From Magallana gigas (lineage: Eukaryota): 64,000 nt of DNA. The notes under the pieces were generated by a model. It was not told the origin of the DNA. It worked only from the letters and a program-made list of their open reading frames with translations, and ran no database searches. The first letter of the stretch is position 1. Every line of letters starts with the position of its first letter. This document shows positions 1-64,000 of this stretch, piece by piece. Position numbers and translations under genes: made by a program. The stretch is taken from NCBI RefSeq assembly GCF_963853765.1, contig NC_088857.1, positions 4,836,001-4,900,000 on the forward strand, given 5' to 3'.

Positions 1-133
1 TCCATATCATCAGATAGAGAACTATCCTAGAACACAAATATAGCCAAGTAAAATACTGTCTGCATCTAGTTTTTCAAATAAGAATTTGAATGAGAATTTA
101 ATAAGAATTTGAATGAGAATTTAAATAAGAATT

Positions 134-192
<59 letters not shown>

Positions 193-2089
193 TGTGTGTG
201 TTAAAAAAATACCATTGATAAATATCCCAGGTCTGTTAGTGGTTCTCCTTCAAACAAACTCCTAAAATAAAAGAGTTATCACATAAATAATTTTAAAAAC
301 AACTAGCAGAGAAGTGGATTAATTTGCCAACAAATCATCCATATTTTTAACAAAGTGCAAAAACAAATCATCAACTGGCCAAGATTTGCAATAGAAAGAG
401 GGAGAGAGGATAGAGAATCTCTACCTTGGATAATGCATGTAGTGGGGGGAGTCAGGCCTGTAGGTCACAGTGTCTCTGTACAGCGACGGACCTTGAGGCA
501 GAACATGGCTGTCATTCTGTTCATTAGAATAAGAATAATCACTTCTTATGGTTCTCATTATTCACTTTTCTCTTTTCAGATTAAGAAACTTTATTGGCTT
601 GCATTATCTATTTTTACTTTCATTATGGGATTTAAAAAAGGAAAGTTATTTCCTAATGCTGCTGTGGTTGCAATGATGATAATACAAAAACTTGACACTT
701 CAAACTCTACACATTAGGCACACACCTTGAGAATGAATTACTGTGGAATCATTAGATTTCGTGGTGGCTCAATTTTCGTGGAATTCGTGGGTACCTCTCA
801 TCCACGAATTAACATCCTCCACAAATTAATAAATTAGGGTAATAAAGTGATATTTTCTTTGTAGGTTTTATAGAATACACGAAATTACGTCCCCACGAAC
901 CTGTAAAATTTAAGTAATCCACGAAAATTGGCCCCCACGAAATTTAATGATTCCACAGTATTTGACCAGCTTCTGAACATAATTGGTTGATGAAGCATTT
1001 TTTCCATTCATAAACTGTATGTAACTGAACACAATATGCATCACCTTTTTGTTGTACACAACAACTGGGAGATACTGATCCCCATGTCCAATGGTCTGTG
1101 TGGGCCGCTTCATGGAAGTGTCAGCAAGCAGAAGTAAAATTGTCAAAATGGAGTCCATGTCCGATAAGTCCACGTCTTTATCTATGGAAAGATTGATACA
1201 TAACTCACAAAACTATAAGTTGACTGTAAATCTCATAATAAAATACACACAAAAAATTCTAGCTGTTGAATCTGTTGATAGATTAAAAAGCGAAAATAAA
1301 ATTACACATACATATCCTCATGTAATAACAATGTCAAATAAAAACAAAACTGTAGTGCAGATTATCAAGAAGTTTTCTACTTTCATATCATTTACTGCAC
1401 TTCAAATAATTTACTGATTGTAGCAATAATAGGGATGTCAGTGAAGACTTTTCATACTGAAATGATAGTGAAAATGAAAGATAAAAAAAAAAATTGAACC
1501 ATTCTTAAGGTTAGCGAAAAGTTCCTCCAATCTGTCGGCTTTGTCGAACTGTCGTTCTCTGCGTAGATCATGTATGTACTCATACAGCCACAGTTCAGGA
1601 GTCATGGAATGAAACATGTCAAGTCTTTCACTGGAATTAATAAGGCCATTGTTTATTCTCTGTATATCAAATCTCTGCATATTTTCAAACGTAAATATAA
1701 GTAATAAACAGCAATGTTAAAAAGTTCATTGGGATATGAACTTGGTTGCATGTGATCAAATCTTCTGAGAAGCACTTCGGGCTTCACAGAATTTGATCAT
1801 TTGACCAACCAAGTTCATATCCCAATGAACTTTTTTAATTGATGTTTATTTCTTAAATAAACAGACATTATTAGTAGTGTTCTTACTCGTTCTTGAGATC
1901 TCCCAGATGATACTCAAACAGAATGTCATAGAGAGTTCTGACAGCCTTACGCTGGACATTGGACCTGGAGGTCTTTGGTCTGTGTACTGATAATTTGTGA
2001 TCGTCCCTAGCACAGTGGAGAGTACACAGGTGTTTAAACAACTCTGTGATGCTGTTTCCACACGATTCTGCGGTGCCTGTCCACGCCAT
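1..2089 (-). CDS. TUBGCP6: Gamma-tubulin complex component 6-like, N-terminal exons (gene continues beyond the left edge)
   Basis: Phase-consistent exons 2089-1887, 1630-1500, 1181-1045, 516-425, 261-213 and 26-<1 give MAWTG..SITELFKHLC..RKAVRTLYDILFEY..HDLRRERQFDKADRLEELFANL..SILTILLLLAD. This recalls the GCP6 N-terminus (SITQLFDDLC..KADRLEELV..SVLDLLVQLA). The exon-2 donor (G|GTTCAA) is weak. Confidence 0.6.
134..200. repeat. (GA)n then (TG)n microsatellite, preceded by a 23-bp tandem duplication (77-133)
   Basis: Read directly; lies in an intron of the TUBGCP6-like gene. Confidence 0.95.
741..958. mobile_element. MITE with ~40-bp TIRs and TA target duplication (Tc1/mariner-type non-autonomous)
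   Basis: TA|CTGTGGAATCATTAGATTTCGTGG... and ...CCACGAAATTTAATGATTCCACAG|TA; TA at 739-740 and 959-960. Confidence 0.85.
1717..1838. mobile_element. Palindromic (hairpin) element, Crypton/Eulor-like
   Basis: Arms AAAAAGTTCATTGGGATATGAACTTGGTTG and CAACCAAGTTCATATCCCAATGAACTTTTT; the centre reads CCCGAAG on the minus strand. Confidence 0.6.
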
Positions 2090-3358
2090 ACTGATTCTTT
2101 CAAGAATGATGCTTACATTTTTGTTTTACTAATTCCTTACAAATATCAACAATATAGTTCATAATATCGTCTTCCTGTATGAGCTGATTTATGTGAACAT
2201 TGCAAAGAATTGATCTGCTCGGTCTTGTCATAATTTCAAATAAAATTCATCAAACTTTACATTCATTACATAATCCTTGGGAAAGAATATTTAAGATATC
2301 CATACAGAACTATTAATTAGTTCCAACAAAACAATGGAAATGATCCATAATAATTATTAAAATATTGCTGTGAATAACTTTTTTCCGTTCGAGTTAAAGT
2401 TTGTTTACCGCTGAAATATAGAATTTTCCGAATACCGATCCCGAATCAAGCTGTTTTTCCAAACCCGAACTGACACTTGATTCAACGGTTCTCCTCTATG
2501 CATGTGAGATTTCAGCGGAGTTTCGAAGCATTAACTTACATATATACTTATAGTATAATAAACAGTTCCTATTAAACACTTTCTTCTATGATATACGAAG
2601 ACACAAACTGGGATATGGAAATAGGTTATGTAAAATTATACATGTAACGTTATATGTACCGGCTTTTTAAGGACGTTGGGTCCTGCGACTTGAAGTTTTT
2701 TTTCTAAAAATTCAAAACAAAATTTTGGGGTCTATATGCTTGTTTCGATGCTACGGTTAATAAATTTGACCTTTCTGTACTGAAAGTGCAAATTGCACTT
2801 GAATCACTTTTCCCTCTATAATTTTTCATCGGAATGAACCATGGCATCAGCTACAAATTTATACTATTCAAAATAAATAAAATTTGAAACAACACAAAGA
2901 TTTTGACCTTTTTGCATTGACATAACGCTATTTTTAGCCATTGAAAAGTCTAAAACTTTTTCTCAAATTATAATAGACATGTCAATTTAGAAAATTAAAC
3001 CAAAAGTATGGGTCTATGATGTAAAATTTGAGGTATGGCAAGAAATAAGCTAATTTTAAGCAAAATTTGAAGTTCAATTTTCTTGTTTTTTTTTTTTTAA
3101 ATGAAATATCAGTTTAATATGCCAATATACATGTATGTCGATACAAACATTGAAATATTGTTAAAATATGTGTTTTGAAACAACTCGAAGATATCTGAAA
3201 ATTTGATATGCACGGAAAATAAGGAAGGTAAAATTATGGTACTCTAAAACAAAATGTTAATTTTCTTCTTAAAAACCTTCCGCCTCAAAATATAGTCCCT
3301 TACTAAACTCGGTAAATATGTAGTTTACCCTTAATTATTTTATTCAATATAGTTTATT

Positions 3359-3724
3359 TAAGGAATGAATTCAATAGTTTTTAGTTTTATACGATATAAA
3401 ATGGTTTGGGGCAGTTTACGCTTTATAAACCGCAAAGCGGTTTATAAAAAAGCGTAAACTGTTCCAAATCATTTTATATCGTATAAAACTAAAAAATATT
3501 GAATTCATTCCTTATAATTTAATTTATTTGCTATCAATTGTTGATAAAAACGGTCATTTGATCTATAAAATGACATCAAATTGTACAAAATTCAAACATA
3601 ACGTCAGGCGGATTGATACGTTTTTGACGTAAGTCTTACTATGACGTAGGTAACATTCTTTATACGATATAAAATCAACTTTTCAACCAATCAGAAAACG
3701 TGTTACAACCAGAATTAAATTATT
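3359..3724 (+). mobile_element. Hairpin-tail element, Crypton/Eulor-like non-autonomous
   Basis: Palindrome 3359-3514 centred on CCGC-AAA-GCGG. The tail repeats the arm segment TATACGATATAAAAT (3661) and ends AACCAATCAG..TTAAATTAT. Confidence 0.65.
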
Positions 3725-3872
3725 AGGCATTGTAAAATATGAATTAACAAGTGATGCATAATTTTCAGACTAGAAGTGACCCAAAATGGATGCCCAAAAA
3801 CAAAGGAACGAACCTCTTTAAATATTCATACAATATATATAGGAGAAATGAACAATTATAGTTGGCTAACTT

Positions 3873-3974
3873 GTGTCTTTTACTAATTAACAATTTTTAA
3901 TTGCCAATGAGTCCATGACTATAATTAGTCACGGACTCATTGGCAATAAAAAATTGTTAATTAGTAAAAGACAC
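3873..3974. repeat. Near-perfect ~100-bp palindrome with almost no spacer
   Basis: GTGTCTTTTACTAATTAACAATTTTTAATTGCCAATGAGTCCATGACTA-TAAT-TAGTCACGGACTCATTGGCAATAAAAAATTGTTAATTAGTAAAAGACAC. Confidence 0.9.
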
Positions 3975-4149
3975 TTGTAAATAGATTTTGCTTATCACGA
4001 CACACTGATTGCATTTCTGTTACCAACAACGTGTTGCTGATGTGAAATGGCCAGTGAATATTGTAAAAACAGTTAGACCAGTTTGTACAGAAATGGAACG
4101 GCCAAGTAACTGAATTCTTAAGAGTATTTTGTTGTACTTACTTCTTTCA

Positions 4150-4440
4150 CGAAAACTATCGGGGGCCCGCCCCTCCCCTCCCCTCCCCGCACTGTTTGGC
4201 GCAGGAAAGATTTTTCTTAACTATACATATAACAAAATGAATGAACATGGAGTTTCCCCCCACCCTTTTATTGGATCATGTAAAAATGGAATTGGAAATA
4301 AGGAAATAAACAGTAAAATTGAAGTTAAATGTAGACTTCGCACCCCCTCCCCACGGACTAGGATTTAGAAAGTAGCATTGTTTTTTTGTTTTTGTTTTTG
4401 TTTTTTTGGCTTGTAAAGTTAAAAAACGATGCTACGTGCC
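4150..4440. mobile_element. Partial poly-C/G MITE of the same family as 18800-19118
   Basis: Ends AAAAAACGATGCTACGTGCC, identical to the right TIR at 19099-19116; shares internal C-tracts and the AATAAGGAAAT and TAGGATTT motifs. Confidence 0.6.
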
Positions 4441-5016
4441 TCTTTAGAATATCTAAGCATAACTTGCCAATATCAATGTATCTTTAAAAATAAGCATTAA
4501 AAACAGTGTAATTCAGTTGAAGCAAATTTAGTTTTGTTGAACAATAGCTTTCAGTTACTAGTAATTAAAAAACATACGAAAGACGGTGTCATCGAAAGAT
4601 GCATGATAAATGTAAAAATGAAAAGAGTGAAAAATTGAAAACGACTTTAAAATAAGATATTTTTAAAACCATACCATGTACAATCTATTACTCTTGCGAC
4701 AATGGACAAAACAATTGTTCAAATTCTCTGGTACACATTAATTAAAACGTTTTCAATTGGTTTGTTTGATAATTATATTCCAGTGGGCCTACCAGCGTAT
4801 ATAACCCATCAATATCAAATACACCTGTCGTTCGATGACCTCTTCCAATAGCATAACATGGACATATCAAGGCATAATGCTGACTCATGCCACTGCACTG
4901 ATATATCAGAGGACAGATTGGACAATATAAGACGGGTACACGAACAGGTCACAATCCATGAACCGGCCATCAGATACACGCATAATGATTGGTAACTCTC
5001 ATGCTATGACATCACA

Positions 5017-5213
5017 TGACGTCACAGCATCACGCATGCAAAAGAGATGATACGTAATGTTAAATCATAAACGAGGCACTCGCCTCGTTTTGATTACTTC
5101 ATTTAGTACGTAGAAATCTACTGGCAAATTGAACTGTACGGGCTAACCAATCAGATTTGCTAAATATCGGACTGAAATATAAGACAAAAACTTGAAAACG
5201 AAGGGACTATAAA
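5017..5213 (+). promoter_or_regulatory. Proximal promoter of the Gly-rich gene: CRE, CCAAT and TATA
   Basis: TGACGTCA at 5017-5024, CCAATCAG at ~5147 and TATAAAA at ~5207, ~55 bp upstream of ATG 5265. Confidence 0.6.
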
Positions 5214-5264
5214 AGACGTTTAGTGTGGTGATACATCATTCAGATAGCAGGAATACTACGGAAG

Positions 5265-6344
5265 ATGAAGGTAATTTGTGTGTACGCATGAGGACTCGCG
5301 ATACGATTTCATGTATGAAAAGGAAATTAAATATTTGAAAGTGAACACTTTTAAATGGGCGAAAAAGTAAATTTTGAAACACCTTAACAAAAGGGATAGT
5401 TGGTCTAGATTTCCTTGAGAAAAGCTCTGTGGTCCCAAGGGTATAAGAAAATATTTATACAAATTTTAAAGCTAAAATATATGATTTTTTTCAGTTTCTA
5501 GCTTAAAAATCATATCTGAAAATTCTTTTTTACTTATAGTTTTGTGTTCAGTATTGTATTTTTATGATTCTGTGTTTAGGTTGTAAAAGTTTTGTCGCTA
5601 TTGGTCGTTGTGTGTGGCGCCAGTGCCCAGCAGTATCTGTCAGGCGGCCTCATGTCCACACCTTACGTTAGCTTTGACGGTTTAGGGTCGTTAGCAGGAG
5701 GGTCTAGATTTGGACAAGGGTGGATGGGACTCGGAGACTTGTCTACAAACAGTATCATGTCAGGATTTGGACCTCCTCCATCACTCATCGGTGGAGGATT
5801 CGGGCAGAGTATGTTTGGCGGTTTTGGCGAGGCTTTTCCAATGGTATCCGGAGGAATAGGGCAACTTGGTGGCTTTCAGGGGATCAACACGATTGGAGGA
5901 GTGAGTGGTGGTGTAACTGTTGTAGGGGGTATGGAGGGAGGGAGGCTACCCTTTGGGTCCTTCATAGGGCCTGAACCAGGTTTCCTCCAGGGTAACAACG
6001 ACTTTGGCGGACCTGCTGGCGATTCCGGATTTTCCCGAGGCGATATCTCCTGGGGAAGTGATGGAGTCGATCCCGGATTTTCTAGTGGTGGATCTGGATC
6101 TTGGGGAGGACCAACTATGGGTTCTGGATTTTCTAGTGGCGGATCTGGATCTTGGGGAGGACCAACTATGGGTTCTGGATTCTCTAGTGGCGGATCTGGA
6201 TCTTGGGGACAAAGTGTAGATCCCGGATTTTCCTTTGGCGCATCTAATTCTTGGTCAAGCGGCGTCGGAATGAACTCTGGATTTTCCGGTGGATCCTCGA
6301 ACTCGTGGTCACAAGGCTCCTCTTCATCATCACCAATTTATTGA
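5265..6344 (+). CDS. Secreted Gly/Ser/Phe-rich low-complexity protein (256 aa), shell-matrix/shematrin-like composition
   Basis: Exon 1 ATG AAG|GT (5265-5270) plus exon 2 (5580-6344) gives signal peptide MKVVKVLSLLVVVCGASA-QQY. A 51-bp repeat encodes GFSSGGSGSWGGPTMGS (~6076-6208). C-terminus SSSSSPIY; AATAAA at 6382 and 6396. Confidence 0.85.
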
Positions 6345-6450
6345 TCAGCATTGTTGGCGTTTGTTGAATTGTTTCGTTTTTAATAAATTGTAAACAATAA
6401 AAACTATTTATCTGTCCAATATACTCTTATTTTATTCTTGAAGTTTTCTC

Positions 6451-6915
6451 ATGTGGCATGGTCACGATTTTGGTGAAATTTTCTTCTTTTTTTATTGTTT
6501 ACGATGTTTTAGTAATGCACTTGTAATGATCAATCAAAATTTAAGTGTCAATTGTAGAGTTCTAAGCAAGATACAGAGCTCACAATTCTTTGTTATTGAA
6601 ACAAAGCCCGTGCCATGCTTTTTTTTTAAACATTAGTTCAATTAACCCGGTAAAAGTTCTTTTTCAAGCAGAATTTTCTATCTGCTAAATTAGTTTTGAA
6701 CATAGATATACAGTTTCTGGCGTTTGTCACATTCATTTTAAGACTAAACTTGAAATTTTCTTTTTAACACCCAAAATTTAAAAAAGAATTGTGAGTTCTG
6801 TATCTCTCTTATAACTCGACGACTGAAGCTTAATTTTGGTTGACTATCAGAATGCCTTACTGAAGCATTGTAAACATTAAAAAACGGGAAAATGAGTTTT
6901 GAACAAAATCGTGAC
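6451..6915. mobile_element. ~500-bp TIR MITE copy (TTAA-flanked family, Kolobok-like), degenerate
   Basis: Begins GGCATGGTCACGATTTTGGT and ends CAAAATCGTGAC; homologous to 8956-9453. Confidence 0.75.
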
Positions 6916-6917
6916 AA

Positions 6918-7626
6918 AAGTCAACCAAAATTTGAGTGTCAGTCGTCGAGATATAAGCGAAATACAGAGCTCACAGTTCTTTCCTGTATGTAAACAAAGC
7001 TTAGGTCATGTTTTTGTTTCTGAATGATGAAAAGAAATTCCAGGTTTACATGCACCTAAAATGTTATTTAGATATATTTACATTGTCCAGTGTCTTTGAC
7101 TGTGATAACACTATCTATCGATTTTGTACTATATAACCCATAATACAAATGACGCCAAATTGAGGCGCCAGCGGGGTTTGCTTATTTATATTTAAATATT
7201 TAATCCTACGATGGCTTTAAATTATATAAATATAAGAAATAAGGAATCATTCTTTGAATATTATGAGGTGATAATTTCGGTCGGGGCATGATCAAATCTA
7301 TCATAAAGCCCTTCGGGCTTTATTGGATTTGATCAAGCCCCGACCGAAATTATCACCTCATAATACTCAAAAATGATTCCTTATTCCTTATTTAAAACGG
7401 ATAAGCAGACATATAAATCAGCTAGAAAAGAAAAAATACCGGTGTATCGAACCAATGTAAACAAAAACATGGCACGAGCTCTGTTTACATAACAAGGAGT
7501 TTTGAGCTCTGTATCTTGCTTTTAACTCGATGATTGGTTGACCATTAGAAATGCCTTTAATACTAAAGCATTGTATAAAAGCAAAATAGAAAAATGAAAT
7601 TCGACCAAAATCGTGACCATGCCACG
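6918..7626. mobile_element. Second copy of the ~500-bp MITE, 5'-truncated and interrupted by a hairpin element
   Basis: Internal segments match 8956-9453; the right TIR GACCAAAATCGTGACCATGCC is followed by TTAA (7627-7630). Confidence 0.7.
7238..7385. mobile_element. Palindromic hairpin head of a Crypton/Eulor-like element (probable tail ~7100-7237)
   Basis: Arms AATAAGGAATCATT..GAGGTGATAATTTCGGTCGGGGC and their reverse complement; centre GCCC-TTC-GGGC (C-GAA-G on minus). Confidence 0.7.
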
Positions 7627-7630
7627 TTAA

Positions 7631-7945
7631 GGTGGTATAACACATCATCACAAAATGGCCGACCTCTGATCGAAACGGCTTTTCGAATTCGTTTTATCGA
7701 AAGAATTTCCTAACTTACTCCATAGCTGAGTGGATAACGTGTCGGCCTTGTGATCCGTACATCCCGAATTCGAATCCTGCAGGGGCTTTTGTTTTTACTT
7801 ACTAAATTGAATTTTGTTGGATATTCATTTTTTATCCCCAAACTGCAAATTTTCGATTATTTAACATATTTACAGTTTATTTATCAGTTCATCAAATAAT
7901 TTACTATTGATTTGAGTGAATTTTTCCAGGTGTGTTATTCCACCT
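7631..7945. mobile_element. TIR MITE (TTAA-flanked, Kolobok-like) carrying a tRNA-derived cassette
   Basis: TTAA|GGTGGTATAACAC ... GTGTTATTCCACC|TTGA. Confidence 0.65.
7716..7787 (+). pseudogene. tRNA-Thr(TGT)-like degenerate sequence with A and B boxes
   Basis: CTCCATAGCTGAGTGG (A box)..CTTGTGA loop..ATTCGAATCC (B box)..GGGGC; the stems are imperfect. Confidence 0.6.
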
Positions 7946-8955
7946 TGATGATATTATATAAAATGTTTTCTAGGAAGGACATGACCTTTGCGCGGAAATA
8001 ATTATTCTGCAATTATCGCCGACATTAAACCGTTGCATAATATGTTTTATTAAAAGAATACGGATAGTGGCAACAATTTATCGTGTAATCATGCATCAAA
8101 AACACGTGTCAAGATATCATACAGGTATATATTCATGTAAAACCAGAAGAAGATGGGTGTATAAGGCATGTGAAATGTCTATCTAAGGACGGATAAAATA
8201 TTGTAAAATTAAGATATTAGCAAATCTGATCATAGAAAAATCACTTAAAACATTGTATATTCAACATAACATCAATTTGTAACCCTGAAAAACATGAATG
8301 TTCAATACTTGAATTATGTTGATTTAAACTGGGTATGCGTATCAAAGCCCCCAAATAGTGGTGTTTGGTTTTTTTAAGAACTTCAACGCCCTCTTTTTTT
8401 TAAATCGGGCTTGTGCTCCATATTTTTATCATTTGTATCCCAACACAATTGAACTTTTTAGAGAAATAAAATAAGTCATAGAAATTAAAAGAATAAGAGC
8501 AATGACAAATATCCATCCTTAAATCGTTCATCAAAAGACACGTGTCGAGTTATACCGTATGTTAAGCATAGAACTGGGAAAAGACGATTTCATAACTTTT
8601 AGACTCTAATCTGTATAGGAGATGAATATGCAGCCACGCTCTTAGACTCAATAGTTACTTCATCAAATATTTAATTGCAGAAAGAAATTCCTTAGATAGG
8701 TAATTTTTTATTTAATTATTTTTTTCTACAATGCATTCGTCGCTCCCTTTTAATCCGCATGATTCACAAAAAAAGAAGATTTTATTGTTAAAATAATGCA
8801 AATAGTATCAATGAACTTTGACAATGACAATGAACTTTATTCTCATAACTGAATTTACAGTGTAGAGAAAACCACTGTACAATGTAACCATGTTCCTCCT
8901 ATACATGTATTATTGTGGATATGTACAATACTGTAGAGTATTGAGGAACATTTAA

Positions 8956-9453
8956 ATGGGCTTGGTCACGATTTTGGTCAAAAATTATTTTTCCGATTTT
9001 AGTATCTACGATGCTTCAGAAAGGCATTTTAAATAGTCAACCGAAATTTGAGTGTCATTTGTTGAGTTATAAGCGAGTTACAGAGCATGGAATTCTTCGT
9101 TATGTAAACAAAGCATTTGTTCACATTTTGAACGTTGAAATAAAAATTTCAGTTTTAAACCTAAAACAAATGTGTGAAACGTTAGGAACTGTTTATCTAT
9201 GATTAAGATAAATAAAAAGATAGACAAATAAGCTCTAAAAGGATTTTTTACTAGTATATTGAACCTATGTAAACAAAAACAGGTCACGAGCCTTGTTTAC
9301 ATGACAAAGAATTATGAGCCCTGTATCTTGCTTATAACTCTACGAATGACTCCCAAATTTTATTTGTAATGATCATTCGAAATGCATTTCTAAAGCATGG
9401 TAAATAATAAAAACATAAAAATAGAATTTGATCAAAATCGTGACCATGCCCCT
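8956..9453. mobile_element. Full-length ~500-bp MITE with TTAA target duplication (Kolobok-like non-autonomous)
   Basis: TTAA|ATGGGCTTGGTCACGATTTTGGTCAAA ... TTGATCAAAATCGTGACCATGCCCCT|TTAA. Confidence 0.85.
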
Positions 9454-9461
9454 TTAATATA

Positions 9462-9630
9462 CTGGCTAACCGTGAAGTACTAATGCACAAATACGTGCAT
9501 TGTAATAATCAGATATATATTAAAACTTCCCTGCCTTTCTTCTCTGTGTCATTGACGTTACGTGGGAGGGGGTGTAGAATTGGGGACAGGGAAGGGGAAT
9601 CGAGGGGGGTCCCGATCAAAACGAGAATAG
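9462..9630 (-). repeat. ~170-bp dispersed repeat, inverted copy of 19139-19312
   Basis: Shared TTTTGATCGGGACCCCC, CCCTGTCCC, AAAGGCAGGGAAG, TATATCTGATTATTACAA and AGTACTTCACGGT. Confidence 0.8.
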
Positions 9631-9806
9631 CATGAGTTATCCCAACACATAGATAAGCAACTAAGTATTTGGTGTTTTCCTGCATTTTTATTCTTGAAGA
9701 CAACAGTTACTTATATTGTTAGACAGGCTTAACAAAGGACAGCATTGAATGCATTGCAAGCAGAAAGGTAAGAAAAAATATGGCACAGTATAATTCACAA
9801 CATAAC

Positions 9807-9807
<1 letters not shown>

Positions 9808-9855
<48 letters not shown>
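9808..9855. repeat. (TC)n microsatellite
   Basis: Read directly. Confidence 0.95.
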
Positions 9856-9860
<5 letters not shown>

Positions 9861-12603
9861 TGATTGATTCTCAATCACCGGTAAATATTCATCCTTAGCT
9901 ATTTAGCATGTGTTTTAAAATACACGTGGCTAAAAATTACTCATTTATTACATGTCACGTGTTCTGATACTGTACGTTTATCACACGCTTTCACACTCAC
10001 AGGAATTATAATTATATTGTTAAATGTCTCATGTCTCACCGGGTAGATTAAGACGAGTCTTTTTATCGCTCCAGCTCTAACTGGAATTTTCCTGGCGTTA
10101 ATTATGCAAAAAACTTTTAAAAACAAATTATTTTCCCCTAATGTTTGAGAGATTCTAACTCTGTATAAAACTTGTCTAAAAACACTAATCGCATAGCAAC
10201 TGTATCACATGTTCTATACTAGAAGGATTCCTATATGTACAAATTCACCGGTACATATTCATCCGAATTCGAAGCAACAGAAGCCCTTGTTAGCTAAGAA
10301 TTAAGGCACAAAAAGAGCAACAAAAGAAGAAGCTTTCTCTCTGCAATCAGTTCTGTGGATACGAGAAGTACCCACCCATGCACCATACACAGAGGATGCA
10401 ATTACACAACAAGGTATCCAAAACACATTCTGCAGACACCCTATTCAATCAGTCACTCGCATACATCAGACAAAAGAAAGCACTTATGCAACAAAGAATC
10501 GCACACATTTATACCTCACCGGTCAGTCCATCCATATGTGCTGCATAAATATCAAATTCAGTGGCGCACACTCCTGAGAATGCAACTTAAACAAAACAAG
10601 CAGGGTATGACACGGAGCACGGAACTGCAGCAGCCGTCCGTCCCCGGCTTCTTATGGCACAATGTACACGGTACTCGAGCAGAGTAAGTTATGGGTCCCG
10701 AATAAAGGGTCCAGTACATAAAAAGTTATACATGTTTAAACAGGTATCATACATCAATACAATTATGTCAAGTTCTCACATTTTTACTAAACAAGTTCAA
10801 TCTTATTCATTCATTCTTTCATTTATAATATAACAAGTGAATTATCACAGTAAAATACATTCATGTAACTTCATTTGAGTCCGTACTCACCAAACCTCAT
10901 TCAAACACACTCAGCGACAGATTTACTACCCATTCATAAAATAAACCCACAATCCATTCATAAAATAAACCCACAATGGAGCGTTTCACCGGGATGGGAT
11001 TCATCCGCTTGTGCAGCAGTGTGCACAATATTGAGATTACATTGTTACAAGTTCAAAACACAGAAAAACAAACAAAAATGATCCGTCTCTGTTCCTTCTC
11101 TTTAAGTCCTGGGATCCTCTGGAGTTTTCCCTCTCCTTGTAATTTGCAGTTCTTTTGATGTAACAGTTAGACATATATTGTAGTCACCTTCAACAAATGG
11201 ACAGTGACTGTTGTCACTCCCACGGAGTGGTCCGACCCCTGCCCCGATGTCAGACGGGCCCTGGGTCCCCATTTAGCTGGCTCGTCTCCTTCTACTGATC
11301 ATGGCTTGGGTTGTGAGTAAACTTCTTGGGGACCACTGCCTTTAAACATAACGATATACCATTAGTAAGTGTGAATTAATCTAAATGATGTTTTTAATAA
11401 CGCCACGATGTAAACGATCTCCATGGACTTAGCAAGGAAGTCCGATAAAGTATTTTCAATTCTATGGAATTGTAAAGAGCACATGCTATAGATGGTGACC
11501 AGATTGTTCCATATACTTTGTTTTACTTATGAATAATTTCAAGTGAGAAATCAATTATTTATTTTAGACTGACTAAGTCACATTTTAATCATAAATCACA
11601 AGGAAACAAGAAATCATATTGACGCCAGCGTCAAATGGGCCGCAAAAAATATATTTGATGTATGAATTATTGGTCGTTTACATAAAAACACACCACAAAG
11701 GAGAAAATAAGAGTTGGTTGTACTAATTTTTATGGTAAATTTTAATATACTTTCAGCAACTTGTTTTGAAGTTTAACATTTTACTATAATCATAAAGAAT
11801 CGATTTCGTTACTGTAAGCATTTCTAACGGAAATTGTATGATCATTGCCATAGTATGAAGTAATGGAGAACACATTGATTTATACATACTCTAATACAAA
11901 GTTCAACTCATCATTTTTCTCTTGGAGATTATGTATTTCAAGCCATTTTGGTTTTTTGGTTGTTGCATTGTATTGAATGAAAACTTAATGCATTAGTTTA
12001 ATATATGATTTCAAGAGACCTCATAATAAAATAAAAATGGATTAGTTCAAATTTTGCAGTCAATTTAAATTTTCATTTCTGTCATATTCTTGCGTAAATA
12101 ATTGATATAATGTCATTTTATGATATTTTCTACCACATTTACAAGGAAAGTAATAAATACACACGCAGAGTCATTTTATTTGACACGGCAAATAGAAATT
12201 CAAATATATCATTAATATAAAATTTAATGACATTCAGGTCTTTAGTATTTTAGGTCTTAAGTATGTCCCGCATACCGATCCCGATGCATTGTTTTGAGAA
12301 GAATGAAAAACTCAGAAATTTTCCGAATAGATTATAGTCTCGATAAAAACGCGCCAAATACGACAATCTACTAAGTATGACCTACTTTTCATTTAGGAGT
12401 AAAACAAAAAATATGTGATTTTTTCTAAAAGGCATAACACATATTTCTACATGCAAATTTACTTTAAACTCCTAAAAATAAGCATAGTATTAATTCTAAT
12501 AAAAAAGAACTATCCCGCAGAAACGCAGTAACAATATTTAAATGTGTATCAAATAACGGACCGCCTTCCGGCGGCCCGTAATCAGGCCGCCTAAGAGTAC
12601 ATG

Positions 12604-12740
12604 CACGAAACGTCACTGGGCAATGACCTTTTTCTCCATTGCGATAGAGAACACAGATTTTGGCTACGTCACTGGGCAATGACCTTTTTCCAGATTGCTT
12701 AGGATATACACATTTTGACTACGTCACTGGGCAATGACCT
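12604..12740. repeat. ~56-bp tandem repeat with three invariant 20-bp cores
   Basis: ACGTCACTGGGCAATGACCT at 12610, 12666 and 12721; the two linkers are mutually homologous. Confidence 0.85.
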
Positions 12741-14989
12741 CTCAATGTAAAAATGTTTGTTATACGTGTAGCTTGTGAATTTGTTAAGTATGGGATAGTG
12801 TCTGCAGTTTACAATTTCTGAGAGCTACCTGTATTTGCAAAATTTATAGGAGAGTACCTGTGATATTAATTTGAATTTCCATAATAAATTCTTATAGGAC
12901 AGATCATTATCCAATGTGTGAGTTTTGTGTGAGTAATAACGTTTTAATGAATGAAATGGAGTTTTATTCAGTTATGGAGCAAAAAGGAACTTCATGAATC
13001 GAGTATTCAGTGTGGCCATTAATTATAAGACGACTTCAGTTGTTTCATGGGGTTTATATTTTCATCACTCAATGAACCTTTTATTTCCAAATAATGACAC
13101 TTATTTATAAGAAAAAAAAGGTAAGATTCCATGTCCACCTCAAAGACGATTTACCAAGGTCATTGGTTCTCACTTGCTAAGGACAATTAATTTCTAGAAG
13201 GTTGATTGAGAGGAAAGAATGGAAAACCCGCTGAATTCAAGCCGAATGGACCGACTTAAGATCTTTTGACTTTAGAATTTAACTGTATGGTAGAGTTTTT
13301 CGAAATGGTCAAAATATCTTTTCTTATGATAGTTTTAGCTATCTATTGCAGCATTGATTTGATTTGGCCAATATTCGTTTATCGACAGATGAAGTTCATA
13401 TCTGGATGGTTAACATCTGTTAATAAATAGCTTATATTCCATTTGAAAATAAAAATGACTGCTTGTTATGACCCAGTTTTGTTTACTAATAAAATAACTT
13501 GCTACAATAAGCTACATAAAAATTCGTATATTCTGACAAATTTTAAATCATCAACATAATTACCAAACATCTTTCCACCATATCTATATTTTGCTACAAA
13601 AAGCTCCACATGGTCAAAGATATTTCATGTTGAATATCCACAGATATTTTAAATGGTTATCATTTATATACAAATGGTTATACAGTGATGCAGAGAGCAA
13701 CCCATACATATGAATAAGTATATTTACAGTTATTTCAATGGTTAACAATTGTTTGGTGAGAGCAATATTTCATCCCCCACTCCCCCCACCATGGTCAACA
13801 TCGGTTTATCATGCAATATTACGACAAGATTTGGACATAATATCTTACTGTTTTCGAAATGAATACCTTAGAATTTCAAAATTTTCACAACATCCTTCAT
13901 AATGCGGTACCAATTTCCACAAAATTTAAAATATATTACAATATTCAACATGGCTGCCTGCCACATCCTCAGACCCCTAAAGGAGATCGGGAATCATCGA
14001 CTGGAATTTACAGAAACAAGAAATTACGTACCTGAAAAGGCTCGTGGTCCCCTCTTTGGTCCAGGTACTCTGACCCACTAAGGCGATTTGTTCTCCTAAC
14101 CCAAATTCAGAATCTTATATATACTAAAAAATGGGGGCATTTAAGGTGATTGAACGAAGAGAGTGGTGATTGGTGGGAAACTAGGGCAGTGTGTTTGCGT
14201 GACATACAGTCTAGGGCTGATTGACCCGACCCCAAAAATCTGAATATGCAATGTTACGTATATTGAATTCCAAAATGGCTGACTAGGTCAACGCCCCTTT
14301 ATACTGGAGGTTGTTGAACCAAGCTTGGATCGTTAAAAAAAGGGAGAGATTGATTTTAAGTTAGGACAGAATAGGAAAATGAATGATTTTTAAAAACATT
14401 TTTGAGGACTTTCTCTCATTTTCATGAAATCATTGATATTCATATCGGTACATATATTTGAATAAACTATTTTACTATATTGCACTGGGAAAACGTGGTA
14501 TATATGTTTACGTTCCTGTAAACATCCGATGGATGAAGGAAATATCACGGCGAAGGCTTGTTTTGGTATTAGCATTAAGGTAGAAGCAGGTCCATGTCAT
14601 GTCTATTTCAATATCCAATGTTATCATGTGAAAGTAGGGTGCATCTTTTGAACAATGCGTTACTTTGATCAATAAGCGTATGAGATGTTATGGTAAAGAT
14701 GATATGATAAACTCACTTTAGTCTTACACAGTAGGATGATCTTGGTCCTGGGCACTAAAAAAAAATATAAAATATAAGATAAAAGCTATTTATTGTAACA
14801 TGGTTTATGGACAGTAATAATTATTATGTTTAGAAATTAAGCTGCGATATGATGACTGAAAATGGTTTTTATTTTAAAAATTTAAAAAAAAATGATGACG
14901 CTGACTTTATCGATGTCGATGGTTGGAATTCAAATAAAAAGATGTTATTGAATTGTTTATTTGTAATAAATAAAGGAACACAATTGGCA

Positions 14990-15700
14990 TTGGTCAGTTA
15001 AATATTGAAATCGAATACTATTGGTCAGTTGATAATCAAATCGAATACTATTGGTCATTTGAATATTGAAGTAAAAGTCTATTGGTCAGTTAGATATTGA
15101 AATGAAGTACGATTGGTCAGTTAAATATTGACACCTTATACTATTGGCCAGTTAAATATTGAAATAGAATACTATTGGTCAGTTGATAATCAAATAGAAT
15201 ACTGTTGGTTATTTGAATATTGAAGTAGAAGTCTATTGGTCAGTTAGATATTGAAATGAAGTACGATTGGTCAGTTAAATATTGACACCTTATACTATTG
15301 ACCAGTTAAATATTGAAATCGAATACTATTGCTCAGTTGATAATCAAATAGAATACTGTTGGTTATTTGAATATTGAAGTAAAAGTCTATTGGTCCGTTA
15401 TATATTGAAATAGAATGCGATTGGTCAGTTAGATTTTGACACCTTATACTATTGGCCAGTTAAATATTGAAATAGAATACTATTGGTCAGTTGATAATCA
15501 AATAGAATACTATTGGTCAGTTGAATATTGAAATTGAAGTCTATAGGTCAGTTACATATTGAAATTGAAATATTGACACATGATACTATTGGCCAGTTAA
15601 AGATTTAAATAAAATAATATTAATCAGGTCAATTTTGTAAGAGAATACAATTGGTCAGTTAAAATAATATTGACATACAATATTATTGGTCATTAGATTG
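14990..15700. repeat. 30-31-bp minisatellite with a ~154-bp five-monomer higher-order repeat
   Basis: The TATTGGTCAGTT core recurs every 30-31 bp; five distinct monomer types recur in the same order about three to four times. Confidence 0.85.
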
Positions 15701-15834
15701 ATAAATTTAGGTCTTAGTCGGTACATGTACATTGCAACAGTTTTGTATTGGTCTGACACCTGAATAATACGCAATAAATTGGTCAGTATAACAAAATAGA
15801 ATTGTGTAGGTAAGTTTATATTGAAGTAGAATGA

Positions 15835-17390
15835 AATAGGTCATTGTATGGTAATAGTAGGGTATCGGTCATTGTATCGTAATAATTGTGTGTCGGTCAT
15901 TTTATTGTAATAATTGGGTATCGGTTATTATATTGTAATAACTATGTGTCTGTCATTGTATTGTAATAATTGTGTATCGGTCATTGTATTGTAATAATTG
16001 TGTGTCGGTCATTGTATTGTAATAATTGTGTGTCGGTCATTGTATTGTAATTATTGTGTATCGGTCATTGTATCGTAATTATTGGATATCGGTCATTGTA
16101 TTTTAATAATTGTGTGTCGGTCATTGTATCGTAATTATTGGATATCGGTCATTGTATTTTAATAATTGTGTGTCGGTCATTGTATCGTAATTATTGGATA
16201 TCGGTCATTGTTTTGTAATAATTGTGTGTCGGTCATTGTATTGTAATAATTGTGTGTCGGTCATTTTATTGTAATAATTGTGTATCGGTCATTGTATCGT
16301 AATTATTGGATATCGGTCATTGTATTTTAATAATTGTGTGTCGGTCATTGTATCGTAATTATTGGATATCGGTCATTGTATTTTAATAATTGTGTGTCGG
16401 TCATTGTATCGTAATTATTGGATATCGGTCATTGTATTGTAATAATTGTGTGTCGGACATTGTATTGTAATAATTGTGTGTCGGTCATTGTATTGTAATA
16501 ATTGTGTGTCGGTCATTTTATTGTAATAATTGGGTATCGGTTATTATATTGTAATAATTATGTGTCGGTCATTGTATTGTAATAATTGTGTATCGGTCAT
16601 TGTATTGTAATTATTGTGTGTCGGTCATTGTATTGTCGGTCATTGTATTGTAATAATTGTGTGTCGGTCATTGTATTGTAATAATTGTGTGTCGGTCATT
16701 GTATCGTAATTATTGGATATCGGTCATTGTATTTTAATAATTGTGTGTCGGTCATTGTATCGTAATTATTGGATATCGGTCATTGTATTGTAATAATTGT
16801 GTGTCGGTCATTGTATTGTAATAATTGTGTGTCGGTCATTGTATTGTAATAATTGTGTGTCGGAAATTGTATTGTAATGATTGTGTGTCGGTCACTGTAT
16901 TGTAATAATTGTGTGTCGGTCATTGTATTGTAATAATTGTATGTCGGTCATTGTATTGTTATAATTGTGTGTCGGTCATTGTATCGTTATTATTGGACAT
17001 CGGTCATTGTATTGTAATAATTGTGTGTCGGTAATTGTATTGTAAATATTGTGTGTCGGTAATTGTATTGTAATAATCGTGTGTCGATGTAGGTATTGTA
17101 ATAATTGTGTGTCGGTCATTGTATCGTAATTATTGGATATTGGTCATTGTATTGCAATAATTGTGTGTCGGTAATTGTATTGTAATGATTGTGTGTCGGT
17201 AATTGTGTTGTAAAAATTGTGTGTCGGTAATTGTATTGTAATATTTGTGTGTCGGTCATTGTATTGTAAGGATTGTGTGTTTGTCAGAGTAATGTAATAA
17301 TTGTGTATTGGTCACCGATTGTAAAAATTGTGTATCGGTCACCAATTGTAAAAATAGGGTATTGATCATTGTATTGTAAAACTGTTTATT
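15835..17390. repeat. 28-bp minisatellite (~55 units) with local 56-bp dimers
   Basis: Unit TCGGTCATTGTATTGTAATAATTGTGTG; the variant TCGGTCATTGTATCGTAATTATTGGATA alternates with it. Confidence 0.95.
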
Positions 17391-18129
17391 ACAGTATTTT
17401 GTAATTGAAAAACATGCATAATATTGGTCAATTTAAGAAGATTTTTATTGGCAAATTTTTGGTCATATATTAAGAAAAGAAGATACATGCATTATTGACT
17501 GAACACTTTTATTGAAACAGACTTATATTACATGCATAAAATTTGTCAGTGTTTTTAAATAGATAAATGACAAATGCATTACCAATAAATTGGTAATATT
17601 TTGAAATAAAGGATTTTGTTGTTGTATCAATTAGCTGGTCTGCTTTTATGACATGCGTTGAGATAATTAACCACGACACATGTTTCTATGCATGCTGCTG
17701 ATTACATAGTTAGCAGTGAGCGGAGTGGTTTGGAGTCAACAACCTCATGTTTTCTTTGAGTCATTTTAAAATATATATTTAATGGACGTATGGAGGATGA
17801 GTGAGGCCGATGCCCTGTTTTGTATGGTGGGCGTCAAACGAGTACAACGTTCTTCTTAATCTAGATAATCGATATCTGTTCGGGGGAAAAATCCATTCAT
17901 AGAAGATATTCATATCCAGGTTAAGATTATGTCAATCTTTTTGACAGTCAACTATGAATATTTTATGGTTACAATAAATAAAGAATTTATGTATATTTTA
18001 TTTGGAAAGATGAAAAACAAAAAAAAATTTCTCTTAAATTGGTATTCCCCTGAAGCGTGGAAGGCATTGATCGGTACCAAATATGTCATGTACGTTCAGA
18101 TTATCTAATGCTTACTAGATCTGGCACCA

Positions 18130-18260
18130 NNNNNNNNNNNNNNNNNNNNNNNNNNNNNNNNNNNNNNNNNNNNNNNNNNNNNNNNNNNNNNNNNNNNNNN
18201 NNNNNNNNNNNNNNNNNNNNNNNNNNNNNNNNNNNNNNNNNNNNNNNNNNNNNNNNNNNN
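18130..18260. other. Assembly gap (131 N)
   Basis: Run of N. Confidence 1.
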
Positions 18261-18799
18261 CAACAACTAAAATGAGTGTAAGTATGAATAACGTGTCTTA
18301 AAGATAGCTTTTCTTTCCTGTTTTAAGAAGTGTATAACGCTCATCAATTGGCGATTCCACTCACGGTGTATACCCACTCTTTGCCTGACAATCAATGCGC
18401 GGCAGTGAACGAGCGGTCAGTGACCCCGGGACATGCTCTCCTCGGCACTTAGTGAATGTCAAGGACGCCCAGTCGGGCTTTTAATGGGTCGATACCACTG
18501 AGAGGCACAATGATAGTGTCGTATTGCTTTAAGAAATGTGAGAGAGAGAGAGAGAGAGAGAGAGATATTGGGAATTATATTGTTTCAGAAAAAAAGAAAT
18601 GAAAAAAAATGGCACAATAAATTCATATCTATAAGTACAATACTTTCTGCTCCTGATGTATTCAATGGTGTCCTTTTTTAGCTTATCTCACGAAATAAGT
18701 TGTCTTCGAAAATAAAAATGCAGGAAAACACAAATTAATTAGATGCATAAGTATGTGTTGAGATAAATTATGCTACTCTCGATCGTTTGCTACATTCTG

Positions 18800-19118
18800 C
18801 AGGCACGTAGCATCAGGGGGGCCCCCACTTTTTTGGAAGTTATTAAAAAATTGATATGAAAATAAGGAAATGAGTAGTCAAATTGTAGTTACCCTCCCCC
18901 CCCCCCCGGAATAGGAGTTTTATGATTTGGAGGAAACAAAATTTTGGTAGGGAAGAATTTTTTTGGAAGTATAGTTGAGTTAAACCCCCCCCCCCGGATT
19001 AGGATTTTGAAGATTTTTGGAAACTTTAAATTTCTCTCTTTTTTTCCTTGGCAAGATTTTTTGGATGGGTCTGGCCCCCCCCCCCCCCCCCACTTTCAAA
19101 AACGATGCTACGTGCCTG
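18800..19118. mobile_element. MITE with CAGGCACGTAGCATC TIRs and poly-C/G tracts
   Basis: 15-bp perfect TIRs; flanked by the direct repeat TTCTG at 18795-18799 and 19119-19123. Confidence 0.85.
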
Positions 19119-19138
19119 TTCTGTCAATCTGAATGTGT

Positions 19139-19312
19139 ATCTCTTTTGATCGGGACCCCCCCCCCCTCGATCCCCCTCCCCTGTCCCTAATTGTACTTCC
19201 TCTTCCACGAAACGTCACTGACCCAGAGAAAAAGGCAGGGAAGTGTGAACATATATCTGATTATTACAAAGTACATGCATTTGTACATCAGTACTTCACG
19301 GTATGTCAGTAA
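19139..19312 (+). repeat. ~170-bp dispersed repeat, partner of 9462-9630
   Basis: Same shared motifs as listed for 9462-9630. Confidence 0.8.
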
Positions 19313-19464
19313 ACGTAGATTAAATATTGCCGAGTCCTCTACAGTATAGTATGTACATGTGTCCACTATCCACAAAGATAGGTGCATCTTTAACCAGTAC
19401 AATACCGGTATATGCTTGATTTTTTTTCTTTATTCCAACAATTAAATCATTTTCTGTGAATCCC

Positions 19465-19716
19465 TTGACTTTAGGCCTCTTCGTGGCAGGTGGCACATAA
19501 AGCAGCCACACAGACTCAGTCCCTCCAGGCAGCCCCATCCTTTGCTTTTGCCACCACTGTCCTCCGAGACAACTTTATCTTTTTCAGCTCACTCTCTACT
19601 GTTCTTCGCTATGTTGATTTTGGCCCGCCCCTTTTCCTTTTGCCATCGGCCGTCCAGAAGATGCTTTCTCTGGTAATGTCGTGCTGGTCTTTTCTGAGCA
19701 CATGGCCGATCCATCT
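19465..19716 (-). mobile_element. RTE-clade LINE, 3' end of ORF2, pseudogenised
   Basis: RWIGHVLRKD..ITRESIFWTADGKRKRGGPKST*RRTVESELK..AKAKD..W..VAALCA..HEEA*, a typical RTE C-terminus with in-frame stops. Confidence 0.8.
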
Positions 19717-19954
19717 ACACCCTTTTCTTGAGAACCATGCCTGTATAAAGGTAGCGAGCATTGCACTGACGAAAACAAAACCTACATTAGAGAGTTGTTT
19801 ATTTTCCCCCATGAAAATAATGAAGTAATTGTTGAGTCAAAGAACAATAGTGTCTGCATAAACATCACCTACAAATTAGTCTACAAGTTATGAAATTCTA
19901 TGTTTTACAAAACCTACAGCGACCTATAAAAATCATGGACTGCACAAAATACTG

Positions 19955-20416
19955 TGGAACGATTTGGGCTAAAATAAAATTCGATTATTCAATTTTTAGA
20001 AGTTTATGTTTAAAATGCTAAAGGTCTTTCTAAAAGTCAACTAAAATATATGTGTCAGTCGTCGACTTATAAGATAAGCAGAACTTGTAATGTTTTTGTC
20101 ATGTTAGCAAAGCTCATGCCATTTATTGACATATTGAGTGCAAAACTGAACATGGAAAATATTTATGTTTGAAAATAAGATAATCCAAATTAACAGGAAA
20201 ATAAATATAAACGAACTGCGTGTGTTCATAACGAACAAACAAAACTTAAAACAGAACTTTTATCAATATATTTGACCAGTGTAAATAAAACATGGCACAA
20301 GATATTTGAGTTCTAAGCTGAAAACTGACGTTCCATTTTGGTTAGGCTTTACAAATACCTAATGAAATATTGTAAACATTAAAAATGGAAAATAACATTC
20401 GTCTTCATGCCCCTTT
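19955..20416. mobile_element. Highly degenerate copy of the ~500-bp MITE family
   Basis: Contains GTGTCAGTCGTCGACTTATAAG and ends CATGCCCCTTTA, as at 9445-9456. Confidence 0.55.
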
Positions 20417-20833
20417 ATGCCAATTATAAAACCAGTAATGGTAAGTCTATTTTACGTTGATTGCATGATAATTATCATTAATTTATTTATTATTCATGTT
20501 ACTTTCTACAATTAGAATGGACACAAAACCAGTGGCTTGCGACGATGGCATCTATGCGGTGAATTAATAGTATTATCCTGTTATCAGGAACACTTTTCAG
20601 ACAGAAGTCACAGAACTGAACGCAACAAGCAATCAATGACTTAAATAAAATTTTAATATATATTAATTTCTTCATGAAACTGAAGGCAACAGTTTTACAA
20701 ACATGATTAAAATAATATATTGTGAATGGAAACCGGTATGCATGAACATTACCATATTAACTATAGCAATGAATGAAAGAATGAAAGACATTTTATCAAT
20801 ATTAATCGATCAGTCAATTTTATAGCTTTTGAT

Positions 20834-23800
20834 CTAAATTTCTGCTGTATGCGCAAACCCTACAGGGTATAGAAATGGTTGATCATATGTACAGGAATCA
20901 GCGCGTGATATTTCTTCACACTTAGTGTCTATCCCTTTGGCGAGTTGTCGCTCTTTCCTCTCATGCGTCTCGTTTTGAGTTCGTTTATCAGAGCCAATGC
21001 TACAAACATCGGATTCGTTTTTACTATCACTCTCACAATTATTATCACTCTCACAATTATATCCGTCAGTGGTATTTCTCAACGGTAGTGAGGGACTTTT
21101 CACTGACGGCGAAATTGGAGGACGATGTTCTAAATTGCACATTCCCTGAAAAGATTGTTTAAAGACAGACTCGTCGTTAAGGAACTGATCAACAGGGGGC
21201 ACTCGCCGCCGCTGCTGCTCCACGGCCAGCAGGAGCTGTCTGAGCGGTTCCAGGTACTCAAACCCATCCGAACCACTGAGTCCTGATTGGGTTTGGGTAC
21301 CCGTGGAGTGATCACAGTTTGACGGCTCTTTTCGGTTAAGAGTTTCATAAAAATGGTCTTGTACACCGGGTAGAGCGCCTTGGTCAGATGCCTGACACTC
21401 GACTCCATGTTGGGGTGGAATGTAGTTACTATCATGAGCAATCCGATTTACACTGTCACTAGCAGTCATTATTTGTTTAGAATCACAGGACTCTGGAATG
21501 CATTCGTTGGCTGAATTTGTATTTTCTCCCATAAACACCCAAGAAGTCACACGTTCCCCGGACAAATTCACGAGATTTGATTTCTTCTTCACTGGATATG
21601 GATTTTGCAAAATTACACTTTTTGGAGCTGCTTGAGAATCATTTTGAGACTGAACAATGTGAGTAGTTTTTACGCTTGGTACGTCCAATTTTAAGTTATT
21701 TTGTTCATGAGCAGGTGATTTTGGAGCATCGACGATAACTCCACTGTCGTTGGACTCATTGCTGTCGGTCTTGGTACACTGACACTTATTGTCATCACCA
21801 TCCAATCCAAATGTAACTTTGTTTCTGACAACATCACTCGGTTTTTTCTCCAGCTGATTGTAGAAGTGATTTTTAGTGTTAAGTTTTTCGAAGTTTCTGA
21901 TTTTGGAATGCATTGATTGGGAGTATTTGTGTTTGATTTCGTTGAACGCTTCAGAGGATGTCATGCTGAATTCATCATCGGAAGGGTAATCGTAGAATAT
22001 TCTTCTGTTTCGGACATCGCCATTCTCGACATCCACAACCAAATTATGCTTGTACAAGGAATCCATCTACATACAAAACAAAACAAAGACGTGAATCTCC
22101 ACTAAACATTTATGTATGTACATGATTGTACACGTATTGTACATAATACCGTACACATACAGTTTGTGATAGCCTATGACAGATCAACATGGAAGTCCCT
22201 AGTGACGGCCTTATTGTGCTAACCAGCACGAAGAGAATTAAGTGAGTACATTTATGATAATGTCTTTCATACAGGACTGTTGAATTATATTATTGCATAC
22301 CTGACTTGGAACAGACGGATATCGCTGTATTGACTTAGATCGGCATTGATAGACTATAGCAATAACTGTTGCGATCACAACAATGGACGTCGGCACAGCA
22401 ATGAGAGTTATCACTAAAGGATTGAACAGTCCTCCCCACCAACTGTCATCAGAGGGGGGCTCTTTTCTGGAGGTCAGTCTACTCACAGGAACTACCACCT
22501 GAAATCATTAAAAAGGAAATATTGTTAAAACTCATGGAAGGAAAAGCTGAAACAAGTTTTTTATTCCAAAGAAATAATACACTAAAAGGACATACTGGAT
22601 ATCCTAATATTGCGCTCATTTTGATGTCCGACATCTTTTGAAACGCCATCTCCGCGAGTGAGGCGCTGACCACTATCCCATTGTATGTTACAAGGAATAT
22701 GATTTCCACCCGCTCTCCAGACTTTCTCTTGATGTCTTTGATCTAAAACCAAGAAGGGACATCTCAGGTAAAGTTAAAATGCTTTAAAATTGAAACAAAT
22801 GTTTTGGGGCAAATGCAATACTTACTTTAACGAATATTCCAGTGTCTTTTGTTCGAGTTTTTGAAGAAGACCTGCGCCTTCGCTGAGACATCCCTTCAAC
22901 GTAGATTGTAGTGAGGCCTTGAATCAAAAATAAAAGTATTCATTAAATGCCAAACAAAATTTTGTTTTAAAAAAGCGAAATAGTAGTTCAAAAAATCTAC
23001 CGAGTCTTTCATACCTTCTTCTAGTTTTTCTTTAAAGTGTTCCTGAGAAATATCTATTCCTAATTTAACATCAATTTCAATGACAAGAAGGTTATTTTCT
23101 GGATAAGGATACACTGTTATTGACGGAGATGTCACTGCAACTGTGGATACAGTTGGTGGTAAAGTTGGTTTCGCTTTCAAAGAGACACCTGAACTTTCAG
23201 TGGATCCCGTGTCACTCGACCATTTCACTGAACTGTCAAATCTAATGTGCTCTGATGTTGATATAGTTGAGTCACTTGACAATTTCATTGAACTATCCAA
23301 TGTAATGTGCTCTGATGTTGACATTGTTGAGTCACTTGACCATTTCATTGAACTATCCAATCTAAAGTGCTCTGATGTTGAAATCGTTGTTTCAATTGAA
23401 TCTTTCACTGAGCTATCCATTATAAAGTGCTCTGATATTGAAATCGTTGTGTCACTTGAATCTTTCACTGAACTGTCCATTCTAATGTGCTCTGATGTTG
23501 AAATCGTTGTGACACTTGACCATTTCATTGAACTATCCAATCTAAAGTGCTCTGATGTTGAAAACGTTGTGTCACTTGAATCTTTCACTGAACTATCCAT
23601 TCTAAAGTGCTCTGATATTGAAATCGTTGTGTCACTTGAATCTTTCACTGAGCTGTCCATTCTAAAGTGCTCTGATGTTAAAATCATTGTGTCACTTGAA
23701 TCTTTCACTGAACTTTCCAATCTAATGTGCTCTGATGTTGATATCGTTGTGTCACTTGAACTTTTCATTGAACTGTCCAATCCAATGTGATCTAATGTTG

Positions 23801-26800
23801 ATATTGTTGTGTCACTTGACCCTTTTACTGAACTTTCCAATCTAATGTGATCTGATGTTGATATCGTTGCTATAGTTTTTATTGTCGAGGCATACAAATT
23901 CCAGTTGTAGCTGATTGTGGGTAAAAATGCAGATTCTGAAATGCTAGACTGAATTTCCGAATGATCACTTGTGTGTTTTTGCTGCAGATGTATGCTTTCT
24001 GAAACCCATTCGCTCCTTTTGGATGGTATGGCAGATAACATTTGGTTATCTTTCAAAGATTTGTCATTTGACAGACCTATCGTATCTGAATCAAACATCA
24101 CCGTTAAACTCGGCGTTTGAAGAATCTCCGGTGTGAATGTCGTTTGCTCTATCATTGCATTCGTTACTGCAATTTCATGAGTACCCAACATATCTTTAAT
24201 CATGGATGATCCAACGTATTTTGTTTCAAAGGGAGTGACCCCTCTTGAAAACGAGACTTCAAGTAGAGGTCGATCAGATGAATATAACGATGAAAAATAA
24301 ACACCGCTGCTTTCTCTATCAAAAACATCCGATTCTTCTTGAACTTTAACTGATAAGTCTGCATTTGTGGCGATTACACTAGAACACGACGTATGATCTG
24401 TGTTAACTTGGGACTGTACATTTGATCCGGCAACAGACATGACTACTTGACTCATAGTTCTAACAGCATCGTCGATAAGATGTGAATGAACACTGGAAAA
24501 ACTCGCACTAATTGTTGGAACATATATAGGATAACTGGACAGCAAATTGTTGTATGTCGTCCTTAAGTCTGATGTCACCTGGTACATATACTTTGTTTCA
24601 ATGGACGACTGAGCAGGCAGAGTCTCTGCATGTGATAAATTTTGTATTTGAGTATTAGCGTACATAGGCATACTTGATAATATCGATTGTGATGCAATTT
24701 CTGCATTATTGTAGTTGACTGAAGACATTATGGAATAATCTGTTGTATCTAATGGTTTTACGGTTCTGTTTTCAACTCCTCTTCTATTGGCAAATCTGGA
24801 CATTTTAGTATTAAGTGGCGTTTCTTCGGATGTAAAGTTCGAACTAGTTTTATCATAATTAACCGAAGACTCCATAGTCGGAACTGTCAGTTTGATCACA
24901 GTGCTGTTTAAGACACCAGATGAAAAATATCCCCCAATTGTTGAATGCAATGAATACCCCACAAGGTCCCCAAAACTGGAATGTATTAGAGCGGAAGGTT
25001 TGGTAGTCGTTGCATTACTAGTAGCAGAAGCAGTGCTGAGCAAATCATCAACTGTAGTTGGAAGTTTACTTTGATAGGCATAAATTGCATGGGTTTCTGA
25101 GCTGAGTTTGTTTTCCTTAAAACTACTGAGTAGATTGTAATCTGCTGAACTTGCTAATTGAGAGCTCATTGTTTTAACAAGTGTTTTGGAAAAGACGCTG
25201 CTCATCTGTTCTCCAGTTTGTTTACTCTGAGCGTCGATAGCTTCCTCACTTGCTGAAAGTGCTGATAACAATTCTGCAGAGTTATCAGTAGAGATGTGCA
25301 AAGGTTCTTTGGTGGTGGTCCAATGATCCCCATCCCCTGGGTCAGAGTTATAGGAACTCTGCAAATCTTGAAGTATGCTGCTATAGAAGGACAAAGTGAC
25401 GCTGGAATGTATGGTCTGTTTCACCGGTGATACTATCTGTTCAGAGGTGCCGACATGCACCGACTGAAACATAACCGTGTTGATGGGAGTTGCATTGAAT
25501 TCATCGTAGAAATAAAGTGGGGTTAACAGTTGGTCGCCTGGCGTATAATCAGTTTTCCTTTCTCCTACTTTTGAACTAGTTTTCCATGTATTTGTTCGAA
25601 GCACTTCAGTTGTCGATGAAAAATGACTTTCAGTAGTGTTTGGTTTTCTTACATCTAAACTAGATTTAATTTGATTTACTTGAAACTCAGATTTTGATGA
25701 AAAATGATTTTCCAGAATTCTCGACTCCTTTACTTGTATGCTAGATTGAACTACGTCGATAGAGTTTGTTTTTAACTCTGTCTCGGTTGATAAAGGATTC
25801 ATAATATTGTTCGATAGGGATTCTCTCTCTCGTAAACTAGATTTTATTTTTTCAATCATATCAGTTTGGAAATCTGTTGTAAAACCATGCTTTTTGGCTT
25901 TCGACTCTTCCATTTGTTTGACAGATTTCAACAGGGCAAGAGTATTCGTTTGAGGCAGTAAGTCGGTTGAAAAAAGATTCGCCTTAGTAATTGATTCGTG
26001 TGAAAAAGTTGGTGTTTCAATTTCATTTGTGTTAAATTCTGTTGTAAAATGATCTCCGCTAGATCTCAATTGGTCAAATGTATTTGTTTGAAACACTGTA
26101 TCGGTTGAAAAGCGAACATTCATAGATTTCAATTCCGTCTCTAGAGAACTAGATTTAAGTTTGTCTTTTTTACTTGTTTGGAAATCAAATGTAAAAAGAC
26201 TTTCCCGAGAAGTCGACTCTTCCACTTGTGAACTAGATTGCAGTTGGTCAATGGTATTTGTTTGAGACTTCGTATTGGTTGGAGACAGATTCGTCACGGT
26301 CATTGTCTCCTGTGAACTTGATTTCAGTTTCTCAATTCTGCTTGTTTGAAACCCTGTTGAAAAAGGATTAATTATAGTTTTCGATGCTCCTAATTGTGTG
26401 CTAGATTTTGATTTGTAAGTTGTACTTTTTAGATAACCAGTATCGGCTGTAAGTAGATTTATCAAAGTTTTTGATACTTTTACTTCTGAGGAAGTTTTAT
26501 ATTGGTCATTTGTATCTGATGGAAAATCTGAATTTGTTGAATAGAGATTCGTTGTAGCTTTCGACTCTTTCATCTTTAAGCTAGGTTCCAAAGCATCAAT
26601 TGAACTCGTTTTAAACTCTGTATCGAATGAAGAATGCAATGCTCTTTCCACAGCTTTAGTTGTATTTTCTTCTTTATGTGTACTTGTAGGGATAATTCTG
26701 TGGGTTTGGACAGAGGATGACATGATGGCGGATGTTTGAATTTGTTTGTTCGGAAGAGCAGTCATAGTGTCTGAATTTATAACATTACTGAAGATATTAT

Positions 26801-29800
26801 TTGAATAAGTGTCACTCCATGAGAGTTCTCTTCCCGTACTTGTTGATTCAGTTTCTTCTTTTTCAAACGGACTATAAGCAAGCCTGTCACTCTCACCAGT
26901 TGAATGAAAATGAGCAGTAGTAGGAATAGTTTCTGTTGATTTTGAAGAGTCCAGCACGTCAGATAATCCTAAGATGGTTGTTTCAGAAGGTTGAAGTAAA
27001 TGTTTGTCATATGAACTATCTTCAACGTAATACGCTGTATAGAATTCCAAATAGGTGGTGGAAATAGATGACGCAGATTTGTAATTTGTACTTGTTATCT
27101 CATTTTCTGCTATGTTCCCGCTTCCACCTTTGTTACTTTTTATAACCTGTATGGGAACTGTTGTCCTGTGGTTTTCGGTGAGAAGCACGTATGTCTCAGT
27201 ATTAAATGATTGTTGAAGTCCATAGGGTAGAGAGCTGTTATGACTTTCTGTTAAACTGTGCTTCGAGGTATTCATTGAAGAAACTTTAAAAGGAAGAGCA
27301 TGTTCAGTAGAAATTTTTGGCTTAGGAAACACTGTGTGATCCGATGCATGCGCGGTGGAATTAAAGTTTCCTTGTGTTTTGCTGCTACTGTCTTTTGCTG
27401 ATGATTTTTTCCGAGACGAGAAGAGTTTTGTGACAGTTTCTTTATGAACAGATGTTGGCCATTCGATCACAACCAGTGACTCCATAGGTGCGGACGGAAA
27501 AGTGTTAGAAATTGGTGCTGGTATTGGAGACAATATTTCATTCAACAGCAAGTCGGATGAAAATATTAAGGATGATGGATACAGTGTTTGGTCGCCTACA
27601 AACTTGTCGACTGAAGAAAACGAATGGTCAATGCCAGAGAATGATGTCTGCAACGAATAGGACAGTGTTTCTTTGTTAGAATATGATTTGAACGACTCGG
27701 ATGTTGAATAAGAGGAATGCGACATTTCAGCCATGTCCTGATTTTCCTGTAAAGAAGACACATTTGGATGAGGTAATAATGATGCCTTTGAAGATTTGGT
27801 TGGGGCTAGCTTTGTGTCAAGACGGCTCGATGATATTACTGAATTAATGTTTGAAAGTTGTGTGCTCATTGAGTTTAGTTTGGGTATTGAATCCATCCTG
27901 GAGTTACTGTTGTTTGTTCTCGGGTCTGAACTACCCAGTGTCGTGTCATTTTTATTTTGTCCCTCTGCCAAACTTCCCCGTACCAATGCACTCGAAGAGG
28001 TCCAAATTTGGTCATAGTTACTTGATGGGGTCTGTTTGTCAACTGCATTGACTAACGATGTGATTTCCGTGGCTGAAGGAGGTTTTTCTAAAAGCACAAC
28101 TATATCCGAGTATTCTTGATTTTGTGAGAATTCCGGATCGCTGGTATATTTAGAGCTTGAGATCCCGTACCAATCACCGGTAGTTTCCTCAAGTCTAGTA
28201 AACACTTCTGATGACGATTGTATGTATTGTAATGATACGTTTGATGTCCTTGGATAAGTGGTTGGATTAGAACTGGGCCCTGTCTGATTGGTCGAGAGAT
28301 ATTGCATTGATGATTTCAAAACTTCTGAAATAAAAAAAAAAAACCATATACGTAGCTGATTTGTGTTAAATGTATACAATATGTTGTCAATGTTTTTTCT
28401 TTAAAGTTTTGTGAAATCATACACATAAATATTAACACTTCACTAAAGTGTTTACTACGAAATCCACTTGACATCGGAAATTGTTCATCTACATTCGTAT
28501 CGATAAATCTAATGGCTAGAGATAAGTTGCCTTTCCATGAAAAATACGGACCAAATGACGTAATTTTGGCACCGTAATACTTGTAACTATTCGCTCTAAA
28601 GAATAATATGGGCCTATTAATTATACGATATTCAATGAGCAAGTTCAACACTTGAGGCTAATTACAGCTCTTGCTACAACCGATTTCACAGCACGCTGAT
28701 GCAAATGCGATCTGTAATAATTACCATGCTGAATTTGACACTTTTTAGTCGGGCTCGAAAATCACGCTGCAATAAAAGTAACGCACAATCTGATGGGAAG
28801 TCAATGATATTCCAGCAGGGATGAATCATAAAAATGCATTTCAAACAGAGCATCTGCCAAATTAAAGAAACAGTTCTGCTCAATATCCTGAGTATAGTAA
28901 GTCATGACTCAGAACTACTCTGGAAATCGTTAAAATTTTTAAAGCGTGCAATGAAAATAAATCTTATCGTATCAATCAGTGCAATTCATAAAAGCCGTTT
29001 GTTGTGTACAAAATTAATGTTTTTCTTGTGTATTCTACACGCAGTTGTATTTCCATGAGAAGCTCTCATACGTTGATTGACTGGGATTCCTAAGTCACGG
29101 CATCTACGATCTAGTCCATGTTAAACACTTAAAAGACTTTCTCCGCGACCTGAACCACTTGAAATAACGGAGCCTCTTCTATTTCAAACTTACTTCACAC
29201 AATTGTCACTTAGCCATTGTCAACAGGAGTCTCAATGCTGGCAAGTCAGGGAAATAAAACTTTCGCTTTTTGGGGGGCAGCGTGTGATAAAATTCTATCA
29301 GATTTTCCTATCAGAATACTACTGTGTAGTAAGTCTGTATATGATTCGCATTAATCCTATTTTAGAGGAGAAATTCAGTTCGTATAAAGACCGCATGGGT
29401 CCACATTTTATTCAGTCATCCGGATGAACCTATAAACCCAACGGACAATTTAAGGAGGAAAAGAACCCCAAAATCTCATATTATTTTCATTTTGTTTGAT
29501 GCTTAATAATACAAAATAAAATAAAAATATAACTTTCATGAGGCTGGAACAAGAAACACCCTCATCAATATGTAAGACAGATAACCCCTCTCGAACTGTG
29601 ACACTTTTATTATATAAGCTTCGTGTTTTTGGTTAATTAGTTGGCGAGTTGTTGTCGTATTCTCTCAAAGTCTCGGCAGGAAAACATTGAAATGGATGGG
29701 TTTTGATAAGACTCGTTCTAAAAACTCAGTTTCATTTACATAGCGTATGTTTTAAATGAAAAACTTCACAGCTCATTTCTGAGGTATTCAAATAATGTTC

Positions 29801-30351
29801 CAATTCTTGAAAAAAAAGTAAACGAATAATGATTATGTCTATAAATAAATATAAAGCCAGATTTCGCAAAGTTATCACACCAATATAAATTCTGCTGAGA
29901 GAAAATGCAATCAAATTAGAATATTAATGCTCATAAAAATTGACAAGTACTTTTGTTGAGTACTTTGATATAAGTTTGACAGACATCTGTTTCAGAAAAT
30001 GGAACTGGGAGATAAGAGCCAGAGATGGTTATCATGGTCCCTTGTTGAGGCATTGTGGGTCGTGACGACAGGGCGATACCAGGAAGGAATTCCGAACACA
30101 GCTGTACAACCTGACCTTTGATAAAGCTCCACGAGTTCCGACCTTTGATAAAGCTCCACGAGTTCTGAATCCCATTACACAGTTCGTTTTATATAGGGTA
30201 TTGCTATTATCATGGATATTATGTAACTCTCACTCTCTATGAGGACGTGTCACTCTGTTGTTTGTTTGCTTATCATGATTGAATTTAAATTTGATATTTC
30301 AAAATTTATAACCAATTAAGATATAATACATCTCTCTCTCTCTCTCTCTCT

Positions 30352-30394
<43 letters not shown>

Positions 30395-31457
30395 GCTTTT
30401 TAAATATATTAAATATAACATGACTCAAATATAAAGAATGATCTTTTCTTAAATTTCAAAGACCATTGTAACAAATTGAAGGGATAAAAACCTGCAACAA
30501 AGCCTAGAAGAACGGAGCAGCTACTAGCAGAACCAAGATAAGACTCGGTGGGTCAGAATAAAGACGAATAGTGGGAGTCTGGAAGCAGAGAAGCGTGATT
30601 ACTGGAGCCACACTGTGATTAATAAAAACACTAGGCACGGGCTGATAAGGAAAGTCATCAACATTCGGCGATGTAACCGCTGTTTTAATGGAGAACGTTA
30701 TTTTATTTGCAGAGTTTTGTCTAAAACAACTTGAACTTTTTTATGTTTGAAAAATTGTATTTTTTGCACTAGGGATAAATATTTCAGCAAGAAAATTGAA
30801 ATTTGCAGACAAGTGTGATGCAATTTATTTTAGAAACACGAGAATATCTAGAGAATTTTCAGAAATTAATTTTTTTAACATGATATCATGGAAACCATTC
30901 CAAAAAAGCTAGAAGAAGAAATTAATGTCGGGTAAAAAAGTGTCAACAATATCTGCAGGTTAGATGAGATACGGTGGCCAGAGTTCCCATTGACTAATTA
31001 CATCACAGCCTTCTCGGTGTCGTCGAATTGACAAGTCAGGGTCTGAAGTTTCTCTGACTATTAGATAACATTCCCTCTTGACTGAACACAGGAAACAAAA
31101 GATGGCGCAGTTGGAGACAAGGGCAATCAGGAACTATTTGAGTGTTTAAAAAACTTGTTTATTTTGGATAGTGAAATTCTTTTTATAGTGTCTATTCAAC
31201 TAGGATTTAAATATTTGAAACGCAATTATTTCGATTCCTGGCATCCCAGTGATTACCTATCAATAAGCACATTAAGCTATTCATGTACATATCGCTATCC
31301 ATGTACATTATGCTATGGCCTAATATAAATTATCAATATCTTTAAAACAACGTATTAAAATACCTGTGGGACTGGCAAGACCATGGACGAAGTTGTATAT
31401 GGTGACAATGACCAGTGCTCTCAGCCAATCGTTGACATTCCTCGGACATCTACCCAT
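20834..31457 (-). CDS. Large single-pass Ser/Thr-rich mucin-like membrane protein (~2,357 aa) with a SEA/UPF0606 (KIAA1549)-like juxtamembrane module
   Basis: Phase-consistent exons: 31457-31364 (signal-like MGRC..LRALVIVTIYNFVHG), 28324-23015 (5.3-kb S/T-rich), 22917-22826 (SQRRRRSS), 22742-22596 (VEIIFLV..MSAILGYP), 22498-22301 (TM helix) and 22066-20834 (410-aa tail). Assignment of the first exon is inferred. Confidence 0.75.
23209..23870 (-). repeat. 60-bp coding tandem repeat (~11 units of SSDTTISTSEHIRLDSSMKW-like)
   Basis: Visible in both the DNA and the translation of the mucin exon. Confidence 0.9.
30113..30165. repeat. 27-bp tandem duplication
   Basis: GACCTTTGATAAAGCTCCACGAGTTC occurs twice. 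Confidence 0.9.
30331..30392. repeat. (TC)n microsatellite, interrupted
   Basis: Read directly. Confidence 0.95.
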
Positions 31458-33695
31458 AATCCCAAAACACGTTTGTTGTATTCGATCACCAATTAAACTC
31501 CACAACATCGAATTTTCAAATGCTTTGTAATATCTCCATCTTGTTGGAATGAAAGCTCATGCTTCTATCCATGTTTACTGTTAGTCAAAATGAACTTTTT
31601 GAGAAACTGTTTTGCAGTTCCTCTGATAGCACTTCAACTTTCCCAAGCATCTTAAGCTTTTAGTACCTGTTTTGAATTTCTGTAGCAAAACATTACTTAT
31701 ATAACGGTGTGAAGTGAAGCAGCATGGAACCAGCGGCAATGAAAAACTTCCTGATCTAAGTCGTCGTCCCAATAACAGTTCAAAGAGACCTGCGCAGATT
31801 TTAATTGATCGTTAGCAGTTTTATCTTCGGCATCTTCTGTTGCATAACCCTCCCTAACTCCTCCCAAAAATTCGAATCACTAAGAGCACGTGTTAAGGGT
31901 GTTTGCATACCTCTTGTGTGAACACAAACTAGGTTGTAACCATATATTGTGGTTTCAAAGCACTCAGATTCAAAAACCCAATGCTTTCCGATTGCCCACT
32001 TCATTAAATTCTGAGAGTCACGTGGTGCAGATCACGATCAAAATCCAACAAAATACAACTCACATTGAATTGAAATGTGTTTTAGCATCCAGGAAGAGTC
32101 GGTTTATTTTTACCAAGAAGACTGGAAAAAAGGAAGTGCTTCATAATTATATAGATTTACATCCTCCTAACGTACGACGTACAGAAGTGCAGTAAACAAA
32201 AACAAAACAATGGTGACACATACAAATACACTCACGCTTTTAAAAGTCATAACTTTAAATGCATTTGTGTTTTAGTTTTTATTATTTAAGAAGGTCACAG
32301 AGAGATGACCAGTATATGTGTGTATAGTAGTGGGTGTGGTGGATTTTAGGGCAACAGACAATTTAACATATCACAGAGGTCTCTTCACCTGTAAACATCT
32401 AAGTCGTTCTTATCAGTGATCAGATGTTTTTGTTTTTGTACCATTATAAGAGTACGTATATTGTTGATAAACTTTGGCAAGAAAGAATATGTACAACGCA
32501 AAGAAATTCTAAATATGGTTAATGTATTTATAATTTTATATGTATAGGATATATGTCTCACAGTTTCCTTTTTTCCTTTAAAAAATAATCATAAAACGCC
32601 CTTTAATATCTTGAATACTCTGCTTAAGTATTTGGTTAGGAATCTGGGTCATCTTTTTCTGAGAAACATATTTTCAAACTCATACTTTTCCAGAAAAAAT
32701 GATATTCCTTATGGAAGTATAAAAGCGTTTATCGATTTACAACCTCTTATTATGTGTTTGAGGGTGGAGACACCAAACGACAAGGGTTATTTTTAAGAAT
32801 ATCTTATTTTCGAGAAAAATGGTATTTTCTTTTATTTCTATGGAAAGTTTGATATTTGGTTTATTTTATTGATTACTTTACTACAACTTTATTAAAATGT
32901 TTCCTTTTAAAGGAGACTGTTTTAGTCTGAAAATGCCACGACCATCCACCACTCTTTAATCAGTTTTGGGGTGGTTTGGGGTGTAGATACGCCATGTCGA
33001 GTTGTTAATGCAAGCAAGGTACACTAAGGATCAGCAAAACAAAAACAAAAACAAAACCCACCAAACAAACACCATTTGCTGAAATGCTCAACTTCATGTA
33101 TCATAATAATTCAGGTACTAGTACATGCAGATATGCAAAGAAGAAACATATATTATGATCCATCATCTATATATATTATTACAATAAGCTTTTATTTAGA
33201 AACTGATATTACAAATTGATAACTTCTTGTATGATATATCATAATAAACCCATCCATCTGTACTAGGAACCGTTCTGTATCAATGATCTCCATAACCCTT
33301 TCCAGGAGCCATTCCACGAAGATTCCCAAAAATGTCAGCCCCTCTAAGAATTTTCCCACGGGACAGGTTGCTGGGGGAACAAGAGGACAGCTCTGTACAC
33401 CCACGCCAGCGGAGTGGGTCGCACGCTGTCCCCCTAACGGTCTGCATTAAATAGCGCCCTCTGTCCGACAAGTTCACGTCGATCACGCGGATTCCGGACT
33501 GTCAATCACTCATGTCATTTAAGGGGAGAGGGGGACGGTATAACAAACAAGTTTCTTGTGGTGACCTCTGATGTCCACTTAGATCACAATAAAGATCTTT
33601 TTTTTCAATGAAAGTGTTCGACGTATGATGTTTATATATGATGTTTATAAATATATATTAACGGCATTCGACAGTCTTCGCCATTACTGAACATT

Positions 33696-34802
33696 ATGCA
33701 GACCATGGTGTTGGCTCTCTTCTGCTGGATATGTACAGGACACTTAGCGGGTAAATATCTTGCGCAGCTCCTAATGAATTTAAATATTATGTAACGACAT
33801 GAATATCCGGGACTTTTTAGTTCTTACATAATTCTTTTTCAAATTGAATTCAAATTGTCGCAAGTTATATTTACTTAAAAAAAATATTTCTCGCCTCTTT
33901 ACATACATGTAGCTTATCACGTGAGAAGTGTACACGTTTGATATAACGTCAACGTAATTATGTCAAAAATTGATGTGTGAAAACGTCTAGAAATCTGTTA
34001 TGTTTTCTGCTAGGAAGTTAAATTAGATAGAACTCTAAATAAGAGATAACTTTTAAAGTTACTTTGGTAAACTGAGATTTTAGATTACGCGCGGAGCAAA
34101 CATTGCATTTGGTTAGTTATTAAGGACTTTTATTGGGATAACCAGATTGACGATAAAATTGTTCACATGTGTTAACAAACTAATCTTTTTTATTGTTAGT
34201 AAACCATCGTTTGTTGTTTAAAATCAGCAGAATGTTTTTCTGACAAATAGAATAATTTTGTTTTTGCAGGGTCCTTTTTCATTTCTTCCAAGAGAAAGAT
34301 AAAAACGAGAAATGATGAGGGTACTGGCAGTCTGAGTGATATTCTGGGACAAATGAACGAGTTGATGAACTTCGCTCTCTCCGTCGCTGGTCCATTGTCC
34401 GGAACAAGGAAAGGCCAATCAGACATTGTCAAAGACAGCTTTGTTTGTCCCTCGTATAAATGCTCCGATCAGATAGAACCCGGATGTCGGCAGTCCGTGT
34501 ATTACGTCATTCAGGGACAGAGATGCATGGGTTGTGACGTAGACATCTGTAAAGTGGAGAGACGGAGGGAAAACGCTGGAAAATTATTGCGAAATCGTTC
34601 AAAACTTAACGTGGACGGGACCATTGAGAAACCCATTTCTGTGAATTCCATTGGTTTTGAAAAGCGCTGGCTTTTCCCGAGAAACAGACAACAAGAGCGG
34701 TGGGACCAGCCCAATTCTCTTTTTCCGGTGCTGACTGTGCCCGATGTCGATCGTCTACCCCCGGGGTCAGAGAATAGTTGGATTACCGGGTCCCTGTTCT
34801 AA
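33696..34802 (+). CDS. Secreted protein (195 aa) with a 6-Cys module, uncharacterised
   Basis: Exon 1 (33696-33750; MQTMVLALFCWICTGHLA, phase 1) plus exon 2 (34270-34802); module CPSYKC-x7-C-x12-CMGC-x4-C; AATAAA at 34892. Confidence 0.8.
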
Positions 34803-36287
34803 TCTCCTCGCCACCCCACCCTATGATCGCTATAATTCCACACACTCTAAAAATTAACCGACGAAGATTTTGTCGCATTCCATTTTGGCATAATAAAATG
34901 CGAAAATTGTATGTTTTTTATATCCGTTTGTACTCTAAACTTTTGCTTTATTGAGATATATATTTTAATAAAATATGATATGAATTATGATCTTGTTTTA
35001 TCTTAATGTGATCACTTATACTCAGCCGGACTACGTGACTAGGGTTGACCCCCACACCAGTGTGGCAAGTGACGTGATCCACTCTCAGTGCACCAAATTG
35101 TATCCTATCTGGACACCATCTTCTTGAACATGGCAAGCACTTAATAAAAAGATTAAATTTAATCTGAGTGCATGTAGTCTAAGTGGAGGCAATTTTAAAA
35201 CACGAATATAGGCTTTTAATTGATATGCCCTGTGGATTTGAAAACTGATACAAGGCGGTTGCATTGACCATTGCACGATTATTATGGCTGATTGGTAATA
35301 TAATGTTTTATTGTCTTGTTTTTATTTTGAGTATTTTTGTTGAGATTTGTACATTCGTTCTTATATCACATATATTATACTATGGTATCACCAACAGACA
35401 TTTTTTTTGGTCATATACGATTTACTGGTATATCTAACGTGCAACATTAGCGACTTCAGAACTTTGCTGTCACCCAAAATTACAAGGTACGAAATGAAAT
35501 ATTACAGAAAACCTTTGGTTTGTTACAATATTGTAAAAGCTGGATGTGTACTGATGAAGCAAAACTTTAGAGATGTCTGCACCAAAGTTTTCGTTCGTCT
35601 AAAGGGGGAAAACCATAGCGTGCACTTGAAAAAAAACCCATGTAATTATTAGGAGCAGTGAATGTTAGCCATCAATTTAAACGGCAATAGATATACTTCA
35701 ATTTGTAGAATGTCCTTTTCGACATCGGAAATATCAATTACTGTATTGGCCGTTATATTCAGTGTGACGGCTTCTCGAATTAAACGTTATGGAGATATTT
35801 CCGTCATTTGGTTGTAGTGATTTCATGTTCAGTTCGGTTTTATTCTCACCACAAGACACTAAGACATTAACCATATACATTCGTTATCTCTGACATTTGA
35901 TTTTCAAGGAAATACTGGTAAAATTCTTGATAAATATGAAAATGTAGAAATCTGTAGAAATTGAACAGAATAAGTAATGAATTGTAGTAAAACAACAAAC
36001 CAATCAAGGCTAGAACACAGTGATGAAATGATTTATGAAAATGCCAAAGTGGAATTTTCCACACGTCAATAAGATGCCCACCTCCCCTCCCAAAGAAGAA
36101 AAAATCAGATGGTAGACCGTTTTTTGAAGAGTTAATAACCACTTTTGATATTGGCGACTCTCACCTGCTAGGTATTCTAACCTTAATGACAATTATTGTA
36201 AGGAAAGTAATTCAATTGTTGTAGGAAAAATGATTTCCTATGGTTATTTAGAATAAAAACGAATTTAGATCAATAAAAACTTACTAG

Positions 36288-37121
36288 AACAAGCATTCTG
36301 AGAGTATTGCATAAGCAATACACGTCCCCTACCGGTTTGTATTCTTCTATGAAAGCTTCCAAGCACACAGCTATTTTAGAGCTATTGTAAACGAGATGTC
36401 ATGCTTTAATCAGAGATAAAAGAACAGGGGAAATTAAATCTATATAGTTGATTTAGAAATTAAATACAAAATAGGTAAAATAATACTCTTTATTTCATCT
36501 CCTGTAATTTCGCCAAGTCTATTCTGTATTCGCTGGTAAAAACAATGCACTGTTATGCACAATATCATTTCTTACCGTCTTCTGTACCCTGAATCAAACC
36601 AAACAGTTAAACAGCCCAACCCGACAACGAACCCGATTGTAATAATAATACAAAAAAAACCCTGCCGATTAAATTGACAACACAATGCTTGACACTATTT
36701 TATAGAATTTATTTGTTTGTTAGAAATGATAAAAGGAATGGTACAGGAAAAGGAATGGTACAAATAACGCACGATATTATTACTGACTACATACTGACCT
36801 CGTTTATTCAGTTACACACCGAAACCGATAACGAACCCGAACATTAAAAAATTGGAATATAAAAAATTAATTTTCTCGAAAATATGTCAATCAGACGCTA
36901 CAAAAGTGTAAACTTGATCTGTAGTTTGACATTTTGAAGCTGTTCAGCAAGTTTCATATTATTCCTCAAATGCATAAAGAAAAAAAGTGTGGAAAACTGA
37001 AGTGGGACAGACAGACGGACTGACGGACGGACAGACAGACGGACGGACGGACGGACAGACGGACTGACAGACGCAGAGGAAAGCTATAGTCCCCTCCGGT
37101 GAAACCGGTAGGGGACTAATA
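36288..37121 (+). mobile_element. Non-autonomous Helentron-type element (CvA/Pearl-like HINE)
   Basis: 5' AACAAG..GTATTGC..GCAATACACGTCCCCTACCGG, a GACG/GACA microsatellite (~37007-37070) and a 3' hairpin TAGTCCCCTCCGGTGAAACCGGTAGGGGACTA. Confidence 0.85.
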
Positions 37122-37386
37122 AAATGACTTACAAAGGAAAATTGAATTCTAATGCGAATAAAAAAAATCCTTTATGATCTTAAATCCGCAAGAAAATTTA
37201 AATTTTTCCTTTGGAAAAAAACTTCCAGTAATGGAATTCCTGCAGAAAAATGCTCTCATAGAGGAATAAGATTCCATTTGTCGTATACGTACATATTTCT
37301 CTATATACCCGGTGTCCTAAGGAAAATCATTTTCTCCGAAGAAATTATTTTACAAAAGTGCATGTATCTAAAGAGGTAGATGAGGT

Positions 37387-37450
37387 TATTAGTCCCCTAC
37401 CGGTTTCACCGGAGGGGACTATAGCTTTCCTCTGCGTCCGTCAGTCCGTC

Positions 37451-37482
<32 letters not shown>

Positions 37483-38200
37483 CCACTTCAGTTTTCCACA
37501 CTTGTTTCCTTAATGCATTTGAGGAATAATATGAAACTTACTGAACAGCTTCAAAATGTCAAACTACAGATCAAGTTTACACTTTTATAGCGTTTGGTTG
37601 ACATATTTTCGAGAAAATTAATTTTTTTATGTTCCAATTTTTTAATGTTCGGGTTCGTTATCGGGTTCGGTGTGTATTGAATAAACGAGGCCACTGTGTA
37701 GTTAGAAATAATATCGTGCGTTACTTTTACCATTCCCTTTATCATTTCTAACAAAAAAATAAATTCTGTAAAATAGTGTCATACATTGTGTTGTAAATTT
37801 AATCGGCAGGTTTTTATGTATTATCACAATCGGGTTCGTTGTCGGGTTCGGCTGTTTAACTGTTTGGTTTGATTCGGGGTACAGAAGACGGTAAGAAATG
37901 ATATTGTGCATAACAGTGCATCGTTTTCAGAAATTTTTACCGGCGAATACCTAATGGACTTGGCGAAATTACATGAGATAAAATAAAGAGTATTATTTTA
38001 CCGACTTTGTATTTAACTTCTATATAAACTATAACGTTATAGTTTGAATTTCCTCAGAGTCTGTTCTTTTATCTCTGGTTAAAGCATGGCATCTCGTTTA
38101 CAATAGTTCTGAAATAGTTGTGTGCTTGGAAGCTTACGTAGAATAATACAAACCGGTAGGGGACGTGTATTGCTTTTGCAATACTCTCAGAATGCTTGTT
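37387..38200 (-). mobile_element. Second HINE copy in inverted orientation
   Basis: Reverse complement of the same architecture, with several indels relative to the first copy. Confidence 0.85.
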
Positions 38201-41166
38201 GTCCCTGAAATAATAGTGGTTAAATATTATACATGTCATTACATTCCTCGCCTTTTTTAAAATCATGAATTAAATCAAAGGATGATTATGGTTTCCTTGA
38301 CAGTTGATTTTATAAACTCAATACTGTTATCTTATACAACTGTTCTACTTTTATTATTCGAAAAAATTAATGTATTACAAATCTCACAGCACACAAACAA
38401 TTCACAGTTGCTTAAAAGAAAAGTTGAAGTTTTCACTTTTGAATAAAATAAAATCAACAACTTTTAGCGACAAGTTCCACATTTTTTGTCTATTTTTTTT
38501 TCAGGCAAAAGATTGTTTTCAAGTGACCAGCAAAATAGTCTTGATTTTTTAATTTGCACAACAAGTAATGTTTACAACACTAGGCGAAAATACTTGGTCA
38601 TTTCGTTAAACGGATCTGATGATGTTTACATCTGATCAGATCAGTCCTTTGATCTTGATTGGGTCGTTTTATGATAGAATTATTTGCCAGTTTTAAGAAA
38701 CGTAAACCCTATCCCACTCATTTTATGTTTAATTATGATACAGAGAACAATTGGATTGTTTGTTTATTGAATACCTATACAACAACTCGATTGTTTGCAT
38801 CCCCTCACCAAATCGACAATACGTTCTATCTGATTAAGAACCTATCTGGGGCGATATTATTTTCTGACAGACCACAAACATCTGTGCTGGACTTGATGAT
38901 CCTCCCACTGTCATCGTACAACTCTGACACTGCGCAAACATTTAAAAACTTCATCAAAGTGTCTCACTGTTGTTCACACATGAATGAATGACAACGGCAT
39001 TTCCCGTCTTTGCTGACGCAAGTATTTCGTTAACATCGCTCGCCAGGGGACGGACACGTTTGACCCTTTTTTATCAGACAGAGACTCTCTTCAAACGCCG
39101 CTATAAAAGGATGCATTATTTTGGACCTTTATTTATTAAGCTTGGAACATATGTACGACATTTATAAGACTATAAACACCGTCCCTGGCGAAAAGGAGGG
39201 GCGGCGAGTAGATCAAACTCTGTCAACTGTACAGTTTGGATCCCGTGACGTGTATTTCCTGGTTCAAACAACGCTTAAATGTTGAATGTCATTTGACAAA
39301 TGCATATCTATGAATGCTAATTATATTATAACACAGAGTTAAAATTCCTTCGTTTACATGTCACTTTGCATTGTTTGGACGATTAAGATACTATTATGAG
39401 ATCATGATTGTTTACACCAGTAACAATTTATGTGAATTTAACTTTTACAGACATTGTATTATGCTTTTTTTTTTACATACAAAGGACGCATAAATTCGGC
39501 AGACTCTTTATTTTTTAACAACACACCCGTCACTGAACTTGCTCCTTCCTAAACTCTGATTTTGATATGTACATATCAAAAGGATTGTGTATTCTTCAGT
39601 AATGTCAGTTGTACAATTTCTTGTATTCCCTTGTCAAACTTATGTTAATTCCTGTATGTTTTGAATTTTATTGTTGATATTATGTGATGAATAAGTTTTG
39701 TTAAATTCAACTATCCAGACCAGACGATGCAAGTATTTGAGCTCTATAACTTTGAACTTGATATCGTCTAGAAAACAAAGAGAAATAATCAATGTCTTGG
39801 TTTTGGAGATGTTTGCAAAACCATTGGCCACCGCAATGACCCGGCACTTAGGTCTAGCGTCCTTAAATCTCTGATAGGTCCAAGTTCTGATTTATTCAAT
39901 AAGCGCAATGCCCCCCCCCCCCCCGACACTTAATAAAAAAAAAGATGTGTGTCGTTTATCACATAGCAAGATTTTTATATATAAATCTTTCTACATGTCC
40001 TCTTTGCAGCATAAAGCCAAAACAACATTTCCAGCTTCTCTCTAAAAAAAAAAACCGAAAATAATTCATACACAATGATTAAAATCTAGTATCGGTCTCT
40101 TATTTCTAAAATCATACATTGAAAAAAAGCATTCTATGTAAATCAATAAAAAATATATAATGGTGTGTCTAGCCACCTTAAACAAAGTTGAAGGCTTTCT
40201 GGCGACTTTTTAGATTCCTTTAAATGTATTATCTCTAATTCTTGTGTATATGTAAAGCCATTTCAACAAAAGTCTGGAAACATGGATGCATTGGTTTTAA
40301 CATCAGATTTGTTTGATATTTCTTGCGATAAAATTTCTATGAAATGTCTCCGCTAATCCGTCAATCCACTTTGCATCTGATTGTATCGATCAATCGATGC
40401 TCCTAGGCATATTAAAATACGGTTTGTATTTTTTAAAGTAATAATATAAACAATTCAAAGCAAAGTTGATTCGTTCAGTCGGTAACAATGATTTTAACAG
40501 TGCTCAATCTCAGCTCAGAAAATCTCTGTAAAAAATCATCAGCCGCTTGAAAATTTGCTTCATGCCACCCCCACCTAACGGGGAAAGTATGTGGCCCCAG
40601 ACTGGATACATATCACTTGTTCTAGCTACGCCTCTACTGCTCCTCGCCATGCTGTCCAACATGTTTGTTTTCAACCAGCAGACGCAGGAAAAAACTCGTT
40701 TTTAAGAATCGTTAAGGGGAAAACCCATCCTAATTAATATTCCGGCCACTCGTGTTATGTTTTCTATTTACAGCTCATTTAAAATGTTTTCATATATTAA
40801 GATATTCTAAATGAGGACCTATTTACGGGATATGATGGTTTGACCTTTTGTGGCTTACATGACCTATTGCGGAAGCTGAGGATATTTCTATATATTTTTT
40901 AGCTCGTTTCATCAAAGTAGGACGTGCATCCAAACATAGCACAAGGACAAAAAAATTCAGTTCTAATTGGTGTCAACCTAATTACAATAATTGATTTACA
41001 CAGATTTGAACTCTCAAAGATCACAGAGCTGTTTTTCACTTTCGTTTATCTCCATTCTGATCTTGAGTATATACTTGGCGATAACTAAAAATATAAACAA
41101 GCAAAAGAGTGGAAAATATAGCCGGATACAGAAATACTTTGAGATAGGAATTGGAGGTGATATTAT

Positions 41167-41535
41167 ATAAATAGTGCCTGTTTGGGAGGGTAACAGCTGA
41201 AATTGACACCCCGAGAAAACCATTGTCAACCGACGCGAAGCGGAGGTTGACAATGGTTTTCGAGGGGTGTCAATTTCAACAGTTACTGTTATCCTCCCAA
41301 ACAAGCACTATTTATTTTGTTATACTGAATGTCTTAATTCTTAAGAAAATTTTACTGCTTTTATATAGGAATAACGTGAATTCTACAGCGAACCGTAAGC
41401 GCATAATTTTCGCGCATGTAACATTTTTTAATGTTACCCGTTGCTAAGTGCGTTGCTAACGCTGAGGGTAATAGAAAATATTATTAACTGCGTCTTAACC
41501 AATCAGATTTCAGTATTTAACATGAAAGTATAACA
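41167..41535 (+). mobile_element. Hairpin-tail element, Crypton/Eulor-like
   Basis: Palindrome 41167-41315 centred on GCGAAGC (41235-41241). The tail repeats GAGGGTAA and ends AACCAATCAG..TATAACAA. Confidence 0.7.
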
Positions 41536-42692
41536 ATTGTATCTATCAGTATAAACAATAAGCAACGATGTTATCAATTCCATATAATAAAGCCACACAA
41601 CATTGCACTTGCGCTTTCCCTCTACCACCTCTAAAAAACCGACCTCCCTCGGACCACCCCACCCCCGCGAAAATTCCTCCTGGATCCACCCTTGAAATTA
41701 TATATTCTTATTGTTGTGCATCATCTTACATCACCTGTTTATCAATGAATCATTCATTGTGATGCAGCAAGCGTTTCATCTCATGCCCCCGAATTATGCA
41801 GAATGATTACGAAACCTTAGTTTTTTGCATTATATTTGTTTAATAATATCCGTTTTTGCAATACACTTGTATAATTAATATCCGAGTCATATATAGGCGG
41901 TGCAAACATTGTACAAAGTATGTTGACGAAGTGAAATGTATTTTTTGCAGTTTTCTTATGGAAGTTAAAAACCAAACTTAGAATATTCAAAGTAACAGAG
42001 CCGTATTGTTTGTCTCCCATATTTGTTTGACTGGTTTTTATGGTTTATTTTTCAACTTGTTCAAAACCTTCCATGATTTTATTTTTCTGATAATTTTCAA
42101 GGTTTAGTATTTTATATATTTTTCATAGTATTATAAAAAAGAGACCTTTTTAAAAGATGTCTGTGTATCATAGAAGAATTAAAATCTATCTTGTGAACAA
42201 AACAACAAGTATTTCGGAGATAATATGTAATTTTCAATTGATATGAAAAATGATTTTTTGCTAATTTTATAAGTCTAATATGTAAATTAGAAAACTGGGG
42301 GAAAAATCATTTATGACAAAAAGAAAAAAAAGTAGTCTGCAATCAATTCATGGTGTTAATCATGCTAATCGGATAATTATCAAATATGATAAATCATCCT
42401 TTGACGACGCGATTAAATGTTTTTTCCATTACTATCATAATCCCTCATCGACTGGCAGTTAAAACATTCAGTATGTCTTCTGGGCGACCAATGTTTAAAA
42501 AAAAAATTGAATGTAATAATGTTCTCAATTGATTTGACAATCGCGCTCTCCACTTGAATGACTCCGGTATTTTTAACACCGGGGCAATTAATATCATTTC
42601 TATTTACCGTTAATTAAGATCTCGGGCGGTTATAGGCTGACGTGTTGAGAGCATCTGGAATTTGCCGAGGAAATACAAGTTACAATTTTGGG

Positions 42693-45615
42693 ATGAAGAA
42701 CTTGATTATATGGATTTTATTTTCAATCTTTCATATCATAAAATGTAAGTATGAATTATCTACATCAAAAATGTTGAAATATTAATTGCAATTTTTTTCC
42801 TGGAATTTGCTCTTTGTTCATAATATTAAGTAAATCAAAAATTCGATATCATTTTTTTATTCATAATGGAGAGATTGTAAAAAATATTAGCAGTTCATCG
42901 ATATTCGTAAGAAATTGGAAATCAGCATATCAAACGAACGAAAAAAAAATCTTTTCCAAATTCATAAAACTGTCTATTGCAAGCGACAAATATGTTTTCA
43001 TTTCATAGTTAGGGCGATCAAAGTTATAGCAGCAATTAACAAACTCATGATGAATCGAATGGACCATAAATGTCTTTATTCATCTTTTTAGGAGCACATA
43101 TATAGAACTGGTTGTCTAGCTAGATCTGTTAAGTTAAAAAAAAATTAAATTTTTACTTGGAACTGTAATTAGTATCACTTCCTTCATGTCTAGAATATAT
43201 TACAGTAATTACCGCTAATTTTGTCTGATAAGAGTTTTGTGCACATGATTTCTCGGTGTGTTGAATATGAAATTCATCGTTTCCTGACCCATCTCTGACA
43301 TTTACTTCATTAGCGGGAGAAATAAAAATCACAGATGATTCATGGCATGACATTTCAAAACTTGTTTATCTCTTCACTACGGTCAATTCACTCAATTCGA
43401 CAAATTAAAAATGAAAAGCGAGTCATGTTTTGCATACCAAAATATTTGTAGATGTTCTCGTAATTTGGATATATTTTTTTTTATTTTAGGCCAGATACCT
43501 GCAATATTTTTCCCTCCAAATTTTGTTCGACACGAGTTCCGCCGAATAGGACCGGAAGTGGACCCGGTCTGTCCGCCGCTACGCTGCGCTCCTGTCCCAG
43601 AGGGCTGTGCCCAGCCTCGCATTATAATGGTAAATGGACGACGCTGTCCGTTTTGTCCGAGAAACATCTGTACTGATTTGGAACCTCCTCGGGAGGGATT
43701 GGAAGGAAATAGGATACTCCTCTCCATAGCTGAAACTAATAGTCAAAGAGAAAGCAACAATTCACCCCCTACCTCAACAAGGGATACCGAACAGAGAACA
43801 GATAGACCACGGCCAGCTTCGCCACGATCCACTCCTAATGGCCGATCCTCTCCTGACCCAGACTCCCCTTTCTTTGCACCAAATGAACGACGAGTGGTGC
43901 GGACTGGGCGGCAAGGTGTGCGAGGGACACGTATAGACCCCCCAACTCGTCGACGGACACGTGTAGACCCCCCAGCACGTCAACGATCTGGGTCATCGCG
44001 GAATCGGTCCCCGTCGACAGGATCTCGAGCTCGCACCGGGGAAAGATCCAGATCAACCGACCCTTCTGAAAAACCACCCTCCAAAATTCAGCCAGTTGAA
44101 AACCAGCAAAACGCACATATTCTTTTTCCGCTTGAACCTTTTAGAGAGAACGTTATTAGTGACACCGAGCCAAAATCAAATAAAAACGAAAAATCTCAGA
44201 AAAGTGTCCCTGTAAAACCACCTGTCACACCGGCGCCAACCAAACCGATGAGCACACCGGCGCCCACACATGGCACTCGGTCCGGAAGGCAAGCGCGTCA
44301 GAATATTCATTTACTCTTCCATGCGCTGAACCGAATTGGATCTCAATCTCGAAATCAGCAACCTAACAACAACCAACCGAACAGACCTCCACAGACGCCG
44401 TTCCTCCCCCCTCTCCACGCCCTGGCAGGTTCTCCGTTCACGCAGGTCGTACAACAAGGCTCACAGAATAACAATAGACAGAATGGCGATACACAGTCGT
44501 CAAATCGACAGCGACAAGCTATAAACGGTATTCACCCTCTGCTGCCAATGTTCCTGTTACAACAAGCAAGACTAAATAGTCTTAATGCCCCAACTCCTAG
44601 CCCAGCACCGAATGCACCAAATGCTGCTGCACAGAATACTCCACAGAGAAACAACGCTCCAAATTTACAACATTTGCCTCCACACTTACGAGCCATGATG
44701 CCGTTTCCATTTTTCAATCCAGCAGCAAACCAACAAAATACAATTCCTGGAATGACTATGCAAGCCAACCAGGCGGGTCCAGCAAATGGTGAGCCCTCGG
44801 TTCCACCCGTCACTCCCACAGTACAGGCCGAGATCAACCAGTGGATGGACCAGATGGCGATGCCCATTCAGGAGGTTCTTGGAGAGGTTTCACCTTCACA
44901 GTCCGGCAGTCGGCAGCAGCCTAATCTTAACCAGATTCAGAGAAACCAGTTGACTCCTCCAGCTCAGCAAGTGTTAAATATCGGCCAACAACAGAATCCC
45001 CAAACACAGCAGCCAAGAATTCCTAATCAGGCATTTTTCCAGCAATGGCTACAGCAAATGGCTCTTCAACGACAACGTCTTGCTGCAGGACAAGCACCGG
45101 GACAAATGACGCCCCAAGGTGCTCCATCAAATCGAGCAACACCACAAACGCCGAATTCTAATCTTCTTTTCCAGAACATGGACCCGTCTCGAATGAATAC
45201 TGCTGCCCAGAACCCTGTAAACCCAGCGGCTACAACTCAGAATAATGCAGCGGGATCTAACGGTGGATTTACTCAGTGGTTAGATTCTCTTGCGACACAG
45301 ATTCAGCACCAACTCGAAGATGGTTCGAACCCTGTGCAACAAACAAACGCAATTCCTCAACAGTTGGTAAATAATATGCCACAACACTTGAATGTGATTC
45401 AAAATTTTAACAATGTGCCTTCGCCGAATGGGGTTGGGGGAGAAGTCAATTTTAATAACTGGCTCGAAAACATGGTATCGCCTATTCAACAAGAACTCAC
45501 TAGATCCCCCGGAAATCCCCAGGGGTCGCCTGCAAGGGGTGGGGCTGATATTCCAGCTAGTGCGTGGATTAATGAGATGGTAGATCCAATACAACAAGGT
45601 CTAGGAAGACGGTAG
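42693..45615 (+). CDS. Secreted protein (725 aa): 6-Cys module, then R/S/P-rich and Q/N/P-rich low-complexity regions
   Basis: Exon 1 (42693-42744; MKNLIIWILFSIFHIIK, phase 1, GTAAGT donor) plus exon 2 (43490-45615); module CPPLRC-x6-C-x12-CPFC-x4-C; ends QQGLGRR; AATAAA at 46013. Confidence 0.85.
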
Positions 45616-46373
45616 TTCATACCAACCTAAATCCAATCGTCACCAACGAAGGAAACAGAACTGTAACTACGTGACCATTTCTAACCAGTGAATCTTACCA
45701 ATTGTTTCAATGGCGGCGAAATGATCCGGATTTCATTACGTGCTTAGTTTTTAGAGATACATTGCAGAAGAGATTTACCGTCCATTGTTAAAATGCGTGT
45801 TAACGTTAGTTATGAGTTACCCGTATTTAAGTGTGTACTTGTAACATATAAGAGTATTATTATCGGATGTGTTCAGCATTCGTATAACTCGTTAAACATT
45901 TTATGTAACTACGTATATATTGTTACAAACTAAGTCATTAATGTCGTTTCGATTCTTGACTGACTTCTGTCGTTGTATATAGTTGTTTTCATTAATTTAT
46001 GGGATTGTTACAAATAAAATTAGTTTTACAATATGAGTTTTAAGTTATCAATTTCACAAAGCTCCTGACATAGTTTAGAGTAGCACACAAGACAACACAT
46101 GTCAGAGGAATTGCTACACGTCTAGGAGCGTCAAAAGTTCTTGTCTGTATTCCACTTCGTGACATTTGATTTCTCTGCTGTCAATGTTATATACCAAGCG
46201 GAAATTTATTAATCTTAAAACCTTTACAACTGTCAATAATGGGTAATGCAATCAATTATGTGACTAATAAATCGAATACGATTATATTACTGCTTCTTTG
46301 GACACAATCTTTGAATTGAATGAAGAGGTATTGATGATTTTTGTGTATCGTTCTGGAATAAAGCCGCCTAGCC

Positions 46374-47967
46374 TTATTTCCCTACCACTCCCACGTAAAT
46401 GTCATCTACATGCACAGTCACGGCATCACTCTCCTTCCCCAGGCGGTTCACGCCCCTCACGGCGTAGTAGCCGCCCTGTACCCCGACTTCCATCGTGTCC
46501 CTGTTTAACACGTGAACTAGTTCCCACACATCAGCCCTCAGGGCATACACAGCCCAGGACCTCACGGTGTGAAACGAATCAGAGGACCAGTAAAGCTTAA
46601 AGTCTGCGCTCGCGCGAACGTTTTGTGGTGATGAAGGAGCGGGTGCGGTAAGCCACGTCATTTCCGGTTGTAAGGCGGGTGTCGAGTATTCGCCTGATTT
46701 AAAAGTGTCGCCTATTCTATGAGTATTGTGCGAAAATGTTTTTGCACTGAAGAAAACGTTTCCCAGACTCAGTTGATCACGCCGGTCACGTGACAATTGA
46801 ACTTGTCGGACGAGCTCATTGACTGGCCATGATTTAACCACGATGGCGCTGGCGTAGTTTCCGGTATATAGATGGCGGTTCATCTTGTTTTGTTGTAACC
46901 ACCAGTCTAGCAGTGCTGGATAACTCTGTTGCGGTGGATCTATTTCCCAGTAGAGCTGTGGGGATAGGTAATCCACCCATCCAAGCTCAAGCCATTTCTT
47001 GGAATCAGCGTACAATGAGTCAAAACTCGAGAGTCCGTGGATTGTATGGGGGTGTCCAGGTTTCCAGATTCCAAAAGGACTGATGCCAACCTTAACGTGC
47101 GGTTTGATGGATTTCACTAGAGAGTATAATCCGTGAACTAGGGTGTTGACACTGTCCCTTCTCCAGTCCGCAAGGGACAGACGACCTCCCCCGGAAACGT
47201 ACGCCAAGTACGTATGGGAGTCCGGAAACTCTACTCCAGATACCGGGTAAGGGTAAAAGTAGTCATCCATATGTAGCCCGTCGATATCGTACCGCGTGAC
47301 CACATCCCTGAATACAGACAGGATGAAATCCTGAACAACTTTGGCCCCTGGGTCCATCCATAGGTTACCACCATAGGCGTATGTATAACGTGGAAACCTG
47401 TTAGCCATATGGTTTGGTGCCAAGCCTGAGGTTGAGTTACTACCACTCCGGGCTCTGTAAGGGTTAAACCAAGCGTGAACCTCCATGTTCCTCCTGTGTG
47501 CCTCCTGAACAGTGAATTCTAAGGGATCGTAATAGGGGCTTGGTGCTCTCCCTTGTCGTCCGGTGAGATAATAACTCCACGGCTCCAAAGAAGAATTGTA
47601 CAAAGCGTCACCGGAAGTCCTTACTTGTAAGACGATTGCGTTAAAGTTTTGGCTCTGCAGCCTGTCCAGCATGGAGTTCAACTCGTTTTTCTGCTGGTCG
47701 GTGGTCAGTGAGTGGGAGGACGGCCAGTCTATGTTCGCGACCGTGGCGATCCAGGCCCCCCGAAACTCCCGCACCGGCCAAGGCGAGCCGTCTGTAAACC
47801 GAAGTACAGAAATACAAACAACGAATCATAAAGGTGTATTAAAAGCATTAAAGGTGAAATGGTTAATATACATGTACATGTATTTAGCATTCATATGATA
47901 TATACAAACCTTGAACTGCCCGACAGACAGACATTCCCAGAACAAAGCCGATCAGTTTAGCCAGCAT
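46374..47967 (-). CDS. Secreted GHL10-family glycoside hydrolase (YddW/DigH/YngK-like), ~491 aa
   Basis: Signal exon 47967-47910 (MLAKLIGFVLGMSVCRAVQ, phase 1) plus exon 47791-46374. Motifs: REFRGAWIATVANIDWPS, YDPL..EAH..EVHAWFNPYR, RYDIDGLHMDDYFYPYP, GISPFGIW, GWVDYLSPQLYW. Poly(A) signal at 46205-46210. Confidence 0.9.
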
Positions 47968-48204
47968 TCTGTTGAGGAAAAAAAAACAATCTAAAAAATG
48001 CTTTATGAAATCTCTGACACGTGTATTTACTTCCTGTTGTCCATTATTCATAATGAACGTTATACATTTGAGTACTTCCTATTGTATGTTTTCTCTCCTT
48101 CATATCCTATGTTTTAAAACTGTATCTTGGAGTAGGTGTCGGGGTCTAAGGGTCTTTTAGGGATTAACAAAAAATAGTGTTGTCTATCGTAATGTACACT
48201 ACCT

Positions 48205-48338
48205 TGGTAAAATGTCAGTACTAGTGTAAAGGGAAGGAACCTCTCCTAGAATGTCGGAGAAGTGAGTTAATGTCGCCGTATGTACTACAGTCATGTAAAT
48301 AGGCCATACAGAGTTTTGGCGTGGTTTTATATATACAA

Positions 48339-48430
<92 letters not shown>
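48205..48430 (-). promoter_or_regulatory. Probable 5'UTR exon, TATA box and abutting (GA)~43 tract of the GHL10 gene
   Basis: Minus-strand TATAAAA at ~48325-48331, donor AAG|GTAGT at ~48204, CAG acceptor immediately before ATG 47967, and (GA)n at 48343-48429. Confidence 0.5.
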
Positions 48431-48432
<2 letters not shown>

Positions 48433-48563
48433 GTAAATCTAAGTGCTGCTAGACATTCATACACATGTAACTATATACTTCATAATATTTTATGCAACTT
48501 TTCAGGCGTATGATAAAAAAGTGGAAAACATAATTATATTATACAAATTTTGACTGAGGTTTA

Positions 48564-48667
48564 GGGCAACATTGGTCTTATTAGCCCCCGAGGGACGAAA
48601 TATTGCCCGACGCAAAGCGGAGGACAAAATATTCGTCCCAAGGGAGCTAATATGATCAATGTTGCCC
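48564..48667. mobile_element. Palindromic hairpin element, Crypton/Eulor-like
   Basis: Arms GGGCAACATTGGTC..TTAGC and GCTAAT..ATCAATGTTGCCC; centre CCGACGC-AAA-GCGGAGG, the same core as at 41230-41246. Confidence 0.65.
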
Positions 48668-49423
48668 GAAAACACAGTTAATATTTGTTTTGATATATGA
48701 AGAAACAAACCAATATCAAGAAAGGATTTGATAACAGATCGCCGTAATTCCCTCAGCTCAACATAGAATTCACGAATTCAGTTTTGTGCAAAGTCCATTT
48801 CCAAAATAATACCTTCTGGCGACGATATAAGAAATATTTTTTTGAGGGGGTGTGAATAAAAATGATCACCTTTATCGACAAGCAAGTTTATAGTATCTAT
48901 AATAATAACATTAAAAACAAAACTGAAGTATAACAATTTTTCCTTATATTTGACTATTTCATAACATGATGCGTTTCACAATGACGATAAATGAAATCAA
49001 ACACAAAGCTTTGAGAATATTCCTTCTTGTTTTTTTTAACTTATGTACTTTTCTCGACTATCCATCTTCATTCAGGAGTCAATAACACTTATTCAATTGC
49101 ACAATAAAGGAGATTATTTTATCTTCAAATATTGTTTTTTTCTACACAATACACAGAAATACTTCATTAATTCTTACCTTGTAGAGCGTACTACCTGGAA
49201 TATCTTCCTTTCCGATATAACCATGATAAGATAAGAAACGGAAAAGTTAGGCACAATATCCTTCTCTTATAACACACAGTAATCATATGTATCATAGTAA
49301 AGGTGTGTGAAGAAAATCAAAATCAAATTCAAAAGTACAATACAGGAGTAGAATACATTTTCCATTAATATTAATTTTTTAGCATTTAAACCTAATTAGT
49401 TTAATCAGAAAATCTCATATATT

Positions 49424-49425
<2 letters not shown>

Positions 49426-49476
<51 letters not shown>
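49426..49476. repeat. (TC)n microsatellite
   Basis: Read directly. Confidence 0.95.
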
Positions 49477-49647
49477 ATTTTTAAAGCAATATAACGCTAT
49501 CATAATGCCTTTTATGTATGTACCCTGCATACTTATCAGGACCTTTTTATCGATTACGCCATTTTTTAGTTATCTATCTGATTGTGTAACAAGGTTGCAT
49601 GGTATTTTTTAACTTCCGGATTACGAATAGATTTTGAAAAATTGGTC

Positions 49648-52600
49648 ATGAGTTCTGAAAATACGGAACTCTGCACAACCATACCTCGGGCTGCGAAGAC
49701 GACGGGGTGGCGATTTGCGGCCTCGGACAAGGAATACAAAGTGGACCAGTTTTATCAGGAATATCGAGACAGTTTTCCCTGCGTGGCCATTGTTACGCAG
49801 GGCTTTTTCGGCGACATAGGAATAGAGATCATCGGAAATGGAGAGGTAATATATCCGGATCATTGCTGATTTTCTGAGACATTTAAATTACCCTCATAAA
49901 TGCAGAGTAGATGAATAATCGAATTCACCGATTTTTTCAAATTTGATAATAATATTAAACATACAATGTACCTAGTTTATTATTATGTAGATACATTTTA
50001 ATAATCCACATAAATCTCACAATGAAAGATATAATACAGTTTACATGGGTTTTTTTTTATTTATCTTTGTCTCTCTTTCATTTTCACCAAATTTTAACGT
50101 CTTTACATAATTATGTATCTATGTCTTAAATAGTAGAATGTATATATATAAATATCTTTTGTGTTAGTTTTAAGTGTTTTGAGATACCACTAAACCAATA
50201 AAAGTCTGGAGATATGTTTGATCAATCACCGATACTGCTAAGAAACCAAGAAATGAACGTATTTTAGTTTTCTGTAACATAAAAGCAATATGAGCCGTAT
50301 TTTTTTTCGATTTATTTTCTTCGTTGATACACAATGCTTTTTAAGTTAAATCTAAGTATACATGTATATTTACGTTTATGATATATTATATTTAAACAAT
50401 ACGTTTAATATATTTTTTAGAAAAAAACTGTAGTATGAAATATATTTTTAAAAACGGGCAGAAAATTATGCAGCTTTATTAAAAAATGAAATTCTACCTA
50501 GCTTTTCCCACAAAAACACTACTTTATAAATAAACGATCATTCTTGTCATTTCAAAATATGATTCAAAAATCACGATTTTGCAATAAAATGTCCTGGCAA
50601 GAAGAAAGCACCTCACCTTTAAACTCTTGGTAGACGATCTACATCCAGCGGTGCGGTAGACAGCAGAGGGTGGTGGCAGAGGTTTTGTCTGGCCTGGGGG
50701 TCAGGCAAATCTCCATCCCTACAGCCTACAGGGCAAGATTCTGTATAATGGACAAGCATGGGGCCGGTGAGTTACTCATCAAAGTGTCACTATATTGACT
50801 CATCACTATAGAAGAGTTTACATTACGTATATCATATGGTTTTTTTTTCTATTTTAACATATTTTTGGGCATTTTCATATGAATCAATAGTCAATCAACC
50901 AAAATAACTCCCTGAATCAAAATGTCGGACAGTCTCTTCATATTTCAGAAAATTGTAATATTTTCCAGATTCCAGAGAATATCCTTTGGCTGAAATCTTG
51001 CGGCTGCGCAATCTACCGTGTAATGTCAAGTTTTCTCCTAAAAACCAATTTAACCTGGTGTCAGTCGAGGGAACCAATATGGCAACCAGCAACATCCGGT
51101 TACGTTTGCTGAGAACATACGATGAGCTGTACCTGGTCGGGAATCCTATCACAGAAAGTAACTATTTTCTTATATTGAGCAGATTCTATTGTTATAGTGC
51201 CTATTTTCAAGGCCTTTTTAAGAACAGTAAAGTTATAGATCATAGGAAACACAAATTATGCTTTGATATATAATAATTTACATATTACAACTGTAAACGT
51301 ATTATGTTGAGTGTAAATGAAATTTGGTGGAAATCGGGTTTTCAAAAATTAATCCTTTACTTGATTTAGAAAATTTCGAAATTTTGTTATTTATAGATAT
51401 TGTATGTACTTGTTCTTGATTTAGCGGGAGTTGCGTTCCGCCAAAAACGCTAACTATAATAACGCAGCCAAAAGTAATACAGAAGTTACAAAAGTACAAC
51501 GTTTATAGTAACCAAGATCACTCTAACAAAGCCAGTACCTGTAGGGTTTGGTGTTACGGGTTGTATCTACCTTTAAGTTTTACTTCTTGTATTTACTTTT
51601 TAGTTTTATCGGTTGTATTTACATGTTTCTTTTTCACTTTTAGTGTTACAGGTTGTATTTACTTTTGTGTATCATGTTGTATCCATTTTCTGTGTTACAT
51701 GGTGTATCCTCTTTCGTATTACAGGTTGTATCCACTTTCGATGTTACATGTTATATTCCCTTTCTGTTACAGGCTGTATCCACTTTTTGTGTTACATGTT
51801 GTATCCAATTTCTGTGTTACAGGTTGTATCCACTTTCTGTGTTACATGTTGTATCCAATTTCTGTGTTATAGGTTGTATTTCCTTTCTATGTTACAGGTT
51901 GTAGCCTTTTTTTCTGTGTTACAGGTTGTATCTACCCAGATCTGATGTTGGTACCGTTTTACCTGGAGGACCTTAGACTGTCCCTGGTTACCGGGATACA
52001 GGGCTTCCCTGGCCCATGGTCTTCCTATCTAAGTCATCTGTCTGTCGCCAAAGTGTCCGATTCCGCCAAGTTCGGAAATTCTGGTCAGTGACGTCTTTTT
52101 TCTGCAATGTCGCCACCCTCATAACCCGCATGAATCATCAAAAAATCATTTTATTGTTTCAATAAACTATAGAAATAGCACTTATTTGATCAATTTCATA
52201 CTCAAGGATTTGTTGTGTTTTGTTTGTATTACACGCTTTTCCTTGAATGACCGAGAGTATTTATTGCAAGATGACTACATACAAAATGATGATCACAGAG
52301 GAAAAAAGCATAAAAATTTACCTGCAATAAATTCGATATTTTAAGAACCTATTGTTGTTTTACCTTTGGTGAAATTGAAGAATGATGACATTATAAGCAA
52401 TATACGCCAATGTATGCCAGAACTTTAGCAGTCTACACTAACAGGTCAAATCGAAAAAAGTTCATCGATAATATCATTCATCAAAGTTCATCAAAGATTA
52501 TTTACTTGCTCGGTAATAAGGTGATATATCAACTTCTCAACGCAAGTTAAACGTCGAAATCCGACTATAAATCGCAGACAGGACCCGACGTTGAACAAAC

Positions 52601-53729
52601 TCGAAAACTCAACGTCATTCCCATATCAGCGTTGATTTAAAAACATAAAATGATGTTAATGTGCCTGCTGGGTATAATGGAAATCAGACCATATTTCTTG
52701 CTTGCCCGTCGAAAGACGATCAAATTGCGTTTCATTTTGATGATCTTGATAGTTGTAAACTACAGTATATGCATCTAAAAAAAGCATATGTGTGTAATTG
52801 CACGTGTAAATTTTATTGTAGATATTGCAGTATACAAGAAGACCGGTCTTAAGTCGTTTGAGACATCCAATGTCATTCCACAGACTTACCTTAGTATTGC
52901 AGATGTACGCGGCTCCATGGGACACCATTACGAAGACATACACATGAAACAACAAACCGACAAAATATACGACATACTCTGGGATGCTCATAGTGGCGTC
53001 CCTGTGATGAAAGAGAGGCCGATCGACAGAATGACGTCACGGGATAAAAGACCTAACCAGAGATACGTTGATTGGAAAGATGCCAAGTTGTCAGCTTCAG
53101 ACAGTAGTAAGTCAACTAGACAGTACGCTTCACGACCTTTGCCAAAGCCTCCTAAAGATGGAGACGATGAAACTAAAATCTCGAGACGGGTGAGCAAATT
53201 ATCACTCAGATCAAATGATATGCAGGATAAACAGGAGCAACAACCCACAGAGCCAACCATTAAAAGTGTTTCAGCCACCAAGGCCGATACCCAAGTACAA
53301 CCGCAGGACGAGAAACAACATCACGAATCTGGTCAGCACGAACATTCGAGAGATAGACAATCAGGCTTGACGAGCGAAGGGAAAGTTGACAGTGAACAAA
53401 AACCTACTATTGGGTCTAGCGAAGCTAATGTAAACAAAATACCTCCTCGGCCAAGAAGAAAGAAATCTCTGACTGAAGACTTGCTGGCGCCTGACCAGTC
53501 AGCGCAGCGCCGTGAGTTGGTACCACACATGTCTGTTTCGGACGTCCAGTATTGGCTGAAAGTGCTGAGGCTTGATCAGTACGCAGGCGCGTTTTTGGAG
53601 AATGAGATAGACGGCGCTCTTCTGTTGGAACTAGATAATGGCGTTCTGATAGGGGAATTCGGGATGTCTAAATTACACGCTATAAAACTCCGTAAGTTTG
53701 CTACAGAAGGGTATATGCCTCGGCAATAA
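49648..53729 (+). CDS. CABIT-domain + SAM-domain adaptor, GAREM/Themis-family-like (paralog A, ~523 aa)
   Basis: Exons 49648-49845, 50634-50766, 50969-51157, 51940-52083 and 52822-53729 (phases 0,1,1,1). CABIT-like FPCVAIVTQGFFG..QRVVAE..ISIPTAY..LVPFYLEDL..VTGI..W; HYEDI and IYDIL; RPLPKPP; SAM VSDVQYWLKVLRLDQYAGAFLENEIDGALLLEL. Confidence 0.8.
51552..51932. repeat. ~25-bp minisatellite in intron 3 of paralog A
   Basis: Unit approximately TTCTGTGTTACA(G/T)GTTGTATCCA(C/A)T. Confidence 0.9.
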
Positions 53730-56103
53730 GGTCGACTAAGTTATCAAAATGCACATTCAATGTCAAATAAGGAAGATCCTTCTCAATGGCTTTTTTCACC
53801 ACTGCAACAAAGCGGACGTTAAAATTGTTGATCTTTACTTGATATCAGAGAATCTAGTAATAAGTATAATGTCCAACTGTGATATAATACAAATACCATT
53901 TTGAAAAGAAGAATAAAATGGATTAACTGCTGTAATGATTATCCAGCGGCTCGACTACTAAGTGTGTCGTTTACTTGTCATTTACTTTTTTAAAATGAAT
54001 TTTGTCTAATTGGTATCGTTGGTATCTTTGTGATCATCATGAACGAATGCCTATCAATTGTACGCAATACACGATGTAATTGAAATATCCGTATATGTAC
54101 GAGGGCATTTTCTGAAATGTCAATTATTTTTTCAAATGTCTAAGATTTACTTTAAGGAATTAACATGGTACAGGTATATTTAGCACTAGACAAAATGAAA
54201 TTTTAGTGTTGATTTGAAGATACATTAGATTTAAAGCCAGTTAATTGAATATATAAAGCATTTAAGAAAATGACAACGACATAAACAATGAAAATTATCA
54301 CTTTTTCAGAACAATCTGTATAAATAATAATACATGTAGTAATAACAATATCAAATAAAATCAATAATATAATAATATTAAGGACATCTGTTTTTCTTTA
54401 ATGAGAGAATTTTTCATAATTCCTGAATTTTTTGTTTGTTTGTTTGTTTGGACAATGAAATGTATTTCATATTTTCCAGTATAGTACAAAACAAAGGTTG
54501 TTAAGGGGTAATTATTTAATTTATTTAATTTATTCTTTATTTTTAAAAACACGTTTCTCTTCAAATTTAAATAGCAAGTAGAGGACAAGAGAGACTACTG
54601 ACATTCAAAATGTGTATTGTTTCATTCATTTTCTTTCATTACAAAGACTTTCGAAAACACTACTTATGGTTTAAAAATAAAGATGGATTTTATAATATGT
54701 TGACTGAATGTTAAAAGTATGAAAAATATATAACATCCAAGATTAATTTGATGAGTAGAAATAAATTTGTAAAAATTACAATTCAGCTGATTAACTGAAG
54801 TTTATTTCCAGTGATATTAAAGTAACAAGATATTCTCAGTGTAATTTATAATAGCGTTTATTTTTAATTGGAGTTTTGGTCTACTAGTGTTACCCAGCTC
54901 TGCGAATAAAAGGAATTGTCAAATACATGATATCCTTGATGGGCCAATGTTTAAATCTATAGAAGTTTTTTCAGGCATTCTTAGTTCCACATGTGCAAGC
55001 AATTGGAGTTTATTTACATCAGAATTAACTTCAAACATTCCATTTAAAATACCCTGTATCACGGAGCTTGTTCAATTTGAAGTTTAAAAAAAATTATGTT
55101 TAAAAACACTCTTTGAAAACCAACCGATACATGGTTTTACAGTGAAAACCTTTCTATCTATATAAGGATAGAGGCGTTCGTTTTTTTAAAAGGAAATTTG
55201 TTTGTTTGTTAATGCCATCGGGTGTCAATGAATTGAGTCTAAACAACACAGATTGAATTTTAAAATATTTTTTTGTTCATAAAAAGCCCACGCGGAAACA
55301 TTGTAACATCCGTCGGTCAGAAATGAGAGGATATGGCAGTAGTTGTCCTTGATCAAAAACATCATTGAACGGACACGGAGAGAAAAAGCACGGAAAACGG
55401 AAAACTTTTAAAAGTACACCCTCTATTCATTCAAACCAAAAAGGATTTAAACAAACAAATAAACTACCTCAAAATAAAGGTCCTGTAATATGATCATTTG
55501 ATGCCTCTACTAAAATATTTGTTTTTGTCAACTCCACCCGTTTTATATATTTGCGTTTCAATAGAAATCGTCCCCAAAGCTCCACTTAGGTATAATATCC
55601 CCTATACATGTAAGCAATAGGTCATTACTCTTAGATTTCCCATTCGTTATATTTTTTTCCATGCCAATATTTTAAAATTTGTATAGTATGTCTTAAAATA
55701 TTTATTTTTTACCAAATTACATTTTTTAGTGTTTTAATGAATAAATCATATTTCGTTGCCTAACATTATTTCCTTTTAAACGACAAGAAAGTAAGTTTAG
55801 CGAATGGCGAGTAAGCAGATGCACTAGATGCACATTTATGTCTTCATTTAAAAGAGAACTGAATATCGATCGAGTATATCTACTGCGATTTGAATGTGCT
55901 TCCTCAGTTGTGAACAACTGAAAGATTTTAATAGGCGTACAGTGCCTCCACAAGGTAATGTTTCATAAATCACAAACAAATCGCCGTGTTACACTTTATT
56001 CTGGCGATGAGAAGCACCGAGAACCTGTTATGTTGAACATTACATAACTAGATTATCAAGGCCAGGGATCATCTTACTCGTGTACCGTGTAATCCACGAG
56101 GAT

Positions 56104-59100
56104 ATGGCCTCCCCCACCGACAGCCAGACGGGCCGGGCTTTCATCAAGTCTCAGGGAGACTTCTCGGTCCCAGATTTTTGTCACATATTTCGGTACCATC
56201 TCCCACAGGTTGTCTCGCTGAAAGAGGACCGGAAGTCGAAAGCGAAAGATGTCCGGAAAAACAAGGTGAGGTTATGGACGAGGAATTAAATCAGTTGAAA
56301 CTCAGTATAAAGAATTTTTCATGTTCCTCTGCAGTTAACCTACCTTATATTGATGACAAATTATACGTGTTTATTATTTCAAACCTTATGAACGTTGTTT
56401 TGGTAAAGTTATGGGATTTGCTTTCAGAAAATTCTAGCGTTTTTATTCAACTTCATTTGATTTTATTTTCTCAACAAATTAATGTTAAGGTGATTATTTA
56501 TTACCTACAATTAAAACATAATCATAACGTTTACCCTTAATAAATGGCCACTTTTTGTTCATCTTTTGCCTGTGGTATTAAATGATTTTTCCAGTTAAAA
56601 AGTGGCAAAACCAATGAAATATATAAGACTAAGTACTTTTTTATTCGCTTTAGGCCTTACACGTATTTTTTCGTACACAGACCAACAAACAATTTACAAT
56701 TTGTAACGTCTTAATCTCACTTCTTCCTTATTCAGTTGTTCGTGCCACTTAGTTACCATGTATCTTTTATCACGCATAGTCTATCTTCGTCTCAATCTAA
56801 CAAGTGTTTTGTATATACATAATTTCTTAGTAGTTTCTATCAAATCAACAACCAAGAATACTCGCAGTATAAACACTACAGTTTTCCTGTTATTATCAGA
56901 AATGTTGCGTGGCCGCCTTATTTGTTGTTTGTATCGTTGCAGTGCATACTTCTTTGATCGTAAACGAATTGCACTTGTTTTCATTTCAGATATATTTTGT
57001 TGGCAAGGTTTGCTGTGAAAAGAAAGTCACTGTCGATTTGGTCAAGAAGAAAAAGTCACGTGGGACTGTGCTCCTACCCTTGTCCCACCCTGCCCGTGTT
57101 TGTCTGGCCGGGACTCAAAACGGTAAACTACATGTAGCTATAGAAGGTATCATTAATAAACTAACTACGTACATAAGATACAGGCGCATCATTGATAACA
57201 TAAGAAAACTGCATGACGTGCCAAAATTGATATATAGATTTGATTAACTAGTTACGTAACATATACAATTTGGATAGCTGATAAATTGTTAGATGTGTCA
57301 CCAAATGTAAATAAATATACTAGTAATGTAAATAAATAGATAGTATATTGAGAAAACAGGTTTTTTTGTGTTGGTGATATGAAGACACATGCAAGGACAC
57401 TGATATTTATATATAACTACAACAGAGGACCATACATTTACACCGAGATATCGAACCGTGGAATGATTCCTTATTCCTTTCTGAAATTTCAGAAAGAAGT
57501 CAACAACCTTGTGCCATATAAATATGCCAGTGCCAAGATGGCATTTTTTAACCAGTCTAAGCTGCATGTATTGAAAATGCAAATACATGTATGCCATAAG
57601 ATATACCATTGCTGAAGGAGTTAATAACAACCTTTGTTATTAATGTATCTCACCTGTCAGGTGAAATAGTTACCTTTAAAAAAATCATACAGGAAAATGA
57701 TTATTTCCAAAGGAAAAACAATGTTCCTAAAAGATATTTGGAATTTCCTATCGGAAAAAAAGTTTTCCTGTAGGAATTTGAATTCCAATAGAATTTGAAT
57801 TTTTTTTTTACATTATTTTAAAATGCAATAGGAAATCTTAAGTTCCTATAAGATAACTACCTGTCTGAATCAAATTCCTGCAGGAAATTTAATTCTTATA
57901 GGATTTTGAATTTTTAATTTTTCCTGCAGGAAATCCCAACGGGCATTAATGTTTTCCTACAGAATATTATTTTGTAAAGGTAACTATCTTTAGGTTCTGA
58001 CCTAACGGGTGAGACACACTAAAAACAAAAGTGATTACATGTACATAGTCTCTAGACAATGGTTTGTCATTTGGTATATGGATATTAAAAAAAACTGCAT
58101 TGTAAGCCGGTGCAGAAATGCCATCTTGGCCGTGGCATAACAGTGTTCAACATACTGCATCCAGTCTGCAAAAAACGTAACATTTTTTAAAACATTGTAT
58201 TGGATTGTTATGCCAGTGTCAATGAGATATTTTTGCACTCTTCTAAAGCCCATGCAAGTGACACGACAGACCACTGCGTAGAGAGTGGTTTACAAATTAT
58301 TTTTAAATCATCATCTCACCTGTAAGGTGAAATATTCACATGAATTAAAAAAAATTCTCCAGAAAAGAAATTGAATTATAAAAATAATTGTTTTGTAGGA
58401 TATATTTAATTTTTTGTCATAATGAACCTTAAATGAAACTATAATGAACTAAATTAAACTATAAAGAACTTCCAATGGTTATGTATATTCCGATAGAATC
58501 TGAACTAAACTCCGATCGAATTTTTAAATCCAGTAGGAAAATTGGATTTATTACTAAAAATTACATGTATTATCTCAAAGGAACAATCTTTAAAATCCCT
58601 AAAAAAAAATTCTTTACATCCATCCTGTAAGAAAATTATTTTTCCATGAGAAATCATTATTTTCCCAAGGTATTTATTTCAGACTGTAAATTTCTCACCT
58701 ATCGGGTGAAAAGCATCTTCGCTAGCCAAGGGTTTTCGGTCCACTTTGCTCCCCATAAACCCTTGGCGGATTTCATTGCGAAAACTCGGTGACGAGCTCC
58801 GTTTTATGATTGGCTGCAGCTGCGAGTAGCTGATCCAATCGCAGTGCTTGTAAATATAAACTTTAAAAGAAAACACAGGTGTGATCTTTGGTAAATCATT
58901 CGGTGCTTTTAACAAATTGAGACACAAGTTCTCGACTACAGTGCCTCGCCAACGATGGTCTAACCAGATCGCTTAAAAAACCTATATATTTTACTGGGAT
59001 TGAACATAGTTCTACACATTTGTCAAGGCTCGCGTGATAGCATGGGAAGTAAATATGGCGAATATAGAAGCTGCCCATCCCGTTAGTATATACGTTCCTG

Positions 59101-61778
59101 CTTATAGTTATTGCTTTTTTAAAAAGGTTTAATGAGATTTATTTTATTTTATTTCTTTACGACAACGATACCTGGTTTAATGACATGAAAGCTTTGATAT
59201 AAATCGCGACTTTTTCACTCCTGGTACAGGTCCATACAAAACACTATGAATAAAACATTCCATGCTTTCCCTAGTTTATAACTTAATTCGTATTTAATAG
59301 CATCCTTAATTATGTTCCGATATTCGGTAGTCAACATGTTTTCAAGTTGTATTAAGCCGTAGTGTGTATATAACACGTTGTTTAATTCGATTAAAATGTA
59401 AATATGCAAGGGGCGCAACTCAAGTTGCTCGCTAGATAGCGCCACCACATCACCGAGTTTTCGCAATGAAATCCGCCAAGGGTTTATGGGGAGCAAAGTG
59501 GACCGAAAACCCTTGGCTAGCGAAGATGGGTGAAAAGCACCAAGAATCAAAGTGTTTATATACTCTTGGCATCGATTGCGACATCATATGACAAACCTGT
59601 TTATGATATTTTTAGAAACAGCACCTTATACAAGTTTAAACCCTTTGATACGGGCATTGTTATCTGGCACAGACAGTTTGTCACAGCTTCCTGGTTACTT
59701 GGTATAGACCTATGTTTACTTTAAAGCTTCCCAACAAAAGGAAATTTTTAAAACCTTAATCATGACTTGATTTACTAAGTGACTAGATTTTTTAAGAAAG
59801 TAATAAAATACGATAGTTTATCTTTGATGTTTTATTCGGTTTTAACAATAAACTTTAAAGCGTTTTCACTGTAAATATAAGTGCGTTCATCCACGTATGA
59901 CTACCTGTTAGGTAACGGACTGAAATGTTGGTGAGGAAATAAATAGCTTAACGACAAACCATCAAACACAGCCTTATTAGGAATGACCAATTTAGACTAG
60001 AAGTATTGCCTGTAATTCTGAATTCATGTTTTAAAAATTTTACAATGAAAGCCTCAAAGAAAGAACTTTATTTCTAGAATCGCCTGCCAGTGAGTTCACA
60101 ATTGAACAAGTTCTGAACAACCATACGTGTCCCTGTGACGTCATCGTTGCTCCTCATCGTCACTTCCGGTTACAGTTGAAAGGGAAGGAAGTTGTGACCA
60201 ACGATTATGTTCTTAGATTGCAAGGAACAGTAGATGAGTTTTATCTGTTGGGAAACCCAGTGACTGAAAGTATATACTTTACTACTTATGAATCTCCAAA
60301 ATCTCGAACATTTCGGCGCGAAAAATATTTCTTTACATACACATTGTAGAATAATTGACCTAAATATCAATAATAAAAGGGGATAACGTATGGGGCCTGA
60401 TTAAAGATCATGTCTTCTATTTCAGGTAGCATAAGTGACGAGGAGGTGTTGGTGTTGACTGGTCCTCGTCTACAGCTGGTTACCGGGATAACCGGATATC
60501 CGGGGGAGTGGTCGTCGTTCTTAAACCTATTATCGTCAACTCTGAAGTCCCAAAGCAAAGGTTAGCTGTTATGTGTTGATCAAGTCTTTCAAGTTCAAAC
60601 TTCGAAAATTATTCAGTGCTAGTTTACACATCTACCAGTATCAATACTATTACGTGTATATTCAAATATGAAATAATGGGCATTAAGATATCCATAAAAA
60701 GTTGCATTTACTTATCAAACAATGTGTCATTATTTCCGCAGATAGACTTGGGTCTCTGGGTTGTTACCAGGATATCTCGCCAGATTTAAAAGACGATGGT
60801 GAACATCTATACGAAGGGCTGGTGAAAACAAAAGGAAAGAACTGTGTATATGAATTGACTTGGGAGTCACATACTGGTGCTCCTCTGTTGAATGCAGAAG
60901 AAATAAAAAATTGTAAAACAGGTACAGAAGACAATACTTTTCAAAATGGGGCTAAAAATGATACAATGAAACAAGTCTCTGGTGTTGGTCATTTGACAAA
61001 AGACAAATCTCAAAGAAATGGGAAAGAAAACAATAAATCAAATATAAAAGGTGAAGATTCTGCAAGTAGTAAAATTGAAAAACAAACTAGGAAACCCCAT
61101 AGCAAGGCAAAAGCAACTGACAGAAACCACCTGTATGATGTTATTTTGGATCCAGAAACTCAGAAACCGGTTATCCTTGGTCACAGAGACATAAATTCTT
61201 CCAAAGATGGTCACACTGCACCACAGAACACAGAAATAACTAAGGGAGTGGCCATATCAGATATACAGGCATCACCTTCTGAGACACAAATTGATCAGAA
61301 CAACAGTCCACAGTTACCAAATGACAGTAACATATCGAGAAACTCTTTCGTACCATCGCTGCCACCAAAGATACAGGTACCAAAGAAATATGGAATACTA
61401 ATTTCAGACCTTCCAAAACCACCACCAAGAATGTTTCTGAGTTTGGATAGAAATAATCCAAAGAAATCGCGAGTTAACGGTGGAAGCAAATTGAACAGAT
61501 CGCAAAGTGACATGGGGTTCGGAGAATTGGTTAATGCCAACAACATCCAATCAACAACAAGCGATAGTGTGTCTTCTTTGTCCGCAATGAGTGTGGACGA
61601 TCTAGCGCATTGGTTGAATACTCTACACATGAAGTGCGTGGACAAGTTTGTAGAACATTCCATTGATGGAGCCAAACTATTAAGGTCAACAGAAGAAATA
61701 TTTCACAGTCCAGACATTGGAATGTCCAAACTGGATATTCTGAGGTTGAGAAGGTTTATCAGAGAACGCTGCGTTTGA
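56104..61778 (+). CDS. CABIT-like + SAM-domain adaptor (paralog B, ~552 aa)
   Basis: Exons 56104-56265, 56990-57122, 60078-60269, 60426-60560 and 60742-61778, with the same phases as paralog A and an identical 133-bp exon 2. LRLQGTVDEFYLLGNPVTE and LQLVTGITGYPGEWSSFL match paralog A; C-terminal SAM MSVDDLAHWL..FVEHSIDGAKLL. Confidence 0.8.
57647..58712. repeat. Degenerate repeat with three TCACCT..GGTGA palindromic boxes and many TTCCT/AGGAA subrepeats
   Basis: ATCTCACCTGT(C/A)AGGTGAAATA at 57647 and 58313; a related box at ~58692. Confidence 0.55.
58714..59528. mobile_element. Non-autonomous Mutator-like (MULE) element, 815 bp
   Basis: Perfect 79-bp TIRs (58714-58792 and 59450-59528) and a perfect 9-bp TSD GGTGAAAAG (58705-58713 and 59529-59537). 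Confidence 0.85.
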
Positions 61779-62727
61779 ATTATGATTGTGCTGTATATTT
61801 TTACAGATATACGTATTAGTTTTTATTGATAAATGTACAGTTCATAAGCGTTGAAATAGGTGCAAACATTTTTTCCCTGAATGTTGTATTTATTAAGATA
61901 TTTTGGCAAAACGGTAAGTAAAACAAAGTTAATGCAATATCATTATCAATATGCCTGATAAATGTTTTCTTAAATAAGTGAAAATTAAAGCTAATAAGAT
62001 CAAATTCAATTACGAATTAATTGCTATGGACATATAAATTTAGGCGAGATTACCTATTTTGGACATACTTCCAATAATCATATGCCTCTCCGCCCACATA
62101 GTTTGGTATAAACGAATTCTTGTGGAAGTTCGACATTTTCGACAAAACCATGATTTTTCTTTATTGTATAAAAACTATTCAGGGGTATCAAAAAAGTACC
62201 AAATTCATGTAGAGACGTTATTTTTATGTTACGCATTATATTCTGTTTGGAAACATGCGATTTTATCATTATTGTTTTTTTTAAGAATAGGGAACAATTT
62301 TTATTTTTAAAATACCATACATCTTGAACAGTTTTATTTATTTACATTTTTAGATCTTGTACATGTACATATAGAAATGATAAAAAGGTATAAAGTGAAA
62401 GAAGTAATATATTGTACAATAATTTAAAGCTCTTTTTTATGTTAATATCTATTTCAAATATATTATGACGTCGCGCACGGTGTTGGTGTTAATTTCGGTA
62501 ACGTCAAAAACGTCAAAAACGTCATTTTCACGCATAACGTAATGATACATTTTATTAAGCACAGCATACGAAAAATTAAAAAAATAAGAACTTTATATTA
62601 ATTTTTTTCTGCGTTTAAGAGATTCTGTATTTCATAACTGCAATTTCAAAATATCTTTTTAATATGTACAACCAATTCTGAAGCTCACAACGTTAAAATG
62701 TTTTAATTTTAGTTCAGTTCAGCGATA

Positions 62728-63945
62728 TCAATGTTCAAAAGCATGTGATTCACTCACAGCTTGTAATATTGTTAAATGAACTTCCTCTGAAATTTGTAAT
62801 ATGTCATTGTCAAGAATATCACTCGATTCACAAATGATATACAAAACTGATTGGGAAGGTACAATCGCCGGTTTGCGTTTAATTAATTTGTATTTCAAAG
62901 GCGTTTCAGGAGATTTTTCGAAGTAATGGCCTCGGATAACTTGTGTACCTCTTCTGTAAGCAGCCCCCCACCTGTCCATGTCATCTTTTTGTAGAACAAC
63001 TGATTTTGAACTTGCTTTCATTACATAATATTCATTTACATTATCGTCACAAAGTACCGCAAATATACAGTCTTTTGTAATTAAATTTGATAATATTTGT
63101 GATTCCGATGTTTCGTTCTCTGGGTCTGATGTGTCATTATCCGAGCCTTCTTTTGTGAAATAAATCAGTGTTGCATTGCCTAAACTGTTACTGAGATCGC
63201 ATTGCTCAGAATTGCCCTCAATGCAATCTTCGCAATTGTAACAAGATAGGGGACGAATGTAGTTTTCACCAGAAATAACTGCCACGAGCTGATGAACAGA
63301 TCTGATTCCCGTCAAAGATTTATATAACCTTGTATTTCTCTAGGAATTTCTTCTACATATTCAAAAATCCTTCGTCGAACATTTGTAGAGTCCTTGGGAG
63401 TTTCAAGTTTTTCTTTTGCAAACAAATAGAGGCCTTTCGCATCTTGTATGATGCAGGTACCCCTAATGACGGCAAGATCAGCCTGATTTTTTAAAAATCC
63501 TCCCGCTGCATCTTGTGGGCCCTTTGCGTGGCTGGTTTCAAAAAAATTTCTTATTAACTTTTGATAACAAAATTCTGAAAGAGAATCTGATAAGTCGCCG
63601 AAACAATGGCGACTTTTATATTGTGCAGCACAACCATCGCAAAATTCATGCATTGTTTTGACCTCGTACGAAATGGAGTTTAGGTAGTCAGAAATAAGTT
63701 TTTGACAATAATGGGTAAAATGTTGATCATGCTTCTCATCAGGAGATATGACATAAAAGTGTTCCGTAACTATCTCTGGTTTTTCCGTAGTACTTTCCAA
63801 ACCGTCTAATTCAAGGATAGCATGCCTGTGAAGTATGGTTACATCAATGGAGACTTCCGTTTTTTGAAAATAATTTGATTGTATTTCGTTCCTTTCACTA
63901 CAACGATAATTTTCGGAAAAGTCGTGAATTGTATATACATATAAT
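62728..63945 (-). mobile_element. Sola2-like DDE transposase, disrupted (element continues beyond the right edge)
   Basis: HDFSENY..EIQSNYF..ILHRH, EFCDGCAAQYKSR and RNFFETSHAKGPQDAAGG. A 1-nt frameshift near 63345 joins the two ORFs, and there is an in-frame TAG upstream near 63962. Confidence 0.65.
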
Positions 63946-64000
63946 TTCTCAAAAAAATTCTATTAGAATTGCACGTCCATTAATGTATATGTAGAGTACT

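What the first reader, a model, noticed from the sequence alone, without database searches (positions are those of the whole stretch)
34446..43671. Unrecognised 6-Cys module shared by two otherwise unrelated neighbouring secreted proteins
CPSYKCSDQIEPGCRQSVYYVIQGQRCMGCDVDIC (34446-34550) and CPPLRCAPVPEGCAQPRIIMVNGRRCPFCPRNIC (43570-43671) follow CP-x3-C-x6/7-C-x12-C-x2-C-x3-IC, with a conserved [QN]G-x-RC turn. Both genes are plus strand with a 52-55-bp phase-1 signal exon plus one exon, implying ancient duplication with retention of only this module. The spacing differs from antistasin (C-x-C end) and pacifastin. Basic sites nearby (KRK and ERRRE in one, FRR in the other) could release it as a small disulfide peptide. 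It is a candidate new extracellular domain for matrix assembly, protease inhibition or defence.
Basis: partly seen in the sequence, partly recalled or inferred. Interest (0 to 1): 0.7.

Follow-up and report, generated by a model that had tools for sequence, protein, structure and literature searches.

The report
Unnamed bivalve six-cysteine secreted mini-domain
Two neighbouring oyster genes share a real, roughly 35-residue six-cysteine domain that no tested domain model recognises, that occurs at 22 or more sites on one oyster chromosome and across all major bivalve groups, and whose function is untested.

Summary
Both stretches translate exactly as reported. A profile built only from foreign copies picks out these two frames among 1570 in the window (E 1e-11 and 8e-11; next best 0.45).

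Both two-exon gene models stand. Gene 1's intron is skipped in contigs from three studies. Gene 2's signal exon matches its Ostrea orthologue.

The pair belongs to a larger family:
- This oyster genome has at least 22 matches, all on contig C5.
- Relatives occur in every major bivalve clade looked up, plus a variant in a bdelloid rotifer.
- Copies occur alone after a signal peptide, ahead of low-complexity tails, or in arrays of up to 16.

AlphaFold2 models the module confidently (pLDDT 91) as a small beta-hairpin knot, with no match among solved or predicted structures.

Pfam finds nothing. The antistasin, Kazal, VWC and WAP models find their own domains in this genome but never these sites, and profile-profile comparisons are negative. 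The MEROPS I84 cysteine array differs. One paralogue carries an automatic "Kazal-like" name that I could not reproduce.

The module is the best-conserved part of both genes. My best guess, which is inference, is a disulfide-locked binding head on secreted or surface proteins. Protease inhibition is the main rival.

The parts
33696..33750 (+). Gene 1 exon 1: start codon and signal peptide MQTMVLALFCWICTGHLA, 55 nt, phase 1
   Evidence: Sequence, exon search, spliced contigs, orthologue N-termini.
33751..34269 (+). Gene 1 intron, 519 nt, GT..AG
   Evidence: Skipped in contigs of runs X1, X5 and X6 from three studies.
34270..34802 (+). Gene 1 exon 2: rest of the coding sequence including the stop. 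The mature protein is about 177 aa.
   Evidence: Orthologues at 63-98% identity over the full length.
34329..34385 (+). Gene 1 conserved N-terminal helix (SLSDILGQMNELMNFALSV)
   Evidence: Predicted helix at residues 20-38. The motif is conserved as far as Pinctada.
34446..34550 (+). Module 1: CP-x3-C-x7-C-x12-C-x2-C-x4-C
   Evidence: AF2 pLDDT 90.9. 89-94% identical to the Saccostrea and Ostrea orthologues.
34551..34571 (+). Basic cluster KVERRRE directly after module 1; a possible convertase site lying in a predicted helix
   Evidence: Conserved as KVKKRRE, KLERRKE and KVQQRRRK in orthologues. Helix at residues 92-105. Cleavage is inferred only.
34752..34799 (+). Gene 1 invariant C-terminal motif RLPPGSENSWITGSLF
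   Evidence: RLPPGSENSWITGS is identical in all eight oyster sequences, with one L-to-M change after it. ENSWIT is kept in Pinctada.
42693..42744 (+). Gene 2 exon 1: signal peptide MKNLIIWILFSIFHIIK, 52 nt, phase 1
   Evidence: The Ostrea orthologue starts MKNLMIWTLFSVFGILKG.
43490..45615 (+). Gene 2 exon 2: module followed by about 650 aa of Q/N/P-rich low-complexity chain, including the stop
   Evidence: Orthologues at 49-59% identity.
43570..43671 (+). Module 2: CP-x3-C-x6-C-x12-C-x2-C-x4-C
   Evidence: 74-77% identical to orthologues, against 48-58% for the rest of the protein.

Best explanation
SHOWN. Both stretches are copies of one autonomous, roughly 35-residue extracellular domain. 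It has six invariant cysteines in the pattern C-P-x3-C-x6-8-C-x12-C-x2-C-x4-6-C. It also has a conserved Ile-Pro before the third Cys, an aromatic pair on one hairpin strand, and an Asn-Gly turn.

The two window genes are old paralogues within a family of at least 22 sites, all on one oyster chromosome. Both have a short phase-1 signal exon plus one exon, and most of the other copies examined show a candidate for the same layout. The family occurs across Bivalvia, with a variant in a bdelloid rotifer. Pfam does not model it, and none of the members looked up carries a curated name.

INFERRED. The six cysteines form three disulfides that lock a beta-hairpin mini-knot. The conserved residues build the scaffold, and the variable loops, mainly between Cys1-Cys2 and just after Cys2, give binding specificity.

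I think the domain most likely works as a stable binding or anchoring head. It would tie otherwise disordered secreted chains (gene 2's Q/N/P-rich tail, or the Gly/Tyr, Asn/Arg/Gly/Trp and Gly/Phe/Gln tails of paralogues) or long surface arrays to a partner in an extracellular matrix or at the cell surface.

Gene 1 is a more compact, strongly conserved member. It may be cut at the basic cluster directly after the module.

The confidence figure refers to the functional reading. That the domain family is real and unassigned I hold at about 0.9.
For: Reality and family:
- Exact translations and the leave-out profile at E 1e-11 and 8e-11.
- 20-22 genomic matches, all on C5, while an actin control hits C2-C9.
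- 72 representative proteins at E<1e-3 among 1.84 billion, with up to 16 repeats per protein.
- Named members from Ostrea, Saccostrea, C. virginica, Pinctada, Pecten, Ylistrum, Mytilus, Potamilus, Sinanodonta, Solemya, Mactra, Ruditapes, Mercenaria, Dreissena and Adineta vaga.

Fold: AF2 gives pLDDT 90.9 with a hairpin at residues 22-25 and 28-31. In the full gene 1 model the module is the only confidently folded part.

Secretion: signal exons in the window genes, candidate signal exons in most paralogues, and signal peptides read by eye in many homologues.

Architecture:
- The module sits ahead of low-complexity tails in several subfamilies.
- It sits after Lustrin_cystein repeats in P0050, and in P0021 and P0116 below Pfam's cut-off.
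- Some 10-16-repeat proteins end in hydrophobic, GPI-signal-like tails.

Constraint: the module is the best-conserved part of both genes, at 74-94% identity against 48-60% for the rest.

The conserved columns are Cys, Pro, Gly and hydrophobic or aromatic residues. The variable columns lie in the loops.
Against: - No proteomic, tissue or biochemical datum was available, so no partner is known.
- The disulfide pairing was not seen, because model coordinates are not exposed.
- The 60-80-aa module-only members, and gene 1's near-invariant module flanked by basic sites, look more like inhibitors, defence peptides or hormones than matrix anchors.
- Tandem arrays are also typical of multi-headed protease inhibitors.
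- One paralogue is automatically named Kazal-like in UniRef.
- The Lustrin_cystein link is weak. Only P0050 passes Pfam's cut-off.
Confidence: 0.5

Rival explanations
1. The module is a new type of canonical-loop serine-protease inhibitor. The exposed Cys2-Cys3 loop would be the reactive site. Single modules would act as free inhibitors and tandem arrays as multi-headed ones, as in Kazal, antistasin or MEROPS I84 proteins of bivalves.
For: - It is a small, secreted, three-disulfide-sized domain found alone or in arrays of 2-16.
- The first residues after Cys2 are among the most variable, while the following Ile-Pro is fixed. They are also the positions that differ most between orthologues of both window genes.
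- The spacing of the first five cysteines is loosely like classical Kazal, and some repeats read C-T-L-E-[FY]-I-P. From my memory, that resembles the ovomucoid reactive loop.
- UniRef auto-names paralogue P0032 as a Kazal-like domain-containing protein.
- Bivalves are known to expand inhibitor families (PMC9198434).
Against: - The Kazal_1, Kazal_2 and antistasin models find 77, 81 and 17 genuine sites in this genome, none at a module site.
- hhalign probabilities are 0.2% for Kazal and 1.2% for antistasin, against 99.2% for the positive control.
- The Kazal signature C-G-x-D-G-x-T-Y is missing, and there is no helix between Cys4 and Cys6.
- Foldseek against PDB and Swiss-Prot returns no inhibitor.
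- The module is under strong purifying selection in both window genes, unlike the fast-evolving contact residues typical of defence inhibitors.
- The loop is mostly hydrophobic.
Confidence: 0.25
2. Gene 1, and perhaps other compact members, is a secreted signalling precursor. Convertases would cut at the conserved basic sites and release a disulfide-knotted peptide and/or the invariant C-terminal peptide, which then act on a receptor.
For: - The module is near-invariant across Ostreidae, and the C-terminus RLPPGSENSWITGS is invariant.
- Four elements are conserved as far as Pinctada: the helix, the module, FE[KN]RW and ENSWIT.
- SKR and the post-module RRR/KKRR/RRK/RRRK cluster are conserved.
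- The rest of the chain is predicted to be disordered.
- The transcript was assembled in many runs.
Against: - There is no peptidomic evidence and no known neuropeptide match.
- The FEKRW site is FENRW in Ostrea and Pinctada, so it is not a conserved dibasic site.
- The post-module basic cluster is predicted to be helical.
- Gene 2's FRR is not conserved.
- Most family members have tails or arrays that do not fit a hormone.
Confidence: 0.12
3. The family encodes antimicrobial or other defence peptides that expanded by local duplication.
For: - There are clusters of near-identical copies at 15.26 Mb and 54.09-54.12 Mb, one of which carries a stop codon.
- Members of 60-80 aa consist of a signal peptide plus the module only.
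- Some modules carry a net charge up to +8.
Against: - The mean net charge is only about +1, and many modules are acidic.
- The window genes are old, single-copy orthologues under purifying selection.
- Members with long tails or 10-16 repeats do not fit this role.
Confidence: 0.08
4. The cysteines bind zinc (a zinc-ribbon-like knuckle pair, C-x4-C ... C-x2-C) rather than forming disulfides.
For: There are weak, non-significant profile hits to zinc ribbons and zinc fingers: RPA70, eS27 and CTCF at E 0.15-5, and zf-AN1 in 3 of 57 members.
Against: - Signal peptides appear in both window genes and in many relatives, read by eye, so the proteins are secreted.
- Six cysteines, not four, are invariant.
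- None of the hits is significant.
Confidence: 0.03

Closest known systems
Kazal-type inhibitor domain (Pfam PF00050 / PF07648; PROSITE PS51465)
   Same: It has six cysteines, and the first five are similarly spaced (Cys2-x7-Cys3-x10-Cys4-x2-Cys5 in classical Kazal, from my memory). A beta-hairpin follows Cys3. There is a Pro-containing loop between Cys2 and Cys3. It occurs singly or in long arrays. One paralogue carries the automatic UniRef name 'Kazal-like domain-containing protein'.
   Different: The C-G-x-D-G-x-T-Y signature is absent. Only 2-6 residues separate Cys5 and Cys6, so there is no room for the Kazal helix, and none is predicted. Both Pfam models miss every copy while finding 77-81 true sites in the same genome. 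hhalign gives 0.2%. Foldseek returns no Kazal match.
Antistasin domain (PF02822)
   Same: It starts C-P-x3-C, has Asn-Gly before a C-x2-C, has six cysteines, is small, and occurs in tandem arrays.
   Different: Antistasin is 26 residues long, with Cys2-x3-Cys3, N-G-C directly, and a terminal C-x-C. The model finds 17 true domains on C1, C3 and C6 and none at module sites. hhalign gives 1.2%.
VWC domain (PF00093), C-terminal part
   Same: There is a local C-P-x3-C motif. hhalign aligns 9 columns at 18.8% probability.
   Different: VWC has ten cysteines and a C-C-x2-C end. There is no HMM match, and true VWC sites lie on C3, C6 and C7.
MEROPS family I84 (cvSI / scSI inhibitors of bivalves)
   Same: These are mollusc-restricted, small, secreted proteins made of two 6-Cys halves. 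Their genes have expanded by tandem duplication (PMC9198434).
   Different: The I84 array is C-x5-8-C-x4-5-C-x7-9-C-x4-C-T-C, and its genes have three exons. The module array is C-x4-C-x6-8-C-x12-C-x2-C-x4-6-C, in two-exon genes.
Small Cys-rich domain plus low-complexity tail architecture of mollusc matrix proteins (for example Lustrin A; Pfam Lustrin_cystein PF14625)
   Same: A signal peptide, a compact Cys-rich domain and long repetitive Gly-, Asn-, Gln- or Pro-rich chains. The module follows Lustrin_cystein repeats in P0050 (38.6 bits) and, below the cut-off, in P0021 and P0116.
   Different: The module itself is not a Lustrin_cystein domain.

Membership tests
Antistasin (PF02822) | Match to the family HMM | tested here: not met
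   No hit for either protein, either module or 57 family members at E<=10. In the genome the model finds 17 sites on C1, C3 and C6, none at a module site.
Antistasin (PF02822) | Cys array C-x3-5-C-x3-C-x10-C-x2-C-x-C, about 26 residues | tested here: not met
   Oyster antistasin domains show this array. The module is C-x4-C-x6-8-C-x12-C-x2-C-x4-6-C. hhalign probability is 1.2%.
Kazal (PF00050, PF07648) | Match to the family HMMs | tested here: not met
   No hit in 57 members, nor in P0032 itself, at E<=10. The 77 and 81 genomic sites include none at module positions. hhalign gives 0.2%.
Kazal (PF00050, PF07648) | C-G-x-D-G-x-T-Y hairpin signature, and an alpha-helix between Cys4 and Cys6 | tested here: not met
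   The signature is present in oyster Kazal domains and absent from the module. The AF2 model has no helix after Cys4.
Kazal (PROSITE profile PS51465) | Score above the PROSITE profile cut-off | not testable with these tools
   The UniRef name of P0032 ('Kazal-like domain-containing protein') suggests that one paralogue passes some automatic rule. The profile is not available here.
VWC (PF00093) | HMM match; ten cysteines with C-x-x-C-x-C and C-C-x-x-C motifs | tested here: not met
   No HMM hit. Genomic VWC sites are on C3, C6 and C7 only. hhalign gives 18.8% over 9 columns, covering the C-P-x3-C motif only.
WAP (PF00095) | HMM match; eight cysteines including a central CC | tested here: not met
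   No HMM hit. The 32 genomic sites include none at module positions. hhalign gives 0.5%.
MEROPS I84 | Twelve cysteines in two halves, with the array C-x5-8-C-x4-5-C-x7-9-C-x4-C-T-C | tested here: not met
   The array quoted from PMC9198434 differs from the module spacing classes.
Pacifastin (PF05375), TIL (PF01826), IGFBP (PF00219) | Match to the family HMM | tested here: not met
   None of these appears among the Pfam hits of 57 members at E<=10. No profile-profile test was run.
The unnamed family itself | Six Cys in the array C-P-x3-C-x6-8-C-x12-C-x2-C-x4-6-C, with I/V-P before Cys3 and N-G before Cys4, behind a signal peptide | tested here: met
   Both window modules score E 1e-11 and 8e-11 against a profile of foreign members. 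Both genes have signal exons. Gene 1 has Q-G rather than N-G at the turn, and I-E-P rather than I-P.

The most novel reading that the evidence does not exclude
The module is a new disulfide-rich fold that founds a new family of canonical-loop protease inhibitors (a new MEROPS family) or of matrix cross-linking heads. It would be ancient in Spiralia (bivalves plus rotifers), and its whole oyster repertoire has stayed on one chromosome. In the single-module proteins, the N-terminal module and the recurrent C-terminal Trp motif might form a head-to-tail assembly pair.
Probability: 0.2. Interest if true: 0.7.

Novelty: new variant of a known kind. Interest (0 to 1): 0.5.

Why it matters
Small disulfide-rich domains underlie much of extracellular biology, including inhibitors, matrix proteins, toxins and hormones. 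Bivalve genomes hold many uncharacterised secreted proteins.

This domain would give a shared annotation to dozens of such proteins per species, from 60-aa peptides to 16-repeat, probably surface-bound, proteins. It is compact (about 35 residues) and confidently modelled, so it could be made synthetically. That makes structure determination, protease-inhibition assays and binding assays straightforward.

Its confinement to a single oyster chromosome, in sites spread over 50 Mb, is also a neat marker for how gene families spread in genomes with conserved chromosomes.

It does not overturn anything known. The value is a new, testable domain family rather than a surprise of principle.

Tried and rejected
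- **Complex prediction.** Gene 1's module region against its own C-terminal 37 residues scored 0.01. The tool gave no verdict, so this is evidence neither way.
- **Whole gene 1 fold.** The C-terminal motif reaches only pLDDT about 56, so there is no sign that it docks on the module.
- **Structure searches with the module model.**
  - Foldseek PDB: best E 2.1.
  - VIA-align over 48,161 chains: nothing at Z>=2.
  - AFDB clusters: the only good match (TM 0.79) is an uncharacterised protein that I take, from its accession, to be a Mytilus family member.
  - AFDB Swiss-Prot: nothing.
  - ESM Atlas by shape: nothing.
  - For a 40-residue model, these blanks do not prove a new fold.
- **ESM Atlas by features.** No usable hit for gene 1 or P0026.
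- **PDB sequence-profile searches.** Only non-significant zinc-finger and zinc-ribbon rows.
- **Literature.** Searches by twelve LOC identifiers, six peptide strings and general terms found no paper on the family.
- **MEROPS I84** was considered because 12 Cys in 71 aa suggested two modules. It was rejected on the published Cys array.
- **Tissue of expression** could not be read, because run descriptions are coded.


Full report
**1. The observation**

The two 34-35-residue stretches share six cysteines, the C-P start, the G-x-R-C turn and the I-C end. BLASTP gives 39% identity over 36 residues (E 6e-8).

To test chance without circularity, I built a profile from 55 modules of other species, leaving out both window rows. 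I searched all 1570 stop-to-stop frames of the window with HMMER's filters off. Only the two reported frames match, at E 1e-11 and 7.6e-11. The next frame is at E 0.45.

**2. Gene models**

Gene 1:
- Exon 1 is 33696-33750. It is 55 nt, encodes MQTMVLALFCWICTGHLA, has a GT donor and is phase 1.
- Exon 2 is 34270-34802.
- Contigs from three runs in three studies join 33750 to 34270, skipping 519 nt with GT..AG ends, and run from about 33578 to 34956.
- The runs are only guessed to be RNA. An intron-less contig seen in three studies is still good evidence of a spliced transcript.

Gene 2:
- Exon 1 is 42693-42744. It is 52 nt, encodes MKNLIIWILFSIFHIIK and is phase 1.
- Exon 2 is 43490-45615.
- The annotated Ostrea edulis orthologue begins MKNLMIWTLFSVFGILKG and then runs into the same QFPP.FFPP sequence.
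- I did not lay reads on gene 2.

**3. A family, not a pair**

A search of the window's own genome (564 Mb, 29 contigs) with the module profile gives 20-22 matches. All lie on contig C5:

| Position on C5 (Mb) | Content |
|---|---|
| 4.87, 4.88, 4.90 | Gene 1, gene 2, and a third copy 1.5 kb beyond the window end |
| 7.42 | One copy |
| 15.26-15.27 | Five to six copies, one with a stop codon |
| 21.46 | One copy |
| 33.96 | One copy |
| 40.60-40.61 | Three copies |
| 54.09-54.12 | Six copies |
| 54.83 | A multi-repeat gene |

A search with a 16-repeat relative again hits only C5. An actin control with the same tool hits C2 to C9, so the restriction to C5 is not a limit of the tool.

Most paralogues examined have a candidate phase-1 signal exon of 46-85 nt. 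Phase-1 introns after signal peptides are common in general, so this is weak evidence of common descent.

**4. Range and architectures**

The oyster-only profile was searched against 1.84 billion representative proteins. It finds 72 at E<1e-3, 23 at E<1e-10 and 8 at E<1e-30.

Named members come from these groups:
- Ostreida: Ostrea, Saccostrea, Crassostrea virginica, Magallana gigas
- Pteriida: Pinctada
- Pectinida: Pecten, Ylistrum
- Mytilida: Mytilus
- Unionida: Potamilus, Sinanodonta
- Protobranchia: Solemya
- Imparidentia: Mactra, Ruditapes, Mercenaria, Dreissena
- A bdelloid rotifer, Adineta vaga, whose repeats end C-x2-C-x2-C

Nearly all are called hypothetical or uncharacterised. I looked up only about 30 of the 72, so absence from other molluscs is not shown.

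The architectures are:
- Signal peptide plus one module, 60-80 aa in total.
- One module ahead of a low-complexity tail. The tails are Gly/Tyr, Asn/Arg/Gly/Trp, Gly/Phe/Gln, or Gln/Asn/Pro as in gene 2.
- Two to five modules in tandem.
- Ten to sixteen modules. Some of these end in a hydrophobic tail that looks like a GPI-anchor signal. That reading is inference.
- One module after Lustrin_cystein repeats.

**5. The two window genes**

Gene 1 has orthologues at 61-68% identity in Ostrea and Saccostrea, and at 37% in Pinctada. Four elements are conserved:
- an N-terminal helix (ILGxMNELMNFA)
- the module
- FE[KN]RW
- the C-terminus P-x-G-x-ENSWIT

RLPPGSENSWITGS is identical in all eight oyster sequences.

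Gene 2 has orthologues at 49-59% identity.

In both genes the module is the best-conserved part:

| Comparison | Module identity | Rest of protein |
|---|---|---|
| Gene 1 vs Saccostrea / Ostrea | 89-94% | 59-60% |
| Gene 1 vs Pinctada | 60% | 30% |
| Gene 2 vs orthologues | 74-77% | 48-58% |

Gene 1's module is closer to paralogues at 7.4 and 54.1 Mb (45% identity) than to gene 2's (33-39%). The two neighbours are therefore old paralogues, not a recent local pair.

On peptide release:
- The basic cluster after gene 1's module (KVERRRE) is conserved as KVKKRRE, KLERRKE and KVQQRRRK.
- Gene 2's FRR is ISR or FPG in its orthologues.
- Release of the module as a peptide is thus conceivable for gene 1 and unsupported for gene 2.

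**6. Structure**

With a 57-sequence alignment, AlphaFold2 models the module at mean pLDDT 90.9. It shows a short turn before Cys3 and a hairpin at residues 22-25 and 28-31, whose turn is the conserved N-G.

In a model of the whole mature gene 1 protein, only three parts are ordered:
- the module, at pLDDT 75-82
- a helix at residues 20-38
- a helix at residues 92-105

Column statistics over 218 distinct modules:
- Fixed: Cys, Pro after Cys1, Ile-Pro before Cys3, an aromatic pair, Gly at the turn, and Gly between Cys4 and Cys5.
- Variable: the Cys1-Cys2 loop and the first residues after Cys2.
- Mean net charge is about +1.

I could not read the disulfide pairing because coordinates are not exposed. 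Three disulfides is an inference from six invariant cysteines in secreted proteins.

**7. Comparison with known families**

Pfam gives no family for either protein, either module, 57 family members or ten long relatives.

I then ran each candidate model on this same genome as a positive control:

| Model | True sites found | At a module site | hhalign probability vs module profile |
|---|---|---|---|
| Antistasin | 17 | none | 1.2% |
| Kazal_2 | 81 | none | 0.2% |
| Kazal_1 | 77 | none | not run separately |
| VWC | 10 | none | 18.8%, 9 columns only |
| WAP | 32 | none | 0.5% |

The 9 VWC columns cover only the C-P-x3-C motif. Two halves of the module alignment compared with each other give 99.2%.

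The Cys array published for the bivalve inhibitor family MEROPS I84 is C-x5-8-C-x4-5-C-x7-9-C-x4-C-T-C, which differs from the module (PMC9198434).

Structure searches found no known fold. The only good AFDB match is TM 0.79 to an uncharacterised protein that I take, from its accession, to be a Mytilus family member.

One caveat remains. UniRef names the 88-aa Magallana gigas paralogue P0032 'Kazal-like domain-containing protein', presumably from a PROSITE-type profile that I cannot run. The spacing of the first five cysteines is loosely Kazal-like. However, the C-G-x-D-G-x-T-Y signature and the helix are missing, and Pfam finds nothing in P0032 itself.

**8. How it most likely works**

Shown:
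- It is a compact, independently evolving domain.
- It sits behind a signal peptide in both window genes and in many relatives.
- It is the most constrained part of its proteins.
- It has a fixed scaffold and variable loops.
- It is combined with disordered tails, with Lustrin-type repeats, or with itself in long arrays.

Inferred: it is a disulfide-locked binding head that attaches secreted or surface chains to a partner. That partner could be another matrix protein, a polysaccharide, a mineral surface or a cell-surface molecule.

I put this at about one half. The main rival is a new canonical-loop protease inhibitor, at about one quarter. That reading would also fit a matrix setting, because shell matrices carry inhibitors. 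A hormone-like role for gene 1 and a defence-peptide role are less likely. Chance or artefact is excluded.

**9. Novelty**

In the libraries I could query, the family is not modelled and carries no curated name. It is a new family within the familiar class of small disulfide-rich extracellular domains, so I rate it as a new variant of a known kind. Interest is moderate. It offers a Pfam-worthy domain, easy to test experimentally, with an unusual single-chromosome distribution, but no functional datum yet.

Other notes of this scan call the genome the Pacific oyster. I did not verify this directly. Several paralogues match Magallana gigas or near-identical database entries.

Noticed in passing
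G000:C5:4901471-4901587 (L029 2235-2600), about 1.5 kb beyond the window's end: A third family gene lies next to the two in the window. It is an open frame of 121 aa ending in the module CPVLNCPVMRVPSRCKVPVFFRYNGRLCRGCYKNVC followed by RRQY and a stop. The local cluster therefore has three members.
   Followed up: partly
G000:C5, 4.87 to 54.83 Mb: All 20-22 detectable copies lie on one 57-Mb chromosome, at eight separate positions, while the control families hit many contigs. In other species, the members I looked up often share a contig too: Ostrea (93.5 Mb), Mactra (41.4 Mb), Mytilus trossulus (82.3 Mb) and Sinanodonta (143 Mb). This hints at conserved linkage.
   Followed up: partly
window 34752-34799; C-termini of P0029, P0037, P0039, P0045, P0051, P0052, P0062, P0067-P0073: Of 30 single-module proteins with a tail, 22 have a Trp within the last 15 residues (about 10 expected from their own composition). 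It is often [DEN]-N-S-W-[AI]. Seven of the 22 are gene 1 orthologues, so there are roughly 7-8 independent subfamilies. Gene 2 and its orthologues have S-[AS]-W-[IF]-N-E-M 16-17 residues from the end. The module and this tail motif may belong together.
   Followed up: partly
window 45559-45615 (end of gene 2): Gene 2's terminal GLGRR, read elsewhere in the scan as an amidation-type signal, is LGGV in the three orthologues aligned. The Trp-centred motifs (QWMDQM, QQWLQQM, TQWLDS, NNWLENM, SAWINEM) are conserved.
   Followed up: partly
window 36288-38200: A large inverted repeat lies between the two genes. Its arms span about 36288-37122 and 37386-38200, are 86-96% complementary in eight collinear blocks, and are separated by about 260 nt. 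It looks like a foldback-type repeat element.
   Followed up: no
L028 3006-4574 (G000:C5:54832005-54833573): A 522-aa open frame holds about ten degenerate, longer-spaced repeats related to the module, for example CPHLMCEPIPVDMPDFCIIPGSLMFQGWSLCKSCDIIYSEC. It is probably the oyster counterpart of the 10-16-repeat proteins of clams.
   Followed up: no
P0041 (Adineta vaga), P0053, P0055, P0060, P0074: A variant of the module ends C-x2-C-x2-C and has a shorter Cys2-Cys3 loop. It occurs in a bdelloid rotifer and in unnamed assemblies, with up to 12 repeats in P0074. P0055 lies on a contig next to bacterial-type rhamnosidase genes.
   Followed up: partly
L008 (G000:C5:15259038-15259139, minus strand): One copy in the 15.26-Mb cluster has an in-frame TGA inside the module (GCPVYNCPPVRPGCALPRYYLLQ*RFCKHCGRDIF) and has lost the last Cys. 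It is a likely pseudogene.
   Followed up: no

Follow-up and report, generated by a model that had tools for sequence, protein, structure and literature searches.

The window, a stretch of 64,000 nucleotides of Magallana gigas DNA (contig NC_088857.1), carries between positions 46374 and 47967 a gene for an enzyme of the GHL10 family, most of whose relatives are bacterial. This raises the questions of how such a gene came to reside in an oyster genome and what its product would do there. The original prediction described a secreted enzyme of GHL10/DigH type, which either arrived by an old bacteria-to-animal transfer or was patchily retained. Few well-supported cases are known in which animals received a bacterial gene as early as the bilaterian stem, and such cases are often contested. 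A literature search found no paper on animal GHL10 proteins (YngK/YddW, UPF0748, DUF187), and the GHL10 gene is not among the eleven transferred genes of amphioxus treated in a 2026 study. The account favored here as probable is that of a functional gene for a secreted GHL10 enzyme, derived from a single old bacterium-to-animal transfer, inherited vertically with many losses, and predicted to serve in the extracellular cleavage of peptidoglycan.

Structure and expression of the oyster gene

A functional oyster gene, with at least three exons on the minus strand, occupies this locus. Its coding sequence (47967..46374) joins a signal exon in frame to a main exon and specifies a protein of 491 amino acids. 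The 3′ end of a 5′ non-coding exon (5′UTR; 49178..49206) is represented by 29 nt of one transcript contig (X1 record 1), joined to position 47968. Between them lies intron 1 (47969..49177), which measures 1209 nt, is located in the 5′UTR and is documented by this single contig, which extends 29 nt past the joint. The joint from 47968 to 49178 has GT..AG borders, with a donor AAG/GTAAGA and an acceptor formed by a T-rich polypyrimidine tract and CAG; the same acceptor context precedes the ATG of Saccostrea. Because the transcript contig joins 47968 to 49178, the ATG exon is internal, and the TATA box upstream of the ATG, formerly taken for a promoter element, lies within intron 1 and is unlikely to act as one.

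The signal-peptide exon (MLAKLIGFVLGMSVCRAVQ; 47910..47968) comprises 1 nt of UTR, the ATG at 47967, 19 codons and 1 base, and is followed by a donor GT at 47909. It encodes a hydrophobic N-terminus, as do its counterparts in orthologues of most animal lineages, and a 58-nt coding exon occupies the matching place in Saccostrea. Intron 2 (47792..47909; 118 nt, phase 1) separates the signal peptide from the mature enzyme. Splicing of the signal exon, foreseen in the original prediction, is borne out by RNA: two transcriptome contigs (X1, X7) lack intron 2, as do 4 raw reads from the poly(A) RNA-seq run X22, the orientation of the reads being consistent with minus-strand RNA.

The main coding exon (46374..47791) contains residues 20-491 and the TAA stop codon. 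It corresponds to a minus-strand open frame (46374..47774) that extends up to the acceptor AG at 47793-47792, and RNA contigs cross it unbroken; the entire bacterial-like part of the protein is encoded by this one exon in the oyster. The proposed poly(A) signal, AATAAA at 46205..46210, about 165 nt past the stop codon, is also confirmed, with a poly(A)-library depth that falls from 7.2 in the bin 46247-46445 to 0.8 in the bin 46048-46246. One transcript contig continues past it to 45950.

The gene is embedded in host DNA, with spliced animal genes on both flanks, and the same neighbors, a SAM-domain gene and a gene of ~730 amino acids without Pfam match, are found in Saccostrea. A PF02638 profile scan of the whole 564-Mb oyster genome yields a single copy, and chromosome-scale assemblies of many molluscs contain orthologues. 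Comparison with Saccostrea reveals purifying selection (pN 0.10, pS 0.73, dN/dS about 0.04). The G+C content of the coding sequence (51%, against a window average of about 35%) is as undiagnostic as first judged, nearby host exons being equally G+C-rich. RNA, synteny and signal peptide thus uphold the view of a host-integrated, spliced and expressed gene for a predicted secreted GHL10 enzyme.

Fold, active-site pocket and predicted substrate

The oyster protein matches the Pfam GHL10 profile (PF02638; 238.7 bits, cut-off 27.9, E 1.1e-70) over profile positions 1-299 of 311. The domain is a catalytic TIM barrel encoded by 46842..47768 on the minus strand. In a Foldseek comparison, its AF2 model (pLDDT 86.7, pTM 0.88) superimposes on Cwp19 from Clostridioides difficile, the only solved member of the family (5OQ2/5OQ3), with E about 1e-36 to 1e-35, TM 0.87-0.88 and rmsd 2.7-3.2 Å, at 41% identity in the match by fold; by sequence, 5OQ2 is matched at an E of 8e-82. 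The 13 putative active-site residues listed for Cwp19 (Trp, Gln, Trp, Arg, Asp-Asp-Tyr, Ser, Gln, Tyr, Gly, Phe-Ser; PMC5765458) are all kept in the oyster, and also in nearly all animal copies. Characteristic marks of the pocket are present, namely Asp-Asp-Tyr after strand 4, Arg132, a Gly for the usual β7 glutamate, and the Phe-Ser cis-peptide site. Within the single 1.4-kb exon, the HMDDYFYPY motif is intact, as had been claimed; its acidic core Asp195-Asp196-Tyr197 (47259..47267, minus strand) aligns with Asp195/Asp196/Tyr197 of Cwp19 and is invariant in 17 as well as in 31 aligned sequences.

Beyond the barrel, a C-terminal β-sandwich is predicted at about residues 415-481 (46407..46607, minus strand), where the AF2 model shows strands (398-461, numbered within exon 2) at a pLDDT of about 92-95. 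YngK from Bacillus subtilis matches over the whole length (residues 7-462, TM 0.88), whereas E. coli DigH matches in the barrel only (residues 1-365, TM 0.68, 33% identity). Judged from the model, the architecture, made of signal peptide, TIM barrel and C-terminal β-sandwich, is YngK-like rather than DigH-like. Of the double label GHL10/DigH, the family assignment is retained on the strength of Pfam match, fold and pocket; orthology with DigH is abandoned, since YngK and cyanobacterial proteins match over the full length and DigH does not. Outside GHL10, the structural neighbors include PgaB (PNAG), chitinases and β-amylases.

Activity on peptidoglycan is predicted because two characterized bacterial members act on this polymer: Cwp19 is a lytic transglycosylase (PMC6016235) and DigH is a hydrolase that specifically breaks down denuded glycans (PMC12288456). 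By analogy, the oyster enzyme is expected to cleave the glycan strands of bacterial peptidoglycan outside the cell, for digestion or defense. We infer where the enzyme acts, on what and to what end, as follows. It would leave the cell and cut the β-1,4 glycan backbone by muramidase-like or lytic-transglycosylase-like chemistry in the conserved Asp-Asp-Tyr / Arg pocket. The enzyme would aid the digestion of ingested bacteria and cyanobacteria and/or the killing of bacteria at epithelia, beside lysozymes.

With the same history, another substrate can be imagined, such as the animal's own chitin in shell matrix or gut lining, dietary α-glucans, or sheath polysaccharides of cyanobacteria and algae. 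Animals that hold the gene are microbe or detritus feeders, which would suit such substrates, as would the fold neighbors just mentioned and the chemical nearness of denuded peptidoglycan glycan to chitin. A member of the family, DogH, has been reported to release maltose from starch (PMC9967864); the substrate range of GHL10 may therefore be wider, and this counts against the peptidoglycan reading. These points are met by the activity of the two best-characterized members on peptidoglycan, by a pocket identical to that of Cwp19 at 13 of 13 listed residues, and by the retention of the gene in rotifers, annelids and amphioxus, which are devoid of a chitinous shell matrix. A non-peptidoglycan substrate is thus considered improbable.

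Shared introns and the origin of the animal gene

Intron-bearing orthologues occur in amphioxus, an annelid, heterobranch snails, bdelloid rotifers and a fly, and named homologues are also found in Artemia and an ostracod. The family is thus far commoner among animals than had been supposed, although nothing among the matches listed contradicts its earlier suggested absence from well-studied model animals. Most animal orthologues have N-terminal signal peptides, and the phase-1 intron at the junction between signal peptide and mature enzyme is also present in Saccostrea, Mytilus, Patella, Biomphalaria and Branchiostoma. When exact exon models are mapped onto one alignment, a match being defined as an identical column and phase, four intron positions inside the bacterial-like domain coincide across phyla. 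The first, between positions 75 and 76 (phase 0), is common to Branchiostoma, Capitella, Biomphalaria, Adineta and Bradysia. The second, at R132 (phase 2), is found in Branchiostoma, Capitella and Biomphalaria; the third, between 218 and 219 (phase 0), in Branchiostoma and Biomphalaria; and the fourth, at G272 (phase 1), in Branchiostoma, Biomphalaria and Bradysia. At least four such matches would arise by chance with a probability of 2e-8, or of 2.6e-3 when intron insertion is confined to 1 site in 20. Several of the shared sites resemble proto-splice sites (e.g. CAG/GT at Gln/Val), which favors parallel intron gain and therefore counts against a single origin. Introns common to five phyla argue for a single origin and great age independently of tree topology.

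Because orthologues in five other lineages have introns at identical positions, the oyster gene is taken to have lost its domain introns. Its single 1.4-kb exon is, on this comparison of exon models, the outcome of secondary intron loss and not a bacterial relic. A more general caution follows, namely that a bacterial-looking coding region without introns, when met in an animal genome, can reflect secondary loss and not recent arrival.

Cyanobacterial proteins are the nearest relatives of the animal proteins in every tree. Among the matches listed (best 120), those from filamentous cyanobacteria have 53-56% identity to the oyster protein over 97% of its length, and the amphioxus protein has 62-64% identity to cyanobacteria versus 54-57% to molluscs. 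A tree of 192 rows supports the group of animals and cyanobacteria at 99, and careful trees support it at 100/99. In a 78-row quick tree and in the first careful tree, molluscs, amphioxus and cyanobacteria form a trichotomy; P0128 and P0179, two mutually attracting long branches, were omitted from the first careful tree and its AU test, and P0128 was restored in later trees. AU testing rejects neither the grouping of amphioxus with cyanobacteria (p 0.40), nor protostomes alone as one clade (p 0.31), nor mollusc monophyly (p 0.155). One tree places a six-member clade of other bacteria, one of them named Methylacidiphilales, among the animal rows. Removal of six long-branch bacteria (P0176, P0238, P0141, P0164, P0143 and P0365) gives a single animal clade, recovered in 82% of bootstrap trees, in which amphioxus is the sister group of the protostome copies; animal monophyly has modest backbone support (85/44). 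When all animal rows are constrained together, the resulting tree exceeds that of the free search in likelihood. The phylogenetic check initially suggested, that of a metazoan clade against bacteria, has thus led to a best tree with one animal clade next to or within filamentous cyanobacteria.

Some entries deserve a separate mention. P0128, P0136 and P0166 come from short metagenome contigs and place within the animal clade, and P0186 is a frame of 297 amino acids on a contig of 1.5 Mb whose gene calls are sparse, as in eukaryotes.

These data place the acquisition before the split of protostomes and deuterostomes, with orthologues in amphioxus, annelid, rotifers and arthropods, and not at the level of molluscs. 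A gene specific to molluscs and amphioxus, perhaps derived from two transfers, was also envisaged and was dropped because of the annelid, rotifer, arthropod and heterobranch copies and the shared introns. Both terms of the initial alternative, an old transfer and a patchily retained gene, apply.

Several independent transfers from related cyanobacterium-like donors, into at least molluscs, amphioxus, rotifers, arthropods and the annelid, would make the intronless domain of the oyster the original state. The patchy distribution, the closer identity of amphioxus to cyanobacteria than to molluscs, the trichotomy in two trees, the AU result for amphioxus with cyanobacteria and the frequent gene uptake by bdelloid rotifers are all compatible with this view. 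It remains unlikely in the face of four same-phase introns found on both sides of the deuterostome/protostome divide, of which one spans five phyla, when bacterial donors have no introns; in addition, the phase-1 intron between signal and mature enzyme recurs in every lineage examined, and the best tree found keeps all animals together.

Vertical descent of an ancestral eukaryotic gene, with cyanobacterial likeness due to endosymbiotic or very old shared origin and near-total loss in eukaryotes, is more doubtful still. The deuterostome/protostome split at the base of the animal clade, the shared introns and the non-rejection of mollusc monophyly would accord with it. Against this, neither a non-animal eukaryote (fungus, protist or plant) nor a non-bilaterian animal appears among the named matches listed (best 120 per search, 5.8 billion proteins), and 53-64% identity to cyanobacteria is very high for a split older than eukaryotes. 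The animal clade is moreover nested in a family of 8182 representatives at 50% clustering, of which those of checkable origin are bacterial, animal groups apart. The clusters retrieved from a protein atlas were all bacterial and uninformative. As for bacterial contamination or an assembly artefact in the oyster genome, the contrast in G+C between coding sequence and window is offset by equally G+C-rich host exons and by orthologues in many mollusc assemblies, and the idea is practically refuted, being ruled out by the RNA-supported splicing of two spliceosomal introns, by the eukaryotic signal exon and by animal neighbors whose order is kept in another oyster genus.

Under the favored account of a single old transfer, the GHL10 gene would have entered an ancestor of Bilateria in a single event, from a bacterial donor akin to filamentous cyanobacteria, and would then have gained its signal-peptide exon and several introns. 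Vertical inheritance would have been accompanied by loss in most animal groups. In the oyster lineage, and also in Mytilus and Patella, every intron inside the enzyme-coding part would later have been lost, probably by recombination with reverse-transcribed mRNA, a process that spares 5′ introns.

Significance and comparison with known systems

A broader reading is put forward tentatively, as one that may hold. A single cyanobacterium-to-animal transfer that preceded the protostome/deuterostome split would have supplied a peptidoglycan-glycan cleaver unrelated to lysozymes, surviving only in microbe-feeding invertebrates and forming an unrecognized arm of bacterial digestion and mucosal defense. 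Its microbe-feeding holders would be bivalves, limpets, abalone, pond snails, Capitella, bdelloid rotifers, brine shrimp, ostracods, fungus-gnat larvae and amphioxus. If this is true, the enzyme possibly acts on peptide-stripped glycans left by host amidases (PGRPs). More generally, an uncharacterized family of animal enzymes may act on bacterial walls beside lysozymes and PGRP amidases, with a bearing on the digestion of bacteria and cyanobacteria by filter feeders and on oyster-Vibrio interactions in aquaculture.

Among bacterial systems, Cwp19 shares with the oyster enzyme its Pfam family, TIM barrel and pocket, and both are secreted, the oyster protein by prediction. Cwp19 differs by three CWB2 cell-wall-anchor repeats and works as an autolysin on its own wall, whereas in the oyster enzyme a β-sandwich forms the C-terminus, the signal peptide is eukaryotic, and there is no wall of the animal itself to remodel. 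YngK (Swiss-Prot O35015) has the same barrel and C-terminal β-sandwich as the oyster protein. The cyanobacterial GHL10 proteins (Limnospira, Okeania, Microcoleus, Oscillatoria) have its full-length architecture, but many have extra SLH wall-binding domains (PF00395) at the N-terminus, or long leaders, and none has introns; they are evidence of kinship, not of function. DigH/YddW shares the family and catalytic barrel and offers a plausible substrate class, but it is a lipoprotein of the division septum without a match to the C-terminal domain, and represents a distant paralogue.

Among animal systems, dae/tae amidases are reportedly present in ticks and other animals, as described by Chou et al. 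in 2015. The phage-type lysozymes of bivalves are domesticated cell-wall hydrolases (PMC5303276). Like the oyster GHL10 gene, both are wall-degraders of prokaryotic origin that have acquired introns as well as a eukaryotic signal peptide and are maintained by selection. The oyster enzyme differs from them in belonging to another enzyme family and in an origin that is probably single and older than the bilaterian split, and not lineage-specific.

Structure, transcription and setting of the oyster gene

The GHL10 gene lies on the minus strand and consists of a main coding exon, open from the acceptor AG (47793-47792) to the TAA (46376-46374), preceded by a leader exon that runs from the ATG (47967) through 19 codons and one base to a GT (47909). 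Splicing of the ATG exon to 47791 yields an uninterrupted CDS of 1476 nt encoding 491 amino acids, the N-terminus of which, MLAKLIGFVLGMSVCRAVQ, forms a short hydrophobic leader. The 564-Mb genome carries one copy of the gene. The spliced signal exon of the original prediction is confirmed at the RNA level, since the 118-nt intron (47792-47909, GT..AG, minus strand) is absent from two transcriptome contigs and removed in four raw poly(A) RNA-seq reads with independent starts (one run). First mates map to the plus strand only, in agreement with minus-strand RNA in a standard stranded library. The proposed poly(A) signal, AATAAA (46210-46205), coincides with a fall in depth in the poly(A) library, while one contig extends to 45950.

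The TATA box, previously taken as a promoter element, has to be reinterpreted. One contig splices 47968 to 49178, removing 1209 nt (GT..AG) and leaving 29 nt on the far side; the donor reads AAG/GTAAGA, and the acceptor is a T-rich tract with a CAG abutting the ATG, a context that also precedes the Saccostrea ATG. This joint makes the ATG exon internal and the TATA box intronic, and it moves the true promoter to a point upstream of 49206, the additional 5′ exon being represented by the 29 nt of this contig. Long (GA)n/(CT)n microsatellites occur in intron 1 (48325-48440) and just upstream of the 5′ exon (49416-49483); both were left out as repeats during read mapping.

Upstream and divergent is a spliced SAM-domain gene (49579-53729, plus strand; joints 49843>50632 and 50765>50968; SAM_1 in the frame 52788-53729). 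The known 5′ ends are less than 400 nt apart and the two genes may share a promoter region. Downstream and convergent is a single-exon, Q/N/P-rich open frame of 734 aa (43411-45615, plus strand) without Pfam match. In Saccostrea echinata the order of these three genes is conserved, with a ~729-aa gene, also without Pfam match, in the equivalent position (16651-19812 of the Saccostrea DNA). Its GHL10 gene has a signal exon of 58 nt and an intron of 114 nt whose position matches that of the oyster intron to the codon. Between the mature proteins, pN is 0.10 and pS 0.73, giving a dN/dS of ~0.04 with saturated dS. Bacterial contamination is excluded by RNA-supported splicing and Saccostrea synteny. 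Elsewhere in the window, a Ser/Thr-rich, mucin-like open frame of 1827 aa without Pfam match (22896-28379, minus strand) contains a 60-nt (20-aa) tandem repeat in 11 copies (23209-23869).

Fold and putative pocket

Family membership stood, with a Pfam GHL10 score of 238.7 bits (cut-off 27.9), but the DigH part of the original label did not. The AlphaFold model (pLDDT 86.7) comprises a TIM barrel followed by a beta-sandwich and superposes on Cwp19 of C. difficile, whose GHL10 domain is the sole relative with a solved structure (sequence match E 8e-82), with a TM of 0.88. The predicted structure of B. subtilis YngK likewise gives 0.88 across residues 7-462, whereas alignment with E. coli DigH is confined to the barrel (TM 0.68, residues 1-365). 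On these models the oyster protein is YngK-like, not DigH-like. Among the matches listed, the closest named cluster is Magallana (Crassostrea) gigas K1QLG8, ‘UPF0748 protein yngK’ (97% identity), and the public annotation reads ‘glycosyl hydrolase YngK-like’. All thirteen probable pocket residues of Cwp19 (PMC5765458) are identical in the oyster as read via sequence alignment (W33, Q75, W127, R132, D195, D196, Y197, S257, Q298, Y300, G330, F367 and S368), and nearly all animal copies retain them.

Distribution and age of the animal genes

Among the matches listed, the first homologue search returned oysters, other bivalves, limpets, abalone and amphioxus and, directly beneath them, filamentous cyanobacteria (53-56% identity over 97% of the length). 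The amphioxus protein is 62-64% identical to cyanobacterial proteins and 54-57% to those of molluscs, and clustering at 50% places animal proteins with cyanobacterial representatives. A third search, with a query from a eukaryote-like contig, added among its listed matches Capitella, the heterobranch snails Biomphalaria, Lymnaea and Physella, the bdelloid rotifers Adineta and Rotaria, and the arthropods Artemia, Darwinula (ostracod) and Bradysia (fly); all these proteins carry GHL10 and most a signal peptide. Branchiostoma floridae has two intron-rich tandem paralogues (1-5070 and 6001-11688 of its DNA); in the one examined in detail, a long hydrophobic stretch follows the first ~24 residues, which predicts a membrane anchor and no cleavage. 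The B. lanceolatum protein P0035 has a classical signal peptide. P0186, a 297-aa GHL10 frame 61-65% identical to cyanobacterial proteins, sits on a large ENA contig (1.48 Mb) where gene calls are few and short and a fragment of a carnitine acyltransferase occurs; its host is therefore probably another animal.

The animal copies are nested in bacteria, as the original prediction had proposed for checking: in a 192-row tree, animals and cyanobacteria form one clade (99*) within bacterial diversity. With molluscs and amphioxus as the only animals, a careful tree gave a trichotomy of molluscs (100/100), amphioxus (100/98) and cyanobacteria with six other bacteria (100/99), of which AU tests preferred no resolution. 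With all animal lineages included, constraining animals to one clade beat the free search by 5.66 log-likelihood (p-AU 0.615). After omission of six long-branch bacteria, animals form a single clade (85/44; 82% of bootstrap trees) with amphioxus sister to every protostome copy (85/94), and animals plus cyanobacteria separate from the outgroups at 100/99. Heterobranch copies (P0377/P0406) pair with those of bdelloid rotifers (P0387/P0419; 93/89), apart from other molluscs, and retain nine introns, against none within the domain in bivalves and Patella. This may point to an old, intron-poor paralogue that originated within molluscs, or to long-branch attraction; a test against mollusc monophyly gave no rejection (p 0.155).

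Exon models were accepted if their introns had GT..AG borders and their translation reproduced the protein exactly, and were mapped onto one alignment. In oyster numbering, introns are shared between residues 75 and 76 (phase 0; Branchiostoma, Capitella, Biomphalaria, Adineta, Bradysia), in Arg132 (phase 2; Branchiostoma, Capitella, Biomphalaria), between residues 218 and 219 (phase 0; Branchiostoma, Biomphalaria) and in Gly272 (phase 1; Branchiostoma, Biomphalaria, Bradysia). Between the domain introns of amphioxus and Biomphalaria (7 and 8), four exact matches would arise by chance with a probability of ~2e-8, rising to 2.6e-3 if only one site in twenty could accept introns. A phase-1 intron at the leader/mature boundary in oysters, Mytilus, Patella, Biomphalaria and Branchiostoma is only suggestive, as this region lacks a reliable alignment. 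Bacterial donors have no introns, and the shared introns were therefore already carried by the gene from which the animal copies descend. Judged from these gene comparisons, that ancestral gene must be older than the protostome/deuterostome split. For the old bacteria-to-animal transfer originally proposed, the nearest non-animals are cyanobacteria, and the probable date lies before this split. The lone 1.4-kb exon in oysters, Mytilus and Patella must then have arisen by secondary loss of every domain intron, with the 5′ introns spared. Such sparing is the pattern expected from recombination with reverse-transcribed mRNA, through which the domain introns would have been lost.

Probable function

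Cwp19 converts peptidoglycan into 1,6-anhydro-muropeptides, a lytic transglycosylase activity (PMC6016235), DigH breaks down peptide-free glycan strands (PMC12288456) and DogH has been reported to release maltose from starch (PMC9967864). By analogy, the oyster enzyme most likely cleaves bacterial, including cyanobacterial, wall glycan extracellularly, in digestion and/or defence, because its pocket is identical, its secretion is predicted and the animal has no wall of its own. Every known holder of animal GHL10 feeds on microbes, biofilm or detritus, which is compatible with a digestive role and proves nothing. No mention of the GHL10 family in any animal was found in the searched literature. 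Domesticated bacterial or phage wall hydrolases are already known in animals, as exemplified by the phage-type lysozymes of bivalves (PMC5303276), and GHL10 would be a new and unusually old addition to them.
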